Shown piece after piece: positions 1 through 64,000 of a stretch of 64,000 bases of DNA. The stretch is from Thermodesulfobacteriota bacterium (GTDB lineage: Bacteria; Desulfobacterota; Desulfobaccia; Desulfobaccales; 0-14-0-80-60-11). Both the position numbers and the translations under genes were made by a program. Location: contig JBFLZI010000001.1 in the NCBI GenBank assembly GCA_040756315.1, positions 2,461 through 66,460 of the forward strand. Reading direction: 5' to 3'. Every line of letters starts with the position of its first letter. Positions within the stretch are counted from its first letter, which is position 1. The notes under the pieces were generated by a model. The model worked only from the letters and a program-made list of their open reading frames with translations, searched no databases and had not been told where the DNA came from.

Positions 1-59
1 GATCTTCCTGACCTCTTCGCCGCTTGAGCCTGTTAAGTAAAGCATCGGCTGCGCCCTCT

Positions 60-356
60 TTATCCGGCCCGTTTGGCTTCCTCATTGAGATGCCGCTCGA
101 ATTCCGGCCGGCGCACATAGTCAATGGGCAGCTTTTCTCTCAGCTTGCGCTGGCGCTCCTCCGCTTTTTCCAGACGGTCTTCATGGCTGCCGATTTTCTC
201 CTCCAAATGGGCCCGGCAAGCCTTGCAATTTTCCTTGATATGGAAAAGAGCCTCCCGATTCATTTTCTTCATGACCCAGAAGGTCAGGCCGGGCGTTCCC
301 AGGGCCGCCACCACAATAGAAATCACCTGGGCCACTACGACCACTTCACTGCTCAT
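60..356 (-). CDS. small membrane-anchored protein, function unknown
   Basis: 98-aa ORF with an N-terminal hydrophobic helix (VVVVAQVISIVVAALGTPGLTFWV) and a charged helical tail. ATGA overlap with the upstream gene at 353-356. Confidence 0.5.
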   Translation of the reverse strand: MSSEVVVVAQVISIVVAALGTPGLTFWVMKKMNREALFHIKENCKACRAHLEEKIGSHEDRLEKAEERQRKLREKLPIDYVRRPEFERHLNEEAKRAG

Positions 357-805
357 CGGCCTTCTCCGCAGGCTTTCAGTCGGCGCTCGCGTTGGATGAG
401 CCGACGCGCCACCCCGGCGTCCTTACCCCATTCCAGGCCCCGGTCGAACAGGTTGTGTTCAAATCTCCGGATGCGGAAGCGGCGCACCAGGTCATCGATG
501 AGCACCTGGTAATTGAAGTCTCTACAGGAAAAGGCGTCGGCGGAGAGGTAAGACCGTTCAGGAAAGGTGTGGATGCAGATATGGCTTTCGGCGATGAGCA
601 CGAAACCGGAAATGCCCCGGTCCTCCGGTTTGGGCCCCTTATACTTGAACACATAAGGGGGCATGATCTTGGTCATCTGGATGAGGTCCGGGGCTTCCTC
701 CAGGAAGGAATAGATCTTATCCAGATTGGCCAAGGCCAGGGGGTCGGCCCCATAGCCGTCAAGGGTCAGGTGGGGGCCAAAGGCCGAGTAAGGGAACTGC
801 TCCAT
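353..805 (-). CDS. speH: S-adenosylmethionine decarboxylase proenzyme-like (pyruvoyl-dependent, small SpeH/SpeD class)
   Basis: Signature IAESHICIHTFPE (self-cleavage Glu-Ser plus HT-PE) and ~150 aa length. Start moved to the ATG at 805, 10 nt after GGGAGGG, just downstream of the preceding stop at 823-825. Confidence 0.7.
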   Translation of the reverse strand: MEQFPYSAFGPHLTLDGYGADPLALANLDKIYSFLEEAPDLIQMTKIMPPYVFKYKGPKPEDRGISGFVLIAESHICIHTFPERSYLSADAFSCRDFNYQVLIDDLVRRFRIRRFEHNLFDRGLEWGKDAGVARRLIQRERRLKACGEGR

Positions 806-822
806 CTTCCATAAACCCTCCC

Positions 823-1161
823 TTAGTCCTGTCTCCCATAGCACCAAAAAACTGCGGGGATGGTAACGTCACCGGCGGCGGCCACGTCCAGGGTCACTTT
901 GGCGGTCATGGCCCCCGCCACCAGGAGTTCCTTCTCCAGGTTGTGATTCTGGTTTTCGGCCTTGGCCCCGGAATTGTAGAATTCGTAACCGTCCTCATCT
1001 TCCAAGGTCAGGGTGGCGGTAGCGGCAGACCCGGGGATGGTGGGCACTCGCAGGTGCATCAGCCGGACCAGACCTTCCAACACCAGGGGCAAGGAGACCA
1101 CTTGGACCCCGTTCGCAAAGACGAAATTCAGTTTCTTCCTTAAAGCCTGTTCAGCCTTCAT
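823..1161 (-). CDS. hypothetical phage protein
   Basis: 112-aa ORF overlapping the end of the giant ORF by 4 nt. High GC3. No motif recognised. Confidence 0.45.
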   Translation of the reverse strand: MKAEQALRKKLNFVFANGVQVVSLPLVLEGLVRLMHLRVPTIPGSAATATLTLEDEDGYEFYNSGAKAENQNHNLEKELLVAGAMTAKVTLDVAAAGDVTIPAVFWCYGRQD

Positions 1162-4100
1162 CGCCTGGCCTCCTGATGTTCTTTACTCGGTCTGAAGCCC
1201 GTCATCCAGGGCGCGGGCACCTTTAAAAAGCCGCCGAAGATGTGGAAAGCCTGTTCCCGTTCTTCCTTGGTGGGCCGGTCCCACAGGGCCCCGGGCCGGA
1301 AGGGTTTCAACAAGTCCCGGGGCGATACCGCGGTCAAACCCCGGGCCGTCTCTTCCCGCTCCGTGCGGATGGCGCCGGCTATGCGGCGCTGCCTTTCTTC
1401 TGCCTCCATCTCGCTCAACCGAGGGAAAGAGGGTTGCAGCTTCCGGTAGGCCCGTTCCGTGGCTTCCGCGGCCACCTGGTAATACTGCTTCGCATCAATG
1501 GGCTTGTGCCCTTTGCCCGGCAGGGACCGGGAGGGCATCCCCACCTTTTCCGCCGCCGCCGGGTCCATGAAGGTATTGGCCCGTCGGGCGATGACCACCA
1601 GTTGCGCGTCGATTTTATCCAGCTTCTTTTGCTTCTCCTCCGGCGTCAAGTTTTTGGCCGCATAAATGGTGTCACGCTCCTTCCGCAGCTTGCCCATCTG
1701 GGCCATTTCCAGGCGGGCCACCCGGGCGAAGATGGCCTCGGGATGTTCCTTCAGGAACTTGTCCAGATCCCCCGCTTTCCCCTGCTGCCAGAGCACCTTC
1801 CAGCCTTGGTCGGCCTGCACCGCGGCCTGGTAATGCTCGAAGAAGTCATTGACGCTTTTGGCCCGGTTGCCGGTGGGGGTCCGGGTGAAGAAGGCCCGCA
1901 CCCCCCATATCTGCTGAATAGCGTCCTGGGCCGGTTTAGGGATATCCTCCCAAACCCCGGCCTTGCGCAGGGCCAGGTCCACGCCCGGCAGGAAATAGTT
2001 GGCCCCCAGGCCGCCGCCCAAGGTGCGGATGAAGTGCTCCATCATCACCGGGCTGATGCCCAGGGGTTCCCCGAAATGCCGGCTGAAGGCCTTGGCGGTT
2101 TCGGTGGTCCAGGGCTTGGCCCGCATAGACACCGGGAGCCGTTGCATGGCCACGTCTTCGATGGGCCGGCCCCGGAAGTAGTCATAGTTGGCCTTCATTT
2201 CCAGGAGCGGGCGGGCGATGGTGGGAACCACTTCCGGCATGGCCGCCTCCCACACCGCCTTCATAGTTGCGGCCATATCCGGTTTCTGCCCCAAGGCCCA
2301 TTCCATCATCCGCTCCGGCACCGAGCCGAAGAGGATGCCGGCCTCAAAGGGCTTGGGGATGCGGAGCATGGGGCCGTCCTCCCCCAGGGGCAGGTGCCAG
2401 AAGTAGTTCTTTTCCCAATCCTCCAGTTCCTTGTAGCGTTTGTCCCGGGAGGCGAAGGCCCACACCAGGAGTGAAATTGCCGTCAGCATGGTCAACCGCT
2501 TGAGCACTGCTTTGCGGTTGGGACCGGCCAGTTCGCTGGCCATTTTGTCGATCCCCTGGATGGAGGCGTTAAAGAAGGGAATGATCATGCCCAGGTAGCG
2601 CACCGCGGGATGCCCTCCCACCCGGCTGTAGTCCAGGGTGGTGCGCCGGGCCTCGTGGATGGCCTCGGCATGGCTCAGGCCCTTCTCCCGGGCCTGCTTG
2701 TAGATGCTGAACCGGGTCATGTTCTCCAGGTAAGCCGAGGCAAAGCGGAGGGCCTGGATGGGATGGGCGAAATACCTGATCTTCTTGCCGGGATTCAGGA
2801 TTTGGTCGGCGGTCACCCTATTGGACTTGGCAAAGGCCTGGGCCAGGGTGGCCAACTCGCCGCCCCCCGCTTCCCACTGCCGGTGGAATTCCCGGGCTTG
2901 TTCGTCTTTGGCCAGGAGTTTGAAGGTATCCCGCCACCAGTAGGCCGGATTGAAACCGAAGCGGCTGAACAGCCAGGCTTGCATAATATCTCGGACCGGG
3001 TTTCTCCCCAGGGAAAACTCCGGCACCAGAATGGCCCCGGCGCGCAGCGTGTCCGCCGGCAGCTTGGCGACTCTCATCAAAATGCCGATATCTCCCGGCA
3101 TCATGTTCACCGCGGCCTGATACAGGTCCGGGGGCACCTTGAGCCAGCGCATCAGCCCGTCCCGATAGTAGGGCAGGCAGCCCGGTTCCGGCGGCAGAGG
3201 AGAACGCACCCAGATTTTGTGGTAGAACTCCCGGAGTTGCCTTTGGGCCGTGGGCTTGAAGTCCAACAGCGGCTTAAGCTCCTCATTCCCCTGCAAAAAC
3301 TTCTCGAATACCGCCGTGGCGTTGGGGGCCAGGGTCCGGGCCGTTTCCCGGTCGGTGAGGAAGCGGTTGACGAACTCCGCCACCTGCTCTTCCTTTTTCC
3401 GGACATATCGCCGAAAGTAATCGCTGACTTGCGCCTCTCCTATCCGCTGGTCGGCGATCTTCCGCAGCTCCCGCTTCATCTCCGGAGTGCCCCGGTTAAT
3501 CAGCAGATCTTCCAGATTGGCTAGGTGGTCGATGGCGTGGCCCAACTCATGGGACAGCACCTTCTCGGTGGTAGCGAAGCGCACTTCGATTTCCCGCTCT
3601 TCCGGGCCATAAGCCCCGCCCGCTTCCCGGCGCATCCCGGCCTTGAACCGCCCCAGCACCCGGCCCCCCAGGGTGTAGAGCATCCTGACGTTCACCCCGA
3701 TGGCCTGGCAGAGCTTTTCAATCTGGGGCCGGAGCTTCTCGTCGATCTCCTGCTTCAGGGTCTGGTCCACCGGCACGAACTTGGCGGGAATTTCTTTGAC
3801 GTCCTCCATCTCGGCATACTGGGCCGTCACATACAGGCCCCGGTAAACTTTGTTGCGGGCGTAGGCGAACTGCGCCTTGTAGGCTAGTTCCATCCACATT
3901 TCCAGGGGGTCCAAAATCTGTCTTTCGGAGCCCTTGATCTTTTTAATCACTCGGCCTTTGACGCCAGCTGCGCTGGCGTGGGCGGAGATATAAGTCTCCA
4001 TATCGTCCAACAGCCGTTTGAAGGGCACATAGAACTGGTTCTTGGCCTTGATGTCCTCATAGCGGGCCTGGTCGATGAAGCCTACCTGGAGTAGGGGTTG

Positions 4101-7100
4101 CAAGATCATCTGATCGCCCCACTCCCGCATGGCTTCCGCCGTCTCCTCCAGGACGGCATAGTCGGCGCTGTATTTCTGCTTCAGGGCGGCCAGGGCGGCC
4201 CGGCTCAATTCCGGATGGGTGCCTTTGATTTCCCCCGGCTCCCGCACCCCAGTTTCCCCGGCCAACTCCAGGTCCCTTTGGGCGGGCATCAACGCGTGGA
4301 AAAGGTCACCGGAGACCTGGGCGAAGGATTCGCCCCGCTTTTGGGCCAGGTCTTTCAGCGGTTCCAGACGTTTCACCAGACTGGGCCCCACGGCCTCGGG
4401 GGCGTCGCCGGTAAAGACCAGCCGGTCCAGCTTTTCATCGAACTCCAGGGTGTCGTGGTAGACGTAATCCCCGCTTATACCCTGGCGCACCCGGCCTTCC
4501 ACCCCCCTGAGAAAACTCAGGTTGTAGGTCACGTTTTCCCCGGCGGGGACCGCAATGCCGGCTTGGGCCGCTTTCTGCGCAACCCGTTCCCAGGCGGCCC
4601 AGCGGTCCACCACCTGGCTGTAAAAATCCTCGGTGAGGCCCTTAAACCCCTCCCAGCCCTGCTTCAGCCTCTCCCGCCAATTCCTGGCCGCCTCCTGGTC
4701 CAGGGCCACCACCTCCCGCTTGAAGCGGTCGATGACCTCCTGGGGCCCTGGGGCTTCTTTGATTTTCGCCCTCGGGGCGATCCCCTCCGGCAATCTTCCC
4801 TTCCGCCCCCAAACCTCCCCGGTCCTCATCTTCCCGAAAACGGCTTCCGCGTCGGGGAAGAAGGCCCGGTAAATTTGACGGAAGAAATTCAAGATTTTCT
4901 GGAAAAGGGTTTCGGGCTGCTTCTCAGGAATCCAGGTTTCATAAGCCCGGGCCGCGGCCTCTTCATTTCCATATTTCCTGAGCACCGCCTGTCTTTCCCG
5001 CTCGGTCAGGGCCAACTCCATGGCGGCATGGAAGACCTCATGGTGCAGGCTTTCGGCCCCCTCCCCCTTGGCCAGGGAAATAAGGTTGGTGCCATTGATG
5101 GTGCGCCATTCCCCGGCAATCACTTCGCCGCGGGCCAATTCGGTCTTGCCATAGGCCGCCAGGGCCTCCGGCGCCACCTGAATGTCCGCGTTTTGCCGCA
5201 CCAGGATGCGGACGCCGTTGGGCAGAGTGACCTCATGCACGTCCGGCATCAGCGCGCTTTCGGTCACCTTGGCCCTGGGCCCGAACGCCGCCTGGATGGT
5301 GTCCTTGGTAACGGTGGGAACCTTGCCTTTTTTCCCGGCAGGACTTATAATTTCTTCAGCCCCTGCTCCCATAGAGGGACGAAAACGCGTAGGCCCTTTA
5401 TGCGTAGGCCTGATGGAACCGTAAACTTTCTCAGGTTCACCAGGGGCGGCTTCCCTCCATCCGGTTAACAACCAAGCTTCTCTTTCTCCGAAACGGTATT
5501 TCGATAAGATGGCAATATGCTTGTCGAAACCAATTTCTACCCGCTGACCACCCTCGGGTCCCGATTCCTTTCGAAATTCTCCTTTGGCGATGACCTCCAC
5601 CATCTTCCTGGCGATGGCTTCACCGTCTTCCCCCTCAGCGTTTCTCTTGGCAATGATATGTGAAACTCCATAGCCTCCCTTAAAATCTTTAGCAGGGTTG
5701 CCGGGTTCGCCCCAATAAAAGGAAATGTCCCCCAAATCATCCCGGCGCATGGCCACGGGCACGTCGGTCTGCTCGGAGATGACCCTCTCCATGGCCGCCG
5801 CGCCCCGGCGCAGGTTTTCGTCCTCTTGTATAGTAAGCCGGGCCTTGGAGATCGCCCGGGGAGTCGCCGCCACTACTGGGCGATGTTTGATGATTTTCTC
5901 AATCACCCCGGGACCGGCCTCGGTAGTGGGAATAAAGAAGCGGGTGTCCCATTGGATTCTTTCAGCGAAGACCCCGGCCCGTCTTAACTCTTCCATGTGA
6001 GCAAAATCCGGGCCCTTTAATTCGATCCGGTCTTCTCCCGAGACCCTGGACCGCTTGATCTCCCAGCCGTTGGCCAGGGTAACGACATAATTGCTATCCA
6101 GAATATTCGTGAAGACCTGTTGCGGAGTGAGCTTGGCGGCGGTGGTGGACTTGGCCCCGAGATTCTGAAGAACTTGGCCAATGACGCGCTCCGGGATGCG
6201 TCGGCCAATAAAACGCTCCCCCTCCCTGGTCTGAAGACGGATTACCCGGGTGTTGCCGGTGAGACGGTCCCAAATGGGCAAGATCGTGCCGGCGATCAGA
6301 TGATGCCGTTCGACTTGCTCTTTTGGGGCCTTGGCGATCTCGGCCTGCCACATCTGCTTGGCTATGGCCCGGTCCTTGATGAGATCCCATTTGCTCTTGT
6401 CCCAGAAATGATAATCTTCTACATCCCGCACGGAACGACTTAACACGCCCCGTAGAGTCCAGTATTGGGTCACTCGTCCGCTTTCCGAAGTGTCGTTCCA
6501 CGATTTAGCTTCCCGGACCCAGATACGGCCACTTCGGACATTCTTGAAGAAGGCTGGTTTGGAGCCGCCAACCTTCTCCGCCTCCTCAAATTCCCTGATT
6601 TTAGTGGGATTGATTTCGTCAACCTCTACATATTTGGTTTCGGCCCCGGTCCTGGGATCGGTATAAACCGTCTGTTCGCTTATCTTTTCAATCCTGCCGC
6701 CGGGATCGGGGCGCAAAGTTTCCATGCCGATGTCCAGGGTGCCCCGACGGGCCGCCACCTCTGCCGCCCGCTCCAATCGTTCCGCAAAAGCCGCAAAAGT
6801 CCGGTTCTGTTCCTGGACCTCCATGCTCAGGAGACGATTAAGAAATTGGGTGATGGGAGGCAATTCCTGGAGCAGATTGCCGTCTTTATCCAGGAGACGC
6901 AACCCTGTCTGCTCCATAAAGGTGCCGATGTTCATCCCCGGGATTTCGCCCCGGTAAAGTTCATAATAGAATTGCCGCAGGGCATCCTTGGCATGAGAAG
7001 CTTCCAGATTGTCCTTGGCCTGGAAAAGCCCGGTGCTGCCGGTCTGTCTTTGGCCCTTGGTCAGGGCCCCCAACTGGTCCAGGCGCCGGGCAATGGAAGA

Positions 7101-10100
7101 GAGAAAGCGTTTCTGTCCGTCTAAATTGGTGGAGACCAGGACATAATGGGGAGCGAAGCGTTGGTTGCTCCGATGGGAGCGTCCCATTTTCTGGACCGCC
7201 ATATCCGCCCGCCAACCCAATTGCACTCCATAGTGAATCCGTTTGCGCTGGTTTTTGAATTCATAGGAAGCGTTGAAACTGCGGCCAGTGCCAGCCATAT
7301 CGGAGAAGACCAGGATTTGCTTCTTGTCAGACAGGAAAGCGCCAATATCGGCCTCCACCTTGGCCCGGCCCCGTTTCTCCAAAACAGTCTCACCCCCGAA
7401 TTTAACCAGACGGCGCTTCCGGCCCGTGGCTTCGGCCACCGCTTCCGGCCCGAAAGTGTTGACCAGCATATCCAAGGGACTATCCGGGACCCGGATGGCT
7501 CCCAACTTTTCCAACAACTCTTCCTTCATGCGGACGGCTTCGGCGTTTTGCACTGGGTTGCCTTGACTATCTTTAACCGCCCGCCATTTTTCGTTGCCCT
7601 CTTCATCCAAGTAAGGTTCAAACTGCGTAGTGGGAAAGGCGTGTTCCACATATTGCATCAGGGCTTCCCGGGGCGTCAGGTCCAGACCGTCCAATTCCTC
7701 TTCGTCCGCCATCCTCGCTAGGCCCCTTTCCTGGGCAGCCTCCAATGTGTTGGTTAACTGGACGAGAACGGCATTGCCCTCGGCCAGGTCCTTCTTTATG
7801 GCTTCCAGGACCGAAGGCATCTGCATAGAGGTGATCACCTGATTGAAAAATCTCTGGTGCGAGCCCCAGAACTGGGAGGCGGCTTTGGCTCTGGCCTGCG
7901 GGCTATTCTCTCCTTCGGTCAACCGGAGGGCTTCATGGATATTCTGCAAAACTACTTGCCAGGCCCGGGCCATCTCATTGTAGATTGCCACCTGATGGTC
8001 GGTGAGATTGTGAACCAAACGGTCATAAGTTACGGTCTGATCCGGCTGGCTGGGCACTTCAAAGGCCAGGGAGCGGGCCAGATAGACCCCCAGGGCCTTC
8101 ATGTCCCGGGCCACCAACTCCATGGCAGCCACTCCGCCACTCTCTATCTCACTGATAAATGCTTCCCGGTTCGGGAAAGGGGTGCCTTCGCCCCACAGGC
8201 CTAAGCGTTCCGCATAGGCCAAGTTTCCTACTTTCGTGGCCCCGGTGGCCGACACATAAACGATGCGCGCCTTGGGCAATTTCTTTTGTAATTCCATGCC
8301 GGCCAAGGCCTTCTGCGAAGGCTTCTTGTAGCCCCGAGCACCTTTTTCACTTCTGCCGCTGCCCATCTCATGGGATTCATCGAAGATCACCACGCCGTCA
8401 AAGTCTTCCCCCAACCACTCGACAATCTGATCCAACCGCCGTTTTCCTTTGACCTCCTCTCCCTTGGGAGCCTGGGCGGCAGATTTCAGAGTGTCGTAGG
8501 TGGTGAAGAGAATGCCCTGAGAGTTCTTAATGTCGCTGTCCGCCTTGATCTTCCCCAAATCAAAAACTAGGTCCGGCTTCCAGCCCACGCCTTCAATGTC
8601 CCGGCGGGCATCCTTAAAGAGGGCGGTGCTTTTGCTAATCCAAGCCGCCTTCTTCCTGCCCTGGTTCCAATTGTCATAGATGATGCCAGCAATTTCGCGG
8701 CCTTTCCCCACCCCGGTGCCGTCGCCGATGAAAAAACCCCGGCGCTGGCCATCGGGCAAGATGTCCTGGTGGGATTGCCCGGCATAGACTACGGCCTCCA
8801 GTTGAGACTCGCTCAATTTGCCGGTGTCGATGACTTCTTTGGGAAGATGGGGTTTATAGGTGGGGGCTGGCGGCTCCACCGCGGCCATGGCCGCGCTTTG
8901 CACCAGCCATCCGGGATGGGGCTGGGCCCCGGAGACTTTTAAACGTTGCGGCTGGTAAGGTTCATAGATTGCATCGGTCAGTTCCCCGGAGGGTCTTGCG
9001 GCCTTCTTTTCTTCTAGTCGGACGGGACCCCGAACTGATCCGGGTATAATCTCGCCGCGCCCAGTCGGCTGTCCAGTTGGTCCACCAATTCCTCCGCCAA
9101 CTCCACTGGGTCTTCCGGCATGAGGTTCGCCTGAAGCCCCGCGTCTCCCTCCGCGCTCTCCTCGAACACCTGCATGACGTTCTCCGGGTTCCAGTTGCCC
9201 ATGGCTTCCACGGTCTCCTTCAGGAAGTGCCACCGGTAAAACTGGCTCAGGTGCAAGGCGTCCTGGGGTGGCCCTTTCACCTTCCCGTTCTCCAGGGCCC
9301 ACTCCAGGAGTTGCAGGACGTGCAGTTGGCCGGGTTCCACGGATTCTCCCGCCCTCTTCAGGGCCTGCTTCGCCAACTGGTTCAGGGGCCGTTCCTGGTT
9401 GAGCTTCTCTCTCTCGTGCCAATACTTGGCGTAGGCGTTCATCTTTTACCCCCTCCAGCAAGGGTATCAGATCTGCAAGCTTCTCAACCGCGCCGACCAC
9501 CGGCTCCCGGGTCGTGGGGCCGGTTTTGTCGATAACCAAAATCTGGTTATCGAAATTCGTGCCATATTTACCATAATTTTTACCACTAACCCCGATATTT
9601 GCAAGAACCTGGTATTCTTTTTTGATTTTCGCCCACCAGGTTGCAAAGGCAGGCTTGTCAAAAGCCATGCCCCGGCCGACGATGGCCACCAGGCGGCCCC
9701 CGGGCTCCAGGCGCTTAAGGGCCTGCTCCAAATGGGTCGCTCCCATCTGGGCCATTCTTTTGCCCAGCATTCGCCCGGCGGTCGCCGAAAAAGGCGGATT
9801 CATCACCACCACCGTGGGGCGCACCTCTTTGGGCAGGATATTATTGAGCTGTTCGGCATTTTCGGTGAAGACCCGGTCAAACCCCATTTCCCGCAGCAGC
9901 TCTGCCCGCCGCGGACTTAATTCGTTGACGATTACCTCTTTGGCCCCGGCATTGTGGGCAAACACCGCCAGCCCCCCTACCCCGGCGCTGGGTTCCAAGA
10001 CCACATCATTCTGGTTGATATTGGCCACCCAACTCACTATGTAGGCCAAGGGAGGAGGAGTGGAAAACTGCTGGAATTCATCCGACTCGCCGGTGCGCCG

Positions 10101-12998
10101 GGTTTGGGTCGGCAATCGGGCAATGAGTCCTTCAAGTTTAACGATCACCTTGGCAGGTTTGTCTGCATGAGGATTGAAGATTTCCGGCTTACTTTGAATA
10201 TATTGATTGACCCCCAACTCCATGGCATCATAGGCATCCTTGGGAGTGTATTTCCCTTCCGCTTGGGTGCCGCCATAGCTTCTGTCGGCCCAAGCGAAAA
10301 GTTCTTGTGGAGTAATTGGATCCTTAGTTAAATCCAAGAATCCTTTAACCACGCCAGCAATGCGCTTATAAGGTGCTCTTGAAGGTTCAGGAACAGTAAC
10401 CGCCTTTTGGGGCGGCGCAATCCCCGGGGGCAAAGCAGCTTTCCGTTTCGGCTCTTCTCTAAAAAGTTCAGCCTGTTTGGTCTCAGGATATTCCTCCATA
10501 ACTTCAAGAGGAACGGCTTTGCCAGCTTTGTGGGCCTGCAATACTTCCTGGCGGTGAAATTCCAGTTTGGCAGCCTCGGGACTATCGAAATAGATCTCGC
10601 CCGTCTCTGGGTTGGTTAGTAAAGGACCATCTTCGCCTCTTTGGATGGTGACCCTTCCCTGAGAGTCCATTCTCCAATTGGCGACCGGTTCCCCCTCCAC
10701 TTCGGAAAAGAACCATCCTTGCTCGTCCTCTTCCTCCCAGGAATCCAGGAATTCATTCTTGCCCATCTGGTAAGGTTGCCGATATTCTTCTTCCGTGCCA
10801 GGTGCAGCAGAGACAGGACCTTCCTCTTCTGTCGGGCCCGGCGGAACCTCGAACTGCTGTAAGAACGCTTCCATCTTCCCCGGCACGGCATAGGCCACCG
10901 TGGACTGATACCGGGGATGCTCCGGGTCTTCTATGTTGTAAAGCAGCAGCCCGGCGTCTTTCATCTGCCCGGCGTAACTCAACTGCTCCGGGGCCACGCC
11001 GTTTTGCTGAGCGGCCACTTGACGGCCCTGCTCAATAAGCTCGGTGGTCAATCCCGGGGCTGCTTCCGGGGCCTTGACAGGCTCTTCAGGGGTAGGGGTA
11101 ATTACTGGCCCCTCCATTTTAGGGGCCTCCACGGGCATCCCAGGGGGTCGTTTTGTCTCCGGGGCGGCCTGTTCCGCCGCCTCTGCCCCCATCACCCCCA
11201 TGGGCGGGGCGGGGCCAGCCGGTTTGGTCGGCTCCGGGACGGCCCTTTCTGGTGAAGGGGGAGCACCAGGAGGTGCCGCCTCTGCCGCCCCCGGAGCCGG
11301 TATTTCCGGTTTTCTTGCCTGTTCCGCCGCTTCTGCGCCGGAGACCCCCAGGGGAGGCTCCACCACGGGCCGGGGACCTCCAAAGGCCGGGGGCAAGGGC
11401 CGCCTAATGGGCCTGCCCTGTTGATCCACCAATGGCGGTCGGGGAGCTTCCGGACGCCCTTCTAGGGCTTCCCGGCCTTCTCGCAGCCCACGTTCTACCA
11501 GTAACTTTTCATAGGCGTTTCGTTCCCAGGGTTGCTTGGCCAAGGCCGCTTCAAACTCATCCGCTGGCCGCAGGGGCCTTCCAGCAGGCCCCAGAATCTC
11601 CGGCGTCCCCGGGGGGGCCGGTTCGGTAATGGCCGGGGGCCTTCCTTCTTCCGGCAATCTCCCTACATACTCATACCCCGGCAGCACTTCTTCCCTGGGT
11701 GCCGGTGGTGTCACCCTCGCTGGTTCCATGGCCAGGGGCTGGGCCATCCCTGCCTGAATGGTGGGACCGGTGCGGTAAATGGGGAAACCTTCCCGGCCTT
11801 CCGGGACGGCGGCTTGCTCCTCTTTAGCTCCCGCCACTGTTGTTGCAATACGCTCTCTTATGGCCCGGGCCGACCGATGCGCGGCCACTCCCGCCCCGCT
11901 GAGGCCCCCCATGGCCGCGCCCACCAGCACCGCTTCCACCACGTTTTCCGTGAGCTTTTGGTCCGGGTCATAGCCCCACTTACGGAAGGCGTTGCCCACG
12001 ATTTCCTGGGCCCCTTCGGTGGTTCCTTCCGTGGCGATGCTGTCCAGAACCTTATGAACCAGGTTTTGACCGTTCTTGCCCCGGAAGATGCGCTCCAGGG
12101 AAAAGGCTTCCAGGCTGCCGGCCACGATGCCTTTGCCCAGTTCCACCGCCACCCGGCGCCCCCAACTGATAGGCTTGTCCGGGTGCTCTTTTTCCCATTG
12201 GCGCAGGTTGGCTTCCGCCTCCGCTGCTTCCAGGCCCATGGCCGCGGCATAACCGCTGCGGGTGTAGATTTTGTTGATCTTGCCGGCAATCTGGGCCGCT
12301 TCTTCCGACGTCTGGCCCCCTTTTAAGGCCTTCCCCAGACCCATCACTTTTTTGGCCAGGGCCCCCAGGCCAGCCCCATAAAGGAAATATTCGCCGATGC
12401 TCCAGGCTGCTTCCGGCAGACGGGCCGCCCAAAAATGAGGGTTTTTGATGGTTTCGGCCACCTGCCCGGCCACTTCCCCCGGGGCCTCCAGGATCCGGTG
12501 CAGTTCCACCTGGGATTCCGCCGCCTTGGAAGGGCGTAATTCGGGAGATTCCTGGATGGCCTCCAGGGCCTCAATGGGACGAGTCAAGGCGCGCCGCACG
12601 GGACCGATATTCAGGACATCTCCGGCGATGATCTTGGCGGCTTGCAGGGGGAATTTAACCACCTCCAGCGCGCCCCGTCCCACCCCAGCAGCAAATTCCC
12701 CGGCTACCGTCCTCTCCGGCACCGGTTCCTCCAGGCGCAACCGCCTGAGCGCCCCCTCATAGATTTCCTGGGAGCGTCTTTGCTCTTCCGGCGACAAGGC
12801 CTCAAAGGGGACGGGGGCCTCTCCCGGGGGAAGATCCCACCTGGTGGGGGCCGGTTTGGCCAAGCCCGGTTCTCCTTCGGGTATCGCTGGGGCCGCGAGA
12901 GCAATCGAAACAGGCTTCTCCCTCTCCGGTTCCGGAGGTGGAGGAGTCCAAAAGTTCCGGATTCTTTCCAACTCGCTTTCAAAAAGTTCCGGGGACAT
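1158..12998 (-). CDS. giant polyvalent protein (methyltransferase + SF2 helicase + two zincin motifs), 3,946 codons as written; see frame anomaly at 9014-9453
   Basis: Uninterrupted ORF. Motifs: VLEPSAGVGG / NPPF, GDGTGVGKGR / DESH / HRSNQ, HEVFH, HELGH. Glycine-zipper-like N-terminal region and Pro/Ala/Glu-rich linkers. Last gene of the virion operon. Confidence 0.65.
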   Translation of the reverse strand: MSPELFESELERIRNFWTPPPPEPEREKPVSIALAAPAIPEGEPGLAKPAPTRWDLPPGEAPVPFEALSPEEQRRSQEIYEGALRRLRLEEPVPERTVAGEFAAGVGRGALEVVKFPLQAAKIIAGDVLNIGPVRRALTRPIEALEAIQESPELRPSKAAESQVELHRILEAPGEVAGQVAETIKNPHFWAARLPEAAWSIGEYFLYGAGLGALAKKVMGLGKALKGGQTSEEAAQIAGKINKIYTRSGYAAAMGLEAAEAEANLRQWEKEHPDKPISWGRRVAVELGKGIVAGSLEAFSLERIFRGKNGQNLVHKVLDSIATEGTTEGAQEIVGNAFRKWGYDPDQKLTENVVEAVLVGAAMGGLSGAGVAAHRSARAIRERIATTVAGAKEEQAAVPEGREGFPIYRTGPTIQAGMAQPLAMEPARVTPPAPREEVLPGYEYVGRLPEEGRPPAITEPAPPGTPEILGPAGRPLRPADEFEAALAKQPWERNAYEKLLVERGLREGREALEGRPEAPRPPLVDQQGRPIRRPLPPAFGGPRPVVEPPLGVSGAEAAEQARKPEIPAPGAAEAAPPGAPPSPERAVPEPTKPAGPAPPMGVMGAEAAEQAAPETKRPPGMPVEAPKMEGPVITPTPEEPVKAPEAAPGLTTELIEQGRQVAAQQNGVAPEQLSYAGQMKDAGLLLYNIEDPEHPRYQSTVAYAVPGKMEAFLQQFEVPPGPTEEEGPVSAAPGTEEEYRQPYQMGKNEFLDSWEEEDEQGWFFSEVEGEPVANWRMDSQGRVTIQRGEDGPLLTNPETGEIYFDSPEAAKLEFHRQEVLQAHKAGKAVPLEVMEEYPETKQAELFREEPKRKAALPPGIAPPQKAVTVPEPSRAPYKRIAGVVKGFLDLTKDPITPQELFAWADRSYGGTQAEGKYTPKDAYDAMELGVNQYIQSKPEIFNPHADKPAKVIVKLEGLIARLPTQTRRTGESDEFQQFSTPPPLAYIVSWVANINQNDVVLEPSAGVGGLAVFAHNAGAKEVIVNELSPRRAELLREMGFDRVFTENAEQLNNILPKEVRPTVVVMNPPFSATAGRMLGKRMAQMGATHLEQALKRLEPGGRLVAIVGRGMAFDKPAFATWWAKIKKEYQVLANIGVSGKNYGKYGTNFDNQILVIDKTGPTTREPVVGAVEKLADLIPLLEGVKDERLRQVLAREREAQPGTAPEPVGEAGPEEGGRIRGTRPTARPATPGVGPGEREGERATPGRLAPEPVLPVALPEGDRGSHGQLEPGERHAGVRGERGGRRGASGEPHAGRPSGVGGGIGGPTGQPTGRGEIIPGSVRGPVRLEEKKAARPSGELTDAIYEPYQPQRLKVSGAQPHPGWLVQSAAMAAVEPPAPTYKPHLPKEVIDTGKLSESQLEAVVYAGQSHQDILPDGQRRGFFIGDGTGVGKGREIAGIIYDNWNQGRKKAAWISKSTALFKDARRDIEGVGWKPDLVFDLGKIKADSDIKNSQGILFTTYDTLKSAAQAPKGEEVKGKRRLDQIVEWLGEDFDGVVIFDESHEMGSGRSEKGARGYKKPSQKALAGMELQKKLPKARIVYVSATGATKVGNLAYAERLGLWGEGTPFPNREAFISEIESGGVAAMELVARDMKALGVYLARSLAFEVPSQPDQTVTYDRLVHNLTDHQVAIYNEMARAWQVVLQNIHEALRLTEGENSPQARAKAASQFWGSHQRFFNQVITSMQMPSVLEAIKKDLAEGNAVLVQLTNTLEAAQERGLARMADEEELDGLDLTPREALMQYVEHAFPTTQFEPYLDEEGNEKWRAVKDSQGNPVQNAEAVRMKEELLEKLGAIRVPDSPLDMLVNTFGPEAVAEATGRKRRLVKFGGETVLEKRGRAKVEADIGAFLSDKKQILVFSDMAGTGRSFNASYEFKNQRKRIHYGVQLGWRADMAVQKMGRSHRSNQRFAPHYVLVSTNLDGQKRFLSSIARRLDQLGALTKGQRQTGSTGLFQAKDNLEASHAKDALRQFYYELYRGEIPGMNIGTFMEQTGLRLLDKDGNLLQELPPITQFLNRLLSMEVQEQNRTFAAFAERLERAAEVAARRGTLDIGMETLRPDPGGRIEKISEQTVYTDPRTGAETKYVEVDEINPTKIREFEEAEKVGGSKPAFFKNVRSGRIWVREAKSWNDTSESGRVTQYWTLRGVLSRSVRDVEDYHFWDKSKWDLIKDRAIAKQMWQAEIAKAPKEQVERHHLIAGTILPIWDRLTGNTRVIRLQTREGERFIGRRIPERVIGQVLQNLGAKSTTAAKLTPQQVFTNILDSNYVVTLANGWEIKRSRVSGEDRIELKGPDFAHMEELRRAGVFAERIQWDTRFFIPTTEAGPGVIEKIIKHRPVVAATPRAISKARLTIQEDENLRRGAAAMERVISEQTDVPVAMRRDDLGDISFYWGEPGNPAKDFKGGYGVSHIIAKRNAEGEDGEAIARKMVEVIAKGEFRKESGPEGGQRVEIGFDKHIAILSKYRFGEREAWLLTGWREAAPGEPEKVYGSIRPTHKGPTRFRPSMGAGAEEIISPAGKKGKVPTVTKDTIQAAFGPRAKVTESALMPDVHEVTLPNGVRILVRQNADIQVAPEALAAYGKTELARGEVIAGEWRTINGTNLISLAKGEGAESLHHEVFHAAMELALTERERQAVLRKYGNEEAAARAYETWIPEKQPETLFQKILNFFRQIYRAFFPDAEAVFGKMRTGEVWGRKGRLPEGIAPRAKIKEAPGPQEVIDRFKREVVALDQEAARNWRERLKQGWEGFKGLTEDFYSQVVDRWAAWERVAQKAAQAGIAVPAGENVTYNLSFLRGVEGRVRQGISGDYVYHDTLEFDEKLDRLVFTGDAPEAVGPSLVKRLEPLKDLAQKRGESFAQVSGDLFHALMPAQRDLELAGETGVREPGEIKGTHPELSRAALAALKQKYSADYAVLEETAEAMREWGDQMILQPLLQVGFIDQARYEDIKAKNQFYVPFKRLLDDMETYISAHASAAGVKGRVIKKIKGSERQILDPLEMWMELAYKAQFAYARNKVYRGLYVTAQYAEMEDVKEIPAKFVPVDQTLKQEIDEKLRPQIEKLCQAIGVNVRMLYTLGGRVLGRFKAGMRREAGGAYGPEEREIEVRFATTEKVLSHELGHAIDHLANLEDLLINRGTPEMKRELRKIADQRIGEAQVSDYFRRYVRKKEEQVAEFVNRFLTDRETARTLAPNATAVFEKFLQGNEELKPLLDFKPTAQRQLREFYHKIWVRSPLPPEPGCLPYYRDGLMRWLKVPPDLYQAAVNMMPGDIGILMRVAKLPADTLRAGAILVPEFSLGRNPVRDIMQAWLFSRFGFNPAYWWRDTFKLLAKDEQAREFHRQWEAGGGELATLAQAFAKSNRVTADQILNPGKKIRYFAHPIQALRFASAYLENMTRFSIYKQAREKGLSHAEAIHEARRTTLDYSRVGGHPAVRYLGMIIPFFNASIQGIDKMASELAGPNRKAVLKRLTMLTAISLLVWAFASRDKRYKELEDWEKNYFWHLPLGEDGPMLRIPKPFEAGILFGSVPERMMEWALGQKPDMAATMKAVWEAAMPEVVPTIARPLLEMKANYDYFRGRPIEDVAMQRLPVSMRAKPWTTETAKAFSRHFGEPLGISPVMMEHFIRTLGGGLGANYFLPGVDLALRKAGVWEDIPKPAQDAIQQIWGVRAFFTRTPTGNRAKSVNDFFEHYQAAVQADQGWKVLWQQGKAGDLDKFLKEHPEAIFARVARLEMAQMGKLRKERDTIYAAKNLTPEEKQKKLDKIDAQLVVIARRANTFMDPAAAEKVGMPSRSLPGKGHKPIDAKQYYQVAAEATERAYRKLQPSFPRLSEMEAEERQRRIAGAIRTEREETARGLTAVSPRDLLKPFRPGALWDRPTKEEREQAFHIFGGFLKVPAPWMTGFRPSKEHQEARR
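3525..3554 (-). other. zincin HExxH motif 2 (SHELGHAIDH) in the giant ORF
   Basis: HELGH read directly. Confidence 0.45.
5031..5048 (-). other. zincin HExxH motif 1 (LHHEVFHAAMELAL) in the giant ORF
   Basis: HEVFH read directly. Context resembles the metallopeptidase modules of phage/plasmid polyvalent proteins. Confidence 0.45.
7050..8990 (-). other. strawberry-notch/SNF2-like superfamily-2 helicase module of the giant ORF
   Basis: Walker A GDGTGVGKGR (8700-8729), DESH box (8358-8384), C-terminal lobe with MGRSHRSNQ (7161-7175). N-terminal HPGWLVQSAAMAAVEPP segment is typical of this helicase family. Confidence 0.75.
9014..9442 (-). CDS. 142-aa ORF nested in the +1 frame of the giant ORF (helical, unknown function)
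   Basis: ATG 6 nt after GGAGGGGG. An in-frame TAA sits two codons upstream of the ATG (one AAG codon between). G/C at the third codon position is 27/30 in this frame versus 9/30 in the giant frame over the same 30 codons. The balanced protein (MNAYAKYWHEREKLNQ...) contrasts with G/P/R filler in the giant frame. Confidence 0.55.
   Translation of the reverse strand: MNAYAKYWHEREKLNQERPLNQLAKQALKRAGESVEPGQLHVLQLLEWALENGKVKGPPQDALHLSQFYRWHFLKETVEAMGNWNPENVMQVFEESAEGDAGLQANLMPEDPVELAEELVDQLDSRLGAARLYPDQFGVPSD
9510..10090 (-). other. N6-adenine DNA methyltransferase module of the giant ORF
   Basis: Motif I VLEPSAGVGG (~9975-10003) and motif IV NPPF (9789-9800) in gamma-class order. Confidence 0.75.
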
Positions 12999-13007
12999 TT
13001 TCGTTCC

Positions 13008-14210
13008 TTACATAGCCCGAGGTATTATTCTGCTCAGGTTATATCGTTCCTCCCGTTCCCTAGCTGGGCGAGAAAACCCCAAGGCTTCTCTTCTGGCTTG
13101 TATTCCTCTGGCTATGTCGCCTATCAACCGGCCCCCCGGCGTTTCAGTGGGCATATTGAGCGACGGCTCTCCGAACACCCGCATCTCCGGCACGGCTTCC
13201 GGGGCTCCGGGACGCGTGGTAGGTGCTGGGGCTCCGGGACGCGTGGTTATTGGAGGCACCGCTACACCCTCTTTCTTGCCCGCTTGGTAACGCTGCGTGA
13301 ACCAATCCACGTTTTGCCGCGTCACCGGCGTATGCCTGATGAGATCCACTATCTTCGGGTCGGCCGGCTGTCCCAAGTCCCGCATCTCCTTCAGATAACC
13401 GGCCAGAATGCTCTCCCGCATTGCCTTGCTCTTGGCGGGGTCGTTGAAAAGCTGTAACTTCTCCTCCACTTCAATGTGCGGTTTGATGCTGGCAATGGCC
13501 TTGTCCACCTCTGCCACTTTGGTTGGCATCGTCCGGTAGGCCAGCTTCTGCACATGGCCCGGCAATACCAGCTTGGTGGGGTCTTCCTTGTCGGGCACGC
13601 CAAATTCGCCCAACAGCTTCCGTTCAAACAACTGCTGGGCCCGGGCCCCTTCTATGGCCTCGGCCTCGGCCATTTTTCTCGGGTCTCTCAAGGCCAGGGC
13701 TTCAGCCTTGGCCACCTCCGGAGAGACATACTCCCCAGCCCCAAGGAAGCGATTGATGGCCTGGGCGGCCCGGGACAAGGAAGTGAATTCTTCCCCGGGA
13801 GCCCCGCCAGCATAAGTGGAGGTCACCCCCCGAATTATATGGATCGGTCTGACAATCCCTTGGCCAGCTTCGAGAACCGACCTGGCGGCCGCGGGCAGAT
13901 CGGCTCCGGGGACCGCCTTATGCAGAATTTCCCGGCCTAATTGATCAGTAGACCTTCCGATAATCGTATTGCCGTATTCGTCCTTGGGAAGATTGGCCAG
14001 ATTCATTTCCCCCCGTGCCTTAGCCCTTACGGCTTCCGCGGTTTGCACGGCTGCTTCATTCAAACGTCCCCCGCCGTAGCTGCGTTCCGGGTCGCCCAGG
14101 CCCCGACTGGCTGCTTCCGCCAAGTTGAAGCGCATTCCGGCCACACCACTTGGACGCGGCGCACCACGCCGAAATACCGATTCTTCATCATATCCATACG
14201 GATTGGCCAT
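13008..14210 (-). CDS. virion-associated protein, unknown function
   Basis: 400-aa ORF between the coiled-coil proteins and the giant ORF. Contains the tandem TTRPGAP(A/E) repeat. Confidence 0.55.
   Translation of the reverse strand: MANPYGYDEESVFRRGAPRPSGVAGMRFNLAEAASRGLGDPERSYGGGRLNEAAVQTAEAVRAKARGEMNLANLPKDEYGNTIIGRSTDQLGREILHKAVPGADLPAAARSVLEAGQGIVRPIHIIRGVTSTYAGGAPGEEFTSLSRAAQAINRFLGAGEYVSPEVAKAEALALRDPRKMAEAEAIEGARAQQLFERKLLGEFGVPDKEDPTKLVLPGHVQKLAYRTMPTKVAEVDKAIASIKPHIEVEEKLQLFNDPAKSKAMRESILAGYLKEMRDLGQPADPKIVDLIRHTPVTRQNVDWFTQRYQAGKKEGVAVPPITTRPGAPAPTTRPGAPEAVPEMRVFGEPSLNMPTETPGGRLIGDIARGIQARREALGFSRPAREREERYNLSRIIPRAM
13201..13247. repeat. 20-nt exact direct repeat (ggggctccgggacgcgtggt) with 27-nt period
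   Basis: Copies at 13201-13220 and 13228-13247. They encode the duplicated TTRPGAPxx peptide. Confidence 0.8.
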
Positions 14211-14222
14211 GACCGTCCCTCC

Positions 14223-15242
14223 TTATCCCTCCAGCCCCACCCCATAGAAGGTGATAGGCGCTATGAGCCATTCTTCTTCATCGAATGTCTCGGTATCCTC
14301 ATCATTCCAGCGCTGGGAGGGCCTTTTCACCTTGATGTCCTTGATGATGGTCACCCGGTCGTTCTTCTTATATTTGGTGTAGTCCGTGGTTTTTACTGTA
14401 ATTTCCTGGCCCCGCCACTTAACGATGTATTCGTCTCCATCTGGTTTAGGCACCCTCTCTTTCACTATTCCCGAGGTGTAATACAGGGTGTCCATCCAGT
14501 TGCCGGAGAACAGATAAGGACTGGACTGTTGTTGTCCCCAAGCCCGGCCCGGGAAAAGTCTGACCCCCAAGGCCACGAATTCCCCCGGATAGGGGTATTT
14601 TCGCTTCTCATCCAGGTTGATTCGCAGGCACCATAAGAATTCAGGCTGCGCCCCATCTTTTACCGGCTCAGCCATCACTTCCACGCCTTCTTCCGGCAGA
14701 TATAGCAGGTTGAAAACCATCCGGTCTTCACGATAAGTTTCCTCAAAAAACTCATTGGGAACCGGTGCAGTGGTCGCTTTATTACCTGGATAGGCGGGAA
14801 AATCCTTGGGTTCCGTGCCCGCCTCTACGGCAATGACCAGCATTTCAATGGCCCCGTAAGGGATTCCGGATAGAAACTCAATCCACCCCAAGGCCTCTTT
14901 GCGAAAGTCCGCCACCAAACCGTCTGGACTCCGAAACTCCTTTTGAAAGGCCTTGAATTCATACTTCGCCTCAAAGATGATGTCCGCCTCCCGGATTCTG
15001 GCCGGCCAGGCCTTCAACTTTTCGAACATATGGTCCAGACTGTCTTTGGCCGTCTCTATGAGGTTCTTGATGGCACCGTCTTTAAACAGCCACCAGGTCG
15101 GACCAGGACAGGGAATATACAAGTCTGGCTTTTCGGGCGGCGGCGGTGGCAAGGCTGCGGGCGGATGAGTTGTCTCGGTCATCTCATCATCTGTTTCAGA
15201 CCACTCGCCTAGGGTGTCCAAAAATATTTCTAAGTCTTCCAA
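14223..15242 (-). CDS. virion protein, unknown function
   Basis: The track ORF (to 15350) overlaps the upstream gene by 104 nt. A TTG at 15242 sits just after the upstream stop (15247-15249) with AAGGGG upstream. An alternative ATG lies at 15182. Confidence 0.5.
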   Translation of the reverse strand: MEDLEIFLDTLGEWSETDDEMTETTHPPAALPPPPPEKPDLYIPCPGPTWWLFKDGAIKNLIETAKDSLDHMFEKLKAWPARIREADIIFEAKYEFKAFQKEFRSPDGLVADFRKEALGWIEFLSGIPYGAIEMLVIAVEAGTEPKDFPAYPGNKATTAPVPNEFFEETYREDRMVFNLLYLPEEGVEVMAEPVKDGAQPEFLWCLRINLDEKRKYPYPGEFVALGVRLFPGRAWGQQQSSPYLFSGNWMDTLYYTSGIVKERVPKPDGDEYIVKWRGQEITVKTTDYTKYKKNDRVTIIKDIKVKRPSQRWNDEDTETFDEEEWLIAPITFYGVGLEG

Positions 15243-15246
15243 ATGG

Positions 15247-16413
15247 TTACCCCTTGTAATAATGTTGATAAAGGGTTTCCGTATAATTGTTCGTATATTC
15301 GGCGCTTTGATATACCTGCTCCTGGGCCGCGTAAGCTTCCACGTCGGCATCGGCCTTGGCCTCTAGGGCCATGATGGCGGCATTGGACCGGGCGGTGGCC
15401 AATAGAGCTCTGGCCATACCCACTCCTTGTCGCAATTGACCTTCCTGCTGGGCGAATGCCAAGGTCTTGCTTACGTCCTGTTGAGCTACGCGTGCATCTG
15501 ATTGGGCATTTAGCAGCTTCAGCTTTTCCTGCGCCTTTTGGGATGTCAGGTAATTCCAGATTTCCCCTTGCAAAACCGTTTCACTGTCCCGCAGGATTTC
15601 TTGACCCAGCGTCTTGAGTTCCAGTAAATGCAATACATCCGTCAAATGCTGCTGAATATACTGATAGGCCTCGGCGATTTCGGCTTTCTCCACACCCAGC
15701 CGGATGCCCGCCAAGCCCCGGGTAGTGATGTCGGCGATGATCAAGGCGATGTCCGCATTGAGGGTAGCTTTTTCGGCCTCGGTCATGGCCACTTCCAACT
15801 CTTCCAGGATCACCTTCAGTTCGGCCTGCTCGGCTTCCACCTCGGCCATCAGGGCCCGGATGGTGGCCCGGGTCACTTCGATCTGGGTCTTGGCCCGCTC
15901 CGCCTCCAGTTGTTTCTGCTCCACCAACTCGAAGAAGATCTTGGCGTGGATTTCTTCTCCCCGCACCACTTCCTTGTCGTGGGCCAATTCCGCCCGGAAC
16001 CGTTCCAGTTCGATCTGCTCCTTCTCCACTTCCGCGGCGTATTCCCGGGCCGCCATGATCAGGGCCTTCACCTTGGCGTCATACTCCCGGGCCGCCAGGA
16101 GATATAATTCCGCGGCGTTTTTGATGGCCAGCGCCTGTCGTTGCGCGCGCACCCGCTCATAAGCTAAGCGTCGATCCTGGCTTACCTCGGCCAGGTCCGC
16201 CTCGTGCAGGAGGTTTCTCCGGGCCTCGTCGGCCTCTATCTCCGCGTCGACGCTGGCTATGAACTGATGGATGGCTCCTCCGTGGGTGGCATTAACCAGA
16301 GCTTCATAGCCGGGCAGGGTCAATCCCTCCAGATCAAAAGTGTGCCAGATGGCTTCGTTGCGTCCGGCGGTGCGTTCCCGCAGATTTTTTAGTTCCAGGT
16401 CTTCCATGGTCAT
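15247..16413 (-). CDS. long alpha-helical/coiled-coil virion protein
   Basis: 388 aa, strongly E/A/K/L/Q-rich with heptad-like sequence. ATGA overlap with the upstream gene at 16410-16413. Confidence 0.6.
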   Translation of the reverse strand: MTMEDLELKNLRERTAGRNEAIWHTFDLEGLTLPGYEALVNATHGGAIHQFIASVDAEIEADEARRNLLHEADLAEVSQDRRLAYERVRAQRQALAIKNAAELYLLAAREYDAKVKALIMAAREYAAEVEKEQIELERFRAELAHDKEVVRGEEIHAKIFFELVEQKQLEAERAKTQIEVTRATIRALMAEVEAEQAELKVILEELEVAMTEAEKATLNADIALIIADITTRGLAGIRLGVEKAEIAEAYQYIQQHLTDVLHLLELKTLGQEILRDSETVLQGEIWNYLTSQKAQEKLKLLNAQSDARVAQQDVSKTLAFAQQEGQLRQGVGMARALLATARSNAAIMALEAKADADVEAYAAQEQVYQSAEYTNNYTETLYQHYYKG

Positions 16414-17624
16414 TTACCGCTGGTATAAATATCCATATACCGCTCTACGATGTGCCTCGTGCTCCGGGTGGCGCTGGCCGTAATCTGCGCCACGTGAGCT
16501 GCCCCTACGGAAAGGGCGGCATTGGCCTTGGCGCCGCCCTCCGCCAATTCTCCGGCGGCCGCGGCGGTAATAGATGCTATGTCACCTTGGGCATCTAGCA
16601 TGGTGCGGATATAAGATGCGTGGGCTCCCAAGGCGGCCTTTAAGAGGCCGGTCCTCTCCTGGACGCTGATTACCAGGTTGCGGATATAATTCTCGTATTC
16701 ATTGAGAAGCCTGCTGGCCTGTGCCCGATACAACGCCGTCAGCCGGTCCGCCCGCACGAATTCCAACCGGGTCTGTTCATACAAGGCTTCGGCCAGTTTC
16801 TCATCGTGCTCTGCGGCGTGCCGAGTCCGGATGACCTCCACCTTTTCATAACCCAGCAGTTCCAGTTCTTTCTTGTCTTCGGCTTCTCTGGTGATGGCCT
16901 CCGCCTGCTGCATCCGGGCCGCAGCCTTCTCTTTGTAAAGAGGGATCATGGTCTTCTTGATCTCGGCCACCTGGCGGCTGGCGTCCACCACCCGGCGCAG
17001 GGCCTCCGCCTTCTTCCGCTCCGCCGCCAGCACCAGTTGCTCGGCCTGGACGATCAGGGCCAGCAAATCCAGGGTGGAGAGCTTGATTTCCGCGGTGCGC
17101 ACCCGCTCGGCGATTAGCTGGGATTCCCCTTCCAGGTTCTGCTTTTCGGCGATGATCTGAAGTTTTTTCCAGTAATTCACCTGCCGCTCCACATCCGCCT
17201 TCATGGTGATGAGGCGCACCTGCCGCTTGTCCGTCTCCGCGTTCAGCCGCTCGATTTTGGCCCGGTATTCGTCCAGGGACGCGCTGGCCTGGGCCTCCTC
17301 CAGGCGGTAGGCGTTCTCCAGGCCGGCCCGGTAGGCCTCGGCCTCCAACTTCAGGAGCTTGAGCACGTATTTCTGTTCCGTCTCGTTGTCCTTGGCCAGC
17401 ATCTCCCGGCGCACCTTGTAAATTTCGGCATTGGCCTTGACCAGACCCTTCTTGGCCTCCAGGCCCTCTTCCACCATGATTTCCAGGAGAACTCCGGGCG
17501 GGCTCATAAAGCCCCGGCTGGCCATCTCGGCCAGGGCCTTATCGGTATTCTGCCGATATTTGCCCATGGCCTCTTCCACGGCCCGGCCCCAGCGGGCGGT
17601 TTCATTGGGGTCATGAGAGGCCAC
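16410..17624 (-). CDS. long alpha-helical/coiled-coil virion protein (second of the pair)
   Basis: 404 aa with the same compositional style as 15247-16413. Confidence 0.6.
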   Translation of the reverse strand: MASHDPNETARWGRAVEEAMGKYRQNTDKALAEMASRGFMSPPGVLLEIMVEEGLEAKKGLVKANAEIYKVRREMLAKDNETEQKYVLKLLKLEAEAYRAGLENAYRLEEAQASASLDEYRAKIERLNAETDKRQVRLITMKADVERQVNYWKKLQIIAEKQNLEGESQLIAERVRTAEIKLSTLDLLALIVQAEQLVLAAERKKAEALRRVVDASRQVAEIKKTMIPLYKEKAAARMQQAEAITREAEDKKELELLGYEKVEVIRTRHAAEHDEKLAEALYEQTRLEFVRADRLTALYRAQASRLLNEYENYIRNLVISVQERTGLLKAALGAHASYIRTMLDAQGDIASITAAAAGELAEGGAKANAALSVGAAHVAQITASATRSTRHIVERYMDIYTSGK

Positions 17625-17625
17625 G

Positions 17626-19224
17626 CTATCTTCCCTCCATGACGATCAGGTCGATTTCCATCTGGCTCAGGCTGGTGAAATCCTCAATCTCTATGGTATG
17701 AATCTTGTCCTCCAGGTCCCGGCCCACGGTGTATTTATCCCGGTTCTTGGAGTAATAGCCCTCCCGCCCCCGGGTCTTCCCGGACACCTTCACCTGGGCC
17801 TCTCCACAATCTCCCAGGTGCAGGTGGCGCAGGCGTTTATAGTTGTCAATACCCAGAGAAGTGGGGCCGATGGCCACCCCCGGATGGATGGGTGCGCCGT
17901 CGTCATCCTCCCCTTCCAGGACATAGATGCCGTCCGCCGCCGCGGCCAGCACCCGGCCGTTCTGCGCCGCATAAGAGTTGAAGGGGAAGCCGCTGTAAAG
18001 GGAGGGCTCAAAGGTGTAACCGGCCAGTGCGAAGGTATAAAAGGCCGCTTCCTCCTCCAGGCCCGAACCTGAGAGAACCACGCCTCCCCGGGTCTCCCAT
18101 TCATAGATTTCCGGGAAGAACCAGGCCACGGCGCAGGCCCCGCCCACTTTAATTCCCCCCCATTTGGTTTCATGCTCGTAAACCGGCGGCTCTTCCGGGA
18201 ACTCAATCTCGGCTTCGCCCCCCACCATCAGTTCCACCGCAGTGGTCACTTCATAGACGTCCAGGTCGAAGCCAGGATAGATCCACTCCACTTCCGGGAC
18301 CCGCACCGGCCCCACCTTGACGCCGCCCTCCGCGGTATGCTCATAGATGAGATCCGCCGGGGAGGTAAATTCCGGTGAAGATGTCCCGGAAATCTTGACG
18401 CCGCCCCGGACCTCCACTTCATAAACCAAAGGAGAGGGGACATAGTGCTCTACCTTGGAGGCCCCACCAAATATCAGGCCACCGGAAGTGGTGTGCTCAT
18501 AGATCGAGACTTCGGAGAACTCTATTTCCGACTCCCCGCCGACCGCCACGCCCCCTTCCGCGGTTACCTCCATCTCGGTGGGGGAGAAATATTCCACTGT
18601 GGCCCGGCCGCCAAATTTCAGCCGGCCGACAGATTCAAAAGATTCTTCCGCATAGATGCCAAAAGATTCGGCCGTGGGGTCCAGGGAAAGCGTGATGTCT
18701 CCCAGAACCGCCCAGAAGGGCGGGTTGCCGTCCAGGAAGGTCAGGTCGATGATGCCGAAGCCGGTCTCCGGGTCCCAACCGGGAACCGGCATCCGGGTGG
18801 CGGCTTCGGGGATAATCTCTATGGTCGCTTCGCATAGGGCGAAGCGCACCGGGCAGTAGGTTTCGGCTTCGGGCAGGATTTCCACCATGACTGCGGCGAT
18901 GCATACCCGGTCCCAGATGGTGGTGGCCTCCGGGGTGAGGGTCACCGTCACCGCCGCCTCGGTCACAAATTCTCCCGGACCTTGATAATAGTAACTTTCC
19001 GGCGTGGGGTCGATTTCCACCGTCACCGCGGCTTCGGTCTGCCATTCCGGGTGAGTTTCGGCGGACGGGTCTAAGGTGACGGTAACCTCGCAGGTGGTGG
19101 TGAACTGCCCCGGCGGGGTGGGGACGTATTCCACCTGGGCTATGATCTGGGTGGCCTTAATTTTGCTGGGAACCTGATATTCGACTTGAGCCAGGTTTTG
19201 GAAGATTTTGATAAGATCGGCCAC
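17626..19224 (-). CDS. repeat-containing tail fibre/spike-like protein
   Basis: 532 aa. N-terminal EAAVTV..P(E/T) repeats. Central ~25-aa repeats of the form YE(H/W)xTxGG(V/I/L)xxGGxxxxE. Confidence 0.55.
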   Translation of the reverse strand: MADLIKIFQNLAQVEYQVPSKIKATQIIAQVEYVPTPPGQFTTTCEVTVTLDPSAETHPEWQTEAAVTVEIDPTPESYYYQGPGEFVTEAAVTVTLTPEATTIWDRVCIAAVMVEILPEAETYCPVRFALCEATIEIIPEAATRMPVPGWDPETGFGIIDLTFLDGNPPFWAVLGDITLSLDPTAESFGIYAEESFESVGRLKFGGRATVEYFSPTEMEVTAEGGVAVGGESEIEFSEVSIYEHTTSGGLIFGGASKVEHYVPSPLVYEVEVRGGVKISGTSSPEFTSPADLIYEHTAEGGVKVGPVRVPEVEWIYPGFDLDVYEVTTAVELMVGGEAEIEFPEEPPVYEHETKWGGIKVGGACAVAWFFPEIYEWETRGGVVLSGSGLEEEAAFYTFALAGYTFEPSLYSGFPFNSYAAQNGRVLAAAADGIYVLEGEDDDGAPIHPGVAIGPTSLGIDNYKRLRHLHLGDCGEAQVKVSGKTRGREGYYSKNRDKYTVGRDLEDKIHTIEIEDFTSLSQMEIDLIVMEGR

Positions 19225-19238
19225 AGGCTACTCCCCGC

Positions 19239-20204
19239 TTAAGCTGCGGCTTTTACGCCGAATTCGGCATTATTCACTTCAGATGGAGTCCAGGCCGCGC
19301 TAGTGTCGGGGTTGGTGGCCCAGATATTGGCTAATGCTGTGGGCGTGGTGGCGGGCACCGCCTTGTCTCCGCTGAAATAATTGCTACCCCCAGACCGCAC
19401 CGCCAGTTGCAGGTTTTGGGGCGTGGGTGCGCCCTCCTTCACCGCTCGGGCCTGCACTTGGACGCATTTGACCTCTTCGATGGAGCCGCTTAGGTCGCTG
19501 AAGGTGTAAAGGTCTATCTCATTAGAGACGTTAGTGGAGACATAATCCGTGTCCGAGGCGGGCACTTCATCCACGCAGTCCCAATTCGATCCGGAGGAGG
19601 GATCCCATTGGGTGGAATTGCCCGCCGCGGTTGGCTTGAGGGCTTGAATTTTGGTGTCTCCCGGAAACCCAGCGTCATCAATGATCACGTCGTCGAAGTT
19701 TCCATAAAAAGAAGACGAATAAGCATAAACTCTGATGTTGTCTATGCTGGTAGGGCCGTCGGTCGTGTCTCCTGAGAAATCAATATCTAGAATGCCGTTT
19801 ATCTTTATCTGAAACACTCCCGCCGAATTATCCGGCTTAAAACGAGCTTCGATCAGGACCACGTCATTCTGGCCAAATGTCTGCGAGCCAGTAGCCAACA
19901 CGGTGGCGGTGCCGCGCAAGGTTTGAATTACATTGCCACTTTGCTGGATGGAGCCGATGACCGTGGTGCCGTTGCGGAACTCAAAGATTCGGGAATTGCC
20001 GAGCGAAACTGATTCCGGCTTGTAGCGAAAAGCTACCCACAATTCGCTCTTTGCTGAAGGTAAATTTTTGAGGGCATAAGCACCGCTCATACCTCTAATA
20101 TGATATGAACCATCAATAGGATTTGTGCTGTAAATAGTAAAGGTAGCTGCATCCCACAAATCCAACTGCCCGGCTTCAAACCCGTCGATAAATATCCGTG
20201 CCAT
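19239..20204 (-). CDS. beta-sandwich tail/receptor-binding-like protein
   Basis: 321 aa, Ser/Thr/Asn/Gly-rich beta-type sequence with lower GC than its neighbours, located in the fibre cluster. The fold assignment (LamG/ConA-like) is a guess. Confidence 0.45.
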   Translation of the reverse strand: MARIFIDGFEAGQLDLWDAATFTIYSTNPIDGSYHIRGMSGAYALKNLPSAKSELWVAFRYKPESVSLGNSRIFEFRNGTTVIGSIQQSGNVIQTLRGTATVLATGSQTFGQNDVVLIEARFKPDNSAGVFQIKINGILDIDFSGDTTDGPTSIDNIRVYAYSSSFYGNFDDVIIDDAGFPGDTKIQALKPTAAGNSTQWDPSSGSNWDCVDEVPASDTDYVSTNVSNEIDLYTFSDLSGSIEEVKCVQVQARAVKEGAPTPQNLQLAVRSGGSNYFSGDKAVPATTPTALANIWATNPDTSAAWTPSEVNNAEFGVKAAA

Positions 20205-20218
20205 GGCTGCACCTCTAC

Positions 20219-20620
20219 TTAAGCGCAGGTGATCTTGGGGACCACCTTAATGCCTTTGCCGTCCTCAATATTTAGGGGCGAATCCAGGTGCTCCAGGGCC
20301 AGCAGTTTCCCGCTGGTGCCGCTTTGCACCGTGCAGATGAAATAGCCGTAAATATTGCCCCAGGCACCCCCCTGAGCCAAAAAAGTCTGCTCCAGATAAA
20401 GAGCGTAATCATCAATGATGGTCCAATAGCCCCGGGTCAGGGCTTTGCGGGCATAGCCGAAACCCGCCGGTTCGTTCATATCCGCCAGAGTGACGGTTTC
20501 CGCCGGTTCTTCGGTATTCTTGTAAAGACCCAGCCAGAGCGTCCCGTCCACCGGCTGCGCGCCCAAGAGGATGTTGAGAACCCGGTTCTCTCCTTCGTTC
20601 AGCCATTTGGCAATAGACAT
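20219..20620 (-). CDS. small structural protein, paralog family member A
   Basis: 133 aa. Shares GEN..L, LGLY, EP.G.GYAR..L and AWGN(I/V)YG(Y/W)FIC..SGTSG blocks with 20633-21031. Confidence 0.6.
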   Translation of the reverse strand: MSIAKWLNEGENRVLNILLGAQPVDGTLWLGLYKNTEEPAETVTLADMNEPAGFGYARKALTRGYWTIIDDYALYLEQTFLAQGGAWGNIYGYFICTVQSGTSGKLLALEHLDSPLNIEDGKGIKVVPKITCA

Positions 20621-20632
20621 ATCAGGCCCCTC

Positions 20633-21031
20633 TTAGCTGGCGGTGACTTTAGCTGTCGCTTTGACGCTCCCGCCGTCCGGCACGTTATAGGGTCCGTCGG
20701 TAAACTGGCCCACGGCAAAAACATTGCCCGATGTGCCCGAGGCGACATTGCAGATGAACCAGCCGTAAACATTGCCCCAGGCGGCCCCAGAGCAGGAAAA
20801 GGTCTTCTGCACGTGGGTGGCTATCGATCCCGCCAAGCTCCAGTCGGCGTCCTGCAACTGAATCCGGGCGTAACCACCGCCCGAGGGCTCGGTTAAGCCA
20901 GTCAGTTGGATGTCTTCCGCCGGCTCAGAAGTGGGTGCGGTATAGAGCCCCAGATAAAAGCTGGGCCGGGTGGCCCCCTTCAGAAAGCAATCCAGGATGG
21001 TGTTCTCACCAGCATCCGTCCATTTAGGCAT
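20633..21031 (-). CDS. small structural protein, paralog family member B
   Basis: 132 aa. Clear paralog of 20219-20620. Confidence 0.6.
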   Translation of the reverse strand: MPKWTDAGENTILDCFLKGATRPSFYLGLYTAPTSEPAEDIQLTGLTEPSGGGYARIQLQDADWSLAGSIATHVQKTFSCSGAAWGNVYGWFICNVASGTSGNVFAVGQFTDGPYNVPDGGSVKATAKVTAS

Positions 21032-21248
21032 GGTCGTTCTCCTTGTTTATGAATCTGTCCAGGTCATCCCGGGCGATGCGGGCGCCGCGGGAGGACCCGT
21101 AGGCGGCCAACAATCCCCGGCGGATATAGCGATAAACGGTGCGCCGGGATTTGCCCAGCAAGGCGGCCACTTCATCCGGGCGAAAACTCCGCTTGGCGGG
21201 CAATTCCACTTCCCGCCTCAGAGGTCCCTGGCATAGTCCTTCAGCCAT
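21024..21248 (-). CDS. excisionase/MerR-type helix-turn-helix DNA-binding protein
   Basis: 74 aa. FRPDEVAALLGKSRRTVYRYIRRGLL...ARIARDDLDRFI matches the excisionase-family HTH pattern. Overlaps the subtilase gene end by 31 nt. Confidence 0.6.
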   Translation of the reverse strand: MAEGLCQGPLRREVELPAKRSFRPDEVAALLGKSRRTVYRYIRRGLLAAYGSSRGARIARDDLDRFINKENDHA

Positions 21249-22633
21249 AGCCGTATCTCGATATTAGTGGCTAGGGGATACCAGTTCTTGATGAGAGCGG
21301 CGGCGGCGGATACATGGGGACAGGCCGCCGAAGTGCCGCTGGCCGTCATGTATCTGTTCCCGGACCCAGGCACCACATAGTCTGAGTAAGTAAATCCGGC
21401 CCAAGCCCCGGTTATTTTCTTCCCCGGTGCTGACAACTCCACTTCTTCCCCTCGGGAAGAAAAATCAGCCACGATCTCATCCACGTCCACCGCGGCCACG
21501 GCAATAACTGAAGCATATTTCGCCGGATAATCCACGGTATTGGGGTCGGGGCCGGAGTTGCCCGCCGACGCCACCACCAGGCAACCGGCATACCAGGCGG
21601 CATCGCAAGCCGCCTTTAAGACATCTGAGCTCTGAGGACCTCCTACACTCAGGCTGAGAATGTCCATGCCGTGGGTTCTGGCCCAGTCGATTCCCGCGGC
21701 AATATTGGCAAAGCTTCCTGATCCTTTCGAATCCATGACCTTGACCGCATATAACTCTATTCCCGGAGCGATGCCCCGGTAACTGCCGGCGATAGCGTTG
21801 TGCTGCGCGGCCACAATAGAGCAGCAATAGGTGCCGTGATCATGATCGTCGGCGGGATTATCATTGCCGCCCAGGATGTTGTAGCCCCCCTTATAAACGC
21901 TGACGCCATTCTTCCAGAAACACTCGTGCTCTTTCTTGATGCCGGTATCAATGACGCAGACTTTTATTCCCTGGCCATAGATTTCTTTGGCCCAGGCAAA
22001 GATGGGGTTGATGCGGCTCACCCCCCAATCGGTATTGACGCCACTGGGGTTATAGGTGGGAATTTCCCCGGCCATCATGATATGAGCCTCCGGCTCGATG
22101 ACCACCTTCTCCACCAGGGGGTTCTTACGCATCTCCTCAATGGCCGCCGGCTCTAAGTCCGTGACGAAGACGCGGTTGTCGAAACCCATGGTCCATTTAC
22201 GCCGGCCGTCATAATCCCGGGCCAGGTTATTGGACATGGCCATGATTTCCTTGGGCAGACCGATGACCACCTCCGGAATCTTGAGATAGACGGTCACCGG
22301 GATCTTTTTGGGAGCGTCCAAAAATCCTTGGGCGCAATCGTAAGTCTTGACCAGGTCCCGGGCGATCTCCCAGGCTCGGCCAAGAACGTCCGTCTCTGGG
22401 CTGTTCCTGGTAGTGGTCTCCCCCGCTTCCATGGCCTTGATCAGCTTGACGATTTCGTCATAGACCTCCGGCTTTTGCAGGCCGATCTCGGCCATCATCA
22501 GATGGAAGTTTTTGTGATTGATCTTGCGGACCGCCAGGTTATACAGGGTCTTGTCCGCTTGCTTCAAGGCCCGGAGAAACTGGTGGAAGTTCAATTCTGT
22601 CCGGGATTCGCACTTTTCTTCAGGTAGCAGCAT
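21218..22633 (-). CDS. subtilisin-like serine protease (peptidase S8) with N-terminal extension
   Basis: Catalytic D (VCVIDTGI), H (HDHGTYCCS), oxyanion N (SAGNSGP) and S (SGTSAACPHVSAAAAL) in S8 order. A propeptide-like segment precedes them. No signal peptide seen. Confidence 0.8.
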   Translation of the reverse strand: MLLPEEKCESRTELNFHQFLRALKQADKTLYNLAVRKINHKNFHLMMAEIGLQKPEVYDEIVKLIKAMEAGETTTRNSPETDVLGRAWEIARDLVKTYDCAQGFLDAPKKIPVTVYLKIPEVVIGLPKEIMAMSNNLARDYDGRRKWTMGFDNRVFVTDLEPAAIEEMRKNPLVEKVVIEPEAHIMMAGEIPTYNPSGVNTDWGVSRINPIFAWAKEIYGQGIKVCVIDTGIKKEHECFWKNGVSVYKGGYNILGGNDNPADDHDHGTYCCSIVAAQHNAIAGSYRGIAPGIELYAVKVMDSKGSGSFANIAAGIDWARTHGMDILSLSVGGPQSSDVLKAACDAAWYAGCLVVASAGNSGPDPNTVDYPAKYASVIAVAAVDVDEIVADFSSRGEEVELSAPGKKITGAWAGFTYSDYVVPGSGNRYMTASGTSAACPHVSAAAALIKNWYPLATNIEIRLWLKDYARDL

Positions 22634-22635
22634 CT

Positions 22636-23565
22636 TCAGCCGTCCCAGTTATGGGAGTAAAACTCCGTGTAAATCCACCGGGGCTGCGGATAAGTCCAAC
22701 CCTTGAACCGGTCATTAAATACCTTGCTTAAAGCCGTCTGATAGTAAGTGCCGGGGTAGTCAATCTCGAAATTCATGGGGTCATAGCCAGTAGCAAAGAT
22801 AGTTTTGGGAATGAACCCTTCTTTTTGCTTGCCGATGGCGATGGCCTGGGCTTCCCGCTCTTCCGTCCAAATCCCCGCCAGGATTTTGATCCAGCTGGTC
22901 ATGGGACCCGGCAGGCCCACGGAACCGACCCGGAAGATGACCATCAGAGGCCCCACCTTGATGAGCCAGTCCCCGTAGAAGTTGACGATGGTGCCCAACT
23001 GAAACTCCCGGAAACCGAAAAGCCGCCTCTGTTTCTCGTTCAGCTTGAGGTCTTGGCCGTCCGGTTCCTTGCAGGCTGCGTCCATGGGGCCGTATTCCTT
23101 GGGATCGCTGACCAGGTAGTGAATCTCATGCGGCTTCCCCGGAGTCGGTGAAGTCATGGCGCCCGTGGCATACTGAAAGACCTTCATCTTAAAGATGTCC
23201 AGACACCTTTTAGGCCGCTTCCCTTCCTGGTGGCCCACCACAAACTTGGGAGTGCCGGATTCCAACAATACCTTGACCTTCTGCCCCGTCCGGAAGGCCC
23301 GGGCCGCCCCTTTCAGGGCGTTGTTGCCCCGCTTGGTGGCCACCGTGGCGTCATAATGGTCTTTCTTGCAGTGATATAGAATGGGAATGTTCTTCCCGCT
23401 GACTTCCCCCTCCACCTCGCAGGTGTCGTTCAGGGTGAAGGGGTCGGTCTTCTCGTAACCAAAGTCCTTGATGGTGCCCTCTTTATAGGTGGTCCGGTAG
23501 ACGTCCCCCAGTTCGTCATGGTCCAGGCGATAGTCCCGGTTGCCTTTTTGCTGCACCTTGATCAT
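22636..23565 (-). CDS. tail-associated protein, unknown function
   Basis: 309-aa ORF with 4-nt overlaps on both sides. Confidence 0.5.
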   Translation of the reverse strand: MIKVQQKGNRDYRLDHDELGDVYRTTYKEGTIKDFGYEKTDPFTLNDTCEVEGEVSGKNIPILYHCKKDHYDATVATKRGNNALKGAARAFRTGQKVKVLLESGTPKFVVGHQEGKRPKRCLDIFKMKVFQYATGAMTSPTPGKPHEIHYLVSDPKEYGPMDAACKEPDGQDLKLNEKQRRLFGFREFQLGTIVNFYGDWLIKVGPLMVIFRVGSVGLPGPMTSWIKILAGIWTEEREAQAIAIGKQKEGFIPKTIFATGYDPMNFEIDYPGTYYQTALSKVFNDRFKGWTYPQPRWIYTEFYSHNWDG

Positions 23566-24257
23566 GCCGTGCTCAGGGTCAGCTTCAGGGTCACCTTGAT
23601 CTTCTGGCCGACGGTGTCGATCTTCTTGGACTCGGTGAAGGCCTCCAGGAACATCAGTTGCTTATGGGAGTCTCCGCCGAAGAGGGTGCCGGTATTGGAC
23701 ACCGCCTTAGTGCCGCCCCCCACCTGAAGGTTTTCATTGTCCTGGAATGCCGTGGCACTTTGGTTCTTGACGAAAAGGTAGCCCGCCGCATCTCCTGTCC
23801 AGGCTCCGGAGATGACTACCACTCCGGTAACTACCGCCGTTGCCCCGGAAGTGGCGCCGGTGATGGTGTCCCCTACCCTGATTTCGCTGGACCCCTGGTC
23901 AAAGGGCACCACCCGGATAATTCCAAACTGGCCATAGACGGTATTGCCGTCCGCCACGTCGTTGGCGTTGAACTCCCATTCCAGGGCGGCATTGTGATAC
24001 TGGGCCTGGGCCTTGCCGTCCGAATTTGAGCCCAAAAACCACTTGTTGGCCGTGAGGCCGTTTTCTACGATCTCGTTGGCCAGGCTCTTGCGGGCGTAGC
24101 CCCGTCCCCCACCGGAAGGCATCTCCTGGATGTTCAGGAAGGTGGTACCGCCGTCGGGGGAGACCACGTTCTTGTAAAGGCCCACCTCCAGGGCGGCCAT
24201 CTGAAGAATGCTTTTCAGCATCTCTAGTTCGCCTAAATTAGGAACGTAAATTGTCAT
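23562..24257 (-). CDS. structural protein, paralog family member C with inserted domain
   Basis: Start moved to the ATG at 24257 (ATGA overlap with the upstream stop). Shares GELEML, VGLYKN and GGGRGYARKSL blocks with 20219-21031. Carries an extra RVGDTITGATSGATAVVTG segment. Confidence 0.55.
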   Translation of the reverse strand: MTIYVPNLGELEMLKSILQMAALEVGLYKNVVSPDGGTTFLNIQEMPSGGGRGYARKSLANEIVENGLTANKWFLGSNSDGKAQAQYHNAALEWEFNANDVADGNTVYGQFGIIRVVPFDQGSSEIRVGDTITGATSGATAVVTGVVVISGAWTGDAAGYLFVKNQSATAFQDNENLQVGGGTKAVSNTGTLFGGDSHKQLMFLEAFTESKKIDTVGQKIKVTLKLTLSTA

Positions 24258-25570
24258 GACAGGACTCCTTCTCCGGAGATAATCACGCCGCCCCGGCTGG
24301 TATGCCTTAAAGGAGCGGGAACAAAGATGCGCCCCCGGGAAAAAACGGCCTGCAATTCCGGGTCGGGGGTGGATTTCGGGGTGCCATAAAGAGTAAAGAG
24401 GGTCAAAGGCCATCCTTGCCGCAGGAAATGACAGGCCGCGCCCCGGGACATGGGCCAGAGCCTCAGCCGGTTTTCCGTGAGATGCACCAGATGGCCGTTC
24501 TGGGTGCCCACCACCATGCCGGTGGGGGAAGCCCAGACCGGAGACGGCACTTGGGAGAGCTTCCTGGAAATTTCGTAGCCCGGCCCCTCCACCAAGGCAT
24601 AGGTGAGAGTGCCGGGGATGGCCCCGCCCCCCACTTCGTCCAGGCCCATTTTGTGGGGATCAAAGCCTTTAAGAAGCCAGGTGGTCTTCAGGGAATTGAC
24701 GAAGATGCCCTCGTTTATGGGGGCCAACAGGACCAAATCTTCCGTGAAGGGGAAGGTGCTGGCCTCCCGGAACTGCTCCAGGCGGAATTCCCGGCTGAAG
24801 TAAAGTTTCTTCCCCGCGATGCCCAAGATCCGGCCCGCGGCCGCGAACATGTCAGTGAAGGCCGGAGGGGGTATAACGTCAAGGGTGGGCAGAGGTTGGG
24901 CGTAGTAAGGCTGGTTGATCGCCCCGCTCTCCACCGGGGCCAGGAAGAAGTCCGCTCCGTCGGCCTGGGTGATCCAGCACAGGGTGCCGGCCGGTTGCTC
25001 CACTAGTTCAATGCCCATGGAGTCACCATGGAACTCCAGGGTGGTCACCGGGCCGTTTCCCCCCAGACGCGTCCCTTCATAATGGGTGTAGCAGAGACTA
25101 TAGCGTCCAGGGGGCAGGTCCCCGGGCACCAGGTTGACCCGGGGCCGCGGCGGTAAGGGTAGGCCCCAGGAGCGCACGGTGTTGGCAGCCGGATCATACA
25201 CGCCGGTCCAGTAGCCGTTGGAGAGATAGACCAGGGAATTCGCCTCCAGGTAAACCATGGGAGCCTGGTCCGGCCCTCCCACCGGGGCCACTTCCACCGG
25301 GGTGTTCCCCAGGAGCCGGAACAGGGCCGGGCCACCGTCAGCGCCTCTAGCCACATAGAGGGTGACGCCGCCGTCCCATAGAGAATGGCACCCCACTCCC
25401 GGCGTCAGCTTCCGGTAACCGCCCCGGGGTCTTAAAACCCCGTCGCCCGCCAGGTCGGCGTTCAAAATCACCCGGGGCGTGAGAAACCGCCGGTCATCCA
25501 GCAGGATCGCCGGAGTGGCAGGCAGGTTGTTCATGCCCTTAAAACCGTAAATGCGGAAAGGTTTGGCCAT
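24254..25570 (-). CDS. tail protein (beta-rich), unknown function
   Basis: 438-aa ORF downstream of the adaptor-position gene. Confidence 0.5.
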   Translation of the reverse strand: MAKPFRIYGFKGMNNLPATPAILLDDRRFLTPRVILNADLAGDGVLRPRGGYRKLTPGVGCHSLWDGGVTLYVARGADGGPALFRLLGNTPVEVAPVGGPDQAPMVYLEANSLVYLSNGYWTGVYDPAANTVRSWGLPLPPRPRVNLVPGDLPPGRYSLCYTHYEGTRLGGNGPVTTLEFHGDSMGIELVEQPAGTLCWITQADGADFFLAPVESGAINQPYYAQPLPTLDVIPPPAFTDMFAAAGRILGIAGKKLYFSREFRLEQFREASTFPFTEDLVLLAPINEGIFVNSLKTTWLLKGFDPHKMGLDEVGGGAIPGTLTYALVEGPGYEISRKLSQVPSPVWASPTGMVVGTQNGHLVHLTENRLRLWPMSRGAACHFLRQGWPLTLFTLYGTPKSTPDPELQAVFSRGRIFVPAPLRHTSRGGVIISGEGVLS

Positions 25571-25579
25571 CGCTTACCT

Positions 25580-26254
25580 TTAAGGAAGCGGGGCCCGGCC
25601 CCCGTGCCGCCGAGGCCCGCCCCTGGCCCGCACCAGCCAGTTGATCAGCCCAATATCCCCCCGTTTGTCGCCATAGAGCCCCTGGCGGTAAAGTTCTTCC
25701 CAGTAGAGCAGGCTTTTATGGGGGGGATCCTTGGCCATGTCCTGCAAAAGCTGGAAATTCCGGAGAACTACCCGGGGTAGAATGACCCGGCGGTGGAATT
25801 CCACCGGCATCAGGTTGGGCACGTCCCCGTCTTTCGCCAGGCGGTTCGGCTTCTCATAAAACCAAAGCTGCAAGGTGTCGTTGGCCTTGGGATAGGTGTA
25901 AATGAGCTTCACCGGCCCGGCGTCATCCACCGCCACGTGGGTCACCCGGGTGCCGATCTCAAGGTGCTTAAAGTCTTTGGCGAGCAGCTCATCCACGGTG
26001 CGGCAGATGGTGACGGCCCGCCAATCCCCGTCCAGGCAGCGAAACAGCTTCTTGTGGAAAGTCTCGGGAAGGGTGTAAATCCAGGTGGCCGTGTTGGTGG
26101 AGAGGGGGAAGGGTTCTTTGCGCTTTAGGGCCGGGAGGTCAAAGTCCTGGGCCAGTTCTTCGATGGTCTGGTTGAGCCAGTCCTGAAAGGAGGGCTCCAG
26201 GCTCGGGTCATTAACGATATGACCCAATTCCAGCAGCATCTCAGCCAAAGTCAT
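25580..26254 (-). CDS. head-tail adaptor/connector-position protein
   Basis: 224 aa. Called by position only. Confidence 0.4.
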   Translation of the reverse strand: MTLAEMLLELGHIVNDPSLEPSFQDWLNQTIEELAQDFDLPALKRKEPFPLSTNTATWIYTLPETFHKKLFRCLDGDWRAVTICRTVDELLAKDFKHLEIGTRVTHVAVDDAGPVKLIYTYPKANDTLQLWFYEKPNRLAKDGDVPNLMPVEFHRRVILPRVVLRNFQLLQDMAKDPPHKSLLYWEELYRQGLYGDKRGDIGLINWLVRARGGPRRHGGRAPLP

Positions 26255-26274
26255 CGCCGCTTCCTCTCCGGGGC

Positions 26275-26565
26275 TTACCGGCGCCGTTTTGCCATAACAT
26301 TCTTCAGGGCCTCGCCCATGGTTCCCGGTTTCTTGCCGGTTTGCAGTTCGATCTTTTCCATGTGGAGATCGAATTGGGAGGTCTCGGTTTCAGAGCGGAT
26401 AGAGGTCACCTTGCCGGTAACCAGGACCGTCACTTCCTGATCCACCGACAGATCCTTGAAGCCCTCCGGTTCCTGCATCCCGCCTTTGCCGAAATTGAAA
26501 CTCACCTTCCGGCGCCATTCCTTCTCGAAGGCATCCACGGGTTGCGCTTTGGTGGATTTAGCCAT
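26275..26565 (-). CDS. small head-associated protein
   Basis: 96-aa ORF with high GC3. Confidence 0.45.
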   Translation of the reverse strand: MAKSTKAQPVDAFEKEWRRKVSFNFGKGGMQEPEGFKDLSVDQEVTVLVTGKVTSIRSETETSQFDLHMEKIELQTGKKPGTMGEALKNVMAKRRR

Positions 26566-26710
26566 AGCCTTTCCCCTTCCACAGTTTGTCCCCCTCCTCC
26601 AGCCTAAAGCCGCAGCGGGGACAAAACTCCTCCGGGTCCTTGTGGATCCGCGGATCAGGCCGGTAAACCAGCTTGCAGTTTTGACAGAAGCGCAGGGGGG
26701 CGTCCGTCAT
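26558..26710 (-). CDS. 50-aa zinc-ribbon protein (below the track cutoff)
   Basis: MTDAPLRFCQNCKLVYRPDPRIHKDPEEFCPRCGFRLEEGDKLWKGKGYG. Contains CxxC...CxxC. Fills the gap between its neighbours and overlaps the next start by 8 nt. Confidence 0.45.
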   Translation of the reverse strand: MTDAPLRFCQNCKLVYRPDPRIHKDPEEFCPRCGFRLEEGDKLWKGKGYG

Positions 26711-27223
26711 TTACGCCGTGGCCTCCGGCTGAGGAGCCGGTTTGGGCGGCGCCTCCTTGGTGGTGGGCTTGCTTGTCTTTTTGCTGCCCTGGCTTACCTT
26801 TTTCCCGGCCCGGCCCCCGGGGCGCTTAGCCGCTGCCTGGGCCTTCTTCTCCTTTTCCTGCTGCTTGGCAAAGGACAGCAGGGCGGCGTCCAACAGGGGC
26901 CCGGGCTTTATGGCCTCCACGATCTCGGAGACGGAAGTCACCGGAGTGCCGTCATCGAAAATCATGGTGCCGTCCGGGTTGAGAATCAGGCGGCGGGGCT
27001 CTTTTTCCGGCTCGTCATGGCGATGGTCGAACCAATCCAGGGCCTGGGCCAATTCCTGCGGGTCGGTGATCACTTCCCGCAACTCCGCTTTGGACTGCAC
27101 CGGCAGGCCGCTGATATGCACATAAGCGCCCCCCACCAGCTTGGCGATGTGCGCCGTGCCCTTGGCCCAGCTTTTCTCGATCTCGATCTCGCCGTAATTC
27201 TTGGTGAACAAAATCTGGCCCAT
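26711..27223 (-). CDS. head-module protein with Lys/Pro-rich tail
   Basis: 170-aa ORF. Confidence 0.5.
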   Translation of the reverse strand: MGQILFTKNYGEIEIEKSWAKGTAHIAKLVGGAYVHISGLPVQSKAELREVITDPQELAQALDWFDHRHDEPEKEPRRLILNPDGTMIFDDGTPVTSVSEIVEAIKPGPLLDAALLSFAKQQEKEKKAQAAAKRPGGRAGKKVSQGSKKTSKPTTKEAPPKPAPQPEATA

Positions 27224-27233
27224 AAAGCCTCCC

Positions 27234-27704
27234 TTAGACTCCCTTGATTTCGAACTTCACTACCGTGGCCGGCGGTTTATGGCTGGTGGGCACCTCCGCC
27301 AGGGGCCCGGGCAGCACCCCGCCTTTGGTGGCCGCGTCCGCCCCGAGAATGGTTTTGCCTCCGGTATTGTTCACTTCCAACTCCGCATTGGCCACGTCGA
27401 CACCCAAGGAGGCACCCCCGGAACCATCAATGAATTTCAGGTCAAGGCAGGCCTGGAAAATCCGGAGCCTGATGTCGGCTTCGTTCGAGTAGTCGATTTT
27501 GTAGAAGTAGCCGTCGATGGGCTGTTCCACAAAGACCCGCTTGACCTTCTTGTGCATCCCAAAGCGGCTTTTGTCTCCCAAGGGAATGCCGCCGCTGGGG
27601 TAGTTATCGGTGCCGTTGCCAAAGGCCGCCTGGGCCAGGGTTTCCTTGTTGAAGTCCGTAAAGTCCCGCTCCAAAATGGTGACGGTTGCGGCAACATCAG
27701 CCAT
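27234..27704 (-). CDS. head-module protein (decoration-like position)
   Basis: 156-aa ORF. Confidence 0.5.
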   Translation of the reverse strand: MADVAATVTILERDFTDFNKETLAQAAFGNGTDNYPSGGIPLGDKSRFGMHKKVKRVFVEQPIDGYFYKIDYSNEADIRLRIFQACLDLKFIDGSGGASLGVDVANAELEVNNTGGKTILGADAATKGGVLPGPLAEVPTSHKPPATVVKFEIKGV

Positions 27705-27764
27705 GGTCCCATCTCCTCTGAAAAGGCCGCCGGGGCCGCGCTGGGCGGCCCCCGGCGCCCCCCG

Positions 27765-28217
27765 TTAAGTCAGGTTGTGCATATAGGGTTGATTGGCGGC
27801 CACCTCCGCCCGGCGGTGATAGCAGAAGAAGGGGTTGCAGGCCCCGCCTACGCTGGATCCCGCGCCGGCCACCTTCTGCTCGATCACCAACTGCTGCCCC
27901 ACGTCCAGGTCGATGGAGTTGAGGTTTTTGTAATAGATATGGCCGTCCGCATAGCCGTTTTGCAGTTCTATTTCCGCCAACTCCACCCGGCCCGTCTCGC
28001 TGTTGTGGGTCACCCGCTTGTCCAGCGACACCTTCTGCTTGGTGGTCTGGTTGGCGTAAGCGGTGGTGATTTCCAGACCGAAACGGGTGACCGTCAGGGG
28101 TTCCCGGGCGGTGAAGACGAACTTGTCCGCGGCGACGGCATCCACCGCCAGAGGCGTAAACTTGGCGTCCGCCTCGGGCTCGGCCATTACCAGTTTGTCG
28201 TAAGTCCCGTAAGCCAT
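27765..28217 (-). CDS. head-module protein (decoration-like position)
   Basis: 150-aa ORF directly after the capsid gene. Confidence 0.5.
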   Translation of the reverse strand: MAYGTYDKLVMAEPEADAKFTPLAVDAVAADKFVFTAREPLTVTRFGLEITTAYANQTTKQKVSLDKRVTHNSETGRVELAEIELQNGYADGHIYYKNLNSIDLDVGQQLVIEQKVAGAGSSVGGACNPFFCYHRRAEVAANQPYMHNLT

Positions 28218-28247
28218 GATTGTTGCCTCCTGATTGCACCGGTGAAT

Positions 28248-29177
28248 TTACGCGCTGCCGATGCGCATGATCTTGGCCTCGCCGTCGTTGGCGGTTTCCC
28301 AGACGGACCCGAAGGCCAGGATGCCCCGCCAGGCCAGGGCCTTGGTGCGGCCAAAGTCGGACTGGTAATTGGGGTCCGCATAAAGCTGCGGGGTTTCCAC
28401 CTCAATGCGGGCCACGGCCTCGTCGCCGAAGACCACGGCTTCACCTAAGGCCGTGGAACTCCCGGCGGTGTTGGATAACGCCTGCGCCCGGTTGATCTCC
28501 ACCCAGCGGATGCGCTCGGTCTTGCCCTGTTCTCCCAGGAAGAACAAATCCCCCTTCTGGAGATAGAGGTGGACCTGCTGCCAGAGGCGGTCCGTCTTCA
28601 GGGAACGCAGGTTCTTGTTGCAGGACAGGCCGATGAAGTCCTCCCCTTCATAGGGCGGGCAATGGATGGTGTCCGCCAGATAGTCGGCCAGCAGGCCGCA
28701 GTGGTCGAAGGTGAGGCCGGCGGTGGCCGTGCCCCCGGGAGTGCCAGTGGTGTAAAAGGTGCCCCCGGTCAGGCTGGTGGGGACGAAGACGATGGGCACC
28801 GTGGCGGGGTCCAAAAAGGCCTTGGCCGCGGTGGTGTCCAGAGCCCGCTCCATCTGCCGGATGAGGGCCTTCTGCAACAGGTTCCGGGGGTTGAACTGCC
28901 CCAGTTGCTCGTGCAGGTTGGTGTATTCCACCCCCCGGCCATATTCCGCCACCCGGAAGACCCGGTTGCCATATTGCAGCTTGTCGATGGGAATGAGGGT
29001 GTCCTCTTCCAGTTGCGCGCTGGTGGGGTCCGGCAGTTCCTTGATGTGCATCAGGTTGACGTATTCGCCCTTGTGCTTCCCGAAGCCGATGCCGAAGTCC
29101 TGGGTAAAGGGCAGGATTTTGCACTTGCCCAGGGACTTCTCCAGGAGCTTCTTGCTCAGGAAGTTATTCTTGTAGAC
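28248..29177 (-). CDS. major capsid protein, exon 2
   Basis: Sits after the scaffold gene. The track ORF starts at ATG 29051, but 42 further in-frame GC3-rich sense codons with no start codon extend to 29177, ending at the predicted 3' splice site. Confidence 0.7.
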   Translation of the reverse strand, partial: VYKNNFLSKKLLEKSLGKCKILPFTQDFGIGFGKHKGEYVNLMHIKELPDPTSAQLEEDTLIPIDKLQYGNRVFRVAEYGRGVEYTNLHEQLGQFNPRNLLQKALIRQMERALDTTAAKAFLDPATVPIVFVPTSLTGGTFYTTGTPGGTATAGLTFDHCGLLADYLADTIHCPPYEGEDFIGLSCNKNLRSLKTDRLWQQVHLYLQKGDLFFLGEQGKTERIRWVEINRAQALSNTAGSSTALGEAVVFGDEAVARIEVETPQLYADPNYQSDFGRTKALAWRGILAFGSVWETANDGEAKIMRIGSA

Positions 29178-29862
29178 CAGTTAATCCCGCCTGTCGCCAG
29201 GGGGCCGGACTATACCATAACCTCTTGAATCTCAACCTTAGAAAGGTCCAGAATTCCAGAGGTCCTCCTTGGTAGTCTCTGGAGGCTGAATCGACGCTGC
29301 TTCAATGCCTTCAATTCTTCGCTTAACATGGCGAATCTTTCTCTTAGAATGCTCATGTTGCGTCCATTGTTACAGCCCTTCATTGGATGGACGCACAGAC
29401 GCCATTTAATAAACTTCATCATGGCCTGCGCCTCTTCTTTTTTGGCTGTCAAATAAGGCATTGTTTTGGAAAGAATCCTCATTATTCCCCTATAATTTGT
29501 TATTGCCATCGCTAATGATTCCCTATATTGAACTTCACGAGGCTTTATGTAGATTAGAAAGTATTTAACTTTCCATGTTGTCAGGATTTCAGTAATTCGC
29601 CTCATCAAATAGGGATTCGTATTTCTTATTTCAAACCTGGGGCGATAATGAGCAACGTCTCCATTGTGATTCCTGTTATGGCTTACTGAGATACATCCTT
29701 CCCCATCGATAATCCCAGCAAGCCAAGCAGCATCGCGTTCATCCCTGCTGATTGACCCCACCGAACCATTTTCACGCTCTGGTAGGTTCGGATACTCGGG
29801 TTGTTCCAGCACATTCGGAGTTTTCACCATAAAGTCACCTTTATGGGCGGCGTCTAAAGTTC
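29178..29862 (-). ncRNA. group I self-splicing intron (phage td-like appearance) in the capsid gene
   Basis: P GAAUGUGCUGGAAC, Q GUCAAUCAGCAGGG, R CCAGAGACUACC and S AUGGUAUAGUCC occur in order with P4 and P7 complementarity. P2 CCAUAAAG-GUGA-CUUUAUGG. P9 has a GCGA loop. P1 U.G pair, P10 GUCUA/UAGAC and a terminal G are present. GC is ~42% versus ~62% in the flanks. Confidence 0.75.
29210..29830 (-). CDS. LAGLIDADG homing endonuclease (single-motif type)
   Basis: 206 aa with LAGIIDGEG (29696-29722), a low-GC ORF inside the intron. The true start may be an internal GVG GTG. The ATG and its AAAGGUGA lie in the P2 stem. Confidence 0.75.
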   Translation of the reverse strand: MVKTPNVLEQPEYPNLPERENGSVGSISRDERDAAWLAGIIDGEGCISVSHNRNHNGDVAHYRPRFEIRNTNPYLMRRITEILTTWKVKYFLIYIKPREVQYRESLAMAITNYRGIMRILSKTMPYLTAKKEEAQAMMKFIKWRLCVHPMKGCNNGRNMSILRERFAMLSEELKALKQRRFSLQRLPRRTSGILDLSKVEIQEVMV

Positions 29863-29904
29863 ACCGACTGCGGCGTCGAACGCCCAATTAAATGCGCCAG
29901 ACAT
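29863..29904 (-). CDS. major capsid protein, exon 1 (14 codons)
   Basis: AAGGAGG, then 7 nt, then ATG, immediately after the scaffold stop. Encodes MSGAFNWAFDAAVG and ends with U at the predicted 5' splice site. Confidence 0.65.
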
Positions 29905-29916
29905 GGTTTATCCTCC

Positions 29917-30972
29917 TTAGATGACCCTCCTTTCCAGTTGTTTCTCCAGGAGGGTGCCCATGGTTTCGGGTTTTTCTCCTTCCTTGGGAGGCGGACGGTA
30001 ACCGCTGCCGCCCCTTTCCAGGACTGCATGTTCCTGATGAACCTCGGCGGGTTTGGGAGTGGGCGGAGAAGGCGGCGTTTGGCCGGCAATCTCCTCCTTC
30101 ATGCGCCGGGCTTCCTTAATGGTCCAGTTGACCTGTTCCTTGAAGGGCAGGTTGGGCGCAAACCGGGCATTACCCCAGAAAAGGAGGTAATCCGGAGACC
30201 CGGGTTTCATGTCCAGGCCCGCCTCACTGGCCATCTGCATGGCCAGAGTTTCCGCCTCGCCTTGGCCGCCAGCAGGCTCCGGTTGCGGCGGCGGGGCTGC
30301 CGCTGGACTAGCTTTGAGCTTTTCTTCCACCCGCCGGTCCACAATGGCGGCGATGGTCTGCTCATCCAGCGGGGCCCCCACGCCCACTTTTTTCCAGATT
30401 TTGGCGGCCTTCTTGTAATAATCCGGGTCATAGGGATCAATTTCGCTGATCTCCTGTAGGCCCCGGGCAATGGCCGCTTCCTGTTCCTCCTCGGTCATTT
30501 GGGGCGGGACCGGAGGCTTTTCCTCCGGGGCGGCCGGCTTGGCCTTAAGCTCTTCCAGCTCCCGGCGCAGGGCCTCCGTTTCTTCCCGGGCCTTTTTGGC
30601 CTCTTCCGCCTTTTCGTGGGCCATGCGCTCGGCTTCTTTGTAGCCGAGCTCCGCGGCCCGGTGGTCCCGGTATTTGGGCTTGAAATCCCAACCCGGGGGC
30701 AACTCTTCCCCTCCCTCCGGCGGCGTGGCCGGCGGCGGAGTCCCGCCATCCGGGGGGACCGCACCAGGAGTTTCCGAAGCCTTCTCGCTGGGACCCTCGG
30801 GCTCTTCTGGCGGCGTCTCTTCCGCCACATCAGCCGGGTGGCCGGTATAAATGCGGCGTTCCTGAAGGGCGCTTAAGGACGCCCCCAGAGAACCTTCCTC
30901 CTCCGCGTTCACCGGCTCCACCGGACGCCCGCCGGGCGTATCCATTCCGGGCTTCTCTCCTTCTTGGCTCAT
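29917..30972 (-). CDS. scaffolding protein
   Basis: 351 aa, acidic, Pro-rich with a central coiled coil. Lies between portal and capsid. Confidence 0.6.
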   Translation of the reverse strand: MSQEGEKPGMDTPGGRPVEPVNAEEEGSLGASLSALQERRIYTGHPADVAEETPPEEPEGPSEKASETPGAVPPDGGTPPPATPPEGGEELPPGWDFKPKYRDHRAAELGYKEAERMAHEKAEEAKKAREETEALRRELEELKAKPAAPEEKPPVPPQMTEEEQEAAIARGLQEISEIDPYDPDYYKKAAKIWKKVGVGAPLDEQTIAAIVDRRVEEKLKASPAAAPPPQPEPAGGQGEAETLAMQMASEAGLDMKPGSPDYLLFWGNARFAPNLPFKEQVNWTIKEARRMKEEIAGQTPPSPPTPKPAEVHQEHAVLERGGSGYRPPPKEGEKPETMGTLLEKQLERRVI

Positions 30973-31027
30973 AACGGGTCTCCATTCCCGCCAATGGGTG
31001 TCCTTTGTCGGGCCATTGGCTTATTTT

Positions 31028-31417
31028 TCAGGCCGGTATCCCGTCAGGCGGGGCGGCCCCTTTCTCCTGGGTTTGTCGATAAGTCTGAAAAAGCTCCTTC
31101 CCCATCAATTTCCTCAAGCGCTCTTCCGCCATCCGGGGAATCAATTCGATCTTGCCGTGCAGTTCTCTGATGACCTCTTCCAGGGCCACGCATTGCTGGT
31201 CGTTCCTGGCCAGCAACTCCAGGCGGTCCGAGTATTTCTTCACCAGCAGGGCCAGCAGGGGACTTGCCTGAAGCTCCGTCAGCAAGGCCCGGCTGTCCTG
31301 CACCGCCTGAAAATGGCGCACCTTGGCCTCTTCGGTTCCCGGTCTGGTCTCGACCAGAGGGCGGCCCGTCACCATGTCCACCGGCGCGCCGGAGTTGTCC
31401 AGGATCTCGTGGGTCAC
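31028..31417 (-). CDS. hypothetical head-module protein
   Basis: 129-aa ORF. ATGA-type overlap with the portal gene end. Confidence 0.5.
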   Translation of the reverse strand: MTHEILDNSGAPVDMVTGRPLVETRPGTEEAKVRHFQAVQDSRALLTELQASPLLALLVKKYSDRLELLARNDQQCVALEEVIRELHGKIELIPRMAEERLRKLMGKELFQTYRQTQEKGAAPPDGIPA

Positions 31418-33297
31418 GCCATGCCTCCTTCCGCTGGCGTTGCCGGCGGGACGGCCAGGGCCTCATTCACCGCCTGCTGGGTGGCCGCTTGCTCGGCCAG
31501 GGCCTGCAAGGCGATGCTCTGTTCCTGCTGGCCTTGCTGGGCCGCGTCGATAACGGCGGCCTTGCCCTCGTCCACCACGATGCCTTCGTCCTTCAGGTTG
31601 AGGCGCACTTCCAGGGCCCGCAGTAACCGGTAAGGCTTCAGGTAGGGAATAAAAATCTGGTTTTCAAAACAGGGCAGAAAGATGTCCCTGATGTTCCGGA
31701 TGATCTCCCAGTCCCGCATCAGGGCGGAGATGCCGGAGACATGGAAGGCCCCCGTGGTCAACTGGGGCAGACGCAGGCCGGTAGGCGAGGAAGGATCAGC
31801 ATATTTTTGGGCCCAGTCCTGACCCATAAGCTGGACCAGCTCGTCATAGGTGAGATTGAGGGCCACGGTCTCGGCCCCGGCCACGATGGCGTTGAGGGCC
31901 CCCTGCTCCAGGTTTTTGCCGATCAGGGAAAAGACCGTCAGGGCCTGCTCCAAGCTCTGGGCCGATTCCCGGGCGGTCACCTCCGCCCGGTAGCCCGGCA
32001 GGCCCCGCACCAGGTTGGTGATGAAAGTCCCTTCCTCAAACCGCTGCTGGGCGAAGTTCTCATTGGCCAGGACCTCGTTGGTGACGCTTTTGCGTTCCAC
32101 GGTGCGGACGGCCTGTTGGCCGCTCACCGTGCCCCGGGTGAGATACTTCTTGCCGGGATAGTCGTCCACGTCCTCTTGGTCCACCAGGGCCGAAACGTCG
32201 ATTTCCGTGGGCGGGTTGACCACCCAGTTCAAATTGTCGTTGTGGAGGCAGAGCAGGGAGCACATGAAATACCACAGGCTCTTGATGCCCTGGAGCAGGC
32301 CCCGGCCATCGAACCGGAGCAGGTGTGGCAGAGGGCTGAAGCCCATGCCCGGCCAGCGCAGGGTGGGGTAGGGGCTTTTTTTCGGCAGGGAAATCACTTT
32401 GCCGTTGGCCACCGTATAAGTGGCGTTGGGCAGCAGCAGCTCCCCTTTGGAGTCCAGCACCGTGCCCCAGAACTCCGAGGTCAGGATCATGGTGCGGTAT
32501 TTGGAGCGGTGAAAGGCCTGGTCCTTGCGCAGTTGGACGGCCTCTTTGGTCATGTGGGGGTCGGATTTCGGGGCCGAACCCGGGGTGCCGGGGGCGATTT
32601 CCGACACGTTGCGGTAGCGCCCGTCCTTTTGAAACTTCCTGAGCAGCCAGTAGTCCAGCCATTCCTGATGAACCCAATACATGCCGGACTGGGGCTGGCG
32701 GGAGATGGCGTCCGGGTCCCGGTGGATCTTCCAGGGCTCCACCAGGATGTAGCGCAGCCCTTTGCCGGTGCGCCATACCGGGATCATCTCCATGGACTGC
32801 CCCACCGCGAAGCCCATGCCGCAGGCGTCCGTGAACTGGATGGGGAAATCCGCATAGTTCCGGGACAACAGCAGGCCCATGAGTTTTTCCCAAAATTCGG
32901 CGGCTTCCCGGTTCTGCTCGTTGTCGATGGAGAGGAACTGCACGTCGAAGGCCTTGCGCACGATGCTCATGGCGAACTGCACCGCGCCGTAAGGCTTGGG
33001 AATGATCACCTGGGACTGCCAGGGCTCCTTCTGAGCGTAATTGGGGGGCGGCTCTTCGTTATAGACGTTCCAGCATTCCTGCTGCTCCTGCCGGATCTTG
33101 GTCATGGCCTGCACCGAGGTGTCGATGCAGTCTTGGCAGTAATCGACGAAATGCTGCTCGTTCCCCGTGGCGTAGGCCTGGGCCGCCTCCTCCCGCTCGG
33201 CCAGTTCTTTTTCGTCCATTGCCGGAGCGGCGGGTTCCTTGGCCAGTTGCAGCACCCGGCGCCGGACTTCTTCCTGGGGATTCTCCGCAAAGGCCAT
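31414..33297 (-). CDS. portal protein
   Basis: 627 aa. Follows terL (two small ORFs between) and precedes the scaffold and capsid genes. Called by size and position. Confidence 0.7.
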   Translation of the reverse strand: MAFAENPQEEVRRRVLQLAKEPAAPAMDEKELAEREEAAQAYATGNEQHFVDYCQDCIDTSVQAMTKIRQEQQECWNVYNEEPPPNYAQKEPWQSQVIIPKPYGAVQFAMSIVRKAFDVQFLSIDNEQNREAAEFWEKLMGLLLSRNYADFPIQFTDACGMGFAVGQSMEMIPVWRTGKGLRYILVEPWKIHRDPDAISRQPQSGMYWVHQEWLDYWLLRKFQKDGRYRNVSEIAPGTPGSAPKSDPHMTKEAVQLRKDQAFHRSKYRTMILTSEFWGTVLDSKGELLLPNATYTVANGKVISLPKKSPYPTLRWPGMGFSPLPHLLRFDGRGLLQGIKSLWYFMCSLLCLHNDNLNWVVNPPTEIDVSALVDQEDVDDYPGKKYLTRGTVSGQQAVRTVERKSVTNEVLANENFAQQRFEEGTFITNLVRGLPGYRAEVTARESAQSLEQALTVFSLIGKNLEQGALNAIVAGAETVALNLTYDELVQLMGQDWAQKYADPSSPTGLRLPQLTTGAFHVSGISALMRDWEIIRNIRDIFLPCFENQIFIPYLKPYRLLRALEVRLNLKDEGIVVDEGKAAVIDAAQQGQQEQSIALQALAEQAATQQAVNEALAVPPATPAEGGMA

Positions 33298-33300
33298 GGG

Positions 33301-33627
33301 TCACTTCCGCATGGGAATTTTCCTCAACTGGCCCACCGGTTTCGGCACCAGTTCCGCCCGGGGCACCCCCTGGGGCCGGGGCGGCTGGGCCACCGCCGGG
33401 GAGGGCGGGCCCGGGTTGGCCGGCTTCGCCTTGGCGTGGCCGGGGTTGCTTTTCTTTTTCTCCGGCAGGCCTTTGTGGGGAGTGCCGGCGAACTCCTTTA
33501 CATCCGCCGGCTTCATGCTCTTGGCGATCTCTGCCGACGGGGTCCCGGCTTTGGCTTTCACTTCGCCCTTTTGGATGGCGTGGGCTATGCCCATGGCCTG
33601 TTGCTGCTTCTTGCTCACTGCGGGCAT
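33301..33627 (-). CDS. DUF3008-like small basic protein
   Basis: MPAVSKKQQQAMGIAHAIQKGE...EFAGTPHKGLPEKK resembles the conserved N-terminal pattern of that family, as I recall it. Confidence 0.5.
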   Translation of the reverse strand: MPAVSKKQQQAMGIAHAIQKGEVKAKAGTPSAEIAKSMKPADVKEFAGTPHKGLPEKKKSNPGHAKAKPANPGPPSPAVAQPPRPQGVPRAELVPKPVGQLRKIPMRK

Positions 33628-33899
33628 GGCGACCCTCCTCCTTCTTCAACGCCGGGCCGGTCCCAGCGGATGCGGTCATAGTTTTCCCGGTATCTGTCGC
33701 TGACATGGCGACAGTTGGCCAAATCCCCGGTGGGGTAAGGCGGCTCCCCGTTCCACCCCTTCTCCCCCGGGTCGTAAATTTCCCCGGTGACCATGTTCCG
33801 GAACACTTCCTTGCCCTGCTTCACCCCGTCCCTGTCCTTGCCGGTGTATTGCCTGACCTCCCACCAGCCCTTAAAGCCGCCGGTTTCAAGTTCGGGCAT
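33615..33899 (-). CDS. hypothetical 94-aa protein
   Basis: ATG overlaps the terL stop (TAATG). The upstream part of the track ORF (to 34220) is out of frame inside terL. Confidence 0.45.
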   Translation of the reverse strand: MPELETGGFKGWWEVRQYTGKDRDGVKQGKEVFRNMVTGEIYDPGEKGWNGEPPYPTGDLANCRHVSDRYRENYDRIRWDRPGVEEGGGSPCPQ

Positions 33900-35317
33900 T
33901 ACCGCGTCCCTCCGATGGCGTAAGTCTGGACCCGGCGGCGGGTCTGTTGGGCCAAACGCCGGTAGGTGGCCAGAGAGGCCTTGGTGCCGATGGTGGGCAG
34001 CAGGACGCACACCCCGTTGGCGAAGCAGTCCCCCACATGGCTGGCCTCGTCCTTCTCCGGCACGTTGCTGACGATGTTGCCGGAGTTGTCCGTTTTGTAA
34101 TGCCAGGCGCCGGCCAGGGCCCGGTGCAGCAGTTTCGCCTGCGGATTGATCTGAATGGCGGGCAGGCCCTGAATGTTCATGCCGAAGGCGTTTTTCAGGC
34201 CCAGTTTGATGATGTCCCACTTGTGGGGGCCGGGCTCGAAGCGGGTATTGAAGGCATCCTCAATTACCCGGGCGGCGGTTTCCTGGCGGTTGCTCTGGTC
34301 CGGCTGGCGCATAGTGAAGTCCCCCACGTCCCGCCAGGCCCGGGCCTTGTTCTTCCAGCGGGGGCTTTCCAAAAGGGGCCTGACCTGGGTATTGGCCAGG
34401 ATGCGGATGTCGCTGTTTTCCAGTCTGAGGACGTCGATGAAGATGAGGCGGCCGATGCTGGTGATCTGGCCCAGGATGCAACAGGGGTTGTGCCAGGAGT
34501 CCCAGAGCCGGAAGGAGACCAGGCCGGCAGCCGGCTCTAAAGCGATAGGCGACAGATGCAGGTAAGGGTTGTATTCCGGAGTGACCTTGGCCCCCCGGTA
34601 GATGGGGGCGAACTGGCCCAAAGCATAGCGCATGAAGGAGGCCTGGTCGTGCTTATAGGCGGCGCGCACCGCCTGGCGGGAAGTCTCCGAAACATACGGG
34701 TTCTCGCCGGGCTCGATGCGGAACACGGCTTTGGTGATCAGGGGATTGTCTGGGTCGATGACCTCCGGCTCGATGATGCGCTTGAAAGTCCAATGCTCCT
34801 CATCCGCCGGGTTCATGGAAATTTGCAGGCGGGGCCGGGCGCCTTTCTGCCGGGTGCAGCGCACCAAAGCGGCGTTGAACACCTCCTCCGAGAGCCCGGC
34901 ATTGACCCGGTCCGCCATGGGGGCCGGTTCCTCCAGCCAGATGAGGGCGTATTCCGGACCCTGGAGCTTGGAAAGGCTGCCCAGGTCGTCGATGCCGAAA
35001 AGGTCGCAATCCACCCGGGGCTTGGAATAAATGGTGAGTTGCTTGAAGTCGTTGCGAAATTTAATGAGGTGGGGGTGTTCTTCAAAGATTTCTATAATAG
35101 AACGTGCCGTGGAAGTCTTAATATTTTCGTGGGTATCACGGACAACGGCGCATCTTATTGGTTTGCCGCAGCGTTTGGCATGTTTGACCATGCCGGCAAC
35201 TGAAGCAAATGTCTTTCCTTCGCCGGTGTTACTGTAGATTAAGTTAACAACAGCTTCAGAATTGGCATAAAGACCCTGAGTATCGCCAAGGTCAAAATGA
35301 AGAGGCCCCTCGCTCAT
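33899..35317 (-). CDS. terL: terminase large subunit
   Basis: Walker A SNTGEGKT, Walker B LIWLEE, and a C-terminal nuclease-like half with conserved acidic residues. 472 aa. Confidence 0.8.
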   Translation of the reverse strand: MSEGPLHFDLGDTQGLYANSEAVVNLIYSNTGEGKTFASVAGMVKHAKRCGKPIRCAVVRDTHENIKTSTARSIIEIFEEHPHLIKFRNDFKQLTIYSKPRVDCDLFGIDDLGSLSKLQGPEYALIWLEEPAPMADRVNAGLSEEVFNAALVRCTRQKGARPRLQISMNPADEEHWTFKRIIEPEVIDPDNPLITKAVFRIEPGENPYVSETSRQAVRAAYKHDQASFMRYALGQFAPIYRGAKVTPEYNPYLHLSPIALEPAAGLVSFRLWDSWHNPCCILGQITSIGRLIFIDVLRLENSDIRILANTQVRPLLESPRWKNKARAWRDVGDFTMRQPDQSNRQETAARVIEDAFNTRFEPGPHKWDIIKLGLKNAFGMNIQGLPAIQINPQAKLLHRALAGAWHYKTDNSGNIVSNVPEKDEASHVGDCFANGVCVLLPTIGTKASLATYRRLAQQTRRRVQTYAIGGTR

Positions 35318-35349
35318 GCCTAAAGCGTGAAAAGAAAAAACGCCGGGGG

Positions 35350-35369
35350 CAAGTTTTAGCTAAAGCTTG
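35350..35369. promoter_or_regulatory. imperfect 20-bp palindrome (caagttttagctaaagcttg) overlapping the -35 box
   Basis: 18 of 20 positions are self-complementary around the central AGCT. Lies in the divergent terL / AbrB-like intergenic region. Confidence 0.4.
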
Positions 35370-35395
35370 ACACCGGCGCTTTTCTTTAAATAATT
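35367..35395 (+). promoter_or_regulatory. sigma70-like promoter for the plus-strand island operon
   Basis: TTGACA (35367-35372), 17 nt, ATAATT (35390-35395). Confidence 0.5.
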
Positions 35396-35432
35396 GCGGT
35401 AAAACTTTAAAAAAGGGCGGGGTTACTTTAAA

Positions 35433-35627
35433 GTGGAAAAAAATGACGTAGACAAAACTTTTTGTGACACGGGCCTGAAGCCTGCCACCCGTAAGGTGGT
35501 GGAAATCAGCGGCACCTTATATGTTTCCATCCCCAGGAAATTCGCCCAGGCCTTTCAGATCAGGGCCGGGGACCGCCTGATCTTGGTGCCGGGGTCGCCT
35601 ATCAGGATTCTTCCTTACGGAAAATGA
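35433..35627 (+). CDS. AbrB/MazE/SpoVT-type DNA-binding protein
   Basis: 64 aa. YVSIPRKFAQAFQIRAGDRLILV matches the swapped-hairpin pattern. GTG start. Confidence 0.6.
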   Translation: MEKNDVDKTFCDTGLKPATRKVVEISGTLYVSIPRKFAQAFQIRAGDRLILVPGSPIRILPYGK

Positions 35628-35630
35628 CCC

Positions 35631-36002
35631 ATGCCCCGGTTGCCTTTTCCCCTGGAGCATTATTTCGACTTGCGCAAACTGCGGAAGCACTGCCGGCGGC
35701 GGGGCCTGAACGGTTCCGCCCTGGGGCGGCTCCTGGGCCTGTCCCCCGGAGTTATGGCCTATTACTTAAGGGGAGGAGGGCCTCTGCCCCTCTACTGGTT
35801 CCGCCAGGTCTGCGCGGCCCTGGAGCTTGACCCCCTGGAGGTCTGCGAATTGCTGCGGCTACCCGTGCTGGACTGGGGGGAGGTGAACCGGTTCCGGGCC
35901 GCCTGCCGGCGGGCCGGCACCACGCCCTTCCAGGCCTTGCAGGACTTCCTCACGGTCTTTGTTCAGGAGGCCCGGGAGGCCAAAGAAGAGGAAGGCCCCT
36001 GA
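35631..36002 (+). CDS. XRE/Cro-type helix-turn-helix protein
   Basis: LNGSALGRLLGLSPGVMAYYLRGGGPLPLYWFRQVCAALELDP reads as an HTH. Starts 4 nt after the previous stop. Confidence 0.5.
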   Translation: MPRLPFPLEHYFDLRKLRKHCRRRGLNGSALGRLLGLSPGVMAYYLRGGGPLPLYWFRQVCAALELDPLEVCELLRLPVLDWGEVNRFRAACRRAGTTPFQALQDFLTVFVQEAREAKEEEGP

Positions 36003-36003
36003 A

Positions 36004-36603
36004 ATGTTAGAGCAATGGACCCGTTGGCCCCGGAAGGCCAGATTGTTTCTCCTAGCCCTCTATGCCGGCTGGGCCCCGGACCCCCGGCGCACCAGCTTCC
36101 CGGACCGGAAAATCACCCTCAAAAAGGCCTCCCCCGATGGCCGGACCATCTATTACCTGGAGTTCCCGCCCGAAATCAAGACCTTGATCCTGGCAGGTCC
36201 CGATGAAAAGAAACGCCACCTGTCGGTCCTGGCCGAGATCCATTATCGGTCTCTCCGCTTTGACCCCCATGATCCCTTCCGGATTGTCGGCATCCCGCCC
36301 CGGCGCCTGGACTTCGACCTGAAAAAGCCGCACCTGGGCCTTCAATTAGGGGAGGCGGTCGTAAGGGAGGAACAGTGGCTGCAAAAAATCCGGGAGGTCC
36401 TGGCGGGGTTCTTCCGGGAGTTCGGCAGGGCCCCCGGGGCAGAAGAATTCTATGAACAGATCAGGAAGAAAATCAGCTATCATCCCAACTGGGCCCGCCG
36501 CATGGTGCGGAAAGGCCGGGGCCGCTACTGGCAGGCTGTCCTGGAGCCCAACAAGGTCAATCCCCGCTCCCGGGGCTGCATTTACTATTATCCCATTTTT
36601 TAG
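36004..36603 (+). CDS. hypothetical protein
   Basis: Start moved to the ATG at 36004, directly after the previous stop. 199 aa. Confidence 0.5.
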   Translation: MLEQWTRWPRKARLFLLALYAGWAPDPRRTSFPDRKITLKKASPDGRTIYYLEFPPEIKTLILAGPDEKKRHLSVLAEIHYRSLRFDPHDPFRIVGIPPRRLDFDLKKPHLGLQLGEAVVREEQWLQKIREVLAGFFREFGRAPGAEEFYEQIRKKISYHPNWARRMVRKGRGRYWQAVLEPNKVNPRSRGCIYYYPIF

Positions 36604-36640
36604 GGCAGGCCGGGGAATTCTCGTGGGACAAGGAGTCTAA

Positions 36641-36907
36641 TTGGATGTCTGTTGGAGGTTCTATGGGACGCTTTTCGGCTCTCCGCCCGGCCCCGCACCC
36701 GAACCGCTCAAGACCAGGGGCAAAAAGGCGACGGCCAAGGCCGACCCGGATGAGGATGCCAGGCTCCGGGCCGAATGCGCGAAGCTGGCGGAGGAGAAGA
36801 AGGTCCCCTGGGAGGAGATCGCCGGGTTCCCCCCCGGCGAGAGCCTGGACACCGTGCCGGGGTCGGCGCTCCCGGCGCTAAAGCCGTTCCTCTTGTCCCA
36901 AAGCTAA
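36641..36907 (+). CDS. hypothetical 88-aa protein
   Basis: AGGAG, then 5 nt, then a TTG start. High GC3 in this frame only. Confidence 0.45.
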   Translation: MDVCWRFYGTLFGSPPGPAPEPLKTRGKKATAKADPDEDARLRAECAKLAEEKKVPWEEIAGFPPGESLDTVPGSALPALKPFLLSQS

Positions 36908-36953
36908 ACAGCTATCCACATGGAAGTCCGGTTTCTGAGGCTGGGCTTTTTTC

Positions 36954-36983
36954 TTGACAAGTATCTTTTATAGATGCTAATCA
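36954..36983 (+). promoter_or_regulatory. candidate promoter of the cyclase gene
   Basis: TTGACA (36954-36959), 18 nt, TAATCA (36978-36983), in AT-rich DNA. Confidence 0.4.
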
Positions 36984-37090
36984 AAATTTATAAAAAAATC
37001 TAAAAATCTTTTATAATTACGTGGAATTTTTTCTGTCCCTAATTTCTTCTTGGATAAGATTCTTACATAATCTCGAAGGGAGTTGAGACT

Positions 37091-39103
37091 ATGGTAATCT
37101 CAAGGAAAGATAAGCTAAACAATATAAAGTGGGAAAAATATAGTGATTCTCAAGAGTTCAGAGAAAACGTAGAGAAAATTGTTCAAATTGCAATAGAAGA
37201 AGCTGATGCAGAGGTTGGGGTACTTTTTCTTACTCCGGATGGTTTTTTTCTAGAAGCCGCCCATTGGGAGAGAGTAACTCATGAGGCACCCCCGAAGCCA
37301 CCTGCATCTGAACTTCCAGAATACCGTTTGAATTGGAACGAAAAAGACCCTAAAAAACTTGATGGGATTACAGCTTATGTTGCCATTCATCAAAAGGTAG
37401 AAAATTTAAACCAAGATGAAGTCTTTGAGCACCCGGCATGGAAAGGAAAATGGGATGCAGTTTTTTTAGAGGGCGATCGTAAGAAATGTAAAGGAATACT
37501 TGCAATTCCAGTTAAAAGAAAAATAGAGAAAGGGAAGGGAATAGCACGGGTTCATGGGGTTCTAAAAGTTGAAAATCCTAAAAGAGCCACAACATATGGT
37601 CGATTTAAAGAAGAACATGTTAAAGCACTGGAGAAGTTAGCTGATACTATTGCAACCAAGTTGGATCAATTTCCTAATTTTTGGTGTAAATTTGTTCAAA
37701 CTCGAGCCGACATAAAGGTTTCATATCTGGTTGAATTAATGGGAAGAGGCAGGTCCATTAGATATAATATTTCTCAAGGATTAAATTATGTTATAAAGCT
37801 TTTTTCATGTTGGTTAGAATGCCAGACAGGGGTTCATCTCTTTTGGCATTATTGGAAAACCCCAGAATGTCATATCTTAAAGCCTTGGGACTTCGCTGCT
37901 GGAGAACATGAAAATAATCACACAGCTTTGGATAGATCCAATGCCGCAAAGTTAGTTGTCTGGTTAAGGAAATGGATTGGTCCAAAAATTGTGCAACCCG
38001 GATTGCCTATTGATGATGAACTATGGGACTTTCTCTTCCCCGGAATCCCCTATAAGCCACTGGTAGATATAATTCGCCTTAAGAAAGGTAGATATGACTT
38101 AGGAGTTCTTATTTTTCCGCGATCACCACTTTGGGAAAGCGATAATGGATCGATTGATGCCTTGCCATCTGACGATATGCAAATACTCGAAATCTTAACC
38201 CGCCTTACGATGAATGTTGTTTCAATTCTGGGACGTTTTATAGAAGACAAATACGATACCACTGGAGAAAGATACTTACCAAAGTATCGCCTAGGAAGAG
38301 CCCGAAAGACTTGTGCTTTCATGTTTGTTGATATTAGAAATTTTTCCCAGCTTATCCAAATACTTCGTATGATGAGAGAGCCACAACTAATAGAACCTTT
38401 CATGAATAGATATTGTGAAAGAATTGGTGAAATAATAGGAACGTCCCCAATTGGCAGAGTTGACAAATTTTTAGGAGATGGAGTGATTGCGATTTTTGGG
38501 GAAGATTTAGATGACCCTACAGAAAATTATAAAAAGATTGTCGTTGCAGTTAAATGTGCCTTTGATATGATTACCATGTTTGAAGAAATTTATAAGGGGT
38601 GGGTTAAAATTGGGATTGATAAGATAAGTAAACAATATCACAATGCCGATTTGGAAAAGGGATCTATCGAAACAAGTAAATATGAACGTTTCCATGATCT
38701 TAGAAATATTTTCAATGAAGACGTTCAAATTGACCTTGCAATCGGTATTAATATGGGTGAAGTATTTTTTGATTATTTTGGACATGGGAACTACAGAGAA
38801 TATACAGCTATTGGTGATCATGTGAATTTCACTCAAAGGTTGGAAGGAGCTGCTGGTAGATTCGATGAAAAAGAGCGGCGAAAGAGAGGGAATATTTTAA
38901 TAAGTCAAACAGCTTATTACCATTTGTATGAAAATGATTATCTTTTAAACAAAAAAGAGCCAATTTGGCTCAGCTTTGAGGGCTTCGGGTTCGTTTATCC
39001 GGTTTATGAGTTAGAATATACAGATTTAAACCATGAAAAGATAGCGAATACAATTAAAGAGCTTGAAAGGATGCTTAGGAACAAAAGAGAGGCCAGAGCA
39101 TAA
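37091..39103 (+). CDS. GAF-GAF-class III nucleotidyl (adenylyl-type) cyclase
   Basis: Cyclase motifs FVDIRNFS, KFLGDGVIAIFG, YTAIGDHVNFTQRLEG. N-terminal GAF pattern (AEVGVLFL...GILAIPV...VHGVLKVEN...EEHVKALEKLA) and a second GAF-like region. ~36% GC. Confidence 0.75.
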   Translation: MVISRKDKLNNIKWEKYSDSQEFRENVEKIVQIAIEEADAEVGVLFLTPDGFFLEAAHWERVTHEAPPKPPASELPEYRLNWNEKDPKKLDGITAYVAIHQKVENLNQDEVFEHPAWKGKWDAVFLEGDRKKCKGILAIPVKRKIEKGKGIARVHGVLKVENPKRATTYGRFKEEHVKALEKLADTIATKLDQFPNFWCKFVQTRADIKVSYLVELMGRGRSIRYNISQGLNYVIKLFSCWLECQTGVHLFWHYWKTPECHILKPWDFAAGEHENNHTALDRSNAAKLVVWLRKWIGPKIVQPGLPIDDELWDFLFPGIPYKPLVDIIRLKKGRYDLGVLIFPRSPLWESDNGSIDALPSDDMQILEILTRLTMNVVSILGRFIEDKYDTTGERYLPKYRLGRARKTCAFMFVDIRNFSQLIQILRMMREPQLIEPFMNRYCERIGEIIGTSPIGRVDKFLGDGVIAIFGEDLDDPTENYKKIVVAVKCAFDMITMFEEIYKGWVKIGIDKISKQYHNADLEKGSIETSKYERFHDLRNIFNEDVQIDLAIGINMGEVFFDYFGHGNYREYTAIGDHVNFTQRLEGAAGRFDEKERRKRGNILISQTAYYHLYENDYLLNKKEPIWLSFEGFGFVYPVYELEYTDLNHEKIANTIKELERMLRNKREARA

Positions 39104-39143
39104 TGTTCTATTAAATCATACAGTAATAATTTGAAAAAATAAT

Positions 39144-39215
39144 ATGTCCTGAATCAGACTTGATTTGACAGTATCCCTGTAGGTTAGTTTTTGTAACCTC
39201 TCTTCGTCTGACTTT
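39144..39215 (+). terminator. candidate intrinsic terminator after the cyclase gene
   Basis: TCAGAC...GTCTGA enclosing AGGTTA-N7-TAACCT, followed by CTTTTAGTTTTTT. Confidence 0.35.
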
Positions 39216-39254
39216 TAGTTTTTTAATTCGTGCCAAATAAAGGCTGGCCCCTTG

Positions 39255-39506
39255 TTAATCCATTCCCCCCACCCCCAGGGCCGCCGGTGTGTATTCCCGC
39301 AGCAACTCCCGGTTCGCCTTCCGGCAGCGCCCGCAAACATACCGGCCTACCACCTCCGCCCCGCACTTAAGACACTGCCGCACGGTCGAATCCGGAGGAT
39401 TTTCCACCACCGGCGCCTCCATGCAGGCTTCACACTCCCGCTGCCGCCCACTCGTGGGAATGAAATCCTCCCCGCAGGTCTCACATAGTCGGGGCCGATA
39501 GGCCAT
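39255..39506 (-). CDS. cysteine-rich zinc-ribbon protein
   Basis: 83 aa with four CxxC pairs (CETC, CEAC, CLKC, CGRC). Confidence 0.55.
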   Translation of the reverse strand: MAYRPRLCETCGEDFIPTSGRQRECEACMEAPVVENPPDSTVRQCLKCGAEVVGRYVCGRCRKANRELLREYTPAALGVGGMD

Positions 39507-39549
39507 TATTTGTCCCTCCCGTTCGCCATCCAGAAATCTCCGGGATTCT

Positions 39550-39650
39550 CATTTTGAGAATTTTGGGGGGCTATACTGCCCTTTTTGCAACTTATTCATA
39601 TTATTGATATTTCACACTTTGAGATTTTTGGGAAAAATTTATGGGGGGAG
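39550..39650. repeat. two ~20-bp direct repeats (CAyTTTGAGAwTTTTGGG)
   Basis: Copies at ~39550-39572 and ~39614-39650, 64 bp apart, in the noncoding stretch downstream of terS. Confidence 0.6.
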
Positions 39651-39901
39651 CATATCGACCCGGGGGGCCAGGAGTCCCGTCCCCCCTTTTCCCGGATTGC
39701 GGAAGGCCACCCTCCCAGGGGCGGGCGGGCCGGCGGCGACCGGGGCATGGGTGAGGGTGGGGACCTGTGGGGGTGGGGAGCAAGGGGCCGGGGGCAGGGC
39801 CGGGGCCGATACTCTTGATAGGTCGATAGGGCCTGCCCCTGCGCCCATTAATACCGTTTTTGTCTATTTCCGGTATTATTCTCATCCCCAAAACTCCCGG
39901 T

Positions 39902-40633
39902 TCACCGGGTGATGGAGATCACCCGGGCCTGCACCCGCACCTGCTCCGGTCTGCCCGGTTCACCGGGGCCTGGCTCTTCTTCAGGGCGATATGACCGCTG
40001 AGGTGGTCCAGACCTGGTGGTGATGATGATTTCCGCCCCTTTGTGCTCTTCCACCACCTCCCTGGTCAACTCCATGATCTTGGCGGCCAGTTCCAGGGCC
40101 TTGAGCCGGGTGGCCTCGGACTTGGCCTGGCTCGCCAGGTGCTCCACCATCCGGCCAATCCTCACCTCCGACAGGCCGACGCGCCGAAATATTGCCTTCT
40201 TGTCCAGACGCGAGACGAGCTTCTCCAATATCCGGTTCGCAAGGGCCTTGGCGTGCTCGGTCGACTTGGTTTTGAAGCCTGCCTTTTGAACGGCTTTTTC
40301 TCTGGATACAGAGGTGGAAAGATAAAGCGTGATGAATTTCAGTTCCTGGGAGTTGAATTTACCCTTGAGGTCCACTTCGGGGATGAGGGGAAGGTCCGGT
40401 TCCGGGTCGGGAGGGGGTGGGGAAGGCGGTGATGGGGGTAGGCTGCCCTTAATACCAATATCTTGGTTCTTATCCCTATCAAAGAGATTAATATCATCCT
40501 CAGTAATCCCCTTACTATTAATATATATATTCTCTGGAATATCTATATTGGAAGAAGAGGGCGGATGGTTGGAGGGTGGCAGCTTGGGGTTGCGCCTGGG
40601 GGTCTGGGAGCGGTGGGGGTCTCTCATGGCCAT
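39902..40633 (-). CDS. terS: terminase small subunit
   Basis: ELKFITLYLSTSVSREKAVQKAGFKTKSTEHAKALANRILEK matches the small-terminase HTH pattern. Low-complexity Pro-rich N-terminus. Confidence 0.65.
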   Translation of the reverse strand: MAMRDPHRSQTPRRNPKLPPSNHPPSSSNIDIPENIYINSKGITEDDINLFDRDKNQDIGIKGSLPPSPPSPPPPDPEPDLPLIPEVDLKGKFNSQELKFITLYLSTSVSREKAVQKAGFKTKSTEHAKALANRILEKLVSRLDKKAIFRRVGLSEVRIGRMVEHLASQAKSEATRLKALELAAKIMELTREVVEEHKGAEIIITTRSGPPQRSYRPEEEPGPGEPGRPEQVRVQARVISITR

Positions 40634-41217
40634 AACTCCGTTTGGGGTTGGGGTTTAAAGTTCTGGAGGTGGTGTTGGCGGGCCATGTCGGCCAGAAGGA
40701 GTCCCACGGCCATGCCGTCATCGGCCTGGGTCTTGAGGGGGGCCTGGGGCCAGAAGGTGCGGGCCAGGCTCAGGGGGGTGGTGGGGCCGGGGGTGTGGGG
40801 GGAGAGCTTGACATGGCCCTGGGTCAGGACGCGGTCTATGCGGGCCTTGCGCTTGCGCCAGCGGGTGAGGTTGTAGTGGGCCTGCCACTCGTCTACGGAG
40901 ATCAGTTGATAAGGGACCTGGAGGACGTCCAGCATTCCCATCCAGCGCCCGGCGTTGAGGAGGAGGGCCTGAGTGTTGAGCAGGACGTTCTTGGGGAGGG
41001 CGGGAAAGAGCCGGACCGCTTCGATATATATATTTATTAAGAGGTCCCGGTATTCACATAGGTGATACCAGGTATACAGAGGATCGGAGTCCTTCCATCT
41101 CCAGGAATGAACGCAGGCGCCCTGGTCGTCCACGATGCCCGCGCCGCCCTTGCGACCGGGGTCGATGCCCAGGAAAAGGGACCGACTGGGGTAAGGGTTT
41201 AACTTGGTCTCAGCCAT
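40624..41217 (-). CDS. RuvC-like Holliday junction resolvase
   Basis: LFLGIDPGRKGGAG (Asp), IYIEAV (Glu), ADDGMAVGLLLA (Asp pair). 197 aa. Confidence 0.65.
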   Translation of the reverse strand: MAETKLNPYPSRSLFLGIDPGRKGGAGIVDDQGACVHSWRWKDSDPLYTWYHLCEYRDLLINIYIEAVRLFPALPKNVLLNTQALLLNAGRWMGMLDVLQVPYQLISVDEWQAHYNLTRWRKRKARIDRVLTQGHVKLSPHTPGPTTPLSLARTFWPQAPLKTQADDGMAVGLLLADMARQHHLQNFKPQPQTELWP

Positions 41218-41337
41218 TTGAGGGCCTTCCTGGGCTTCTCACGGGGTCGGTTTTGGACGGTTGGCGTCAGGGCCGGGAGGATTTCCAGCCGGACCTAATA
41301 ATTTCAGGCACTTACCCACCACCCCTTACCCTACCTA

Positions 41338-41529
41338 TTAAGCCCCGCCGTTTGACAAATTTTCCTGCGAATTTGGCATTGCCTTTTTTGAAAACGGGCG
41401 TCCTTTGCCCCTGGGTTTGGCTGCCGGGTTCCTGCCGAAGCGATAGGGGTAAAGCGAGCAGTCTTTGACCGGGCACAACTCCACCTCCTTGGCGCTCCCG
41501 GCGCAGCAGTCCAAGCACTTGCGCCGCAT
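41338..41529 (-). CDS. small zinc-binding phage protein
   Basis: MRRKCLDCCAGSAKEVELCPVKDCSLYPYRFGRNP is a pattern common in prophages. The true start may be a TTG about 80 nt upstream. Confidence 0.5.
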   Translation of the reverse strand: MRRKCLDCCAGSAKEVELCPVKDCSLYPYRFGRNPAAKPRGKGRPFSKKAMPNSQENLSNGGA

Positions 41530-41692
41530 GGCCTTAAGGGGTGGCCAGAGATAAGGCTGCCCGTTCTTTAACCCACAGGTCACGTCCCTCCCATAACATG
41601 GACATGACAATTTAGCAAGCCATAAATCTCCTTTAATAAAAGAGAGATAAGAATTTATTTTAAAGTTTAAGAAAAAAATACCGAAATGTGTA

Positions 41693-41721
41693 TTGACAAA
41701 ATAGCATATCCAGATTATTAT
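41693..41721 (+). promoter_or_regulatory. sigma70-like early promoter
   Basis: TTGACA (41693-41698), 17 nt, TATTAT (41716-41721). The spacer contains AAAATAGCATAT, also seen at 50052-50063. Confidence 0.55.
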
Positions 41722-41751
41722 TTCCCCAAAGTTACCGAGGGAGGAGAGACA

Positions 41752-42030
41752 ATGGCCAGCCACTGGAAAGAACGCCAGGAAAAGTTGCAGGAAGGGTTGG
41801 CGGAGATCGAGTCCGAGATCGCCACCCGGGACGCGGCGATGGATATTCTGCGGAAGCTGGTGGAAGTCCTGAGACTGTCCCAGGACAAAGACCTAAAAGA
41901 AGCGCTGCAAGTCCACGTCAACAACATCGCCAATGTTCTGGCCGACCACCATGAATCCCTCCTGGCCGCCAGGAAGGACTTGGAAAGGCAGATGTTGAAC
42001 CTGGAGACCACACCAGACCCCAAACTATAG
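41752..42030 (+). CDS. coiled-coil early protein
   Basis: ATG after GGAGGAG. 92 aa. Confidence 0.5.
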   Translation: MASHWKERQEKLQEGLAEIESEIATRDAAMDILRKLVEVLRLSQDKDLKEALQVHVNNIANVLADHHESLLAARKDLERQMLNLETTPDPKL

Positions 42031-42039
42031 GAGTCAAGC

Positions 42040-42306
42040 ATGGCAATCATCATTCAACCCGATCCCCCGGAGAATGTGCGGGGAGGATTCTTTTGTTCCG
42101 TCATCGACCCCCACAGCAACCGTTGGGCGCTCCTGGCCGGGCCGTTCGACACCCACCAGGAAGCCAAAGACAATCTGTATAAAGTCCAGAAGATCACCTG
42201 TGACACCTGGCCGGAGGCCCACTGGCTCGCCTTCGGCACCTGCCGGGTGAAGGCCCCGCCCTACCCTCCGGCCAGGCTCAAGACCCTGGGGCTGTGGAGA
42301 GATTAA
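42040..42306 (+). CDS. hypothetical early protein
   Basis: 88-aa ORF. Confidence 0.45.
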   Translation: MAIIIQPDPPENVRGGFFCSVIDPHSNRWALLAGPFDTHQEAKDNLYKVQKITCDTWPEAHWLAFGTCRVKAPPYPPARLKTLGLWRD

Positions 42307-42320
42307 AGGAGGACCATCTT

Positions 42321-42542
42321 ATGCCCTATTACATCAAACAGATCGCCACTGAGGTGCGCTGGAGGGTTTACGTGGTGGAAGCCGACTACGAAAAGCAGGC
42401 CCGCCAAGCCTCCTGCGAGGACAAGGATTACGTGGGTTATTACCACGACAACATCGACCTGCCCGACAAAATCTTCGGGCCGTTCAACTCTCGGGAAGAG
42501 GCCGAAAACAAAAGGCCGGAAGCCTGGGTGGAAGATGTTTAA
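42321..42542 (+). CDS. hypothetical early protein
   Basis: ATG after AAGGAGGA. 73 aa. Confidence 0.45.
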   Translation: MPYYIKQIATEVRWRVYVVEADYEKQARQASCEDKDYVGYYHDNIDLPDKIFGPFNSREEAENKRPEAWVEDV

Positions 42543-42564
42543 TCGAGGAAAGGAGATAGACCTT

Positions 42565-43110
42565 ATGGGATTCGTTGACCACAACGACCAATGCCCTGCC
42601 TGCGGGCAGCGCAAAACCGAAAGCGAGATAGCCGGGGCCTTCTGTCGCTACTGCGGCTGGCTGGAATCGGTTATTACCTCCGGCCCCTGGGAGGACTTAG
42701 AAAAAGACCCCGACCAGTATGGAGGATATCTACTGCCGCAGGCAGCACAAGAGCAAGATTCTTGGGCTGATGAACCAGTGATGAAGCCCGATGGCTATGG
42801 AGACGAAGAGGCGGCAGAGAATGAGGCAGAGTTACGATATGAGATCGCCCGCCTCCATGACCGCAACAACGCCCGTATGATGAGCGCAGTGCCGGAGTTC
42901 TGGACGCTTTATCAACTGGCGCAGCAAATGATCGAGATGGAACTTCGCCAAAAGGGACGGGACGGCGTAACTCTCTTAGATTATGTGGTGGCTGCCCCCC
43001 TTTGGGGCCGTTTTAAACAGGCGGTTCAAGCTGTGGCGATAACCAGGATAGCCAACCTGGAAACCAAAATCCCCGCAAATTCTTTAGCGAGTGGAGAGCA
43101 GGAGATATGA
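42565..43110 (+). CDS. zinc-ribbon-containing early protein
   Basis: ATG 9 nt after AAAGGAG. Contains CPACG...CRYCG. Confidence 0.45.
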   Translation: MGFVDHNDQCPACGQRKTESEIAGAFCRYCGWLESVITSGPWEDLEKDPDQYGGYLLPQAAQEQDSWADEPVMKPDGYGDEEAAENEAELRYEIARLHDRNNARMMSAVPEFWTLYQLAQQMIEMELRQKGRDGVTLLDYVVAAPLWGRFKQAVQAVAITRIANLETKIPANSLASGEQEI

Positions 43111-43113
43111 CCC

Positions 43114-43299
43114 ATGACCTGGCTTTTAAAACTATCCAGCCATGAGTTTTTGGACGAAGTGCTGCGTTATGACACCTATCAGGAAGCCTGCGAAGGCGCG
43201 GTCCGCATTTTTCAATCTTCGGCGGAATTAAATGACGGGATTGAAAGAACTGTGGAAATTATAAAGGCCCCGGCAGAGGGCAATGCGGAGGAGAATTAA
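43114..43299 (+). CDS. hypothetical early protein
   Basis: 61-aa ORF, tightly packed. Confidence 0.4.
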   Translation: MTWLLKLSSHEFLDEVLRYDTYQEACEGAVRIFQSSAELNDGIERTVEIIKAPAEGNAEEN

Positions 43300-43301
43300 T
43301 C

Positions 43302-43610
43302 ATGACCGATAAATATTTGCCCGGCCCCTATGATGTTGATGCCCCTCTTAATCCTGACAGTGCCAAGCGGATAACCGTCAGACGCCAAGGGGTAGCGGTG
43401 GCCGTAGTTTATGGCAGGAAAAGGGGGGAGGCCCTAGCGACGGCCCGCCTCATCGCCGCGGTCCCGGCACTGCTCGCCGCGTGTGAATGGGCAGCCTGCT
43501 CCACCCACCATCCTACCTGCCGATGCACCGAGGAACCCGACATCGGGCAGTGTGATTGCCATGTGGAGGCAGCCCGGAAAGCCATTGCCAAAGTCAAGGG
43601 ACAGCCATGA
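43302..43610 (+). CDS. hypothetical Cys/His-rich early protein
   Basis: 102-aa ORF. Confidence 0.45.
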   Translation: MTDKYLPGPYDVDAPLNPDSAKRITVRRQGVAVAVVYGRKRGEALATARLIAAVPALLAACEWAACSTHHPTCRCTEEPDIGQCDCHVEAARKAIAKVKGQP

Positions 43611-43897
43611 AAGAACTGAGCTTCAAGCTTAAAGGCGACTGGCAAACCCGCCGGGTCTGGCTGAATGGACGCGAGCTCCGCCCCGGCCCCAGCCAGAAGG
43701 TCTGGAATCATAGCCCGGACGGGTTCAATTGGGGCTATGGCGGCTCCGGGCCCGCGCAGCTATCGCTGGCCATCCTGTTAAAACTCTGTCCCAAGGAGAT
43801 AGCCCTTAACCACTATCAAGCCTTTAAACGGAAGGTAATCGCCAACCTTCCTCACGCGGATTTTTGGCTTCAAATCCATTATGAATTCCCGGATTAA
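43607..43897 (+). CDS. conserved phage protein with SPDGFNWGYGGSGPAQL motif (DUF6166-like as I recall)
   Basis: ATGA overlap with the previous gene. 96 aa. Confidence 0.5.
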   Translation: MKELSFKLKGDWQTRRVWLNGRELRPGPSQKVWNHSPDGFNWGYGGSGPAQLSLAILLKLCPKEIALNHYQAFKRKVIANLPHADFWLQIHYEFPD

Positions 43898-43969
43898 TCC
43901 CCGACTCCAGGCCCGGCCCGTCCGGTGTTTGCCCTGGGTGATTAATTTCCATCACCCAGAAAAGGAGGT

Positions 43970-44296
43970 ATGACCACCATGAGCGAACCCAAAGGAATCA
44001 ATCTTCGGTATTTAACCCAGGGCATGATTAAGCTTGGCCCCGATCAATTACCGGAAAACTTCTTCACGTGGGACCGGACCGCCCAAATCAAGTGGGTTGA
44101 AGAATACTGGCTAAAACTCACTTGGGAAGACCTTCTCGCCGGTATTCAATATCTCGGAGAGGATGAGGACTTCTTTCTTGACTGCATCGAGGTGGAGGAT
44201 GAGGATCAATATCCCATCCTGGCCAAAACCCCGGCCTGGCAGAGTTTCATGGCTGAAGACAGCCAAATTCTAGAACCTGTCGAAGAAAGGAGCTAA
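43970..44296 (+). CDS. hypothetical acidic early protein
   Basis: 108-aa ORF. An alternative ATG lies at 43979. Confidence 0.45.
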   Translation: MTTMSEPKGINLRYLTQGMIKLGPDQLPENFFTWDRTAQIKWVEEYWLKLTWEDLLAGIQYLGEDEDFFLDCIEVEDEDQYPILAKTPAWQSFMAEDSQILEPVEERS

Positions 44297-44299
44297 CCC

Positions 44300-44929
44300 A
44301 TGTCCTTCACCCACGAACAAATTAGGGACTATCTGGCAAAGGAAGGAAGCGAATGCCCCTTTTGCGGCTCGAAAGAAATTGCCGCGATTGCCAACACTGA
44401 TGATTACGAAGGCGAATTTGAGGCCATTTGGGAGAACGAGGTAAAGAGAGAACTCGTTTGTTCTTCCTGCAAGAAGTCCTGGCGGGAGTATTACAAACTC
44501 CGGGACATCGAAGAACTGGACGAATACGGCTGCGCTATTCCCAATGAGGAGGTCCAGGCCCAGGCCCAGGAAGAACCCACGCCCACCGTTTTGATAGGCG
44601 TGCATGGAGGCAACATTGATAATGTGGCAGCCAGCATTCCCATTCGGGTGCTTATTTTGGACTATGACAAGAACTTCGATCCCCTCCGGGAAGAGCCGGA
44701 GGCCGCAGTGGTTATTGACAAAATCTGCTTCACTTTGCGAGATTGGGAACCCACAGGAGACCAAGACGAACGGGAAGCGATAGCCCGCATCCTGCGGCTG
44801 CTGGACTTGCCTCGGTGCGATGTCTGCCGCGGCCCCCGCGTCAATGAGAGCCTGGAACAATTTGACGGCTATATCACGGACGAGGACCATGAGACCAGAC
44901 GCTGTTTCTTGTGCGCCTCCAATGACTAA
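44300..44929 (+). CDS. zinc-ribbon-containing early protein
   Basis: CPFCG...CSSCKK and CDVC...CFLC. 209 aa. The antisense 223-aa track ORF is rejected. Confidence 0.5.
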   Translation: MSFTHEQIRDYLAKEGSECPFCGSKEIAAIANTDDYEGEFEAIWENEVKRELVCSSCKKSWREYYKLRDIEELDEYGCAIPNEEVQAQAQEEPTPTVLIGVHGGNIDNVAASIPIRVLILDYDKNFDPLREEPEAAVVIDKICFTLRDWEPTGDQDEREAIARILRLLDLPRCDVCRGPRVNESLEQFDGYITDEDHETRRCFLCASND

Positions 44930-44988
44930 CCCATGAACCACTCTGGGAGGGAGGCCCCGGCCTCCCTCCGCCCCTCGGAGCCAAAACC

Positions 44989-45585
44989 ATGTCCAGACGC
45001 ATTCCCCAGGTCCTGACCGCGGCAGAGCAAAGGCGCCTTCTGGCCCGGTTCGACCCGAACGACTTTTATGAACTGCGCAACCTTTGCCTGGTGCGCCTCA
45101 TGCTCAACGCCGGACTCCGGGCCTCCGAAGCCCTGGGGGTCAAGGTCCAGGACCTCAACTGGCAGACCGGCAAGCTGCGCGTCCGGGGCAAGGGCAAAAA
45201 GGAGCGAATCGTCTGGATCAGGATGAAAAGAAAAAAGGGAAGGAATAACGGTCTGGCCGACGGGGAGGTGTTAAGGCTGTGGCGGGACAGGTTCTGGCAG
45301 GACCTGCCGGTGGAGGACCTGCTCTTCCCCACCCGCCAAGGCCGCTCCCTTTCCGACCGCTACCTGCGCAAGGTGGTAAAGGAGGCCGGACTCAAGGCCG
45401 GGATCGCCACCGAGGTGCATCCCCACCTGCTGCGCCACACCTTTGCCACGGACCTCCTGCGCAAGACCAGGAACCTGCGCCTCACCCAGAAGGCCCTGGG
45501 CCACTCCCAGATCACCTCCACCCAAATCTACACCCACATCGTGGACGACGAACTGGAAGAGGCCCTCAAGACCCTGCGGGATTGA
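44989..45585 (+). CDS. small tyrosine recombinase (catalytic domain only, FimB/FimE-size)
   Basis: LRASEAL (Arg), HLLRHTFAT (H-x-x-R), GHSQITSTQIYTH (His/Tyr). 198 aa with no N-terminal core-binding domain. Confidence 0.7.
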   Translation: MSRRIPQVLTAAEQRRLLARFDPNDFYELRNLCLVRLMLNAGLRASEALGVKVQDLNWQTGKLRVRGKGKKERIVWIRMKRKKGRNNGLADGEVLRLWRDRFWQDLPVEDLLFPTRQGRSLSDRYLRKVVKEAGLKAGIATEVHPHLLRHTFATDLLRKTRNLRLTQKALGHSQITSTQIYTHIVDDELEEALKTLRD

Positions 45586-45613
45586 ATTTGTGGGATGCTG
45601 TGAATAATTAAAA

Positions 45614-45805
45614 CTATATGTTTGGACTTGGCGAATTATTTTCCTTGCTTCTAGCTTTTATCCTTCTTAATAGAACACGTAGGCAGAAAATGAAGCCGCA
45701 AATTCCTCCTAAAGCCATTCCCACTAAAGCCTTTTCAGCAACACCTTCGGTAAGGTTTCTTTTCTGTGTTTTCGGGTTTATTGGTTGTTGGGAAATGGAC
45801 ATCAT
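45614..45805 (-). CDS. small membrane protein (possibly the 3' part of a frameshifted 110-codon gene reaching 45936)
   Basis: TM helix ALVGMALGGICGFIFCLRVLL. Low-GC locus. See the finding on the A5 run. Confidence 0.4.
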   Translation of the reverse strand: MMSISQQPINPKTQKRNLTEGVAEKALVGMALGGICGFIFCLRVLLRRIKARSKENNSPSPNI

Positions 45806-45993
45806 CTTAGAATTATCTGCCTGGAAATCCGGTGGTGTCCAAAATTCCTTAATTTTTTGGTTCTTTACCTCTTTAATAGTCCAGTTGATTTGTTCTTTTA
45901 GAGGATGCCATCGTTTTTGAGCCTGGTTAATTTCATGTATTCCCCTCCCGTTAGGAGGCCGGGGCCATCCCCCGGCCCCCCTTCATCTTGGAC

Positions 45994-46281
45994 TCAGACC
46001 CCCCGCACCAACTTCTTCAGGCTCTCGGACGGCTTGAACCGCACCTGCCGGCGCGGCGGCACCGTGATGGTTCTGGCCGGACTAGGGCCCAGATTGTTGG
46101 GCATCACGCGGCCCGCCGCCCGCTTCACCGTAAAGATGCCCAACCCTGGCACCGCCACCCTCTCATTGGCATTAAGGGCCGTGGTCAACTCGTCCACCCA
46201 GATTCCCAACACCTCCCTGGCCAGCCGTTGGGAAATTTCCGCCCGCTGCGCCACCGCCTTAACCAAATCACCATGTTTCAT
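45994..46281 (-). CDS. HU/IHF-family DNA-binding protein
   Basis: 95 aa. LVKAVAQRAEISQRLAREVL...VPGLGIFTVKR...VRFKPSESLKK follows the HU pattern. Confidence 0.6.
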   Translation of the reverse strand: MKHGDLVKAVAQRAEISQRLAREVLGIWVDELTTALNANERVAVPGLGIFTVKRAAGRVMPNNLGPSPARTITVPPRRQVRFKPSESLKKLVRGV

Positions 46282-46317
46282 GACGTCCTCCTTGTTTTTG
46301 CCGGGTTTAATACCCGG

Positions 46318-47118
46318 CTATTTCCCCGAAATCCGCCGGTCTCGCCCCGTTATCTCATAGATGCCGCCCATTGCCAAAATTCGACTTCCCAGACGGTTGC
46401 CGTGGGTGCCGTAATGTCTTTCCAGGCCCTCCAAAGAGAGGTTGCTGGTGATGATGGTGGGTAGTTCCTCCACATAGCGGCGATCAATCAAGTCATAAAG
46501 AGTCTGCAATACCCATTCCGTAACTTTTTCGGCCCCCATGTCGTCGATTACCAGCAGGGGAATCTGTTGACCATAAGTGCGGAGTATTGCCATCTCGGAG
46601 TCAGTGGCCTGCTCGTCAAAACTGTGGCGGATCTCTTTAAACAAATCCACGGTGCGGACAAACTTCCCGTGATTTTGCCCTTTGTCAATAAGGGCTTCCC
46701 GGAGAATGGCCACCGCCAGGTGGGTTTTGCCCACGCCCGGCGGCCCATAGATAAAGCTCGGACACCTTTTAGGGCGAGGACCCTCGAAATTGTCAAAAGA
46801 ACATGGCAAATACCGCTTAGGAACCCCGGACCGAGAGAGAATCTCGGTAATATTCTTTGCCCTAAATATCCGGGCCTTCTCCCGGCGTTCCTCCTCTGCC
46901 TTCTGTTGTTTGGCCTCCACTAAAGGTTCGCACTCGGTGCAGTATTCACCTTTGGGTCCCCTAATCTTAGTTCCAGCCACCTGGAGGGACATGATTTCCA
47001 CCTTCAGCTGTTGGCAGCGTTTGCACAGGGCAAACTCAGGAGGTCTCAATTCGCTGGACGACCGCCGCGTATTTGCCGCCAGAGGGGGCGTTTGTTCCTT
47101 CGGGTCCTTTTTTGTCAT
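46318..47118 (-). CDS. DnaC/IstB-like AAA+ helicase loader
   Basis: Walker A GPPGVGKTHLA, Walker B LLVIDDMG. N-terminal CKRC...CTEC zinc ribbon. GGGAGGG precedes the ATG. Confidence 0.75.
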   Translation of the reverse strand: MTKKDPKEQTPPLAANTRRSSSELRPPEFALCKRCQQLKVEIMSLQVAGTKIRGPKGEYCTECEPLVEAKQQKAEEERREKARIFRAKNITEILSRSGVPKRYLPCSFDNFEGPRPKRCPSFIYGPPGVGKTHLAVAILREALIDKGQNHGKFVRTVDLFKEIRHSFDEQATDSEMAILRTYGQQIPLLVIDDMGAEKVTEWVLQTLYDLIDRRYVEELPTIITSNLSLEGLERHYGTHGNRLGSRILAMGGIYEITGRDRRISGK

Positions 47119-47896
47119 ATTTACCCTCCCATACCTTAGCGTGGTTATCGTCGTTCTTAGTAAGCCAGTCGAAGTCTGCTCCCCTGCCGCTGTTCCAAGG
47201 TTTCCCCGAGCCGTTCAAAAAGGGGCTGGCCTTTACTTTGTTGAAGACCTCCAGCCAGTAGCCGCGGGTGGCATTGTGTTCCAAACGCGCCTTGGCTTTA
47301 TCCAAACGCTTCTTGGTGACCTGGACGGGGCGTTTCATGGAAGGGATGGGCCAGACTTCATTAAAAAGCTCGATCAAACCCCGTGGGGTAAGAGTCGGCG
47401 GGTCCGAAGTGCCAACTTCGGACAAAGTAGTGTTCGCTAGAACACTACTCTCTTTACTTCTCTTCTCTTTACTTCTCTTCTCTTTAGCCGGAGTTCTCCC
47501 GGAGTTGTCCGGGAGTTCTCCGGGAGTAGTCCCGGAGTCGTCCGGGAGTGGTTCGGGAGGTGGGGGATATATTGATTTACCTTCTTTTTCCGGCCTTAAG
47601 GTCTGGTTCTTCTTGAAGCCGGGATATTGAATCACCCAGCGTCCATCCACCCGGTAACGCCAAATGAGGCCGAGACGCTCCGCATCCTGAAAGAAGTCTA
47701 ACACCACCTCCTGAGTGACATGGTCCAACATGGGCGCCACGGCAGCCTTAAATTCCCGTGGGTCACCGGATATTCTGCCTTCGATGTCCAAGTGAGCAAT
47801 GCCTACGGTAAACAGAAGACGGTGGGTGTCGGTTTTAAGGTCAGCCCACCGCACGTCAATACTGATTTTCTTTTTCAGCATCCTCCCTTCAGCCAT
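47036..47896 (-). CDS. replication initiator / replisome organiser
   Basis: Start at the ATG overlapping the upstream stop (TGATG). N-terminal winged-helix-like segment (GLIWRYRVDGRWVIQYPGFKKNQ). The iteron array lies inside the gene. Confidence 0.55.
   Translation of the reverse strand: MAEGRMLKKKISIDVRWADLKTDTHRLLFTVGIAHLDIEGRISGDPREFKAAVAPMLDHVTQEVVLDFFQDAERLGLIWRYRVDGRWVIQYPGFKKNQTLRPEKEGKSIYPPPPEPLPDDSGTTPGELPDNSGRTPAKEKRSKEKRSKESSVLANTTLSEVGTSDPPTLTPRGLIELFNEVWPIPSMKRPVQVTKKRLDKAKARLEHNATRGYWLEVFNKVKASPFLNGSGKPWNSGRGADFDWLTKNDDNHAKVWEGKYDKKGPEGTNAPSGGKYAAVVQRIETS
47404..47448. repeat. two adjacent perfect inverted repeats
   Basis: CCGAAGT-gcca-ACTTCGG (47404-47421) and GTAGTGTTC-gcta-GAACACTAC (47427-47448). 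Confidence 0.8.
47451..47486. repeat. 15-bp tandem repeat (tctttacttctcttc x2 plus partial)
   Basis: Read directly. Encodes KEKRS repeats on the minus strand. Confidence 0.8.
47494..47559. repeat. six tandem 11-bp iterons (nnnTCCsGGAG), putative replication origin
   Basis: ttctcccggag, ttgtccgggag, ttctccgggag, tagtcccggag, tcgtccgggag, tggttcgggag. The period is not a multiple of 3. An AT-rich stretch follows at 47566-47600. Confidence 0.65.
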
Positions 47897-48420
47897 CAGT
47901 GCCGCCTCTCCGGGTTTTCCAACTGCTCTGCCGAGCGCACCCAGCACAGGGATTTGAAGGCGTGTAAAATGGAAGGCAAAACCGAGTGAGGCACCGGAAA
48001 GGTCACTATGCCCCATTGCCGGGCCAATTCCTCAAAGTTTCTCCACCGAAAGGTCTTGCCTTTTTCAAAACCGTGGGGCGGGGGGCCCCCGAAAAACAAC
48101 AGCACGTCACAGCCCGCCACCGCCTCCCACCAGGGCAGCAGCGCCTCCATGTCAAAGGCCAGCAGTTCCGTCTGCTGTATTTCCGGGAAATGCAGCTTGA
48201 GCAAAAAACTCACCGGCCAGGGCGACCCCAGGTCCAGAAGGCCCAATTCCACCTGGCATTCCACCCGGCCCCGGCCCACCAGGCCGGTGATGGGCAGGCA
48301 ATTAAAAACCGCCGCCCTCCTGTCCTTATCGTCTTGAGCGCCGATAATAAAACAGGAGGCCGGCGGCACGTAAAAAAGCCGGCGCAACAGGTCGGGATGG
48401 AGAGCTAAAGGCTCAAGCAT
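47896..48420 (-). CDS. hypothetical replication-module protein
   Basis: 174-aa ORF. Confidence 0.5.
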   Translation of the reverse strand: MLEPLALHPDLLRRLFYVPPASCFIIGAQDDKDRRAAVFNCLPITGLVGRGRVECQVELGLLDLGSPWPVSFLLKLHFPEIQQTELLAFDMEALLPWWEAVAGCDVLLFFGGPPPHGFEKGKTFRWRNFEELARQWGIVTFPVPHSVLPSILHAFKSLCWVRSAEQLENPERRH

Positions 48421-48426
48421 CGGTTC

Positions 48427-48780
48427 CTAGAAGGGCACGTCCTCGGGAGGTTCGTCCTTCGGGGCAGGTCCTATCATCTTCATCTCCTGGATCACCACCT
48501 CGGTGCTGGTGCGCTTCTGCCCGTCTTTTTCCCAGTTCCGGTAGGTTATCTGCCCCCTGACCAGGATCAGCGACCCTTTCCGCAGCCATTGGCAGCAAAT
48601 CTCCGCCAGCTTGCCCCAAGCCACCAGCCGGTGCCATTCGGTCTGGGTCACCCGTTCCCCGTCCTTGACCCAGGACTCGGAAGTGGCCAGGGAAAAGGTG
48701 GTCACCGCCCGGCCGCCGCTGGAATGGCGCAGTTCCGGATCGTGCCCCAGATAACCCACCAGAATGGCTTGATTGAACAT
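48427..48780 (-). CDS. ssb: single-stranded DNA-binding protein
   Basis: OB-fold pattern NQAILVGYLGHDPELR...TEWHRLVAWGKLAE and an acidic tip ...PPEDVPF. Confidence 0.8.
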   Translation of the reverse strand: MFNQAILVGYLGHDPELRHSSGGRAVTTFSLATSESWVKDGERVTQTEWHRLVAWGKLAEICCQWLRKGSLILVRGQITYRNWEKDGQKRTSTEVVIQEMKMIGPAPKDEPPEDVPF

Positions 48781-48789
48781 GTCCCCGGT

Positions 48790-48936
48790 TCACAGCCACA
48801 AAAGCAACTCGTCCATTTCGGCCAGCAGCTTCTCCAGGACCCGGCAGGCCAGGCCAAGCAAGCCCACAACTCCGGCCACCAGCGTGGCCGCCGACCACAC
48901 CACCAGCCGGGCTAAAAACCTCAATAGCCTAATCAT
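48790..48936 (-). CDS. 48-aa hydrophobic peptide (below the track cutoff)
   Basis: MIRLLRFLARLVVWSAATLVAGVVGLLGLACRVLEKLLAEMDELLLWL. Fills the Cro-SSB gap. Confidence 0.3.
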   Translation of the reverse strand: MIRLLRFLARLVVWSAATLVAGVVGLLGLACRVLEKLLAEMDELLLWL

Positions 48937-49189
48937 TTTCTTTCCTTGGAGATTTTTTTCTGAGTTTTTTGAGGACTTTTTTGCGGGGCTGACACAGATA
49001 GGGAATAAGAACTTCCAACTCCGGCAGCAGGTCCAAAAGATGAAAGGCCCCTTGGGTGATCTCCACCAGTTTGATGGCCTTTTTCCAACTCAGGCGCCTT
49101 TTCCCCTGATTTACCCGCACCAGGTGACTTTTATCCAGACCCAGGGACTGGGCATAGCTCACGGGAATCTTCATAGGTTTTAAAGCCAT
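48929..49189 (-). CDS. Cro-like HTH regulator
   Basis: YAQSLGLDKSHLVRVNQGKRRLSWKKAIKL. Divergent from the CI-like gene. Confidence 0.6.
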   Translation of the reverse strand: MALKPMKIPVSYAQSLGLDKSHLVRVNQGKRRLSWKKAIKLVEITQGAFHLLDLLPELEVLIPYLCQPRKKVLKKLRKKSPRKEND

Positions 49190-49195
49190 GCTCCG

Positions 49196-49224
49196 AAAAT
49201 ATGCTCATTTAGCATATTAGTCAA
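49196..49224 (-). promoter_or_regulatory. promoter of the Cro-like gene with embedded operator
   Basis: Minus strand TTGACT (49219-49224), 17 nt, TATTTT (49196-49201). The ATG lies 6 nt further on, so the mRNA is probably leaderless. The spacer holds the inverted repeat ATATGCT-N5-AGCATAT (49199-49217). Confidence 0.5.
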
Positions 49225-49311
49225 GAAATTTTAGTCCTCATGAAAATTTCCGATTAAACCAAAAGCTGGATATATTACCTTGCAAGATATACAAAAAGCC
49301 GATTTTCTCTA

Positions 49312-49340
49312 TTGACAGGAGGGTGACTATTGGTCATATT
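49312..49340 (+). promoter_or_regulatory. candidate promoter of the CI-like gene
   Basis: TTGACA (49312-49317), 17 nt, CATATT (49335-49340). Confidence 0.45.
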
Positions 49341-49370
49341 AAAAAAAATCCTTTGATAACTTATTTTGAT

Positions 49371-50018
49371 ATGTCCTCACTCCCTGCCAAAAAGGCCAGC
49401 AAAAAAAGCCTCACCAGCGAAGAGCGGCGCATTACCACCCGCATTCTGGCTGCCATGGCCGACAAGGGAATAAAGCAGGTAGAGCTGGCCAAGTACGCCG
49501 GGATACATCAGACCCATCTCTCCCGCATCCTCAAAGGAGAAAGGGGGTGGACCTACGCCAACACCCGCAAGGTGGCCAAAGCCCTGGATATGCGCTTAAG
49601 CGACCTGCTCCAGGACGAGGCCCCTTGCCTGCCGGTGTTCGCCGAAATCAGCCATGGCCGATTTGACTATAGTCTTGTGGAAGCCGGAGAAGGGAAGGGA
49701 CTTTATGAAGTTCCCTGCCCTCTGGCACTAGGAGGGGTCATGCTTGCCAAAATTTACGCCCTGCCCATCCAGGAGGAGCATTTAGGCCCCTGGAGGCGCG
49801 GCACCATACTCTTTGCCCAAAAGGACACCGCCGAGGAAATCCAGGATGGAGACTTGGTGATTTATGTGGATCAGAACAACCAGGGGATAATCGGCAAAAT
49901 CGCCATACCTCCCAAAGGCAACCTGAAATTGACTCTCCTGGACCCAGACCACCCCCCACTGGAACTGCCGCGCAAACACTTGAAATCCATGGATCGCATC
50001 GTTGCCGCCTTGTTTTAA
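49371..50018 (+). CDS. CI/LexA-like repressor (HTH + S24-like C-terminal domain)
   Basis: HTH KQVELAKYAGIHQTHLSRILKGER. The C-terminal domain has QEEH where GDSM is expected. The track start GTG 49323 lies inside the predicted promoter, so ATG 49371 is preferred. Confidence 0.65.
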   Translation: MSSLPAKKASKKSLTSEERRITTRILAAMADKGIKQVELAKYAGIHQTHLSRILKGERGWTYANTRKVAKALDMRLSDLLQDEAPCLPVFAEISHGRFDYSLVEAGEGKGLYEVPCPLALGGVMLAKIYALPIQEEHLGPWRRGTILFAQKDTAEEIQDGDLVIYVDQNNQGIIGKIAIPPKGNLKLTLLDPDHPPLELPRKHLKSMDRIVAALF

Positions 50019-50055
50019 CACCCGGCAAATTTTTTTCTTGACAGATATGACAAAA

Positions 50056-50074
50056 TAGCATACTCAATATGCTA
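50056..50074. promoter_or_regulatory. operator-like inverted repeat TAGCATA-N5-TATGCTA
   Basis: Uses the same hexamers (AGCATA/TATGCT) as 49199-49217. Lies downstream of a TTGACA at 50038-50043. Confidence 0.45.
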
Positions 50075-50100
50075 AAACAATAAGGAGGAAGGGAAACAGT

Positions 50101-50727
50101 TTGATAAATATTAAGGTGTCCCATGAAGCCAAGCGGGGCTGCGGGTTCCGCAAAGCCGGCGGCCTTTATCTGGTGGCCCCCGGTGACGGCCAGCCCTGCT
50201 GCAAGCTCCCTTTTAAGCTGGACGTTTGCCCCACCTGCCACGCCGGTATCAAGCCCGCCCGGGGCTGGACCTGGGTGGATGGGGACGCCCTTCTCGGCAA
50301 TGCCGAGTGCATCGATACCACCAAAATTTTCTGCCCCGCCGCCAGCCCCAACATGGGTCAGGCGGGCCTCCTCTGGATAGGCGAAAAGCATTATCCCACC
50401 GTCGTTGACTTCCAGCAGGAGGCTGCGGCCATGGGCATCTCCCGCCGCATTCCCACCCTGCCCCGGGGGTTTGTCCTGGGAAAGACCTGGGTCTTTCTGG
50501 CCCACCGCAAGGCCGTCTACTTGGGTCATACAGGTTCCGCTTCCGAGTATAGCGGACCTGAAGAGCATTTCTATGCCCCCGGCATCTTCCGCATCTTCAA
50601 ACCCACCGCGGTGGAATATGTGGTGCGGGGAGACGAAACCGAGGAAGAACTTCAGAAACTCCGGGACCGGGGGATTACCCCGGTGAAGGTGGTCCCCCTT
50701 GCGGAAGCACCGGACGAAGCGGCGTAG
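50101..50727 (+). CDS. conserved phage protein, unknown function
   Basis: 208 aa, TTG start after AAGGAGG. Has a Cys cluster CCK...CPTC. Confidence 0.5.
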   Translation: MINIKVSHEAKRGCGFRKAGGLYLVAPGDGQPCCKLPFKLDVCPTCHAGIKPARGWTWVDGDALLGNAECIDTTKIFCPAASPNMGQAGLLWIGEKHYPTVVDFQQEAAAMGISRRIPTLPRGFVLGKTWVFLAHRKAVYLGHTGSASEYSGPEEHFYAPGIFRIFKPTAVEYVVRGDETEEELQKLRDRGITPVKVVPLAEAPDEAA

Positions 50728-51025
50728 GCCGGGACGGCGCCGGGATAAAAGGGGCCCCCTGGTCAGCGAGGAATATCGCTGCCAGACCTGCGCCTACCTG
50801 CGCCTGATCCACCGCCTCTCCGCCAAGGAGAAAGACCACCCCAAGCACATGTGGTGTCCCCGGTGCCGGGGCCGGAAGAAGTTCGTCAAAACGCCGGAAG
50901 GCCTGCATGAGACCCTGGCCGTTATGGCCGGAGCCGAACCGAAAACCTCCCGGGGGCGGCGTCAGCCGGTAACACAGCCGTTCGTTCTAGCTCGTCCCAG
51001 CGTGGTGGGACCCCCCGGAGATTGA
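50699..51025 (+). CDS. basic zinc-ribbon protein
   Basis: CQTC...CPRC. Start uncertain. Confidence 0.4.
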   Translation: MRKHRTKRRRPGRRRDKRGPLVSEEYRCQTCAYLRLIHRLSAKEKDHPKHMWCPRCRGRKKFVKTPEGLHETLAVMAGAEPKTSRGRRQPVTQPFVLARPSVVGPPGD

Positions 51026-51042
51026 TTAAAGGAGGATCTTTT

Positions 51043-51222
51043 ATGCCGGACTACATCGTTGAGGTTAAGTTCAAGAGCATCTACGGCCCCTTCACTTACC
51101 CGGACCCTGCCCAGTTGAAAGCGGATTTTCTGGCCGGGAGGCTTCCCCTCTCTTCGGACAACGCCGTCATCGAGGACAACCTGACGGCTGTCGCCGTGAA
51201 AGAGGTTAAGCCGGAAAAGTAA
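51043..51222 (+). CDS. hypothetical 59-aa protein
   Basis: ATG after AAAGGAGG. Confidence 0.4.
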   Translation: MPDYIVEVKFKSIYGPFTYPDPAQLKADFLAGRLPLSSDNAVIEDNLTAVAVKEVKPEK

Positions 51223-51443
51223 TGGCCGCAGAAGATATGGTTGAGGCACAACCCGTCACCGGCCCCATGATCGGCCAGACCTGCGAGGTCCTGCTCAACA
51301 ACCGATGGCACGAGGCGGAAATCCTTAAAGACAATCCCCATACCATTGTCGTGCGCGTTCTGACCAACGGACGCACCATTAAACGCCATAAAGAAAAGCA
51401 TCCCATCATCTGGCCTCATGAGAGACGGGAGGCTCACCCATGA
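51222..51443 (+). CDS. hypothetical 73-aa protein
   Basis: Tightly coupled ORF. Confidence 0.4.
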   Translation: MAAEDMVEAQPVTGPMIGQTCEVLLNNRWHEAEILKDNPHTIVVRVLTNGRTIKRHKEKHPIIWPHERREAHP

Positions 51444-52594
51444 TAGACCGCACCGAAATTCAACCGACCAAGGCCATAAGCGGTAGCCTGATCGCCGCCA
51501 TTGCCGGTTTCAACCCCTGGTCTGACGCCGTTTACGCCTATAACGCCATTTTCGGCCTGGCGGACGAAGAAAGCAGCTCGGCCGCTAGCTGGGGAGAAAA
51601 GCTGGAACCTCTCCTGGCCCGGGAATATGCCGAAGAGCATCGAGCCCTTCTCTGGCCCCATACCGACTTCGGCCTGGACCACCGCCGTTCTTATCTCATG
51701 CACCCTCAGCATAACTGGGCCAGCGGCACGCCGGACCGTTTGGTGATCAGCGACCCCAAGTGGATCATTCCCCTGGAACTTCATCTCCAGGACCCGGAAG
51801 CCGCCCAGGAACTCGCCCGCCAGCAGGTTCAAGACGGGAATTTCTGGGACCAGGTGAAGTGGGGCTGGGAAGGGAAGACCGCCGGGCCCCGGATGGTGCA
51901 TTTATGGGGAGAGGAAGACACTGACGACATTCCGCCCCTCTACCTGTGCCAGGTGGCCTGGTATATGGGCCTCACTTCCCTGCCGCGCTGGGATTTGAGC
52001 GTGCTGCTGGGCGGCCAGTATTTCCGCACCTACTACCTCCAACGCGTACCGGAACTGGAGCAGATGCTCTATCAGGTGGGCCACGATTTCTGGCACAACC
52101 ATATCCTGGTCCGCACCCCGCCCCCCCGGGACGCTTCCCCTGCCTGGAAGAACTATTTCAAGCGCTGGTTCCCCCAGGAGACGGAACCCCTTAAGCCGGC
52201 TGCCCGGGAGGATGAGGCCCTCATGCTGCGCCTGTGGCAGGTCGCGCAGCAATTGAAGGAGCTTGAGGCCGAAGATGAAACCCTGCGGAACGAGCTCCGG
52301 ATGGTTATCGGGGACCATGCCGGGATCGAAGGCGTTTACCAGGGGATGCCCTGGAAGATCACCTGGAAAAAGAACAAGGACGGCAAAAAAACCGATTGGG
52401 AAAAGCTCTGTAACAAGATCGTCGAACTTCACAAGGACTACCTCATGAAAATGGAGGGGCCTAAAGCCTTTGCCAAGTTCGTCGAAGTGACCTATCCCCC
52501 ATACCTGGCCGAATGCACCAGCTCCATAGAAGGGGCCCGGGTGTTCCGGCCCTCTTTCCCCAAACACCCCACAGAGAAAGGAAAGAAAAAATGA
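51440..52594 (+). CDS. YqaJ/lambda-Exo-like recombination exonuclease
   Basis: N-terminal GSLIAAIAG...P...Y...WGEKLEP and later acidic/Lys and Y..Q..WYM blocks. Paired with RecT. Confidence 0.6.
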   Translation: MIDRTEIQPTKAISGSLIAAIAGFNPWSDAVYAYNAIFGLADEESSSAASWGEKLEPLLAREYAEEHRALLWPHTDFGLDHRRSYLMHPQHNWASGTPDRLVISDPKWIIPLELHLQDPEAAQELARQQVQDGNFWDQVKWGWEGKTAGPRMVHLWGEEDTDDIPPLYLCQVAWYMGLTSLPRWDLSVLLGGQYFRTYYLQRVPELEQMLYQVGHDFWHNHILVRTPPPRDASPAWKNYFKRWFPQETEPLKPAAREDEALMLRLWQVAQQLKELEAEDETLRNELRMVIGDHAGIEGVYQGMPWKITWKKNKDGKKTDWEKLCNKIVELHKDYLMKMEGPKAFAKFVEVTYPPYLAECTSSIEGARVFRPSFPKHPTEKGKKK

Positions 52595-53904
52595 GCAGCA
52601 CCAGAACTCAGACCCCTCGGCCTGCGCCTCCCCCGCCTCCCCCAAAACAAACCGGGACCGCCGGGGCCCCGCCTCCGGCCAAGGGGCCGGACGCCAAACA
52701 ACAGGCCCTGGCCACCCTGAAAAAGTGGCTCAGCGGCAAAGAGAATTTGCTGGCCACCATGTGCGGCGGGAAAGAAGCCGCCGCCCGCTTCGGCCAGGCC
52801 GTGCTGCTGACCGCGGTGCGCAGCCCGTCGCTGCTCTCCTGTGATCTCAAATCCCTTTTCCTGGCGGCCCTGTGGTGCGCCCAACGCGGTCTGGAACCGG
52901 GAGTAGCCGATGGTTGCGCCATGGTGCCCTACAAAGGCAAGGTGACTCCCATTCCCCAGTATCAGGGCATCATCAAGCAGGCCGTCCAGCACGAGAGCGC
53001 CAAGAAGGTGCGGGCCAAACTGATCTATGCCAACGATTTTTACGAATGGGAGGAAGGAGAAAATCCCAGATTCGTCCACAAGCCCGCCCCCCTGGGCACC
53101 GAGCGGGGCAACATCATCGGCGCTTACGCCGTCATCACCCTCCCGGATGGCGAGAAGGTCACCCACGTCATGCCCCTGGACGATATTTACAAAATCCGGG
53201 CAGCCTCGGCGGCTTGGCGGGACGGCCAGCAAGGGCCTTGGAAGGATTGGGAAGAGCCCATGATTTTAAAGACCGTCACCAAGCAGGCCTTTAAATTCAT
53301 CCCGGTGGCCCCCAAGGTCCGGGACCTGCTGGAGCAGGATTCCAAGCTGGAGGCCGGCGCTCCCATTGAGGACGTCATGGACGCCGAGATTCTGGAGGTT
53401 ACGGAGGTCGCTGATAGCCAAGGCCAGGAGGGGCAGCCTCAGAGCCGGGCCGCCCAAATGGCCGAAGAACTCAAGCAGAAAACCGGTGCCCAGGATGTGC
53501 CTCCGCCGTCCCCGCCTCCTCCCCCGGAACCGCCCCCGGGAGACATGGAGGCTCCTCCCCCTTCTTCGGAAACCACAGCTGCACCTCCTGAACCGCCGTC
53601 AGGGAAGGCTCCGGCTCCCGGTACTGACTCAGATGCCGTGTCCGGACCCGAGGCACCCCAAGCCGGCGCCGAGACCCAGCTGGCCCCACCGGCGGAAGAG
53701 GACTTGGCGGCGATCTCCCGAAAAGTCCACCTGCTCTTTGACCAGGCCGTGGAGAAACAGATAGTGGGCCAGGTTATGTCCAAATTCTCTTTGCAGAAAT
53801 GGGAGGACCTGGTAGATCGTCCTGACCTGGTTCCCCTGGTGGAGAGCTTCATTCAGCAATCCCAGGCCCCGCCGCCCCCCAAAGGGCGTCAAAAATCGGC
53901 GTAA
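52591..53904 (+). CDS. recT: RecT-family single-strand annealing protein with Pro-rich C-terminal extension
   Basis: ATGA overlap with the exonuclease gene. Core ...GLEPG..DGCAMVPYKGKV...GAYAVITLPDGE...MILKTVTKQAFKFIP. Confidence 0.7.
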   Translation: MSSTRTQTPRPAPPPPPPKQTGTAGAPPPAKGPDAKQQALATLKKWLSGKENLLATMCGGKEAAARFGQAVLLTAVRSPSLLSCDLKSLFLAALWCAQRGLEPGVADGCAMVPYKGKVTPIPQYQGIIKQAVQHESAKKVRAKLIYANDFYEWEEGENPRFVHKPAPLGTERGNIIGAYAVITLPDGEKVTHVMPLDDIYKIRAASAAWRDGQQGPWKDWEEPMILKTVTKQAFKFIPVAPKVRDLLEQDSKLEAGAPIEDVMDAEILEVTEVADSQGQEGQPQSRAAQMAEELKQKTGAQDVPPPSPPPPPEPPPGDMEAPPPSSETTAAPPEPPSGKAPAPGTDSDAVSGPEAPQAGAETQLAPPAEEDLAAISRKVHLLFDQAVEKQIVGQVMSKFSLQKWEDLVDRPDLVPLVESFIQQSQAPPPPKGRQKSA

Positions 53905-53916
53905 ACGGAGCCTTTC

Positions 53917-54135
53917 ATGGCTGAACCGTATGAGGATTTTAAACTGGACAAGTATAAATCGGACGCCTATCTGGCTTCCCTTTCGGCCTCCGCAGCCGTA
54001 AAGGCCCTGAAAGAGATATTCGCCACCCGTGGCATTGAGGTTGACCCTGTTTATCTGAATCTGGAATCCGCCGCCGAGGCCTTCATCAGCAAGTTCTGCG
54101 AAGAGATCGTATCAGAGGTGGCTGGTGTCCTTTAA
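53917..54135 (+). CDS. hypothetical 72-aa protein
   Basis: ORF only. Confidence 0.4.
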   Translation: MAEPYEDFKLDKYKSDAYLASLSASAAVKALKEIFATRGIEVDPVYLNLESAAEAFISKFCEEIVSEVAGVL

Positions 54136-55591
54136 GCCATCTAAATATCAGAAAGCCATCTTTGATTTCGTGCGGGATGGAAGCGGCTCGGCGATCATTG
54201 AGGCAGTTGCCGGTAGCGGCAAGACCACCACCATCGTCAAATCCCTGGACCTTATTCCCCCGGACAGATCGGTCCTCTTTTTGGCCTTCAACAAGGGCAT
54301 CGCGGACGAACTTAAGAGCCGGGTCCCGAGGCACGTCCGGGCCGCCACTTTTCATTCCCAGGGATTCGCCGCCTGGCGCAAGTACGTGGGAAAGAACCTC
54401 GTGGTGGACCCCAAAAAGACCCAGAAGCTCATCAGGGAAATGATGGACCCCAGAGAAGAGGAGTTATACGGCCCCTTTGTAAGTCGCCTGGTGGGCCTGG
54501 CCAAGTCGGTGGGCATGAGCTATTTGATGCCAGACGAACCACGGGAGTGGTCCGAACTCATAAACTACTTCAACGTCTATCTCGACAGCGAGGATGCCAA
54601 GGAGGAAGAAGGCATTGAGATGGCCCAGGCAGTACTGGAGGAGTCCATCGAAAAGGCCCCGGAGGTCGTTGATTATGATGACATGCTGTTCATGCCTCTT
54701 CTCAAGGAAGTGACCTTTTGGCCCCATGACTTTGTATTCGTGGACGAGGCCCAGGACACCAATGCCGTGCAGGCCGCCCTGTTGAAAAGGATGCTCCGGC
54801 CCCAGGGTCGGCTCATCGCCGTGGGGGATCCCCACCAGGCCATCTATGGCTTCCGGGGGGCCGACAGCAACGCCATGGACAACATCGCCGACGATTTCCT
54901 GTGCATCCGCTTGCCCCTCAGCGTCTCCTATCGTTGTCCCCAGGCCATTGTAAGAGCGGCCCGGGAATACGTGCCCCACATCGAGGCCTACCCCGGGGCC
55001 CCCATGGGCTCGGTCAGGGACCTGGGGGGTCAATATAAGCCCGACATCTTCACCAAAGAGGATGCCATTCTGTGCCGCAAGAACGCCCCCTTGGTGGCCA
55101 TGGCCTACCATCTCATCGGCCACGGAATGCCTTGCAAAATCCTGGGCCGGGAAATCGGCAAGGGTTTGGCGAGGCTGATAGGCCGGATGCAGGCAATTAA
55201 CCTGGACCAGTTATTACAGAAGCTGCTCCACTATGAAAACCGCGAGTTGAAACGGTGCGCCGAAAGGGACCAGCCGGAGAAGGCCCAGGAGATCACAGAT
55301 AAAGTCAACTCCATCATGGTGCTCATTGAAAACCTTCCCGAAGACAAGCAAACCTTGGAAGGTCTTTTATCAGAGGTGGAACGAATCTTTTCCGACAATG
55401 GCGAGGGGACGCTTGTTCTCTCCACCATCCACAAGGCCAAGGGCCTGGAATTCCCCCGGGTGTTCATTCTGAACCGGGACCTCATGCCCTCCAAGTGGGC
55501 CAGGACCCCCTGGCAGCAACGCCAGGAAATCAACCTGATCTACGTGGCCTACACCCGGGCCAAGGAAGAGCTTAATTTCATTACCAGGTAA
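54125..55591 (+). CDS. UvrD/Rep-like superfamily-1 helicase
   Basis: AVAGSGKTTT, FVFVDEAQDT, AVGDPHQAIYGFRGA, STIHKAKGLEF, VAYTRAKEEL. Confidence 0.8.
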   Translation: MSFKPSKYQKAIFDFVRDGSGSAIIEAVAGSGKTTTIVKSLDLIPPDRSVLFLAFNKGIADELKSRVPRHVRAATFHSQGFAAWRKYVGKNLVVDPKKTQKLIREMMDPREEELYGPFVSRLVGLAKSVGMSYLMPDEPREWSELINYFNVYLDSEDAKEEEGIEMAQAVLEESIEKAPEVVDYDDMLFMPLLKEVTFWPHDFVFVDEAQDTNAVQAALLKRMLRPQGRLIAVGDPHQAIYGFRGADSNAMDNIADDFLCIRLPLSVSYRCPQAIVRAAREYVPHIEAYPGAPMGSVRDLGGQYKPDIFTKEDAILCRKNAPLVAMAYHLIGHGMPCKILGREIGKGLARLIGRMQAINLDQLLQKLLHYENRELKRCAERDQPEKAQEITDKVNSIMVLIENLPEDKQTLEGLLSEVERIFSDNGEGTLVLSTIHKAKGLEFPRVFILNRDLMPSKWARTPWQQRQEINLIYVAYTRAKEELNFITR

Positions 55592-55606
55592 AGAAAGGGG
55601 GCATAA

Positions 55607-55876
55607 GTGCTTAAGTTTCTCAGCCGCCTGTTCCTTGCGGCATTCCTGGTAGCGGGTCCGGTTCAGGGTAAGGAAGGGCAGCAGCCTTACACCCTCAAGG
55701 TGGTGGCCCAGGAACGGGGCGAGGCCCGGGTCTTTGAAGTGACGGGAGGCCAAACGGCCTTCTCTTCGGCCCTGGCCGAGATCGTCAGGCGGAAATATAT
55801 GATCATCAGTGTCTGCCCCGTCAATAGGGAGGGCACCACTGTTGCTCTCCTGGTAACGGTCTCCCCGGTCCGCTGA
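55607..55876 (+). CDS. small secreted protein
   Basis: Signal peptide MLKFLSRLFLAAFLVAGPVQG. GTG start. Confidence 0.45.
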   Translation: MLKFLSRLFLAAFLVAGPVQGKEGQQPYTLKVVAQERGEARVFEVTGGQTAFSSALAEIVRRKYMIISVCPVNREGTTVALLVTVSPVR

Positions 55877-55892
55877 AGAGGAAGCTCCAGAA

Positions 55893-56204
55893 GTGGGGGC
55901 CATGACAATCAGCCTTTGGGACGATGACAACCTACCGGGCAAGGGAGGGGTTATGAAGGCCATGCGACTACGGATGGACATAGTGCTGATTAACGCCAAG
56001 ATTGATTTCCAAAAAGGCATGGTTGAATGTGATGGAGAAATTCATCCTTTGGGCCTTGCCAACTTGACGCCTCCCAAAATATTCGTGGCGTTTCCATTGA
56101 GCCTCAAAACCCTTGAAGTCTTGGTCCGAGAATTCGAGGAAAGGATGGGAACAGTGCTTAAAGAAAGTCCTGGGAACCGTTTACCGGGAGAAAAGGCTAT
56201 CTGA
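55893..56204 (+). CDS. hypothetical protein
   Basis: 103-aa ORF. Start uncertain. Confidence 0.35.
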   Translation: MGAMTISLWDDDNLPGKGGVMKAMRLRMDIVLINAKIDFQKGMVECDGEIHPLGLANLTPPKIFVAFPLSLKTLEVLVREFEERMGTVLKESPGNRLPGEKAI

Positions 56205-56209
56205 CCTTT

Positions 56210-56638
56210 ATGAAGAAATCCTTCCATCTCGCCCATACCGAAGTGCCGGTCAGCAAGACCGCCGGGGAGATCATGACCCTTCTCGGGCAGAAAGGCGCCA
56301 AGCAGATCCTCACCGAATACGAGGACGGCGAAGTGGTGGCCCTATCTTTCTTAATCTACCATGGGCAAAAAGAAATCTCCTTTCGCCTGCCGGTGCGCTG
56401 GGAGAAGTGCCTGGAGGCCATGGAGCGCACCCAGACCCGCCGGAGCCAGACCAACCCGGAGCAGGCCCGGCGCACCGCCTGGCGGCTGGTGTTCCACTGG
56501 CTTCAGGCCCAGTTCGCCCTCATGGACGTGGGCATGATCGACCTGGTGGAGGCCATGCTGCCCCACATTCGGGTAGGAGACCAGACGTTCTATGAGCGGC
56601 TGCTGGATAGCAACCTCAAGCTCTTGGAAGTCAAATAG
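56210..56638 (+). CDS. hypothetical protein
   Basis: 142-aa ORF upstream of the integrase. Confidence 0.45.
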   Translation: MKKSFHLAHTEVPVSKTAGEIMTLLGQKGAKQILTEYEDGEVVALSFLIYHGQKEISFRLPVRWEKCLEAMERTQTRRSQTNPEQARRTAWRLVFHWLQAQFALMDVGMIDLVEAMLPHIRVGDQTFYERLLDSNLKLLEVK

Positions 56639-56686
56639 CAGGGTGACACCTTGACATACCCCCCCGCCTCAGTCCATAATCTCTGC

Positions 56687-57883
56687 ATGGCCGGGACGAT
56701 ACGCACCAAAGAAAAATGCCCCAAATGCGGCGGGTCTTATCAAGGCGAACCTCTTCACTGTCCTTCCTGCTTTACCACGCCTGGCCGAGTATTTATCGAT
56801 TTATGGTGGAAAGGGGGGCCCAAAAAGAAGAAGCGGCTCAAGCTCTATTCTGGCAAGGACGGCCACCCCTTGGATTCCTGGGAGCGGGCAAATCGGCTGC
56901 TTACGGCCATCCGGCATGAGATCGACCTGCGCAGCTTCGATCCCAAAAACTATGTGGCCCAGGAGCTTAAACCCTTCTTCATCCCCAATTATATTCATGA
57001 GTGGGTCAAGCGCCGGGAGCAAGATTGCAACCGCCGCCTGATTTCCCGAGCCTACCTGAAGGAATTAAAACGTTACGTCCGGGTATATTTTCTCCCCTTT
57101 TTCGGCAAATTTTCTATCAAAGATCTCCGTAAAAGCCACCTGGACGATTTCGTCCGTTGGCTGCCAGAAAACCTTAGTGCCAAAACCATGCGGAATATCA
57201 TCGGGGTTCTCCGAAAATTGTTCCAGGATGCTTATGACCGGGAAGATATAGCCGCGATGCCTCTTTTTCCCAAAATAGCGAAAGGGGAGTCGGTTACCCG
57301 CTGGCTTAATGAGGAGGAGCAGGCTCATATCTTGGCCCACACCCGGGGTGTCTATCGGGCTTTTTTTACCTTCCTGATGCACACCGGTTGCCGAGGAGGA
57401 GAGGCCCGGGCTTTAAAATGGGAATATGTTGATCTAAAGAACGACGTGGTGACTATCTGCGCAGGATTCGATTTGGGACAGTTTAAGCCATACACTAAAG
57501 AAAGGGAGGTCCGCTATCTGCCCCTGCATCCCGAGGCCCGGACCGCCCTTTTGAGCCTGCCCCGCTCTCTGGCCGGATGGGTATTTGTCAATTCCCGGGG
57601 GCGCCCCCTATCACAGCGGGCGGTATGCACAGCCTGGCAGAAGGCCCGCGAGAAAGCTGGAATTAATGTGACCTGCTATGAAGGTACTAGGCACTCCTTT
57701 GCCAGCCAGGCTATTAATCGGGGCATATCGGAGAGAAAGATAGGGGACTTTCTCGGACACAAGCATTCATCTTCCACCCGGCGCTATGCCAAGATGCGGG
57801 CCGAGGCCCTGCGAGAGGTCCTGGCAGAGTGTCCCCAGACTGTCCCCGGGGACATTGGGGCCATAAATAATATGCCAAAATAA
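56687..57883 (+). CDS. int: tyrosine integrase with N-terminal zinc ribbon
   Basis: CPKCGG...CPSC, GCRGGEARAL (Arg), GTRHSFAS (H-x-x-R), GHKHSSSTRRYAK (His/Tyr). The track start TTG at 56651 is possible. Confidence 0.8.
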   Translation: MAGTIRTKEKCPKCGGSYQGEPLHCPSCFTTPGRVFIDLWWKGGPKKKKRLKLYSGKDGHPLDSWERANRLLTAIRHEIDLRSFDPKNYVAQELKPFFIPNYIHEWVKRREQDCNRRLISRAYLKELKRYVRVYFLPFFGKFSIKDLRKSHLDDFVRWLPENLSAKTMRNIIGVLRKLFQDAYDREDIAAMPLFPKIAKGESVTRWLNEEEQAHILAHTRGVYRAFFTFLMHTGCRGGEARALKWEYVDLKNDVVTICAGFDLGQFKPYTKEREVRYLPLHPEARTALLSLPRSLAGWVFVNSRGRPLSQRAVCTAWQKAREKAGINVTCYEGTRHSFASQAINRGISERKIGDFLGHKHSSSTRRYAKMRAEALREVLAECPQTVPGDIGAINNMPK

Positions 57884-57907
57884 CTAAAGAAAATGGGGTA
57901 AGACAAT

Positions 57908-57933
57908 CGGTTCAAGTCCCGTCGCTCACCCCA
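57908..57933 (+). other. tRNA (or tmRNA) 3'-end-like sequence, putative att core at the right prophage junction
   Basis: CGGTTCAAGTCCCGTCGCTCACCCCA reads as a T-loop (GTTCAAGTC), a 3' acceptor strand and a CCA-like end. No matching 5' tRNA half lies upstream. Confidence 0.5.
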
Positions 57934-58057
57934 GATAACTTATGGGAATTATTAGGTTTGATTGCCTGATTAAATGGACCCTTCCCGGACTTAAGATTAG
58001 TTCTCCCTCTCCCTAAGTCACCCCCACCTAATCAGTGCTCTTGCCCAGCCTAGGAGA

Positions 58058-58837
58058 TTATTTTTCTATCTGCTGCAAATCCTTGGACCGGTCCTGTCCC
58101 AGGTTTAGCTGGCCGAAGGCACTGTCTTTTTCCGGCAGGATGAGGAGGAAGCGGTGGATAGGGGCGATTTCGGCGGTGGCTGCGGTGACGGTGAAGCTCA
58201 GGACATGGCCCCCGGATTTGCCGTCCGCCGAGACAAAATGAAGATGAAAGCCCGGCACGGTGATGCCCTTGGCGTACTCGGGGGCCCCAAATCCCACCAG
58301 AGTTCCGGCAATATCCCCCAAGTCAAAAACCGCCTGATGTTTAGCAACCTCCAGCAGCGGCGGGTAAGGTTTCTTCTGGGCCGGGACGCTCCTGGTCTTC
58401 ATCCCGGCAAAGCGCCCGGTGATTTTCACCGCAGAAAAGATATTGGCATTGGCCACCGCGCCATTAATAAGCTTTTCCAGGCCGGACAAATCGGTGCCGG
58501 GCTTCACCTTCAGCCTGATTTCCGGCATGAATTGGACTACTTCCGCAAAGGGAGTGGTGGTTTGCGGTCCAGGGGTGTAAACCTGGCCGTCGGCTTTCAC
58601 CTGGTAGATTTTGCGGTTCAGCACCACCATTTCCCCGTCCAGTTTGTCGAAGGTGCCCAGGCCCAGGTCCCCCTCAGACAGTAATTCCCGGCAGGTCACC
58701 TGGCCGTCATAAGCCCCGGCCATTAAGGCCCCAATGGTGGAGAATTGGGTGAGGGTGCCCGGGGCGGCGGCAAGGCTGAGAGTAACGGTAAGGAGTAAAC
58801 CGCCCAGGAAAGATAAGACGGCCAGGGGTTTCTTCAT
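58058..58837 (-). CDS. budA: alpha-acetolactate decarboxylase-like protein with signal peptide
   Basis: FSTIGALMAGAYDGQ...GLGTFDKLDGEMVVL pattern. N-terminal hydrophobic leader. Confidence 0.7.
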   Translation of the reverse strand: MKKPLAVLSFLGGLLLTVTLSLAAAPGTLTQFSTIGALMAGAYDGQVTCRELLSEGDLGLGTFDKLDGEMVVLNRKIYQVKADGQVYTPGPQTTTPFAEVVQFMPEIRLKVKPGTDLSGLEKLINGAVANANIFSAVKITGRFAGMKTRSVPAQKKPYPPLLEVAKHQAVFDLGDIAGTLVGFGAPEYAKGITVPGFHLHFVSADGKSGGHVLSFTVTAATAEIAPIHRFLLILPEKDSAFGQLNLGQDRSKDLQQIEK

Positions 58838-58988
58838 GGGTTCTCCTTTTGCCGGTGCCGGAATTTTACCATCGGGGGCACGGCAAGCCGTGCTCCTGCA
58901 AACTAAAGTAAGTGGCCGATGGGAGGGGCAGGAACCGGAGCACAGGCTGGAAGCCTGTGCTGCCGGGCCCTAGCCCCCTCCCCCCAGA

Positions 58989-60017
58989 TCAGTAAATCTC
59001 TTCGTAGCCCAGGTCGTCTGCCTTGACCTTGTCCTTGAAGAGGAAGTGCACCCAGGTCTGATAGGCGATAACCAGGGGCACAAAGGTCAGGGCCACCCCT
59101 AACATGATCTTCAGGGTCAGGGTACTGGAAGCGGAGTTGTATATAGTCAAGCTCCAGGCGGGATTCAGGCTGGAGGGCAGCAGATTGGGATAGAGGCCCA
59201 CCACGCCGAAGAGGGTGGCGCTGACAATGGTGGCCGCGGAGGCAAACCAGGCCCGCCAAAAGGCGCCTTGGGCCATAAAGACCCGCATGGCAATGAGGGC
59301 CGCCACCGTGATCAGGGGGATCAGCAGCAACAAAGGCTGGTTCAGGTAGTTGTCATAAAGGTTGGTGAAGCGCCGGGTGGCCAGCAAAAAGAGCACCGCC
59401 ACGACCAATAACCCGGCCCAGAGCTTTTTAGCCAGCGCGGCGGCGCGTTGCTGCAACTCATCGTGGGTCTTCACCGCCAGCCACAGGGAGCCGTGCACCA
59501 AAAACAGCAGGAGAAACAGGAGACCGCCGGCCAGCCCGTAAGGATTTAGGAGGGTGAAGAGGGTGCCCTGGTAAATGCCCTGTTCGTCCAGGGGCAGGCC
59601 CTGGAAGATGTTGGCAAAGGCCACCCCGAACAGGAGGGCCGGGAGGAAGCTTCCCAAGGTGAGGCAGAAATCCCAGAGCGCCCGCCAGCGCCGGTCGTCC
59701 ACCGCGCCCCGGAAGGCAAAGGACACGCCCCGGATGATCAAGGCAAAGAGAATGAGCATCAAGGCGGAATAGAGCCCGCTGAACATCACGGCATAAGTGG
59801 TGGGAAAGGCCGCGAAGGTCACGCCCCCCGCGGTGATGAGCCACACTTCGTTGCCGTCCCACACCGGCTCCAGGGTGCGATAGACCAGGCGCCGCTCCGT
59901 ATCGCTCTTGGCCAGAACCGGCATCAGGGTTCCGGCCCCCAAGTCAAAGCCGTCCAGCATAAAGTACACGGCCCACAGAACGCCCCATAAAATAAACCAG
60001 ATGGTGGGTAGTAACAT
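58989..60017 (-). CDS. cydB: cytochrome bd oxidase subunit II
   Basis: MLLPTIWFILWGVLWAVYFMLDGFDLGAG. Polytopic membrane protein downstream of cydA. Confidence 0.85.
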   Translation of the reverse strand: MLLPTIWFILWGVLWAVYFMLDGFDLGAGTLMPVLAKSDTERRLVYRTLEPVWDGNEVWLITAGGVTFAAFPTTYAVMFSGLYSALMLILFALIIRGVSFAFRGAVDDRRWRALWDFCLTLGSFLPALLFGVAFANIFQGLPLDEQGIYQGTLFTLLNPYGLAGGLLFLLLFLVHGSLWLAVKTHDELQQRAAALAKKLWAGLLVVAVLFLLATRRFTNLYDNYLNQPLLLLIPLITVAALIAMRVFMAQGAFWRAWFASAATIVSATLFGVVGLYPNLLPSSLNPAWSLTIYNSASSTLTLKIMLGVALTFVPLVIAYQTWVHFLFKDKVKADDLGYEEIY

Positions 60018-60032
60018 GGCGTTTCCCTCCCT

Positions 60033-61352
60033 TTAGCCGGCGGCTGCCGGGGCCGGCTCCGGGCCCTTTTTGGCGATCTTGGTCATAAGATAGAAGGCGG
60101 CAATCCCCAACAGAGTATAGACGACAATAAAGGCCGCCAGGGAGAGCCCCACCTGGGAGGCGGCAATGGGGGAGACCGCGTCCTTGGTCCTCATCAAGCC
60201 GTAAACGATCCAGGGCTGCCGTCCCACCTCGGTGACAATCCAGCCCGCCTGGAGGGCGATGTAGGGGAGCGGTATGGCATAGATCAGGATTTTAAGCAAT
60301 CCCGGGCTTTCCAGGAGCTTACGGCGCTTGAACCAGGCGATGAGGCTAAGCAGGACAAAGAGGAACCCCAAGGCCACCATGACCCGAAAAGCCACAAAAG
60401 TCAAGAGCACCGGGGGCCGGTCCTCCGGGGGGAAATCTTTCAGGCCCTTGACCACGGCTTTGGGGGAATGATAGGCCAGCATACTCAAGGCCCCGGGGAT
60501 CTTGCCGAACTCCGCCAGGTTCCGTTCCTGCTTTTCGTCGGGGATGAGGAAGAGGGTTTGGGGGGCATGGGCCTGGGTGTCCCAGAGGGCCTCCATGGCC
60601 GCCAGCTTGGCGGGCTGAATCTTGGCCACTTCACTGCCGTGAATGTGCCCCTGGATTACCTCCGCCAGGGAAAAGATCAGGGCAAAGGTAAGGCCCAGGC
60701 GGAAAGACTTGGTAAAAAAGCTGACGTGCTGTTTCCTTAAAAGATGGTAAGCGCTTACCCCCATGACAAAAAAACCTGCCAGGATATAGGCCCCGGTAAC
60801 GGTGTGGAAAAAGATCTGATAGGCAAAGGGCTGGGTGATCACCGCGAAAAAATCCTGGAGTTCGGCCCGCCCGCCCCGGAGCACATACCCCACCGGGTGC
60901 TGCATCCAGGCGTTGGCGATGAGAATCCACAGGGCCGAGAGGTTGGAAGCAAAAGCCACCAGCCAGATGCAGGCGGCATGCAGCTTCGGGGACAGGCGCT
61001 TCCACCCCAGCACCCAGACCGCCAGAAAGGTGGACTCCAGGAAAAAGGCCAGGGTGGCTTCAATGGCCAAAAGCGACCCGAAGATATCCCCCACGTATTG
61101 GGAATAGCGGGACCAGTTGGTACCGAACTGAAACTCCAGGGTGATGCCCGTCACCACCCCCACGGCAAAGTTGATCAAGAAAATCTTGCCCCAGAATTTG
61201 GCCATCCGGAGGTATTCCTCGTCTCCCCGCCGCACATAAATGGTCTCCATGATAGCGATGAGTATGGACAGGCCCAGAGTCAGGGGCACAAAGAGAAAAT
61301 GGAAAAACGTGGCTGCCGCAAATTGGAGGCGGGACAGCATCAGGGCATCCAT
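60033..61352 (-). CDS. cydA: cytochrome bd oxidase subunit I
   Basis: LSRLQFAAATFFHFLFVPLTLGL and GWIVTEVGRQPW motifs. Confidence 0.85.
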   Translation of the reverse strand: MDALMLSRLQFAAATFFHFLFVPLTLGLSILIAIMETIYVRRGDEEYLRMAKFWGKIFLINFAVGVVTGITLEFQFGTNWSRYSQYVGDIFGSLLAIEATLAFFLESTFLAVWVLGWKRLSPKLHAACIWLVAFASNLSALWILIANAWMQHPVGYVLRGGRAELQDFFAVITQPFAYQIFFHTVTGAYILAGFFVMGVSAYHLLRKQHVSFFTKSFRLGLTFALIFSLAEVIQGHIHGSEVAKIQPAKLAAMEALWDTQAHAPQTLFLIPDEKQERNLAEFGKIPGALSMLAYHSPKAVVKGLKDFPPEDRPPVLLTFVAFRVMVALGFLFVLLSLIAWFKRRKLLESPGLLKILIYAIPLPYIALQAGWIVTEVGRQPWIVYGLMRTKDAVSPIAASQVGLSLAAFIVVYTLLGIAAFYLMTKIAKKGPEPAPAAAG

Positions 61353-61774
61353 CGGGCGTTTGACCTCCTTTCTTTTTTTAAGGATCGAACTTTTCTAGAT
61401 CAACACCCGGTCTTTCTAGTGGCGTAGGACCCTTCTCAAACTATAGGTCTTTATTGCTCCATATCAAGTAGTTAACCTGAACTCCTGATATTTTCCCGTC
61501 CGGTTCAGACCAGAAGATCTTCGGACCGCCAACCAGGTTTCTGGAAATAATCAATTATTAATATTAGATAATAATAAATACTAATCTAAATATTTTGCAA
61601 GGAAAATTTTTGCTCATCGGGCCAGGGAAATCAGCTAGGAGAGATTTCTTTGCCGGGGCAGGGAGTCCGGCCCACCTCTTATTCGTTGGACTGGAGTGAG
61701 GGGAGAAGGCATAATGCCCTTGACACCGGGCCAGAGGGAACGTAACACTAAACGAGGAGCGCGCCCAGCCGACC

Positions 61775-63037
61775 ATGACCCGCTGGCGATTCGTCCACGC
61801 CGCCGACCTCCATTTGGACAGCCCTTTTGTGGGTCTGGCGGACTATCACCCCGAGTTGGCCCAGGAGCTGGTGGAGGCCACCTTTGCCAGTTTCCGGGGC
61901 CTCATCGACCTCTGCCTTCAAAGCGAAGCTGCATTCCTATTGCTGGCCGGAGACCTCTTCGACGGTCCCCAACGCAGTCTCAAGGCCCAGTTGCGCCTGC
62001 GGGAGCAGTTGGCCCGGCTGGCCGACGCAGGAATTGAAACCTTCATCGTCCACGGCAATCACGACTATCTGGGGAGCACCGGAATCAACCTGGAGTGGCC
62101 TAACGGGGTGACCGTCTTTCCCGCCTCCGGGGTGGAAATGGCCGAGGTGCGCCGGGGCGGGGAAACCCTGGCCCGCATCTACGGTCTCAGCCACGCCGGC
62201 CCCAGCGAGACCGCCAATCTCACCGAGAGGTTTCCGGTGGCCGAGCATGGCCCTTTCAGCCTCGGCCTCCTGCACGCCAACCTGGACCGGAACCCGGAGC
62301 ATGAAAATTACGCGCCCTGCAGCCTGGCGGACCTGGCCCGGGTTTCCTATGACTATTGGGCCCTGGGGCATATCCATCGCCCGAGCGTCCGGCGGCCTTC
62401 CCAACCCGCGGTGGTCTATGCCGGCAACCCCCAGGGGCGGCACCTGAAGGAATCGGGCCTAAGGGGCTGCTACGTAGTGGAGGTGGACGGCCACGCGGTG
62501 TCGCCCCAATTTCATCCCCTGGGGGTCATTCGTTGGGAGGGGATGGCGGTGGACATCTCCGGCCGGGAGGGTATGGACCAATTGCTGGGGCAGTTGGCAA
62601 ACCTCCTGGAAGAGCAGCGCCCGGCGCCGCCGGCCCACGGGGTCATCCTGCGCCTGTCTTTGAAGGGCCGGGGGCCGGTGCACCGGGAACTGAAACTCCC
62701 GGGGACCCTGGAGGAGGTCCTGGAAGTGCTCCGGGAACAGGGCCGGGGCCAATCCCCCTGGGTTTGGCCGGAGGGCCTGGAGGCCGCCACCGGGCTGGAC
62801 TGGGACCTGCCGGCCTTGCGCCAGGGCTCCGATCTGGTGGCCACCTTGCTGGAACAACTGCACCAGGCCCGGCAAGCCCAGGAGATGCCGAGGGAGATGC
62901 AGGAACTGTTGGCGCCTTTATACCAGCATCCATCAGGCCGGCGCTATCTGACCCCTCTGTTGGACCTTCCCTGGCAGGACCTCCTGGACCGAGTAACCGA
63001 AGAGCTTTTGGGCCGCCTCCGGGGAGGCCCGGAGTGA
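61775..63037 (+). CDS. SbcD/Mre11-family metallophosphoesterase (DNA repair exonuclease)
   Basis: FVHAADLHLDSPF, LLAGDLFD, IVHGNHD. Confidence 0.75.
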   Translation: MTRWRFVHAADLHLDSPFVGLADYHPELAQELVEATFASFRGLIDLCLQSEAAFLLLAGDLFDGPQRSLKAQLRLREQLARLADAGIETFIVHGNHDYLGSTGINLEWPNGVTVFPASGVEMAEVRRGGETLARIYGLSHAGPSETANLTERFPVAEHGPFSLGLLHANLDRNPEHENYAPCSLADLARVSYDYWALGHIHRPSVRRPSQPAVVYAGNPQGRHLKESGLRGCYVVEVDGHAVSPQFHPLGVIRWEGMAVDISGREGMDQLLGQLANLLEEQRPAPPAHGVILRLSLKGRGPVHRELKLPGTLEEVLEVLREQGRGQSPWVWPEGLEAATGLDWDLPALRQGSDLVATLLEQLHQARQAQEMPREMQELLAPLYQHPSGRRYLTPLLDLPWQDLLDRVTEELLGRLRGGPE

Positions 63038-64000
63038 GCCTGTGGATCAGCCGCGTCAAGGTCTTACGTTTCGGTGCTTTTCAGGACCGGTCCCTCCCTG
63101 ACTTTCAGCCCGGCTTAAATCTCCTCTACGGCCCCAATGAATCGGGGAAGACCACCCTGATGATGTTCCTTCGGGGCATGTTTTTCGGCTTTGAGGGCCG
63201 GGGCCGGGCTTCCGCCTTCATCCCTTTGGACGGGGCCGAGGCGGGAGGCAGCCTGGCCCTGAGGGACGGTCAAGGGCAAGAGTGGCTGTTGGAGCGCTGG
63301 GGCCGAGGCCGCAAGGCGAGGATAACCGTGAGCGGCCCCGCCGGCGTGATGTCCGGCGAAGGGGCCTGCCAGAACCTGATTCAGCAGGTCAACCGCTCGG
63401 TTTATGAAAATGTCTTCGCCTTCGGCCTGGATGAACTGGCCAGCCTGGAAAGTCTCAACCAACAGGGGGTGAAGGAGCTGCTGTACAGCGCCAGCCTGGG
63501 TTTGGGACAGGTCTCCCTGGCCGCGGTGGAAAAGGAGTTGAAAGAGGAGAGCAAGAAACTCTTCCACCCGGATAGACGGGCCAAGTCGGAAATCCGCCTC
63601 ATTCTGGCCGAACTGGACAAGGTGCGCCAGGAATTGCACCGTCTGGAGCAGCAACCCCAAGAATATCAGGAACTACGCCAGGAACTGGACCGGGTGCTCC
63701 AGGACATCGCCGACCTGGAGGGCCAGAGCCGGCAAATCGAAGGAGAGCTTCTCTGGCTGAAGAAATTGTCCCAGGCCTGGCCGGTATGGGAGAGTTGGCA
63801 CCTGACCCGGGCCGAGCTTGACGCCTTGCCCCCCGTTGAGGGCTTCCCGGAAGACGGTCTGGGCCGCTGGGAAAACCTGAAATCCCAATCAGACCGGGTG
63901 GAGGAGCAGCTCGGGGAGTTGCGGGCCGAATTGGCCCAGGCCGAAGCGGGGGCCGGGGCGCAGACCCCGGATCAGGGACTCCTGGAGGTGGGGTCGGCCC
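63034..64000 (+). CDS. SbcC/YhaN-like AAA ATPase (5' part, runs off the window)
   Basis: GTG overlapping the previous stop (GTGA). LLYGPNESGKTT Walker A followed by coiled coil. Absent from the track because no stop lies in the window. Confidence 0.65.
   Translation, partial: MSLWISRVKVLRFGAFQDRSLPDFQPGLNLLYGPNESGKTTLMMFLRGMFFGFEGRGRASAFIPLDGAEAGGSLALRDGQGQEWLLERWGRGRKARITVSGPAGVMSGEGACQNLIQQVNRSVYENVFAFGLDELASLESLNQQGVKELLYSASLGLGQVSLAAVEKELKEESKKLFHPDRRAKSEIRLILAELDKVRQELHRLEQQPQEYQELRQELDRVLQDIADLEGQSRQIEGELLWLKKLSQAWPVWESWHLTRAELDALPPVEGFPEDGLGRWENLKSQSDRVEEQLGELRAELAQAEAGAGAQTPDQGLLEVGSA

Follow-up and report, generated by a model that had tools for sequence, protein, structure and literature searches.

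The gene at 21218..22633 on the minus strand of the window, by which the whole analysed stretch of 64,000 nucleotides is meant, encodes a bona fide S8A subtilisin as judged from sequence and predicted structure. Comparison of related loci places it as a conserved accessory gene within the tail-fibre cassette in a lineage of temperate podophages resembling Ralstonia phage GP4. The reading favoured here, with a probability of roughly 40%, is that the product is a latent zymogen that works together with duplicated fibre proteins, outside the cell, on a protein of the host surface. Enzymes that cut sugars or cell walls are known from phage tails. In a structural study from 2025 on a phage that penetrates an S-layer, the penetration step was stated to be unknown and no enzymatic domain was found (PMC11948020). 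A subtilisin that occupies one tail-fibre slot lineage-wide is a concrete candidate for the crossing of a protein layer, with a built-in zymogen switch. If it is carried by the virion, it would represent a protein-envelope route not described for tailed phages; if it is a fibre-maturation protease instead, it would add a new class to the morphogenetic proteases of phages.

The protease, its propeptide and its N-terminal domain

The pro-subtilisin gene, taken from the ORF listing, starts with ATG and specifies 471 amino acids; the protein (P0001, on a 74-kb contig) has the same sequence as the NCBI entry 'MAG: S8 family peptidase [Thermodesulfobacteriota bacterium]'. Its residues 220-468 match the Pfam Peptidase_S8 model (PF00082) with E=2.4e-52 and 178 bits against a cut-off of 21.8, so that chance is ruled out by a wide margin. 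The first-pass annotation had described a complete Asp/His/Asn/Ser set from the motifs VCVIDTGI, HGTYCCS, AGNSGP and GTSAACPHV. All four are present in the ORF translation, and the residues D229 (codon 21947-49), H266 (21836-38), N359 (21557-59) and S435 (21329-31) are unchanged across the alignment of 32 homologues, which confirms that description. The triad order Asp-His-Ser, with D229 in VIDTG, H266 in HGT and S435 in GTSAACP, fits a subtilase of the S8A type, and the oxyanion-hole Asn is the invariant N359 within AGNSG. The catalytic domain, delimited by alignment and model, comprises residues 191-471 (21221..22063, minus strand) and contains all four residues. The AlphaFold model (pLDDT 88) has a predicted subtilisin alpha/beta fold; this predicted structure superposes on BPN', Carlsberg and Savinase with target TM of 0.85-0.90 and rmsd of 1.5-2.0 Å, and for BPN' and Carlsberg the identity is 39-40% at an rmsd of 1.6 Å. 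The C-terminus lies about 20 residues short of the end of subtilisin BPN', the profile alignment ending at 254/275. Positions of the S1 and S4 pockets differ among the lineages of the family, and the pro/mature junction remains hydrophobic. Taken with the model, the protein is predicted to be a catalytically competent, self-activating pro-subtilisin.

An I9-type propeptide is assigned to about residues 109-190 (22064..22309, minus strand) by family profile and fold match. The family profile aligns with unprocessed pro-subtilisin E (3whi) from residue 122 on (E=3.8e-86), and the same unprocessed protein gives the best superposition of the AlphaFold model (TM 0.83); the propeptide-like segment noticed earlier in the N-terminal part is thereby borne out. 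The propeptide ends in a conserved A-x-I-[M/L] junction, which is followed by a conserved IPxYNP linker. Sequence and fold of the propeptide are thus present and the junction is conserved, and the Pfam I9 model itself gave no score. The bacterial S8A pro-subtilisins (subtilisin E, BPN', Carlsberg; pro-Tk-subtilisin) have in common with the phage protein the Asp/His/Asn/Ser motifs, the propeptide fold and the hydrophobic P1 residue at the pro/mature junction. The phage protein differs from them in having no signal peptide, an extra helical N-terminal domain of 108 residues, a longer conserved linker after the junction, an earlier C-terminus and a place in a phage late operon. The absence of a signal peptide, also claimed before, agrees with the first 70 residues, which contain no hydrophobic stretch; among the 32 homologues, only P0019 has one within the first ~40 residues (KD 2.05). 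Intracellular subtilisin proteases (ISPs) likewise have no signal peptide. In place of the I9 propeptide, ISPs have a short LIPY/F-containing extension at the N-terminus, whereas the phage protein has an I9-like propeptide, and its IPxYNP linker only loosely recalls LIPY.

The N-terminal helical domain, residues 1-108 (22310..22633, minus strand), was delimited with AlphaFold models, in which it forms five helices (pLDDT 84-88), and with an exhaustive HMMER scan. It ends in an invariant YxCxxGF motif (Y98, C100, G103). Foldseek found no fold match for it in the PDB (best E=5.5), and neither Foldseek against the PDB nor the HMMER scan gave a match to known tail-anchor domains. In the scan of 1.84 billion representative proteins, the domain occurs in just 8 clusters: the full-length members (P0122, P0035, P0123) belong to the S8 proteins, four others are short fragments (85-223 aa), and P0128, the weakest match, is without an S8 domain. 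A word-indexed search with the domain returned a single fragment, and it was not found in any non-S8 ORF of 116 loci. A short-form subclade of the protease (P0062, P0063, L004, L085) has no such domain while its synteny is unchanged, which indicates that the domain is not a universal anchor. A proposed correspondence of the 200 non-catalytic N-terminal residues with gp81 of GP4, whose gene lies upstream of gp80, was rejected (hhalign probability 0.1%).

The structural operon of the window

All features described here lie on the minus strand. At the upstream side of the cassette, p438 (24254..25570) is a nozzle-like conserved tail protein, as assigned by phrog_8040 (E=3.4e-21) and by the match of its profile to the PDB 'structural protein' 26fb_K (E=4.9e-28). 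It is followed by p283 (23562..24257), whose homologues align from residue 53 and which probably begins with the Met at 24257; its N-terminus, which has a weak Gp80 HMM match, is taken to be a distant Gp80-like domain. The tail protein directly upstream of the protease is p309 (22636..23565). By homologue comparison, its N-terminal 110-220 residues are common to longer variable proteins (357-537 aa) of relatives that lack the protease, a pattern like that of a tail-fibre anchor. For p309, p283, p321 and the long p309 variants, the Pfam, PHROGs and PDB searches returned nothing beyond the PHROGs matches of p321 given below.

The protease gene had been described as translationally coupled to tail genes on both sides. 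This holds upstream, where the TGA stop of p309 and the ATG of the protease are separated by 2 nt, but the next gene downstream, located between the protease and Gp80a, is no tail gene and encodes a small HTH_17 (excisionase/MerR-like) protein (21024..21209; Pfam E=1.1e-14). The HTH_17 gene had gone unmentioned in the first-pass annotation. Its mechanical ORF start is at 21248; the start used is probably the GTG at 21209, 8 nt past the stop of the protease gene, and the last 8 nt of the HTH_17 gene are shared with the start of Gp80a. Among the relatives it is optional: L001, L002 and L006 have it, and L003-L005, L007, L021 and L064 do not. Two Gp80-like fibre proteins follow. Gp80a (20633..21031, 132 aa; Pfam PF23140, E=6e-11) is homologous to gp80, the 'fibre I' protein of GP4, which also matches PF23140; Gp80b (20219..20620, 133 aa; PF23140, E=4.3e-07) is its paralogue, with 42% identity. 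Downstream of the cassette lies p321 (19239..20204), a conserved virion-module protein by phrog_6368, phrog_2448 and synteny, and the structural operon ends with a giant polyvalent protein of 3946 aa (1158..12998) that contains Pfam AAA_34, Helicase_C_4, PBECR1 and LPD38 matches and whose C-terminal region resembles the DarB-like protein of GP4.

GC content and composition of the protease gene equal those of its neighbours, and promoter or terminator signals around it are not above chance; it is predicted to be transcribed along with the late structural operon. As had been claimed, it lies among tail and fibre genes and outside the portal-scaffold-capsid position, about 9 kb downstream of the portal-like gene.

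Relatives with and without the protease

The element is a prophage, namely an integrated temperate podophage of the GP4-like kind, in a sulfate-reducer-type bacterium. This nature of the element had not been recognised in the earlier annotation. GP4 (Gervaisevirus) is likewise a temperate podophage with an SU10-type adaptor, Gp80-family fibres, ejection-like proteins, a giant DarB-like polyvalent protein, an integrase and RecT; it differs from the element in having one gp80 gene and no S8 protein, and BLAST-level similarity between the two is limited to the C-terminus of the giant protein. Against cultured phages, no match was found with 20 kb of the window in a search for near-identical DNA or with Gp80a in tblastn.

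About 60 full-length homologues of the protease were found, all of them metagenomic. In ~17 distinct contigs from several subclades, with 42-62% identity of the S8 protein, the same slot is conserved: a p309-like tail protein, the protease and two Gp80-like genes. The question whether homologous phages keep the gene in the tail module, raised together with its discovery, is thus answered positively. To collect relatives and to build the tree, p438 was used as a marker independent of the protease. Relatives collected in this way have either the p309-S8-Gp80-Gp80 arrangement or other fibre genes, and the cassette is accordingly regarded, from gene content, as an exchangeable receptor-binding region. 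On 100/100 bootstrap trees of p438 (neighbour-joining only), at least four gains or losses are required to explain the presence of the protease. The loci are metagenomic, and several of those containing the protease were retrieved with S8 or Gp80 as bait.

Neither a prohead protease nor an endolysin came up when most ORFs of the window were scanned with HMMs, in agreement with what had been noted from the sequence before; by comparison with GP4, lysis genes may sit past the left edge of the window. The vacant place of a prohead protease could be filled by the S8 protein itself, acting in capsid maturation from an unusual position. This is the least probable of the roles considered. Many podophages mature without a protease. 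The gene stands outside the portal-capsid interval, and its modelled fold is that of subtilisin and not a known prohead protease fold. Moreover, relatives without the protease have TerL, portal, capsid-like, nozzle-like and ejection-like proteins at identity levels equal to those of relatives that contain it; for TerL, portal and the capsid-like p267, shared for example by L022, L024, L043, L048 and L065, the identity is 42-69%, the same range in both groups. That relatives lacking the protease keep the same head and ejection genes speaks against a prohead or general virion maturation role, and the earlier suggestion of a processing enzyme for tail, head or injected proteins in general is therefore unlikely.

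A second possibility is that the gene is host-derived cargo (a moron), or that it belongs to a system for defence or lysogenic conversion, and contributes neither to the virion nor to infection. This is very improbable, although some observations agree with it. In cultured Bacillus phages, S8 genes are found in cargo or early regions, an HTH gene adjoins the protease gene, the generic 'subtilase' model of PADLOC matches it (E=4.6e-26), and there is a weak IetS match. The IetS match, however, is negligible (E=5e-4) and an IetA-like partner is absent: IetS of the IetAS defence system shares the S8 domain, but the phage protein differs in its structural-gene context and in the missing IetA ATPase. 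A secreted conversion factor would need a signal peptide, which the protein does not have, and the HTH gene is optional among relatives. Neither part of the first-pass alternative, host-derived cargo without a conserved position, was found: the position is kept across deeply diverged homologues (42-62% identity), the composition is that of the neighbouring genes, and separate regulatory signals for the gene are absent. The S8 proteins of cultured phages (for example, Tsamsavirus gp135 and the 'subtilase' of Bacillus phage BMBtp16) have 29-37% identity over the catalytic domain, cover about half of the query and are without the N-terminal domain; their genes lie among early or metabolic genes, or between lysis genes and integrase, outside the tail module. 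A defence reading based on IetS, and on MADS mad1 for the HTH protein, was likewise rejected, the matches being generic or weak, without partners, and the neighbours being without PADLOC matches.

It was also considered that the protease is packaged and ejected as an effector that degrades host defence proteins, or that it cleaves the giant polyvalent protein in trans to yield functional pieces, in the capsid or after injection. The usual self-processing device of polyvalent proteins is proposed to be an embedded zincin peptidase (Iyer et al., 2017, PMC5512222). The giant protein is encoded in every S8-positive contig that reaches the operon end (the window; L013, L015, L016, L070), and none of these giant proteins has the embedded zincin peptidase. 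Nevertheless, a role of this kind is unlikely. The homologous giant proteins of MetMV and GP4 (LPD38 region) exist in genomes without any S8 protein, again with no embedded peptidase, so that the giant ORF as a substrate, an idea of the first-pass annotation, is unsupported. The protease gene is stand-alone within the fibre cassette, at a distance of 8 kb and seven genes from the giant ORF, and its presence follows the duplication of Gp80 and not the ejection genes, which have equal identity in relatives without it. The narrower proposal that the protease stands in for the zincin peptidase was dropped, as the giant proteins of loci with and without S8 alike have none.

The Gp80 pair and the proposed action at the host surface

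At every locus that contains the protease, two strong Gp80 genes adjoin it; in L077 it is placed between them. The S8-lacking loci with a strong Gp80 (~25) have a single copy in all cases except L091, and these proteins belong to the same subfamily, with 40-61% identity. The proposal that Gp80 needs S8 was abandoned after the reverse search had returned these ~25 loci. The protease always occurs with the Gp80 pair and Gp80 often occurs without the protease, which fits a passenger enzyme that needs the fibre and not a fibre that needs the enzyme. In four alleles, inteins are inserted inside the catalytic motifs, at HG|T and GT|S, suggesting that the gene is conserved and under selection.

The main rival to a zymogen acting on the host surface is a cassette-specific assembly or maturation protease, which would act in the infected cell, trim one of the Gp80 paralogues, the short p309 or a 'rope' protein, and be absent from the virion. 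We consider this possible but doubtful. It would account for the strict co-occurrence and direct adjacency of the protease with the Gp80 pair and with the short form of p309 (~290-350 aa); the predicted cytoplasmic location of a protein without a signal peptide and the late operon agree with it, and the inteins suggest a needed function. In GP4, fibre I reportedly consists of gp80 dimers strung along a 'rope protein'. GP4, however, builds this fibre without an S8 protein, and Gp80 of the same subfamily occurs as single genes in the ~25 loci without the protease. Alignment of Gp80a and Gp80b with the Pfam model and with GP4 gp80 reveals no extra N- or C-terminal segment that would be available for removal. 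The nearest relatives of the protease are degradative subtilisins of broad specificity, and the residues of its substrate pocket differ from lineage to lineage. To our knowledge, all known dedicated phage maturation proteases have other folds.

For the favoured zymogen at the host surface, the following sequence of steps is proposed. The protein would fold on its I9 propeptide in the cytoplasm, cleave itself at the A-H-I-M junction and be held latent as a propeptide-enzyme complex, so that the assembling phage would be spared from damage. It would then leave the cell with the virions, most likely docked on a chain-like fibre of both Gp80 paralogues, or alternatively by plain release at lysis. 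After loss of the propeptide, it might serve as a protein 'depolymerase' that digests S-layer, outer-membrane or matrix proteins of the host, which would aid adsorption or spread. The closest solved relatives of the protease, which are degradative extracellular subtilisins, and the precedent of S8-like domains inside baseplate and tail-fibre proteins of cyanophages count in favour of this mechanism; GP4, the sole structurally studied phage with a Gp80 fibre, has no S8 protein, which counts against it. As in the case of depolymerase or tailspike-type enzymes, the gene is located in the receptor-binding cassette, between the anchor-like p309 and the Gp80 genes. The shared N-terminal anchor of the depolymerase type was not found, the N-terminal domain being confined to the S8 family in the 116 loci and in the HMMER scan. 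Furthermore, autoprocessing would sever the covalent link of the mature enzyme to its N-terminal part, and virion retention would then require a further contact.

A virion-borne enzyme directed against a protein surface layer, as had been suggested from the sequence, is compatible with all the findings, and the structure of the cassette favours it. In its full form, in which the latent complex sits on a heterodimeric Gp80a/b chain fibre, is activated outside the cell and digests the host surface layer during adsorption, this account is tentative. Virion-associated surface-degrading enzymes (depolymerase tailspikes, peptidoglycan hydrolases of the tail such as phi29 gp13, and the S8-like domains of cyanophages) resemble the protease in their variable receptor-binding cassette, late expression and extracellular type of enzyme. 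The S8 protein differs from them in being a zymogen polypeptide of its own instead of part of a trimeric beta-helix spike; its attachment to the virion is putative, and its candidate target is an ordinary protein and not polysaccharide or peptidoglycan. The family is also a source of subtilisins that have no signal peptide and are putatively self-activating, and of inteins with the catalytic Ser as the +1 residue.

A pro-subtilisin in the tail module

The S8 gene (21218..22633, minus strand) encodes a 471-aa protein identical to the database entry 'MAG: S8 family peptidase [Thermodesulfobacteriota bacterium]', which comes from a 74-kb contig. Residues 220-468 match Pfam Peptidase_S8 (E=2.4e-52), and the protein also matches PHROG 3677, annotated as 'protease' (E=4e-69). 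The first-pass annotation had described a subtilisin-family protease inside the tail gene cluster; this observation is solid, and every motif quoted there is found in the translation. Residues D229, H266, N359, and S435 are unchanged throughout an alignment of 32 homologues. The family profile aligns with unprocessed pro-subtilisin E (PDB 3whi), propeptide included, from residue 122 onward (E=3.8e-86). The AlphaFold model (pLDDT 88) superposes best on pro-subtilisin E (3whi) and pro-Tk-subtilisin, and the modelled catalytic domain is 39-40% identical to BPN' and Carlsberg, with an rmsd of ~1.6 Å. The protein consists of a helical domain (residues 1-108), an I9-type propeptide (residues ~109-190) and, after the propeptide and a linker, a catalytic domain ending ~20 residues short of classical subtilisins. 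At the end of the propeptide stands a conserved junction, A-x-I-[M/L] (A-H-A-Y in subtilisin), and a conserved IPxYNP linker comes next. The N-terminal domain has no fold match; in 1.84 billion representatives, it was found in only 8 clusters, essentially all of them S8 members or fragments, and it is missing from the short-form subclade of homologues. The S1 and S4 pocket residues are variable in the family. A signal-peptide-like hydrophobic stretch is absent from the window protein and present in one of the 32 homologues (P0019). On sequence grounds, the analysis shows a predicted competent pro-subtilisin, late-expressed, cassette-linked, and lacking a signal peptide.

Signs that the S8 gene matters come from inteins, base composition, and regulation. 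Inteins typically persist at highly conserved sites of strongly selected genes. Four S8 alleles carry them exactly within catalytic motifs. In P0122, the intein splits the His motif between HG and T; in P0060 and the L087 allele (gene at L087:3812-5983), a full-length intein follows GT, the catalytic Ser being the intein +1 residue, and a mini-intein occupies the same position in the L085 allele (gene at L085:4406-5983). A LAGLIDADG domain was detected in the P0060 intein. The GC content of the gene is that of adjoining genes, and no promoter or terminator signal above chance was found at S8.

Gene order and the link with Gp80 fibre genes

Translational coupling of S8 had been claimed on both sides. 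It holds upstream, where a stop codon, 2 nt, and ATG succeed one another; downstream, the next gene is not a tail gene but a small HTH_17 (excisionase/MerR-like) ORF (21024-21248, minus strand; E=1e-14), between S8 and the first Gp80 gene. Homologues of this ORF align from residue 14, so its start is probably GTG at 21209, 8 nt past the protease stop, and its stop overlaps the ATG of Gp80a by 8 nt. It occurs in some relatives only, and its match to the MADS mad1 model is a generic one. On the other side, the mechanical ORF of p283 (23562-24413, minus strand) overlaps the gene of the nozzle-like p438 by 160 nt; this start is probably wrong and 24257 likelier. The start of p283 is a distant Gp80-like domain, which brings the number of Gp80-type paralogues in the module to three. 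A comparable case is L005:7600-8001.

About 60 full-length homologues (~470 aa, 40-62% identity) were found in metagenomes. All contexts retrieved with the protease (L001-L007, L069, L070, and the P0062 contig) have the order adaptor, p438-like, p283-like, p309-like, S8, (HTH), Gp80-like, Gp80-like, p321-like. As S8 itself was the bait, this sample is biased, and metagenomes and genomes were therefore searched with a profile of p438. Among matches with enough downstream DNA, S8 occupies the same slot in L021, L064, and the contigs of L001, L002, and L005; the slot holds other genes in L022, L024, L043, L048, L065, L033, L054, L014, L057, and the Methanosarcina virus MetMV. On neighbour-joining p438 trees, S8-positive and S8-lacking loci are intermixed, with a minimum of 4-6 state changes in 100/100 bootstrap replicates. 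This interleaving, together with the constant slot, argues that S8 is not randomly placed cargo but part of an exchangeable fibre-region block. Homologous phages do keep the gene in the tail module, in the same order across S8- and p438-retrieved loci.

With the Gp80 HMM, two strong copies (150-220 bits) adjoin S8 in every S8-positive locus (three in L007), and none was found in the S8-lacking relatives retrieved with p438. The reverse search, with the Gp80 profile against viral contigs, added S8-positive loci (L076-L078, L081, L082, L085-L087), each with a Gp80 pair, whose two genes flank S8 in L077. It also gave ~25 loci with strong Gp80 and without S8; most belong to unrelated phages, but L075 and L092 are members of the lineage. 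In all of these ~25 loci except L091, Gp80 is single-copy. S8 was thus always accompanied by the pair, and a single Gp80 often occurred without S8, which points to an asymmetric dependence: S8 needs the duplicated fibre protein, not the reverse. In Ralstonia phage GP4, the namesake 'fibre I' gp80 reportedly forms dimers strung along a chain-like fibre; by analogy, two paralogues would suggest a heterodimer.

L085 and L087 belong to the short-form subclade. Their Gp80 pair is followed by a gene (L085:6792-8564; L087:6792-8558) for a right-handed beta-helix protein that contains a CBM5/12 module. This protein is a classical depolymerase-type tailspike, placing a glycan-directed enzyme and a protease in one tail module.

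MetMV (L012/L066, MK170447) has an assigned archaeal host and was reported from hydrocarbon-polluted environmental samples (PMC7164591). Like this lineage, it has the giant LPD38 protein, ejection-like proteins, and a nozzle-like protein, the last at 32% identity. Other members are found integrated in Thermodesulfobacteriota/Deltaproteobacteria contigs or binned with them, and it may be worth reconsidering the host assigned to MetMV.

Possible roles of the protease

TerL, portal, capsid-like p267, adaptor, p438, and the ejection-like p404, p388, and p375 are common to S8-lacking and S8-positive relatives at the same identity, which excludes S8 as a prohead or general virion maturation protease. 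The interpretation given in the first-pass annotation is supported in part. Its suggestion that S8 processes the giant polyprotein-like ORF gained no support: MetMV and GP4 lack S8 but carry giant proteins that are homologous in the LPD38 region. An embedded zincin peptidase, proposed for polyvalent-protein self-processing (Iyer et al., PMC5512222), was found in neither of these two giants. S8 genes of cultured phages sit in cargo or early regions, unlike the fibre-slot gene, and are thus not equivalents. A role in defence was rejected, PADLOC giving just a generic subtilase match.

The reading that we put first, at a probability of roughly 40%, is that of an extracellular 'protein depolymerase'. 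Held latent by its I9 propeptide while in the cytoplasm, the enzyme would leave together with the virions, whether attached to the Gp80a/b fibre or set free by lysis, and would digest host surface protein outside the cell. This is consistent with the likeness to extracellular degradative subtilisins, the receptor-binding cassette location, the asymmetric Gp80 dependence, and the variable S1/S4 pockets, and S8-like domains in tail proteins of other phages offer a precedent. Against it count the unique N-terminal domain, lost in the short-form subclade, and autoprocessing, which would leave the mature enzyme untethered from its N-terminal part. The main rival, a maturation protease specific to the cassette, ranks somewhat behind and is weakened on two counts: single-copy Gp80 proteins and GP4 manage without S8, and Gp80a/b have no cleavable extension. 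Among known systems, S8 is a variant of the S8 peptidases of phages and of tail-associated enzymes.

The prophage and its other genes

The element is a prophage in the integrated state. At its end (56651-64000), host genes come after a tyrosine integrase gene (56651-57883) and encode acetolactate decarboxylase, both subunits (I and II) of cytochrome bd oxidase, and a metallophosphoesterase. The window as a whole has no tRNA gene. The layout mirrors that of GP4 (TerL, portal, capsid-like, SU10-type adaptor, nozzle-like, fibres, four ~400-aa proteins, giant polyvalent protein, then cI-like, RecT/YqaJ, and integrase genes), but sequence likeness is limited to the giant-protein C-terminus, which resembles the GP4 DarB-like protein. 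This 3946-aa polyvalent protein (1158-12998, minus strand) contains a Strawberry-notch-type helicase (AAA_34/Helicase_C_4), a PBECR1 nuclease, and LPD38. It also has a weak Rossmann-type match to ADH_zinc_N, which falls below the Pfam cut-off, and no peptidase was detected embedded in it.

Within the prophage, a 670-aa protein (37091-39103, plus strand) has a nucleotide cyclase domain, a weak GAF-like N-terminal match below the Pfam cut-off, and partial matches to Pycsar cyclase (PycC) models. Its gene may be defence or signalling cargo; no effector partner was identified. The large terminase (33899-35317, minus strand) has a weak C-terminal Amidase_2 match (E=8e-4), probably spurious. A second, short tyrosine-recombinase-like ORF (198 aa; 44989-45585, plus strand) also lies inside the prophage. 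An HNH endonuclease gene (29210-29830, minus strand) separates the genes of p351 and p267; in relatives such as L006, nothing lies between these two genes, and the capsid-like protein, at 323 aa, is longer. A changed 5' end of the capsid-like gene may be a result of the HNH insertion.

Follow-up and report, generated by a model that had tools for sequence, protein, structure and literature searches.

The window analysed here, a whole stretch of 64,000 nt, carries the major capsid gene of an uncultivated tailed phage, and the question raised by this locus is where that gene begins. The deposited capsid call (P0001, 267 aa) was truncated, beginning at ATG 29051, and the 42 codons 5′ of it were open, containing no ATG, GTG, TTG or stop. 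Further upstream on the minus strand, 7 nt separated an AAGGAGG, overlapping the stop codon of a scaffold-like gene, from another ATG (29904-29902), which opened a 14-codon stretch; a TAG occurred in the same frame two codons past the end of this stretch. Each of these elements had been pointed out in an initial annotation made from the sequence alone, including the end of the short exon at U29863, and all were found again on direct reading. The same annotation had taken the 685 nt between the two parts of the gene as a group I intron encoding a LAGLIDADG homing endonuclease, a proposal upheld here by covariation, a Pfam match and a fold search. The insert is very probably a mobile group I intron, and the intron in this capsid gene was missed by public annotation.

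Excision of nt 29862-29178 (minus strand) joins the two exons to give a 323-aa capsid protein, with the predicted spliced junction ...GCAGUCGGU|GUCUACAAG... encoding AAVG|VYKNN. Uninterrupted homologues numbered more than 100, had lengths of 319-324 aa and covered 98-100% of the spliced protein; the junction aligned with them free of gaps, G14 and N18 being invariant, and W7 and G14 were invariant among 23 aligned capsid homologues. The alignment to intron-less homologues, which had been suggested earlier as a check, thus agreed with both the in-phase junction and the 323-aa product. A single one among the best in-frame junctions complied with the U/G rule, by which U is the last base of the exon and G that of the intron. 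The G+C content was 44.7% in the intron versus 62.4% in exon 2 and 63.4% in the upstream gene, so that the fall described initially was real, although the figure given for it (~42%) was slightly low.

The deposited call would be correct if the insert were not removed, in which case the capsid protein would be the 267 aa from ATG 29051 and the 56 codons upstream a dead remnant. Such a reading agrees with the public annotation and with the lack of an Rfam match (see below), but is highly improbable, as all 56 N-terminal residues aligned to uninterrupted homologues, with W7, G14, N18, S22, L25, F38, G51 and E52 invariant, the codons before ATG 29051 are still open and start-free, and exon 1 retains its own Shine-Dalgarno sequence and ATG. 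Moreover, both exons were intact in about ten intron-bearing relatives, the capsids of which were 40-68% identical and the capsid calls of which were "truncated" at differing, arbitrary alternative start codons. Gap-free alignment to uninterrupted homologues and covariation across homologous copies place the insert beyond chance, and an excised intron is the reading followed below.

Table 1. Positions of the capsid exons, predicted intron elements and endonuclease gene in the window
Feature	Position (nt)	Strand	Sequence or remark	Basis
Shine-Dalgarno, capsid gene	29912..29918	(-)	AAGGAGG; overlaps stop TAA (29917-29919) of scaffold-like gene	direct reading
Capsid exon 1	29863..29904	(-)	14 codons, MSGAFNWAFDAAVG; last base U29863 is the U of the P1 U.G pair	
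Capsid exon 2	28248..29177	(-)	309 codons + stop, begins GUCUACAAG (VYK...)	protein alignment
Group I intron	29178..29862	(-)	685 nt, G29862 to terminal G29178	protein-alignment junction; structure + covariation
Guide	29848..29856	(-)	UAGAC-GCCG	covaries with exon in 10/10 family members
P2 hairpin	29827..29846	(-)	CCAUAAAG-GUGA-CUUUAUGG	-9.8 kcal/mol; 6/7 pairs compensatory (10 sequences)
5′ core	29738..29820	(-)	P3 5′ strand to P6/P6a 5′ strand	covariation + independent RNAalifold prediction
P3 5′ strand	29820-29817	(-)	CUCC	
P element	29816-29803	(-)	GAATGTGCTGGAAC	
P4 / P4′	29811-29806 / 29751-29746	(-)	UGCUGG / UCAGCA	
P5 / P5′	29801-29798 / 29758-29755	(-)	ACCC / GGGU	
P5a	29791-29785 / 29767-29761	(-)	CCGAACC / GGUUCGG	
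Q element	29756-29743	(-)	GTCAATCAGCAGGG	
P6/P6a 5′ strand	29745-29738	(-)	GGGAUGAA	
P6b	29734-29727 / 29300-29293	(-)	GAUGCUGC / GCAGCGUC, closing L6	
L6 loop	29301..29726	(-)	426 nt, holds body of endonuclease ORF	
3′ core	29207..29290	(-)	P6a′/P6′ to P7′, includes J8/7	
P6a′/P6′	29290-29283	(-)	UUCAGCCU	
R element	29282-29271	(-)	CCAGAGACTACC	
P7 5′ strand / P7′	29279-29273 / 29212-29207	(-)	G-A-GACUA / UAGUCC	
P3′	29268-29265	(-)	GGAG	
P8	29264-29258 / 29225-29219	(-)	GACCUCU / AGAGGUU	
S element	29218-29207	(-)	ATGGTATAGTCC	
P9 hairpin	29186..29204	(-)	GCGA tetraloop	5/7 pairs compensatory (10 sequences)
Homing endonuclease gene (predicted)	29210..29830	(-)	206 aa; stop UAG inside P7′	

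Within the predicted structure (Table 1), the guide sequence pairs with both exons. P1 arises from pairing of GCCG and the C preceding it with CGGU|G of exon 1, and in the window copy consists of four exon bp and one intron bp; P10 arises from pairing of UAGAC with GUCUA of exon 2. The helices follow the canonical order, with P4-P6 nested in P3 and P3 and P7 forming a pseudoknot, and P9 is followed by an 8-nt tail closing with G29178. The P, Q, R and S core elements read GAAUGUGCUGGAAC, GUCAAUCAGCAGGG, CCAGAGACUACC and AUGGUAUAGUCC, respectively, which we take to match the textbook group I consensus (Cech/Michel), and P7 possesses a bulged nucleotide next to the G-binding pair, G-(A)-GACUA/UAGUCC. 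Judged from the sequence, the hallmarks of a group I intron, namely a U.G pair at the putative 5′ splice site, a terminal G, helices in P1-P10 order and the P/Q/R/S elements, are all apparent. The guide, P1 with its U.G pair, P10, P2, P9, the four core elements and the terminal G lay where the initial annotation had placed them, with exact coordinates now fixed; P3, P5, P5a, P6/P6a/P6b and P8 were missing from its list. P6b was specific to the window copy, with 69% paired across relatives.

Comparison among relatives supported these helices. For six full-length sequences, 91.2% of the cells were paired and 32 pairs showed changes on both sides, versus 37-45% and 3-11, respectively, in slid controls, and the observed value was reached by 0 of 500 shuffles. 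Deletion of the ORF leaves a core of 245 nt, or a trimmed construct of 275 nt when exon flanks of 15 nt are kept. For 10 ORF-trimmed sequences, the paired fraction was 93.4%, versus 36-50% in slid controls; compensatory changes were found in 30 of 55 pairs, P3, P4 and P5 were 100% paired, and again none of 500 shuffles reached the observed value. RNAalifold alone recovered P1-P6, P8 and P9. The sequence of P7 was invariant, and this helix, assigned by complementarity and the consensus sequence, is thus without comparative support of its own. Since MAFFT mis-registers the members inserted at +2 and +4, P1 and P10 of the 10-sequence set were tabulated per sequence instead of by alignment column. 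The guide/exon sets of P1 across relatives were GCCG/CGGU, GCCC/GGGU, GCGCC/GGCGU and GCGUCCCU/AGGGACGU; U.G was invariant in both the full-length (6/6) and the trimmed set (10/10), the other P1 pairs were compensatory with the exon, and a terminal G was present in all ten family members. Of the 7 pairs of P10, eight members had 4-6 and two, L058 and L059, had 2-3; within the set of six close members, the paired fraction of this helix was 100%.

Phage group I introns are usually of IA architecture, and that of T4 td is a group IA2 intron with P7.1/P7.2 (Michel & Westhof classification). In the six aligned members of the present family, P3′ (columns 617-620) directly adjoined P8 (column 621 onward) in every case, with no P7.1/P7.2 between them; thus, the subgroup is not IA, and the periphery is unlike that of the T4-type introns, which are IA, so that a covariance model made from the latter would be uninformative here. 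The GNRA loops of P2 and P9 and the absence of P2.1 resemble the IC3 or IB types.

The Rfam group I model (RF00028), another check suggested initially, gave no match in the whole window at the gathering threshold, none at E<=10 in the 1-kb region or in its 5′ and 3′ halves separately, and none at any family locus. The introns of T4 td and nrdB, both proven, served as a control and were also unmatched at the gathering threshold; T4 td gave a sub-threshold score of 40.3 bits versus the RF00028 cutoff of 50, and the window intron gave none under the same settings. A gathering-level negative therefore carries no weight, the test is of low sensitivity, and absence of a match is not disqualifying. 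For the same reason the initial annotation, which had treated the lack of a covariance-model match as part of a refutation, was too strict on this point.

Inteins and some group II introns likewise contain LAGLIDADG domains (PMC3073962), and the insert might be of either type, a sequence bypassed in translation or a chimera of the assembly; all of these are extremely improbable. An intein does not fit because the exon-1 frame meets UAG two codons in and the endonuclease lies in a different frame (74-nt offset). A group II intron is contradicted by the absence of a reverse transcriptase, by the length of only 685 nt and by the group II intron families of Rfam, which gave no match in the window or the 1-kb region; for a bypass, 685 nt far exceeds any known case; and the same structure in about ten independent assemblies argues against a chimera. 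A group I intron is therefore kept as the preferred reading.

The ORF carried by the intron is named LAGLIDADG family homing endonuclease by NCBI and matched Pfam LAGLIDADG_1 (PF00961) with 28.9 bits versus a cutoff of 23.1. The motif LAGIIDGEG occurs once, i.e. the single-motif, I-CreI type, and its DGEG catalytic motif (D42, G43, E44 and G45) was invariant in 26 homologues. The AF2 model (mean pLDDT 80.8) contained the elements H29-44, E45-53, E59-70, H73-85, E91-95, E105-110 and H113-126, a predicted alpha-beta-beta-alpha-beta-beta-alpha fold, and the top 40 Foldseek matches were I-CvuI, I-CreI, I-MsoI and engineered I-CreI derivatives, including the I-DmoI/I-CreI chimera E-DreI, with probability 1.00 and target TM of 0.63-0.70 for single-domain chains. 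The PHROG label "HNH endonuclease" is contradicted by these fold matches.

Translation of the endonuclease probably starts at AUG 29830, or alternatively at the in-frame GUG 29761, the position of which is that of the AUG used in L028, L058 and L010 (in L010 by sequence reading). P2 contains both a Shine-Dalgarno-like AAGG(U)GA and AUG 29830-29828; this placement, recognized already in the initial annotation, was conserved across six close relatives. Ribozyme core and ORF share about 195 nt, 104 nt at the 5′ end of the ORF and 91 nt at its 3′ end, and translation of the Q and R elements by itself accounts for the conserved peptides VGSIS and LQRLPR, respectively.

The same intron was found in at least nine further independent metagenomic phage contigs. 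L004/5, L006, L007, L008, L014, L028, L058, L059 and L060, which came from independent samples, each possessed a scaffold-like gene, a LAGLIDADG ORF of ~200 aa and a truncated capsid call, and the insertion point was either identical or displaced by 2 to 4 nt. Most relatives were without the intron, among them the nearest by capsid, P0002-P0004 (80% identity), whereas more distant ones carried it. No ORF-less copy was found, the short capsid calls with a complete upstream region all carrying an ORF of ~190-204 aa. A scan of three public collections with the 17-mer of the R element gave 48 loci, six of which were real family members on four distinct contigs (L010=L030, L014=L025, L028 and L042); the others were chance matches, for example to a retroelement integrase in L015, L016 and L020. 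For L010 and L042, no junction that both obeyed the U/G rule and restored the consensus N-terminus emerged from an exhaustive search. A 3,946-aa ORF, at first sight suggestive of an N4-like phage, was by Pfam a polyvalent helicase/nuclease protein and not a clear virion RNA polymerase.

On a rival reading, the spliced intron may have lost mobility or need help in splicing, with the LAGLIDADG protein acting mainly as a maturase or being a decaying or domesticated nuclease, and with the spread due to vertical descent plus losses. Bifunctional or degenerate maturases are common among LAGLIDADG proteins (PMC3073962), the heavy overlap of ORF and core restrains the free evolution of both, and the identities of the two proteins fall roughly in parallel (68, 60, 50 and 40% for the capsid versus 58, 52-54, 53-54 and 44-45% for the endonuclease), which is compatible with co-descent. 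However, the ORF was intact, with ~170-206 aa, in the members read from ATG to stop codon, the catalytic motif has been kept invariant, and the patchy distribution is typical of homing gain or repeated loss, so that loss of mobility appears unlikely and a mobile intron is preferred.

On the preferred reading, the intron would fold within the late capsid transcript, an external guanosine would attack after U29863, and the freed 3′-OH of exon 1 would then attack after G29178, with P10 aligning exon 2, to yield ligated exons; the spliced mRNA would be translated from AUG 29904. The endonuclease would be made at a low level from AUG 29830, its Shine-Dalgarno sequence and AUG being locked in the P2 stem, and as a homodimer would cut the intron-less capsid alleles of co-infecting relatives, after which recombinational repair would copy the intron into the cut allele. 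The predicted cleavage target is the conserved GGY-GTY-TAC-AAG-AA of intron-less capsid alleles; in L001, an intron-less allele, the sequence is GATGTAGGC|GTTTACAAGAACC. The pseudo-palindrome of the homing site gave a weak signal (7/11).

A capsid-gene intron is not new in kind, having been preceded by those of mycobacteriophage LittleE and crAss-like phages. For LittleE, Pope et al. 2013 (PMC3706429) demonstrated splicing of the capsid-gene intron through RT-PCR together with N-terminal sequencing. Both it and the window intron interrupt a phage major capsid gene, have exon 1 ending in U and the intron in G, and carry an I-CreI-related LAGLIDADG gene (PMC3706429); the earlier remark that a LAGLIDADG type looks unusual at such a location was thus overstated. 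The LittleE endonuclease gene (gp14) lies on the opposite strand (PMC3706429); the ORF in the window is encoded in the sense direction and shares sequence with the core at its 5′ and 3′ ends. The two introns are likened by description, that of LittleE (~820 bp) having been called "most likely group I" without a structure and that of the window having a structure supported by covariation (PMC3706429). The host of LittleE, a temperate siphovirus, is an actinobacterium (PMC3706429); for the window phage, the "induced lysogen" of the initial annotation was an assumption, evidence on lysogeny having been found neither way.

As in the window, the group I intron of T4 td splits a phage protein-coding gene, has an in-frame stop soon past the 5′ splice site, and has an ORF that loops out of P6 and runs at its 3′ end into P6a/P7 (PMC3073962). 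The endonuclease ribosome binding site is sequestered by a hairpin in both, situated in the P6 loop in T4 td and formed by P2 in the window (PMC3073962). The P2 (UAUAAG-GUGA-CUUAUA) and S element (GAUAUAGUCU) of T4 td are close to those of the window intron, as are the S and P elements of T4 nrdB. The enzymes differ, I-TevI of T4 td being GIY-YIG and that of the window LAGLIDADG, and so does the overlap of ORF and core, 20 nt in T4 td versus ~195 nt. Group I introns with LAGLIDADG genes are also known from bacterial rRNA genes, such as the LSU rDNA of Synechococcus lividus (Table 1 of PMC3073962), where the ORF likewise overlaps the core, by 81 nt in P6/P7/P3/P8/P9 (PMC3073962). This comparison is by description, and the S. 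lividus intron has an rRNA host gene and its ORF in P8, in contrast to a translated phage gene and P6 in the window (PMC3073962). Group I introns were found in the capsid gene of crAss-like phages of the Delta and Zeta groups via endonuclease domains (PMC7886860) and in genes of Jug phages via subtype covariance models (PMC12880540). These phages share with that of the window a metagenomic origin, group I introns in core genes, LAGLIDADG endonuclease or maturase genes and fragmented annotations; their introns are likened by description, and their hosts are Bacteroidota and their capsid families unrelated to that of the window (PMC7886860; PMC12880540).

It is conceivable, if somewhat doubtful, that the present family is a previously uncatalogued, compact phage lineage of introns invisible to Rfam, set apart by the overlap of core and coding sequence, a shifted insertion point and a hot spot at the capsid start. 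If so, with about three quarters of the ribozyme core protein-coding, the family would show "core creep" in an extreme form. The ORF may have been extended at its 5′ end in one sub-family (AUG in P2) and not in another (AUG in P5′/P4′), as that hypothesis predicts, and a re-tuned guide sequence may have let the intron shift its position in the capsid gene by 2 and 4 nt. The current understanding of group I introns is unchanged by this family, which nonetheless offers a clean case of a group I intron unseen by the generic Rfam model; a better covariance model could be built starting from the structural alignment of 10 sequences. The family also provides a natural series for the study of nucleotides shared by an endonuclease ORF and a ribozyme, of the coupling between splicing and endonuclease expression via a ribosome binding site sequestered by a core helix, and of the adaptation of a guide as the insertion point shifts by a few bases.

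In the deposited record, as in about ten related metagenomic contigs, the locus is annotated as a truncated capsid plus a stray endonuclease, and recognition of the intron restores the 323-aa capsid; a short capsid call with an ORF of ~200 aa before it may serve as a rule for repairing such records. In L061, only a 68-aa ORF fragment was left, at the contig edge. The same contig may carry a second, unrelated intron ~19 nt upstream, and the first ~15 capsid codons may be an insertion hot spot.

The 685-nt insert is very probably a splicing-competent group I intron carrying a LAGLIDADG homing endonuclease gene, and it is presumably mobile. Reading of 28000-30400 on the minus strand located exactly each string claimed in the initial annotation. 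AAGGAGG, the 7-nt spacer, the ATG at 29904 and an in-frame stop 16 codons on were all found, this ATG opening MSGAFNWAFDAAVG followed by GAA CUU and then UAG, as were the 42 open codons that precede the annotated capsid ORF and contain no ATG, GTG, TTG or stop; the core elements P, Q, R and S, the P2 and P9 hairpins, and the guide UAGAC-GCCG lay a few bases at most from the positions proposed for them. The sequence observation was thereby confirmed as a whole, and its interpretation as a capsid-gene group I intron was supported by the analyses below. At 44.7% GC, the insert contrasted with exon 2 (62.4%) and the upstream gene (63.4%); only one other GC trough in the window was deeper.

Features of the interrupted capsid gene, its intron and related copies
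Feature	Position	Strand	Remark
Stop (TAA) of 351-aa upstream gene	29919-29917	-	direct reading
AAGGAGG	29918-29912	-	direct reading
Capsid ATG	29904-29902	-	7 nt after AAGGAGG
Annotated capsid ORF, 267 aa	28248-29051	-	deposited call
Endonuclease ORF	intron nt 33 to nt 653		AUG in P2 3′ strand; UAG in P7′
Guide GCCG			5′ exon end CGGU
Guide GCCC			5′ exon end GGGU
Guide GCGCC			5′ exon end GGCGU
Guide GCGUCCCU			5′ exon end AGGGACGU
Divergent member	L010:3940-4720		
Divergent member	L042:2340-3120		

Joining 29904-29863 to 29177-28248 gave a 323-aa protein with 266 homologues, the best 120 of which were nearly all 319-324 aa long with a query coverage of 98-100%; several homologues bore the JGI name 'N4-gp56 family major capsid protein'. 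The top match was the window's own deposit, a 267-aa 'hypothetical protein' of a Thermodesulfobacteriota MAG, which is a truncated capsid call. In the alignment with intron-less homologues (23 sequences; W7, G14 and N18 invariant), the junction AAVG/VYKNN fell inside a gap-free block with the consensus NWTFDAxVGVYKNH, and judged by this alignment both the interruption and its phase are established at the protein level. Enumeration of all splice combinations left three nucleotide-level junctions encoding the identical protein, among which only the predicted one has its 5′ exon ending in U (U29863) and its intron ending in G (G29178).

The group I fold was drawn by hand and then tested in three ways. 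In an alignment of six full-length copies (A2), the 83 pairs were 91.2% paired, versus 37-45% in controls with the 3′ partners slid by 1-3 columns, and changes on both sides occurred in 32 pairs versus 3-11; none of 500 shuffles reached the observed values. RNAalifold, which cannot represent the P7 pseudoknot, returned the same P1, P2, P3, P4, P5, P5a, P6, P8 and P9 from ORF-trimmed sequences, independently of the hand model. In an alignment of ten ORF-trimmed copies (A4), the core from P2 to P9 was 93.4% paired (36-50% in slid controls) and 30 of the 55 pairs were compensatory, with P3, P4 and P5 each 100% paired and each containing several compensatory pairs. P7 (G-A-GACUA/UAGUCC) was invariant across the copies, and because it never varies its support consists of complementarity and identity to the classical R/S consensus. 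P3′ runs straight into P8, so that P7.1 and P7.2, the helices defining subgroup IA, are absent; the T4 introns belong to that subgroup.

The splice-site helices were the most telling, since the guide changes together with the exon, the U.G pair and terminal G being retained in all ten copies. Among the relatives on metagenomic phage contigs, the assigned splice follows GGCGU in L008, L058 and L059, displaced 2 nt downstream relative to that of the window, and follows GGGACGU in L028, displaced 4 nt downstream and with an 8-bp P1. Their guides were re-tuned to the shifted sites (GCGCC in the former three, GCGUCCCU in L028), and all four spliced proteins restored G-V/T-Y-K. L010 and L042 possessed extra helices (60-90 more nt) between the 5′ exon and P3, and in these two no pair of splice sites both obeyed the U/G rule and restored the consensus capsid N-terminus.

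Endonuclease homologues with 38-58% identity all lay in the same arrangement: a scaffold-like gene, the ORF of about 200 aa and an N-terminally short capsid call. Searched by tblastn with the spliced capsid, exon 2 started at residue 15 in L004, L005, L006 and L007, and exon 1, where detected, ended at residue 14. Most matches to the invariant R string across three collections were due to chance, but the scan added four distinct members (L010, L014, L028 and L042). The short capsid homologues looked up (L058, L059, L060 and L061) all carried introns. The insert was absent from the closest capsid relatives, L001-L003 (80% identity); thus, its distribution is patchy. In L061:1-300, the codons FDAEVGVYK are contiguous, leaving the window's insertion site empty. 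Some 19 nt upstream of that site, L061 seems to have a different intron, whose 3′ end comprises the S element AAGAUAUAGUCU, further hairpins and ...GAACG/GUUCGAU; the partial ORF of this intron had no Pfam match. An intron hot spot may thus occupy the first 15 or so codons of this capsid gene.

The Rfam search suggested in the initial annotation gave no match on the window with Rfam 15 at gathering thresholds, and RF00028, the single group I membership test with a negative outcome, was unmatched at E<=10 on 1 kb and on either half of the core. In the control, the td-nrdB region of phage T4 (L057, 134000-148000), Rfam 15 at gathering reported neither proven intron (td, nrdB), and td scored 40.3 bits in permissive mode against a cutoff of 50. 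Since the control introns were also missed, the gathering-level negative is uninformative. The permissive negative places this intron family at a greater distance from the RF00028 seed than td. For a phage group I intron that contains an ORF, the lack of an Rfam match is accordingly weak counter-evidence.

The embedded ORF exceeded the Pfam LAGLIDADG_1 threshold (28.9 bits vs 23.1), is named LAGLIDADG family homing endonuclease by NCBI and has a single LAGLIDADG motif, LAGIIDGEG; D42, G43, E44 and G45 were invariant among 26 endonuclease homologues. Sequence matches to solved structures were weak and all to LAGLIDADG enzymes. The AlphaFold2 model (mean pLDDT 80.8; residues 1-28, encoded by P2-P5, of low confidence) had an alpha-beta-beta-alpha-beta-beta-alpha core, best matched in Foldseek by the homodimeric I-CvuI, I-CreI and I-MsoI (probability 1.00, target TM 0.63-0.70). 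The PHROGs label for this family (phrog_5046 / phrog_12980), 'HNH endonuclease', is contradicted by Pfam, the PDB sequence matches and the predicted fold, which indicate a single-motif LAGLIDADG enzyme, and appears to be wrong.

This ORF has 426 nt in the L6 loop and overlaps the core by 104 nt at its 5′ end and 91 nt at its 3′ end; the largest ORF-core overlap tabulated in a review of core creep is 81 nt (PMC3073962). Read as codons, the Q and R elements give the conserved peptide motifs VGSIS and LQRLPR. The burial of the endonuclease ribosome binding site and AUG in P2 held for all six close members, in which an SD-like GAGG/GGAG, the GUGA loop and the AUG lie within hairpins of -8 to -10 kcal/mol, and supports the suggestion that translation may be structure-controlled via P2. 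In L028, L058, L010 and L059, the ORF starts at an AUG in P5′/P4′ (L010 and L059 by sequence reading), such variable 5′ extension matching the prediction of the 'core creep' hypothesis. Of the six close members, four have the stop codon of the exon-1 frame at intron nt 7-9 and two have it inside P2; an early stop of this kind would exclude ribosomes from the core. In T4 introns, ribosomes are kept out of the core by such stops.

Introns within capsid genes have been described for lactococcal phage Tuc2009 and for mycobacteriophage LittleE, the LittleE intron containing an I-CreI-like LAGLIDADG gene and having been shown to splice (PMC3706429). Group I introns also interrupt the capsid genes of crAss-like Delta and Zeta phages (PMC7886860), and Jug phages possess thousands of group I introns as well as some LAGLIDADG genes (PMC12880540). 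LittleE, like the window, has a LAGLIDADG-bearing intron in a phage capsid gene, a precedent against the initial view that this type is unusual there. Thus, the window's intron is already known in kind and unsurprising to a specialist; it is well supported, and useful for annotation and model building.

Elsewhere in the window, the ORF at 1158-12998 (-) encodes a 3,946-aa polyvalent protein with a Strawberry-notch-like helicase (AAA_34, Helicase_C_4), LPD38, a PBECR1 nuclease domain and a methyltransferase-like segment, its match to N4-type virion RNA polymerase being marginal. The terminase large-subunit ORF at 33899-35317 (-) has Terminase_3 at residues 25-234 and a weak C-terminal Amidase_2 match (residues 389-469), and GC dips to 52% at 34800-35800 in its region; possible explanations are a fusion, mis-joining of the ORF and a further insertion. 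The deepest low-GC island, 36800-39400 (35-43% GC vs about 60%), contains a single 670-aa ORF, 37091-39103 (+), on the strand opposite to its neighbours. Its product combines an above-cutoff adenylate/guanylate cyclase catalytic domain (PF00211, 37 bits) with a weak GAF domain, and the ORF seems to be a nucleotide-cyclase signalling gene that a phage genome acquired recently.

Follow-up and report, generated by a model that had tools for sequence, protein, structure and literature searches.

Antiphage cyclase systems such as Pycsar and CBASS pair a nucleotide cyclase with an effector that senses the nucleotide. What, then, is a cyclase gene doing in a phage without such a partner beside it? 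The gene in question lies in a 64-kb stretch of Thermodesulfobacteriota DNA (the window, within which all coordinates are given), and the original prediction placed it outside the cyclase-effector paradigm, as a low-GC moron of a phage.

The element has evidently integrated into a sulfate-reducer-type bacterium as a prophage, which makes the predicted phage carrier more specific. Its terminase, portal, RecT/YqaJ and integrase genes give way to host genes, the integrase (Pfam Phage_integrase) lying at 56870-57883 on the plus strand and the host chromosome beginning at about 58058. The host genes 3′ of the integrase encode acetolactate decarboxylase, cytochrome bd I/II, SbcCD (SbcD at 61775-63037), a PAS sensor and MalQ. 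The cyclase gene is found in a variable slot anchored on the left by the large terminase subunit TerL (33899-35317, minus strand; Pfam Terminase_3 and PHROGs), which shares 51-73% identity with its counterparts in 12 IMG/VR phages, and on the right by a small-terminase-like protein (39902-40633, minus strand; a weak match to PHROG 51). Homologues of the latter stand upstream of TerL at loci L176, L182 and L185, with a TerS-TerL gap of 1.1 to 4.8 kb. A native high-GC cassette lies upstream of the cyclase gene and divergent from TerL (35433-36907, plus strand), comprising an AbrB/MazE-like gene (35433-35627) and an HTH_31 gene (35631-36002), both recognized by Pfam, followed by p214 (35959-36603) and the 88-aa p88 (36641-36907), all on the plus strand. 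A promoter-like site matched at 11 of 12 positions (35367-35394) precedes the cassette, of which AbrB and HTH are kept in related phages and p214 and p88 are not. On the other side, a convergent high-GC gene (39255-39506, minus strand) encodes an 83-aa zinc-ribbon protein with an HNH-like C-terminus (PHROG 1333), and is absent from the related phages compared. The cyclase island is likewise absent from all 12 related IMG/VR phages that share TerL, portal and AbrB/HTH. Together with its deviant composition, this absence from relatives that have the flanking terminase/portal module supports the predicted moron status, that is, moron-like cargo in the variable stretch that separates the two terminase genes.

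The foreign composition of the island (36908-39250) is clear. Its GC content, about 0.37 overall, is 0.33-0.41 in 400-nt windows compared with 0.57-0.62 on either side, and the GC3 of the cyclase gene is 0.295 compared with 0.67-0.83 in TerL, portal, p214, TerS and the host cytochrome bd subunit I. The left edge falls directly 3′ of the p88 stop codon and the right edge just short of the stop of the zinc-ribbon ORF. The sole substantial ORF within these edges is 37091-39103 (plus strand, 670 aa); the flanks of 183 nt and 147 nt contain no other ORF of at least 50 aa. Thus, the GC profile and GC3 agree with the description of a low-GC segment of about 2.3 kb in a phage of about 60% GC, and a single 670-aa gene is indeed all that it encodes. 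No direct or inverted repeats other than short chance matches bound the island, and no tRNA genes were found across the window. DNA similarity between the cyclase locus and homologous loci is limited to the coding sequence and ends where it ends. The promoter-like and terminator-like signals ascribed to the gene are present as elements, but they are weak. At the left edge, a terminator-like hairpin of 10 bp (G-U pairs allowed) with a U-run (36925-36953, plus strand) probably terminates transcription of the AbrB-HTH-p214-p88 unit on its left; in RNA folding it does not outperform shuffled sequence (z = −0.9), so it is only suggestive. The AT-rich promoter-like region that follows (36954-37017, plus strand) contains TTGACA (36954-36959) and TATAAT (37012-37017), which a consensus scan did not pair, and no well-spaced sigma-70 pair was found there. 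A Shine-Dalgarno-like AAGGGAG (37076-37082, plus strand) lies 8 nt 5′ of the cyclase ATG, and a long terminator-like hairpin with a U-rich tract lies 3′ of the stop codon (approximately 39156-39225, plus strand); this hairpin is also no better than shuffled sequence.

The 670-aa product is a tandem-GAF class III (IIIb-like) nucleotide cyclase, judged from the ORF, Pfam, a structural model and fold matches, and it is identical with P0001, a protein from a metagenome-assembled genome (MAG), annotated as [quoted passage not shown]. In the AlphaFold2 model (mean pLDDT 79.9), two GAF-type alpha/beta domains are joined to the cyclase by a long helix. GAF domain A (about aa 20-193; 37148-37669, plus strand) was recognized from a Pfam GAF_2 match under the cut-off (3e-4), from AlphaFold2 secondary structure and from its homology with the first GAF of distant split relatives, whose Pfam GAF score is 1.4e-21. 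GAF-like domain B (about aa 223-385; 37757-38245, plus strand) has no Pfam match, was delineated from AlphaFold2 and Foldseek, and ends in the long helix (aa 360-385). Foldseek aligned the protein with the tandem GAF structures of PDE5A (3lfv) and CyaB2 (1ykd) over about 390-415 columns and with the phytochrome-cyclase 6fht across its full length. The model and the Foldseek matches therefore confirm the two GAF-like domains previously read in the N-terminal 400 or so residues. The catalytic domain (about aa 405-645; 38303-39025, plus strand; PDB alignments) matches Pfam Guanylate_cyc (PF00211) over aa 406-625 at 3.3e-9, with 37 bits versus a gathering cut-off of 21.9 bits, and target-normalised Foldseek TM-scores of 0.71-0.76 to CyaB, CyaC and Cya2 indicate a cyclase-homology fold. 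NCBIfam gave no match. A family-specific insertion of about 37 aa lies inside this domain (aa 510-546; 38618-38728, plus strand), as seen from a gap in the PDB alignment, from pLDDT (below 50 for aa 510-532) and from the family alignment, in which its length differs among homologues and an invariant FNE motif marks its end.

The class III cyclase motifs are intact, as had been predicted: in addition to the Pfam match above cut-off, FVDIRNFS (D414), KFLGDG (K459 and D463) and HVNFTQRLEG (N579 and R583) are all present. By alignment to CyaB, CyaC and Cya2, D414 and D463 are metal-binding, K459 and T572 are base-specifying, and N579 and R583 are transition-state residues; all six are invariant in the family alignment. 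The predicted Lys/Asp specificity pair, however, is wrong. The pair is Lys459/Thr572, a class IIIb, adenylyl-like combination, in which Thr572 (in YTAIGD) falls at the position of the class IIIb Thr, and the residue opposite Lys459 is Lys in CyaB, in CyaC and in 6fht, an engineered adenylyl-cyclase variant, and Glu in Cya2 (2w01), a guanylyl cyclase. Judging from these residues, the signature would lean to a purine product and points to cAMP, with a pyrimidine product possible. The enzyme looks intact, with the family-invariant residues all kept. It has 13 deviations at 205 conserved columns, the second-highest count in the family, but the increase is mild, the changes are mostly conservative and none is catalytic.

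The closest PDB sequence matches are CyaB (3e-18), CyaC (4e-16) and Cya2, with PaPycC (6yii) matching at just 4.7e-4 and BcPycC, EaPycC and AnPycC not among the PDB matches. PADLOC PycC models do match the protein (best 1.3e-13), but they are non-discriminating, since they also match distant relatives encoded with histidine kinases and receivers. In these relatives (about 30% identity), separate genes encode a GAF-GAF-histidine kinase, a receiver and the cyclase, and together they form a signalling-type operon. The order GAF-GAF, helical linker and class III cyclase is shared with CyaB1/CyaB2 (1ykd), the phytochrome-cyclase 6fht and bPAC, with Foldseek matches both to the tandem-GAF part and to the complete sensor-plus-cyclase layout; by analogy, the linker helix would be expected to transmit allosteric activation here too. 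In contrast to CyaB1/CyaB2, the protein has no PAS domain and its GAF sequence similarity is marginal. These features raise the possibility, already part of the original prediction, that the gene serves stand-alone signalling or lysogenic conversion, supplying cAMP (or cGMP) to CRP/FNR-type receptors and thereby altering host physiology or the lysis-lysogeny decision without conferring immunity. The nearness of the catalytic domain to the physiological class IIIb enzymes CyaB and CyaC, its Lys/Thr adenine signature, an architecture like that of cyanobacterial tandem-GAF CyaB2 and phytochrome-linked cyclases, and the signalling-type operons of the distant relatives all speak for such a role. 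There is also a precedent of a kind in the lytic Pelagibacter phage HTVC008M, whose 611-aa "adenylate/guanylyl cyclase" is likewise a class III cyclase that a phage carries with no effector beside the gene. That protein is unrelated, however, with 24.5% identity confined to the catalytic domain and a different N-terminal region, and its carrier is a lytic myovirus and not a prophage with a moron.

We searched the whole 64-kb window, including about 6 kb of host DNA, for a candidate effector. PycTM, the pJV1-spdB3-type TM effector of Pycsar, gave nothing below E = 1 in the window by tblastn or by a six-frame HMM search with filters off, and 8xMP, another membrane protein discussed below, gave nothing below E = 1 by tblastn. 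The cNMP-binding, TIR and PycTM Pfam families are absent from the called genes between about 27 and 64 kb and from ten large ORFs between 1 and 26 kb. The claim that no effector is adjacent thus holds, and extends to the entire window. A remnant of an effector in or beside the island was also considered and rejected, the flanking ORFs being at most 47 aa long and the PycTM/8xMP searches empty. CBASS was rejected as well because the enzyme fold is wrong: this is a class III cyclase, and the PADLOC scan returned PycC models alone and no CD-NTase (cGAS/DncV-like) model.

The neighbourhoods of the homologues tell a different story from that of the prophage copy. The cyclase family has about 19 members among 5.8 billion clusters, all of them metagenomic. 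Among GTDB species representatives, the full-length family was found only in an Ignavibacteria MAG, a copy in a Desulfobacca MAG being truncated at the contig end, and the distribution is patchy across phyla. PycTM adjoins four distinct homologues. It is directly downstream of P0009 in the same orientation (87-nt gap), convergent and downstream of P0016, divergent and upstream of P0003 (58% identical to the window protein), and split into three pieces by an IS element beside P0017; the adjacency is seen at loci L001, L011 and L192, and in degraded form at L007/L096. These neighbours match Pfam PF18967, and the two copies scanned match PADLOC PycTM at 1e-27 to 1e-30. An 8xMP membrane protein (PF24838, 1.4e-26) is encoded directly downstream of P0018, and P0004, which at 60% identity is the nearest homologue, has a weak 8xMP match about 900 nt downstream. 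A profile-profile comparison of 8xMP with PycTM showed no relationship, the profiles being very thin, and nothing relevant on 8xMP was found in the literature. At four of the 11 informative loci (P0007, P0012, P0013 and P0014), no recognizable PycTM or 8xMP is present, with a weak 2TM-effector-like protein upstream of P0013 and multi-TM proteins upstream of P0012. Since the pairing is not universal, the cyclase may also act alone or with other partners. In a neighbour-joining tree, the window protein is nested among PycTM-linked members, and the cyclase-PycTM pairing looks ancestral because such members also occur in the basal clade. The homologue survey, a check proposed with the original prediction, speaks against placing the gene outside the cyclase-effector paradigm.

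These loci are also of a mobile character. The neighbours of the homologues include the candidate defence gene PDC-S60, toxin-antitoxin genes and transposases, one locus has a second cyclase-TPR gene and a ThsB-type TIR gene, and the GC content of the cyclase gene is below that of its flanks in five of the seven other loci. No family member was found in IMG/VR, and GenBank phages gave distant cyclase-domain matches only; an apparent viral carrier, "Acinetobacter phage MD-2021a", was rejected as its record is a bacterial chromosome. The possibility, raised at the outset, that the homologues are ordinary chromosomal genes without phage association is therefore half right: they are missing from the phage collections, but they sit in foreign islands with transposases, toxin-antitoxin and defence genes. 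We infer a defence role for the family from this genomic evidence. Several members without a recognizable effector nearby would suit stand-alone signalling, but PycTM next to four independent members, with others in defence-island contexts, is unexpected for a housekeeping enzyme. Furthermore, a rare, patchy and mostly compositionally foreign family fits a mobile defence gene better than a core regulator, and its absence from any other phage in IMG/VR and GenBank does not suit a lysogenic-conversion gene. On balance, we consider stand-alone signalling or lysogenic conversion unlikely here.

Because its homologues adjoin PycTM or 8xMP, the gene is best seen as an orphaned half and not as a new self-contained kind. 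Our preferred explanation, which we rate as slightly better than an even chance, is that it represents the sensor-cyclase part of a two-gene, Pycsar-like system for abortive infection, captured recently, horizontally and alone, without its membrane effector. The low GC3, the restriction of DNA similarity to the coding sequence and the absence from 12 relatives point to a recent single-gene capture. In the mechanism suggested by this architecture, the two N-terminal GAF domains would form a ligand-sensing module, and the long helix out of GAF-B would relay the signal to the class IIIb-type cyclase domain, presumably an obligate dimer. The product would be a 3′,5′-cyclic mononucleotide. At complete loci, the adjoining small membrane protein (PycTM, or in some loci a member of the 8xMP family) would read this signal and then permeabilise the membrane, so that the infection is aborted. 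The module would be incomplete in the prophage copy, which appears to have no dedicated executioner in cis.

It could be argued that the captured gene is inert hitchhiker DNA, acquired by illegitimate recombination, without useful expression and heading for loss. Its unameliorated composition, missing partner, weak promoter and terminator signals and raised number of deviations at conserved columns would all be expected on this account, and pseudogenisation is common in the family (P0016 and P0018 are split genes, and the PycTM of P0017 is broken). However, 670 codons have stayed open in AT-rich sequence, where stops readily appear, the substitutions at conserved columns are conservative and leave the catalytic residues untouched, and a good Shine-Dalgarno sequence stands at the right spacing from the start codon. 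We therefore regard inert DNA as very unlikely. The intact ORF bears on the orphaned-half reading as well, as it is unexpected for a useless remnant, though recent acquisition would also explain it.

Alternatively, the prophage sensor-cyclase might defend in trans, its product activating an effector encoded on the host chromosome (PycTM, 8xMP or a cNMP-binding protein) and giving the lysogen immunity by abortive infection to superinfecting phages. An intact ORF with every catalytic and family-invariant residue kept, in the type of variable slot where prophages hold accessory genes, is consistent with this alternative. So is the variation among homologues in partner position (upstream, downstream or convergent) and type (PycTM or 8xMP), which suggests that the pairing is modular. 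On the other hand, the window contains no effector, even in its stretch of host DNA, and in known Pycsar systems cyclase and effector are neighbours with a specific pairing. For the Liu-DS6 operon, chimeras that combined Pycsar components with those of a co-encoded type IV Thoeris system gave no protection (PMC13069673). A matching resident effector for one of about 19 such proteins would also be a coincidence, and defence in trans seems quite unlikely to us.

The orphaned-half reading implies a relationship to Pycsar (2021, summarised in PMC11224242), and several features agree: the class III-fold cyclase matched by PADLOC PycC models, a bona fide PycTM neighbour at four homologous loci, the two-gene layout, and the defence-island or mobile contexts. 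The family contexts, mobile and defence-like with PycTM, set it apart from the housekeeping signalling of CyaB1/CyaB2. The differences from Pycsar are also considerable. The window copy has no adjacent PycTM or PycTIR in the island or in the 64-kb window, and 8xMP replaces PycTM at some family loci. The cyclase carries a tandem-GAF sensor of about 400 aa, which is not among the features reported for PycC clades, the term "GAF" being absent from the text of the Pucsar preprint (bioRxiv 10.64898/2026.08.12.744502) and of PMC13069673. The Lys/Thr base-specifying residues suggest a purine product. As a separate observation, the catalytic domain is far nearer to class IIIb adenylyl cyclases with physiological roles than to the solved PycC structures, which does not sit easily with a Pycsar-like system. 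Pucsar and the Pycsar-related purine-cyclase clades (bioRxiv 10.64898/2026.08.12.744502) also combine a cyclic-purine-making cyclase with a pJV1-spdB3-type TM effector. Pucsar cyclases are described as stand-alone and making cGMP, and clades preferring ATP are predicted in the same work, with cAMP signalling stated as possible (bioRxiv 10.64898/2026.08.12.744502). No GAF fusion is described there.

A bolder version is that GAF-GAF-class IIIb cyclases with PycTM or 8xMP constitute an undescribed Pycsar-like clade that uses a cAMP or cyclic-purine signal and senses infection through tandem GAF domains that bind a small molecule, the prophage copy being a deliberately stand-alone sensor that drives a host receptor. 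We hold this to be a long shot. If true, the stand-alone sensor could serve superinfection exclusion or control of the lysis-lysogeny switch, and it would represent cyclase-only immune or regulatory cargo, so far undescribed for prophages.

For annotation, these results suggest looking at what surrounds the homologues of a lone prophage cyclase before a new system is called. For the family, the implications are broader. A tandem-GAF module fused to a cyclase and paired with a canonical PycTM would offer a way into how Pycsar cyclases sense infection, the GAF ligand being biochemically identifiable. The class IIIb adenylyl-like site poses the question of whether cAMP could be an abortive-infection signal and how it would be insulated from housekeeping cAMP. 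The prophage copy, as a variant that naturally has no effector, may show either how such systems fall apart in transfer, or that a lone sensor-cyclase can be useful as cargo.

The DNA around the cyclase gene is a prophage, with genes for a large terminase (TerL), a portal-like protein, a small-terminase-like protein (TerS), a RuvC-like resolvase, RecT/YqaJ, a UvrD-type helicase, SSB and a DnaC-like protein. Host genes (acetolactate decarboxylase, cytochrome bd II/I, SbcD/SbcC, a multi-PAS sensor and MalQ) follow the integrase (56870-57883, + strand), which places the prophage-host junction within 56870-58058. A search of the window gave no tRNA, and the attachment site on the integrase side is therefore not a tRNA. 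The cyclase is identical to a protein (P0001) of a Thermodesulfobacteriota MAG, encoded on a 74-kb contig. The prophage also carries a 3946-aa ORF (1158-12998, - strand) for a polyvalent protein with a Strawberry-notch-type helicase (AAA_34, 4.5e-116; Helicase_C_4), a PBECR1 nuclease domain and LPD38; giant multi-domain proteins of this type typically come from phages and conjugative elements. At the C-terminus of TerL (33899-35317, - strand; residues 389-469), a sub-threshold match to Amidase_2, an N-acetylmuramoyl-L-alanine amidase family (8e-4; 20 bits, with the cut-off at 26 bits), is probably spurious, though unusual.

It is evident that the island at ~36900-39250 differs from its surroundings, with a GC content of 0.33-0.41 in 400-nt windows versus ~0.58-0.62 on either side. 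The GC content at third positions (GC3) is 0.295 in the cyclase gene versus 0.67-0.83 in TerL, the portal, an upstream ORF (p214), TerS and the host cytochrome bd gene; thus, the island is foreign to phage and host alike and has not been ameliorated. Its sole substantial ORF (37091-39103, + strand) encodes 670 amino acids and has AAGGGAG 8 nt 5′ of its ATG, so that the low-GC single-gene segment described in the original prediction is confirmed. The island begins immediately 3′ of the stop of an 88-aa ORF (p88) and extends to the stop codon of an 83-aa zinc-ribbon ORF in convergent orientation; neither a further gene in its flanks nor flanking repeats were found. Twelve related phages in IMG/VR share TerL (51-73% identity), the portal and divergent AbrB/HTH genes, and all 12 lack the cyclase, p214, p88 and the zinc-ribbon gene. 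Across these phages the TerS-TerL gap ranges from 1.1 to 4.8 kb, with different contents in each. Thus, as originally proposed, the island qualifies as a moron in the usual meaning of the word: strain-specific cargo that occupies a variable slot. A homing-endonuclease insertion probably accounts for a second low-GC patch among the structural genes (29210-29830, - strand; GC 0.43, GC3 0.45), which encodes a 206-aa product with a weak LAGLIDADG_1 match.

The promoter-like and terminator-like signals ascribed to the island are present, namely a hairpin with a U-run (36925-36953), TTGACA at 36954, TATAAT at 37012 and a U-rich hairpin 3′ of the cyclase stop codon, but none of them scores better than shuffled sequence. 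A strong sigma-70-like promoter (TTGACA-16-AATAAT, 11 of 12 positions) lies 5′ of an AbrB/MazE-like and HTH_31 gene pair (35367-36002, + strand), which is beside and divergent from TerL and is kept in several related phages. This gene pair may act as a switch, a toxin-antitoxin-like pair or a cargo regulator. The cyclase gene could be transcribed by read-through from its promoter.

Residues 406-625 match Pfam Guanylate_cyc above the gathering score, and among solved sequences the class IIIb adenylyl cyclases CyaB (3e-18 with the family profile) and CyaC are nearest, together with Cya2. The class III motifs are intact, as expected: metal-binding D414 and D463 and transition-state N579 and R583 are in place and invariant across the family. 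The predicted Lys/Asp specificity pair was not recovered, and our alignment gives K459/T572 instead. K459 pairs with Lys in 6fht, a Cya2 engineered into an adenylyl cyclase, and with Glu in the native guanylyl cyclase (2w01). Class IIIb cyclases carry Thr at the second base-specifying position, and T572 falls there, judging from the alignment and general knowledge of the subclass. The pair therefore favors ATP as the predicted substrate. AnPycC, a uridylate cyclase, likewise requires a Lys to make cUMP (PMC11224242). An insertion of ~37 residues (510-546) is specific to the family. In an AlphaFold2 model built with 18 homologues (mean pLDDT 79.9), two GAF-type domains (residues ~20-193 and 223-385) precede a long helix into the cyclase. 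Foldseek matches the model to the tandem-GAF structures of PDE5A and CyaB2, and to the entire length of a phytochrome-cyclase. With this predicted structure, the reading of the N-terminal 400 residues as two GAF-like domains is upheld and the description as a tandem-GAF class III cyclase stands. At 205 family-conserved columns the protein shows 13 deviations, mostly conservative and none catalytic. The enzyme thus looks intact, and we think it very improbable that the gene is an inert hitchhiker.

Full-length members of this family are rare: a search of 5.8 billion clusters gave ~19 proteins (38-60% identity), every one of which comes from a metagenome or a MAG. Only four representatives of the N-terminal module were found at E < 1e-30 among 1.84 billion proteins, and among GTDB species representatives the family occurs in two MAGs only. 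The original prediction had set against itself the case of chromosomal homologues with no phage link; the outcome is mixed, since no members were found in IMG/VR or GenBank phages but the family's neighbors include a candidate defence gene (PDC-S60) and transposases. A record named ‘Acinetobacter phage MD-2021a’ (CAKLQH020000011.1 / CAKLQF020000009.1) was not counted as a phage-borne cyclase, because the region around its cyaA match (mfd, hscA, ferredoxin and HIT protein genes) looks like bacterial chromosome.

We found that recurrent partners do exist beside some of the homologues, PycTM in four and 8xMP in two, contrary, for the family, to the picture of a cyclase with no partner effector. 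PycTM, the Pycsar membrane effector, lies 87 nt downstream of P0009 on the same strand (168 aa, locus L001), is convergent with P0016, whose cyclase is itself split (173 aa, L011), is upstream of and divergent from P0003, of 58% identity (181 aa, L192, assigned by a Pfam PF18967 match only), and is in three pieces around an IS element beside P0017 (L007/L096). The PADLOC PycTM models match those of L001 and L011 at 1e-27 to 1e-30. The membrane protein 8xMP (PF24838, 1.4e-26; 12143-12736) is directly downstream of P0018 (L004), and a weak match (3186-3905) is ~900 nt downstream of the closest homologue, P0004, of 60% identity (L189). This ‘octameric membrane protein’ thus recurs where other members have PycTM and may be an unrecognized cNMP-responsive effector; we detected no similarity between the two and found nothing relevant on 8xMP in the literature. 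P0013 (L002) has a weak CBASS-type 2TM-effector-like protein upstream and toxin-antitoxin genes downstream, P0012 (L005) has two multi-TM proteins upstream, and P0014 and P0007 (L008, L095) have no recognizable neighbor. Two further proteins of the P0014 island (L008/L009/L010, ~3400-6000), a cyclase-TPR-S protein of 468 aa and a ThsB-type TIR protein of 132 aa, may form another system based on a cyclase. Of seven other loci, five have a cyclase gene with a GC content below that of its flanks. Neighbor-joining places the window protein amid PycTM-linked members; such members also fall in the basal clade, and the pairing of cyclase and PycTM therefore looks ancestral.

In the window itself, tblastn with both families found no PycTM or 8xMP sequence in the 64 kb, a PycTM HMM matched neither the ORFs nor any of the six frames, and no cNMP-binding or TIR family was seen among the called genes (~27-64 kb and ten large ORFs of 1-26 kb). 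The absence of an adjacent effector therefore extends to the whole 64 kb, but the gene need not fall outside the cyclase-effector scheme, since several homologues adjoin PycTM or 8xMP. We lean towards the explanation that the prophage recently acquired this gene by itself and that it represents one half, the sensor-cyclase, of a two-gene system resembling Pycsar. Judging by its architecture, the protein would then respond to a ligand bound by the GAF domains by making a cyclic mononucleotide, which is probably cAMP; with no effector in cis, the cyclase would be unable to carry out abortive infection by itself, and the prophage gene on its own is probably an incomplete module. A functional defence with a host effector acting in trans is, in our estimate, improbable. 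The observation behind the original prediction holds, and its interpretation does so in part.

Two observations speak against simply labeling the gene as Pycsar. First, the catalytic domain resembles physiological class IIIb cyclases far more than it does the solved PycC enzymes (PaPycC 6yii, only 4.7e-4). Second, distant relatives of ~30% identity in metagenome and MAG loci (L097-L101, L102, L137, L014) distribute these modules over three genes, which encode a GAF-GAF-HATPase histidine kinase, a receiver domain and, in the third, a ~200-aa GAF-B-like region with the cyclase. This split is a layout typical of ordinary signaling, and the PADLOC PycC models match these relatives equally well. 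The three-gene layout suggests that the fused defence-linked family derives from a two-component signaling operon. Stand-alone cAMP signaling or lysogenic conversion by the window gene is unlikely, in our view.

PycC clades with PycTM or PycTIR effectors are known (PMC11224242), and clade F was found through a domain-centric search (PMC13069673). Pucsar makes cGMP, ATP-preferring clades have been predicted, and the TM effector has been identified as the pJV1-spdB3 family (bioRxiv 10.64898/2026.08.12.744502). The word ‘GAF’ is absent from both this preprint and PMC13069673, whereas the present family has tandem GAF domains, and we therefore class it as a variant of Pycsar-type systems. The window gene belongs to this GAF-cyclase family and has no effector. 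The family's combination of a GAF-sensing, adenylyl-like cyclase with PycTM would open the trigger of Pycsar-type cyclases to experiment.
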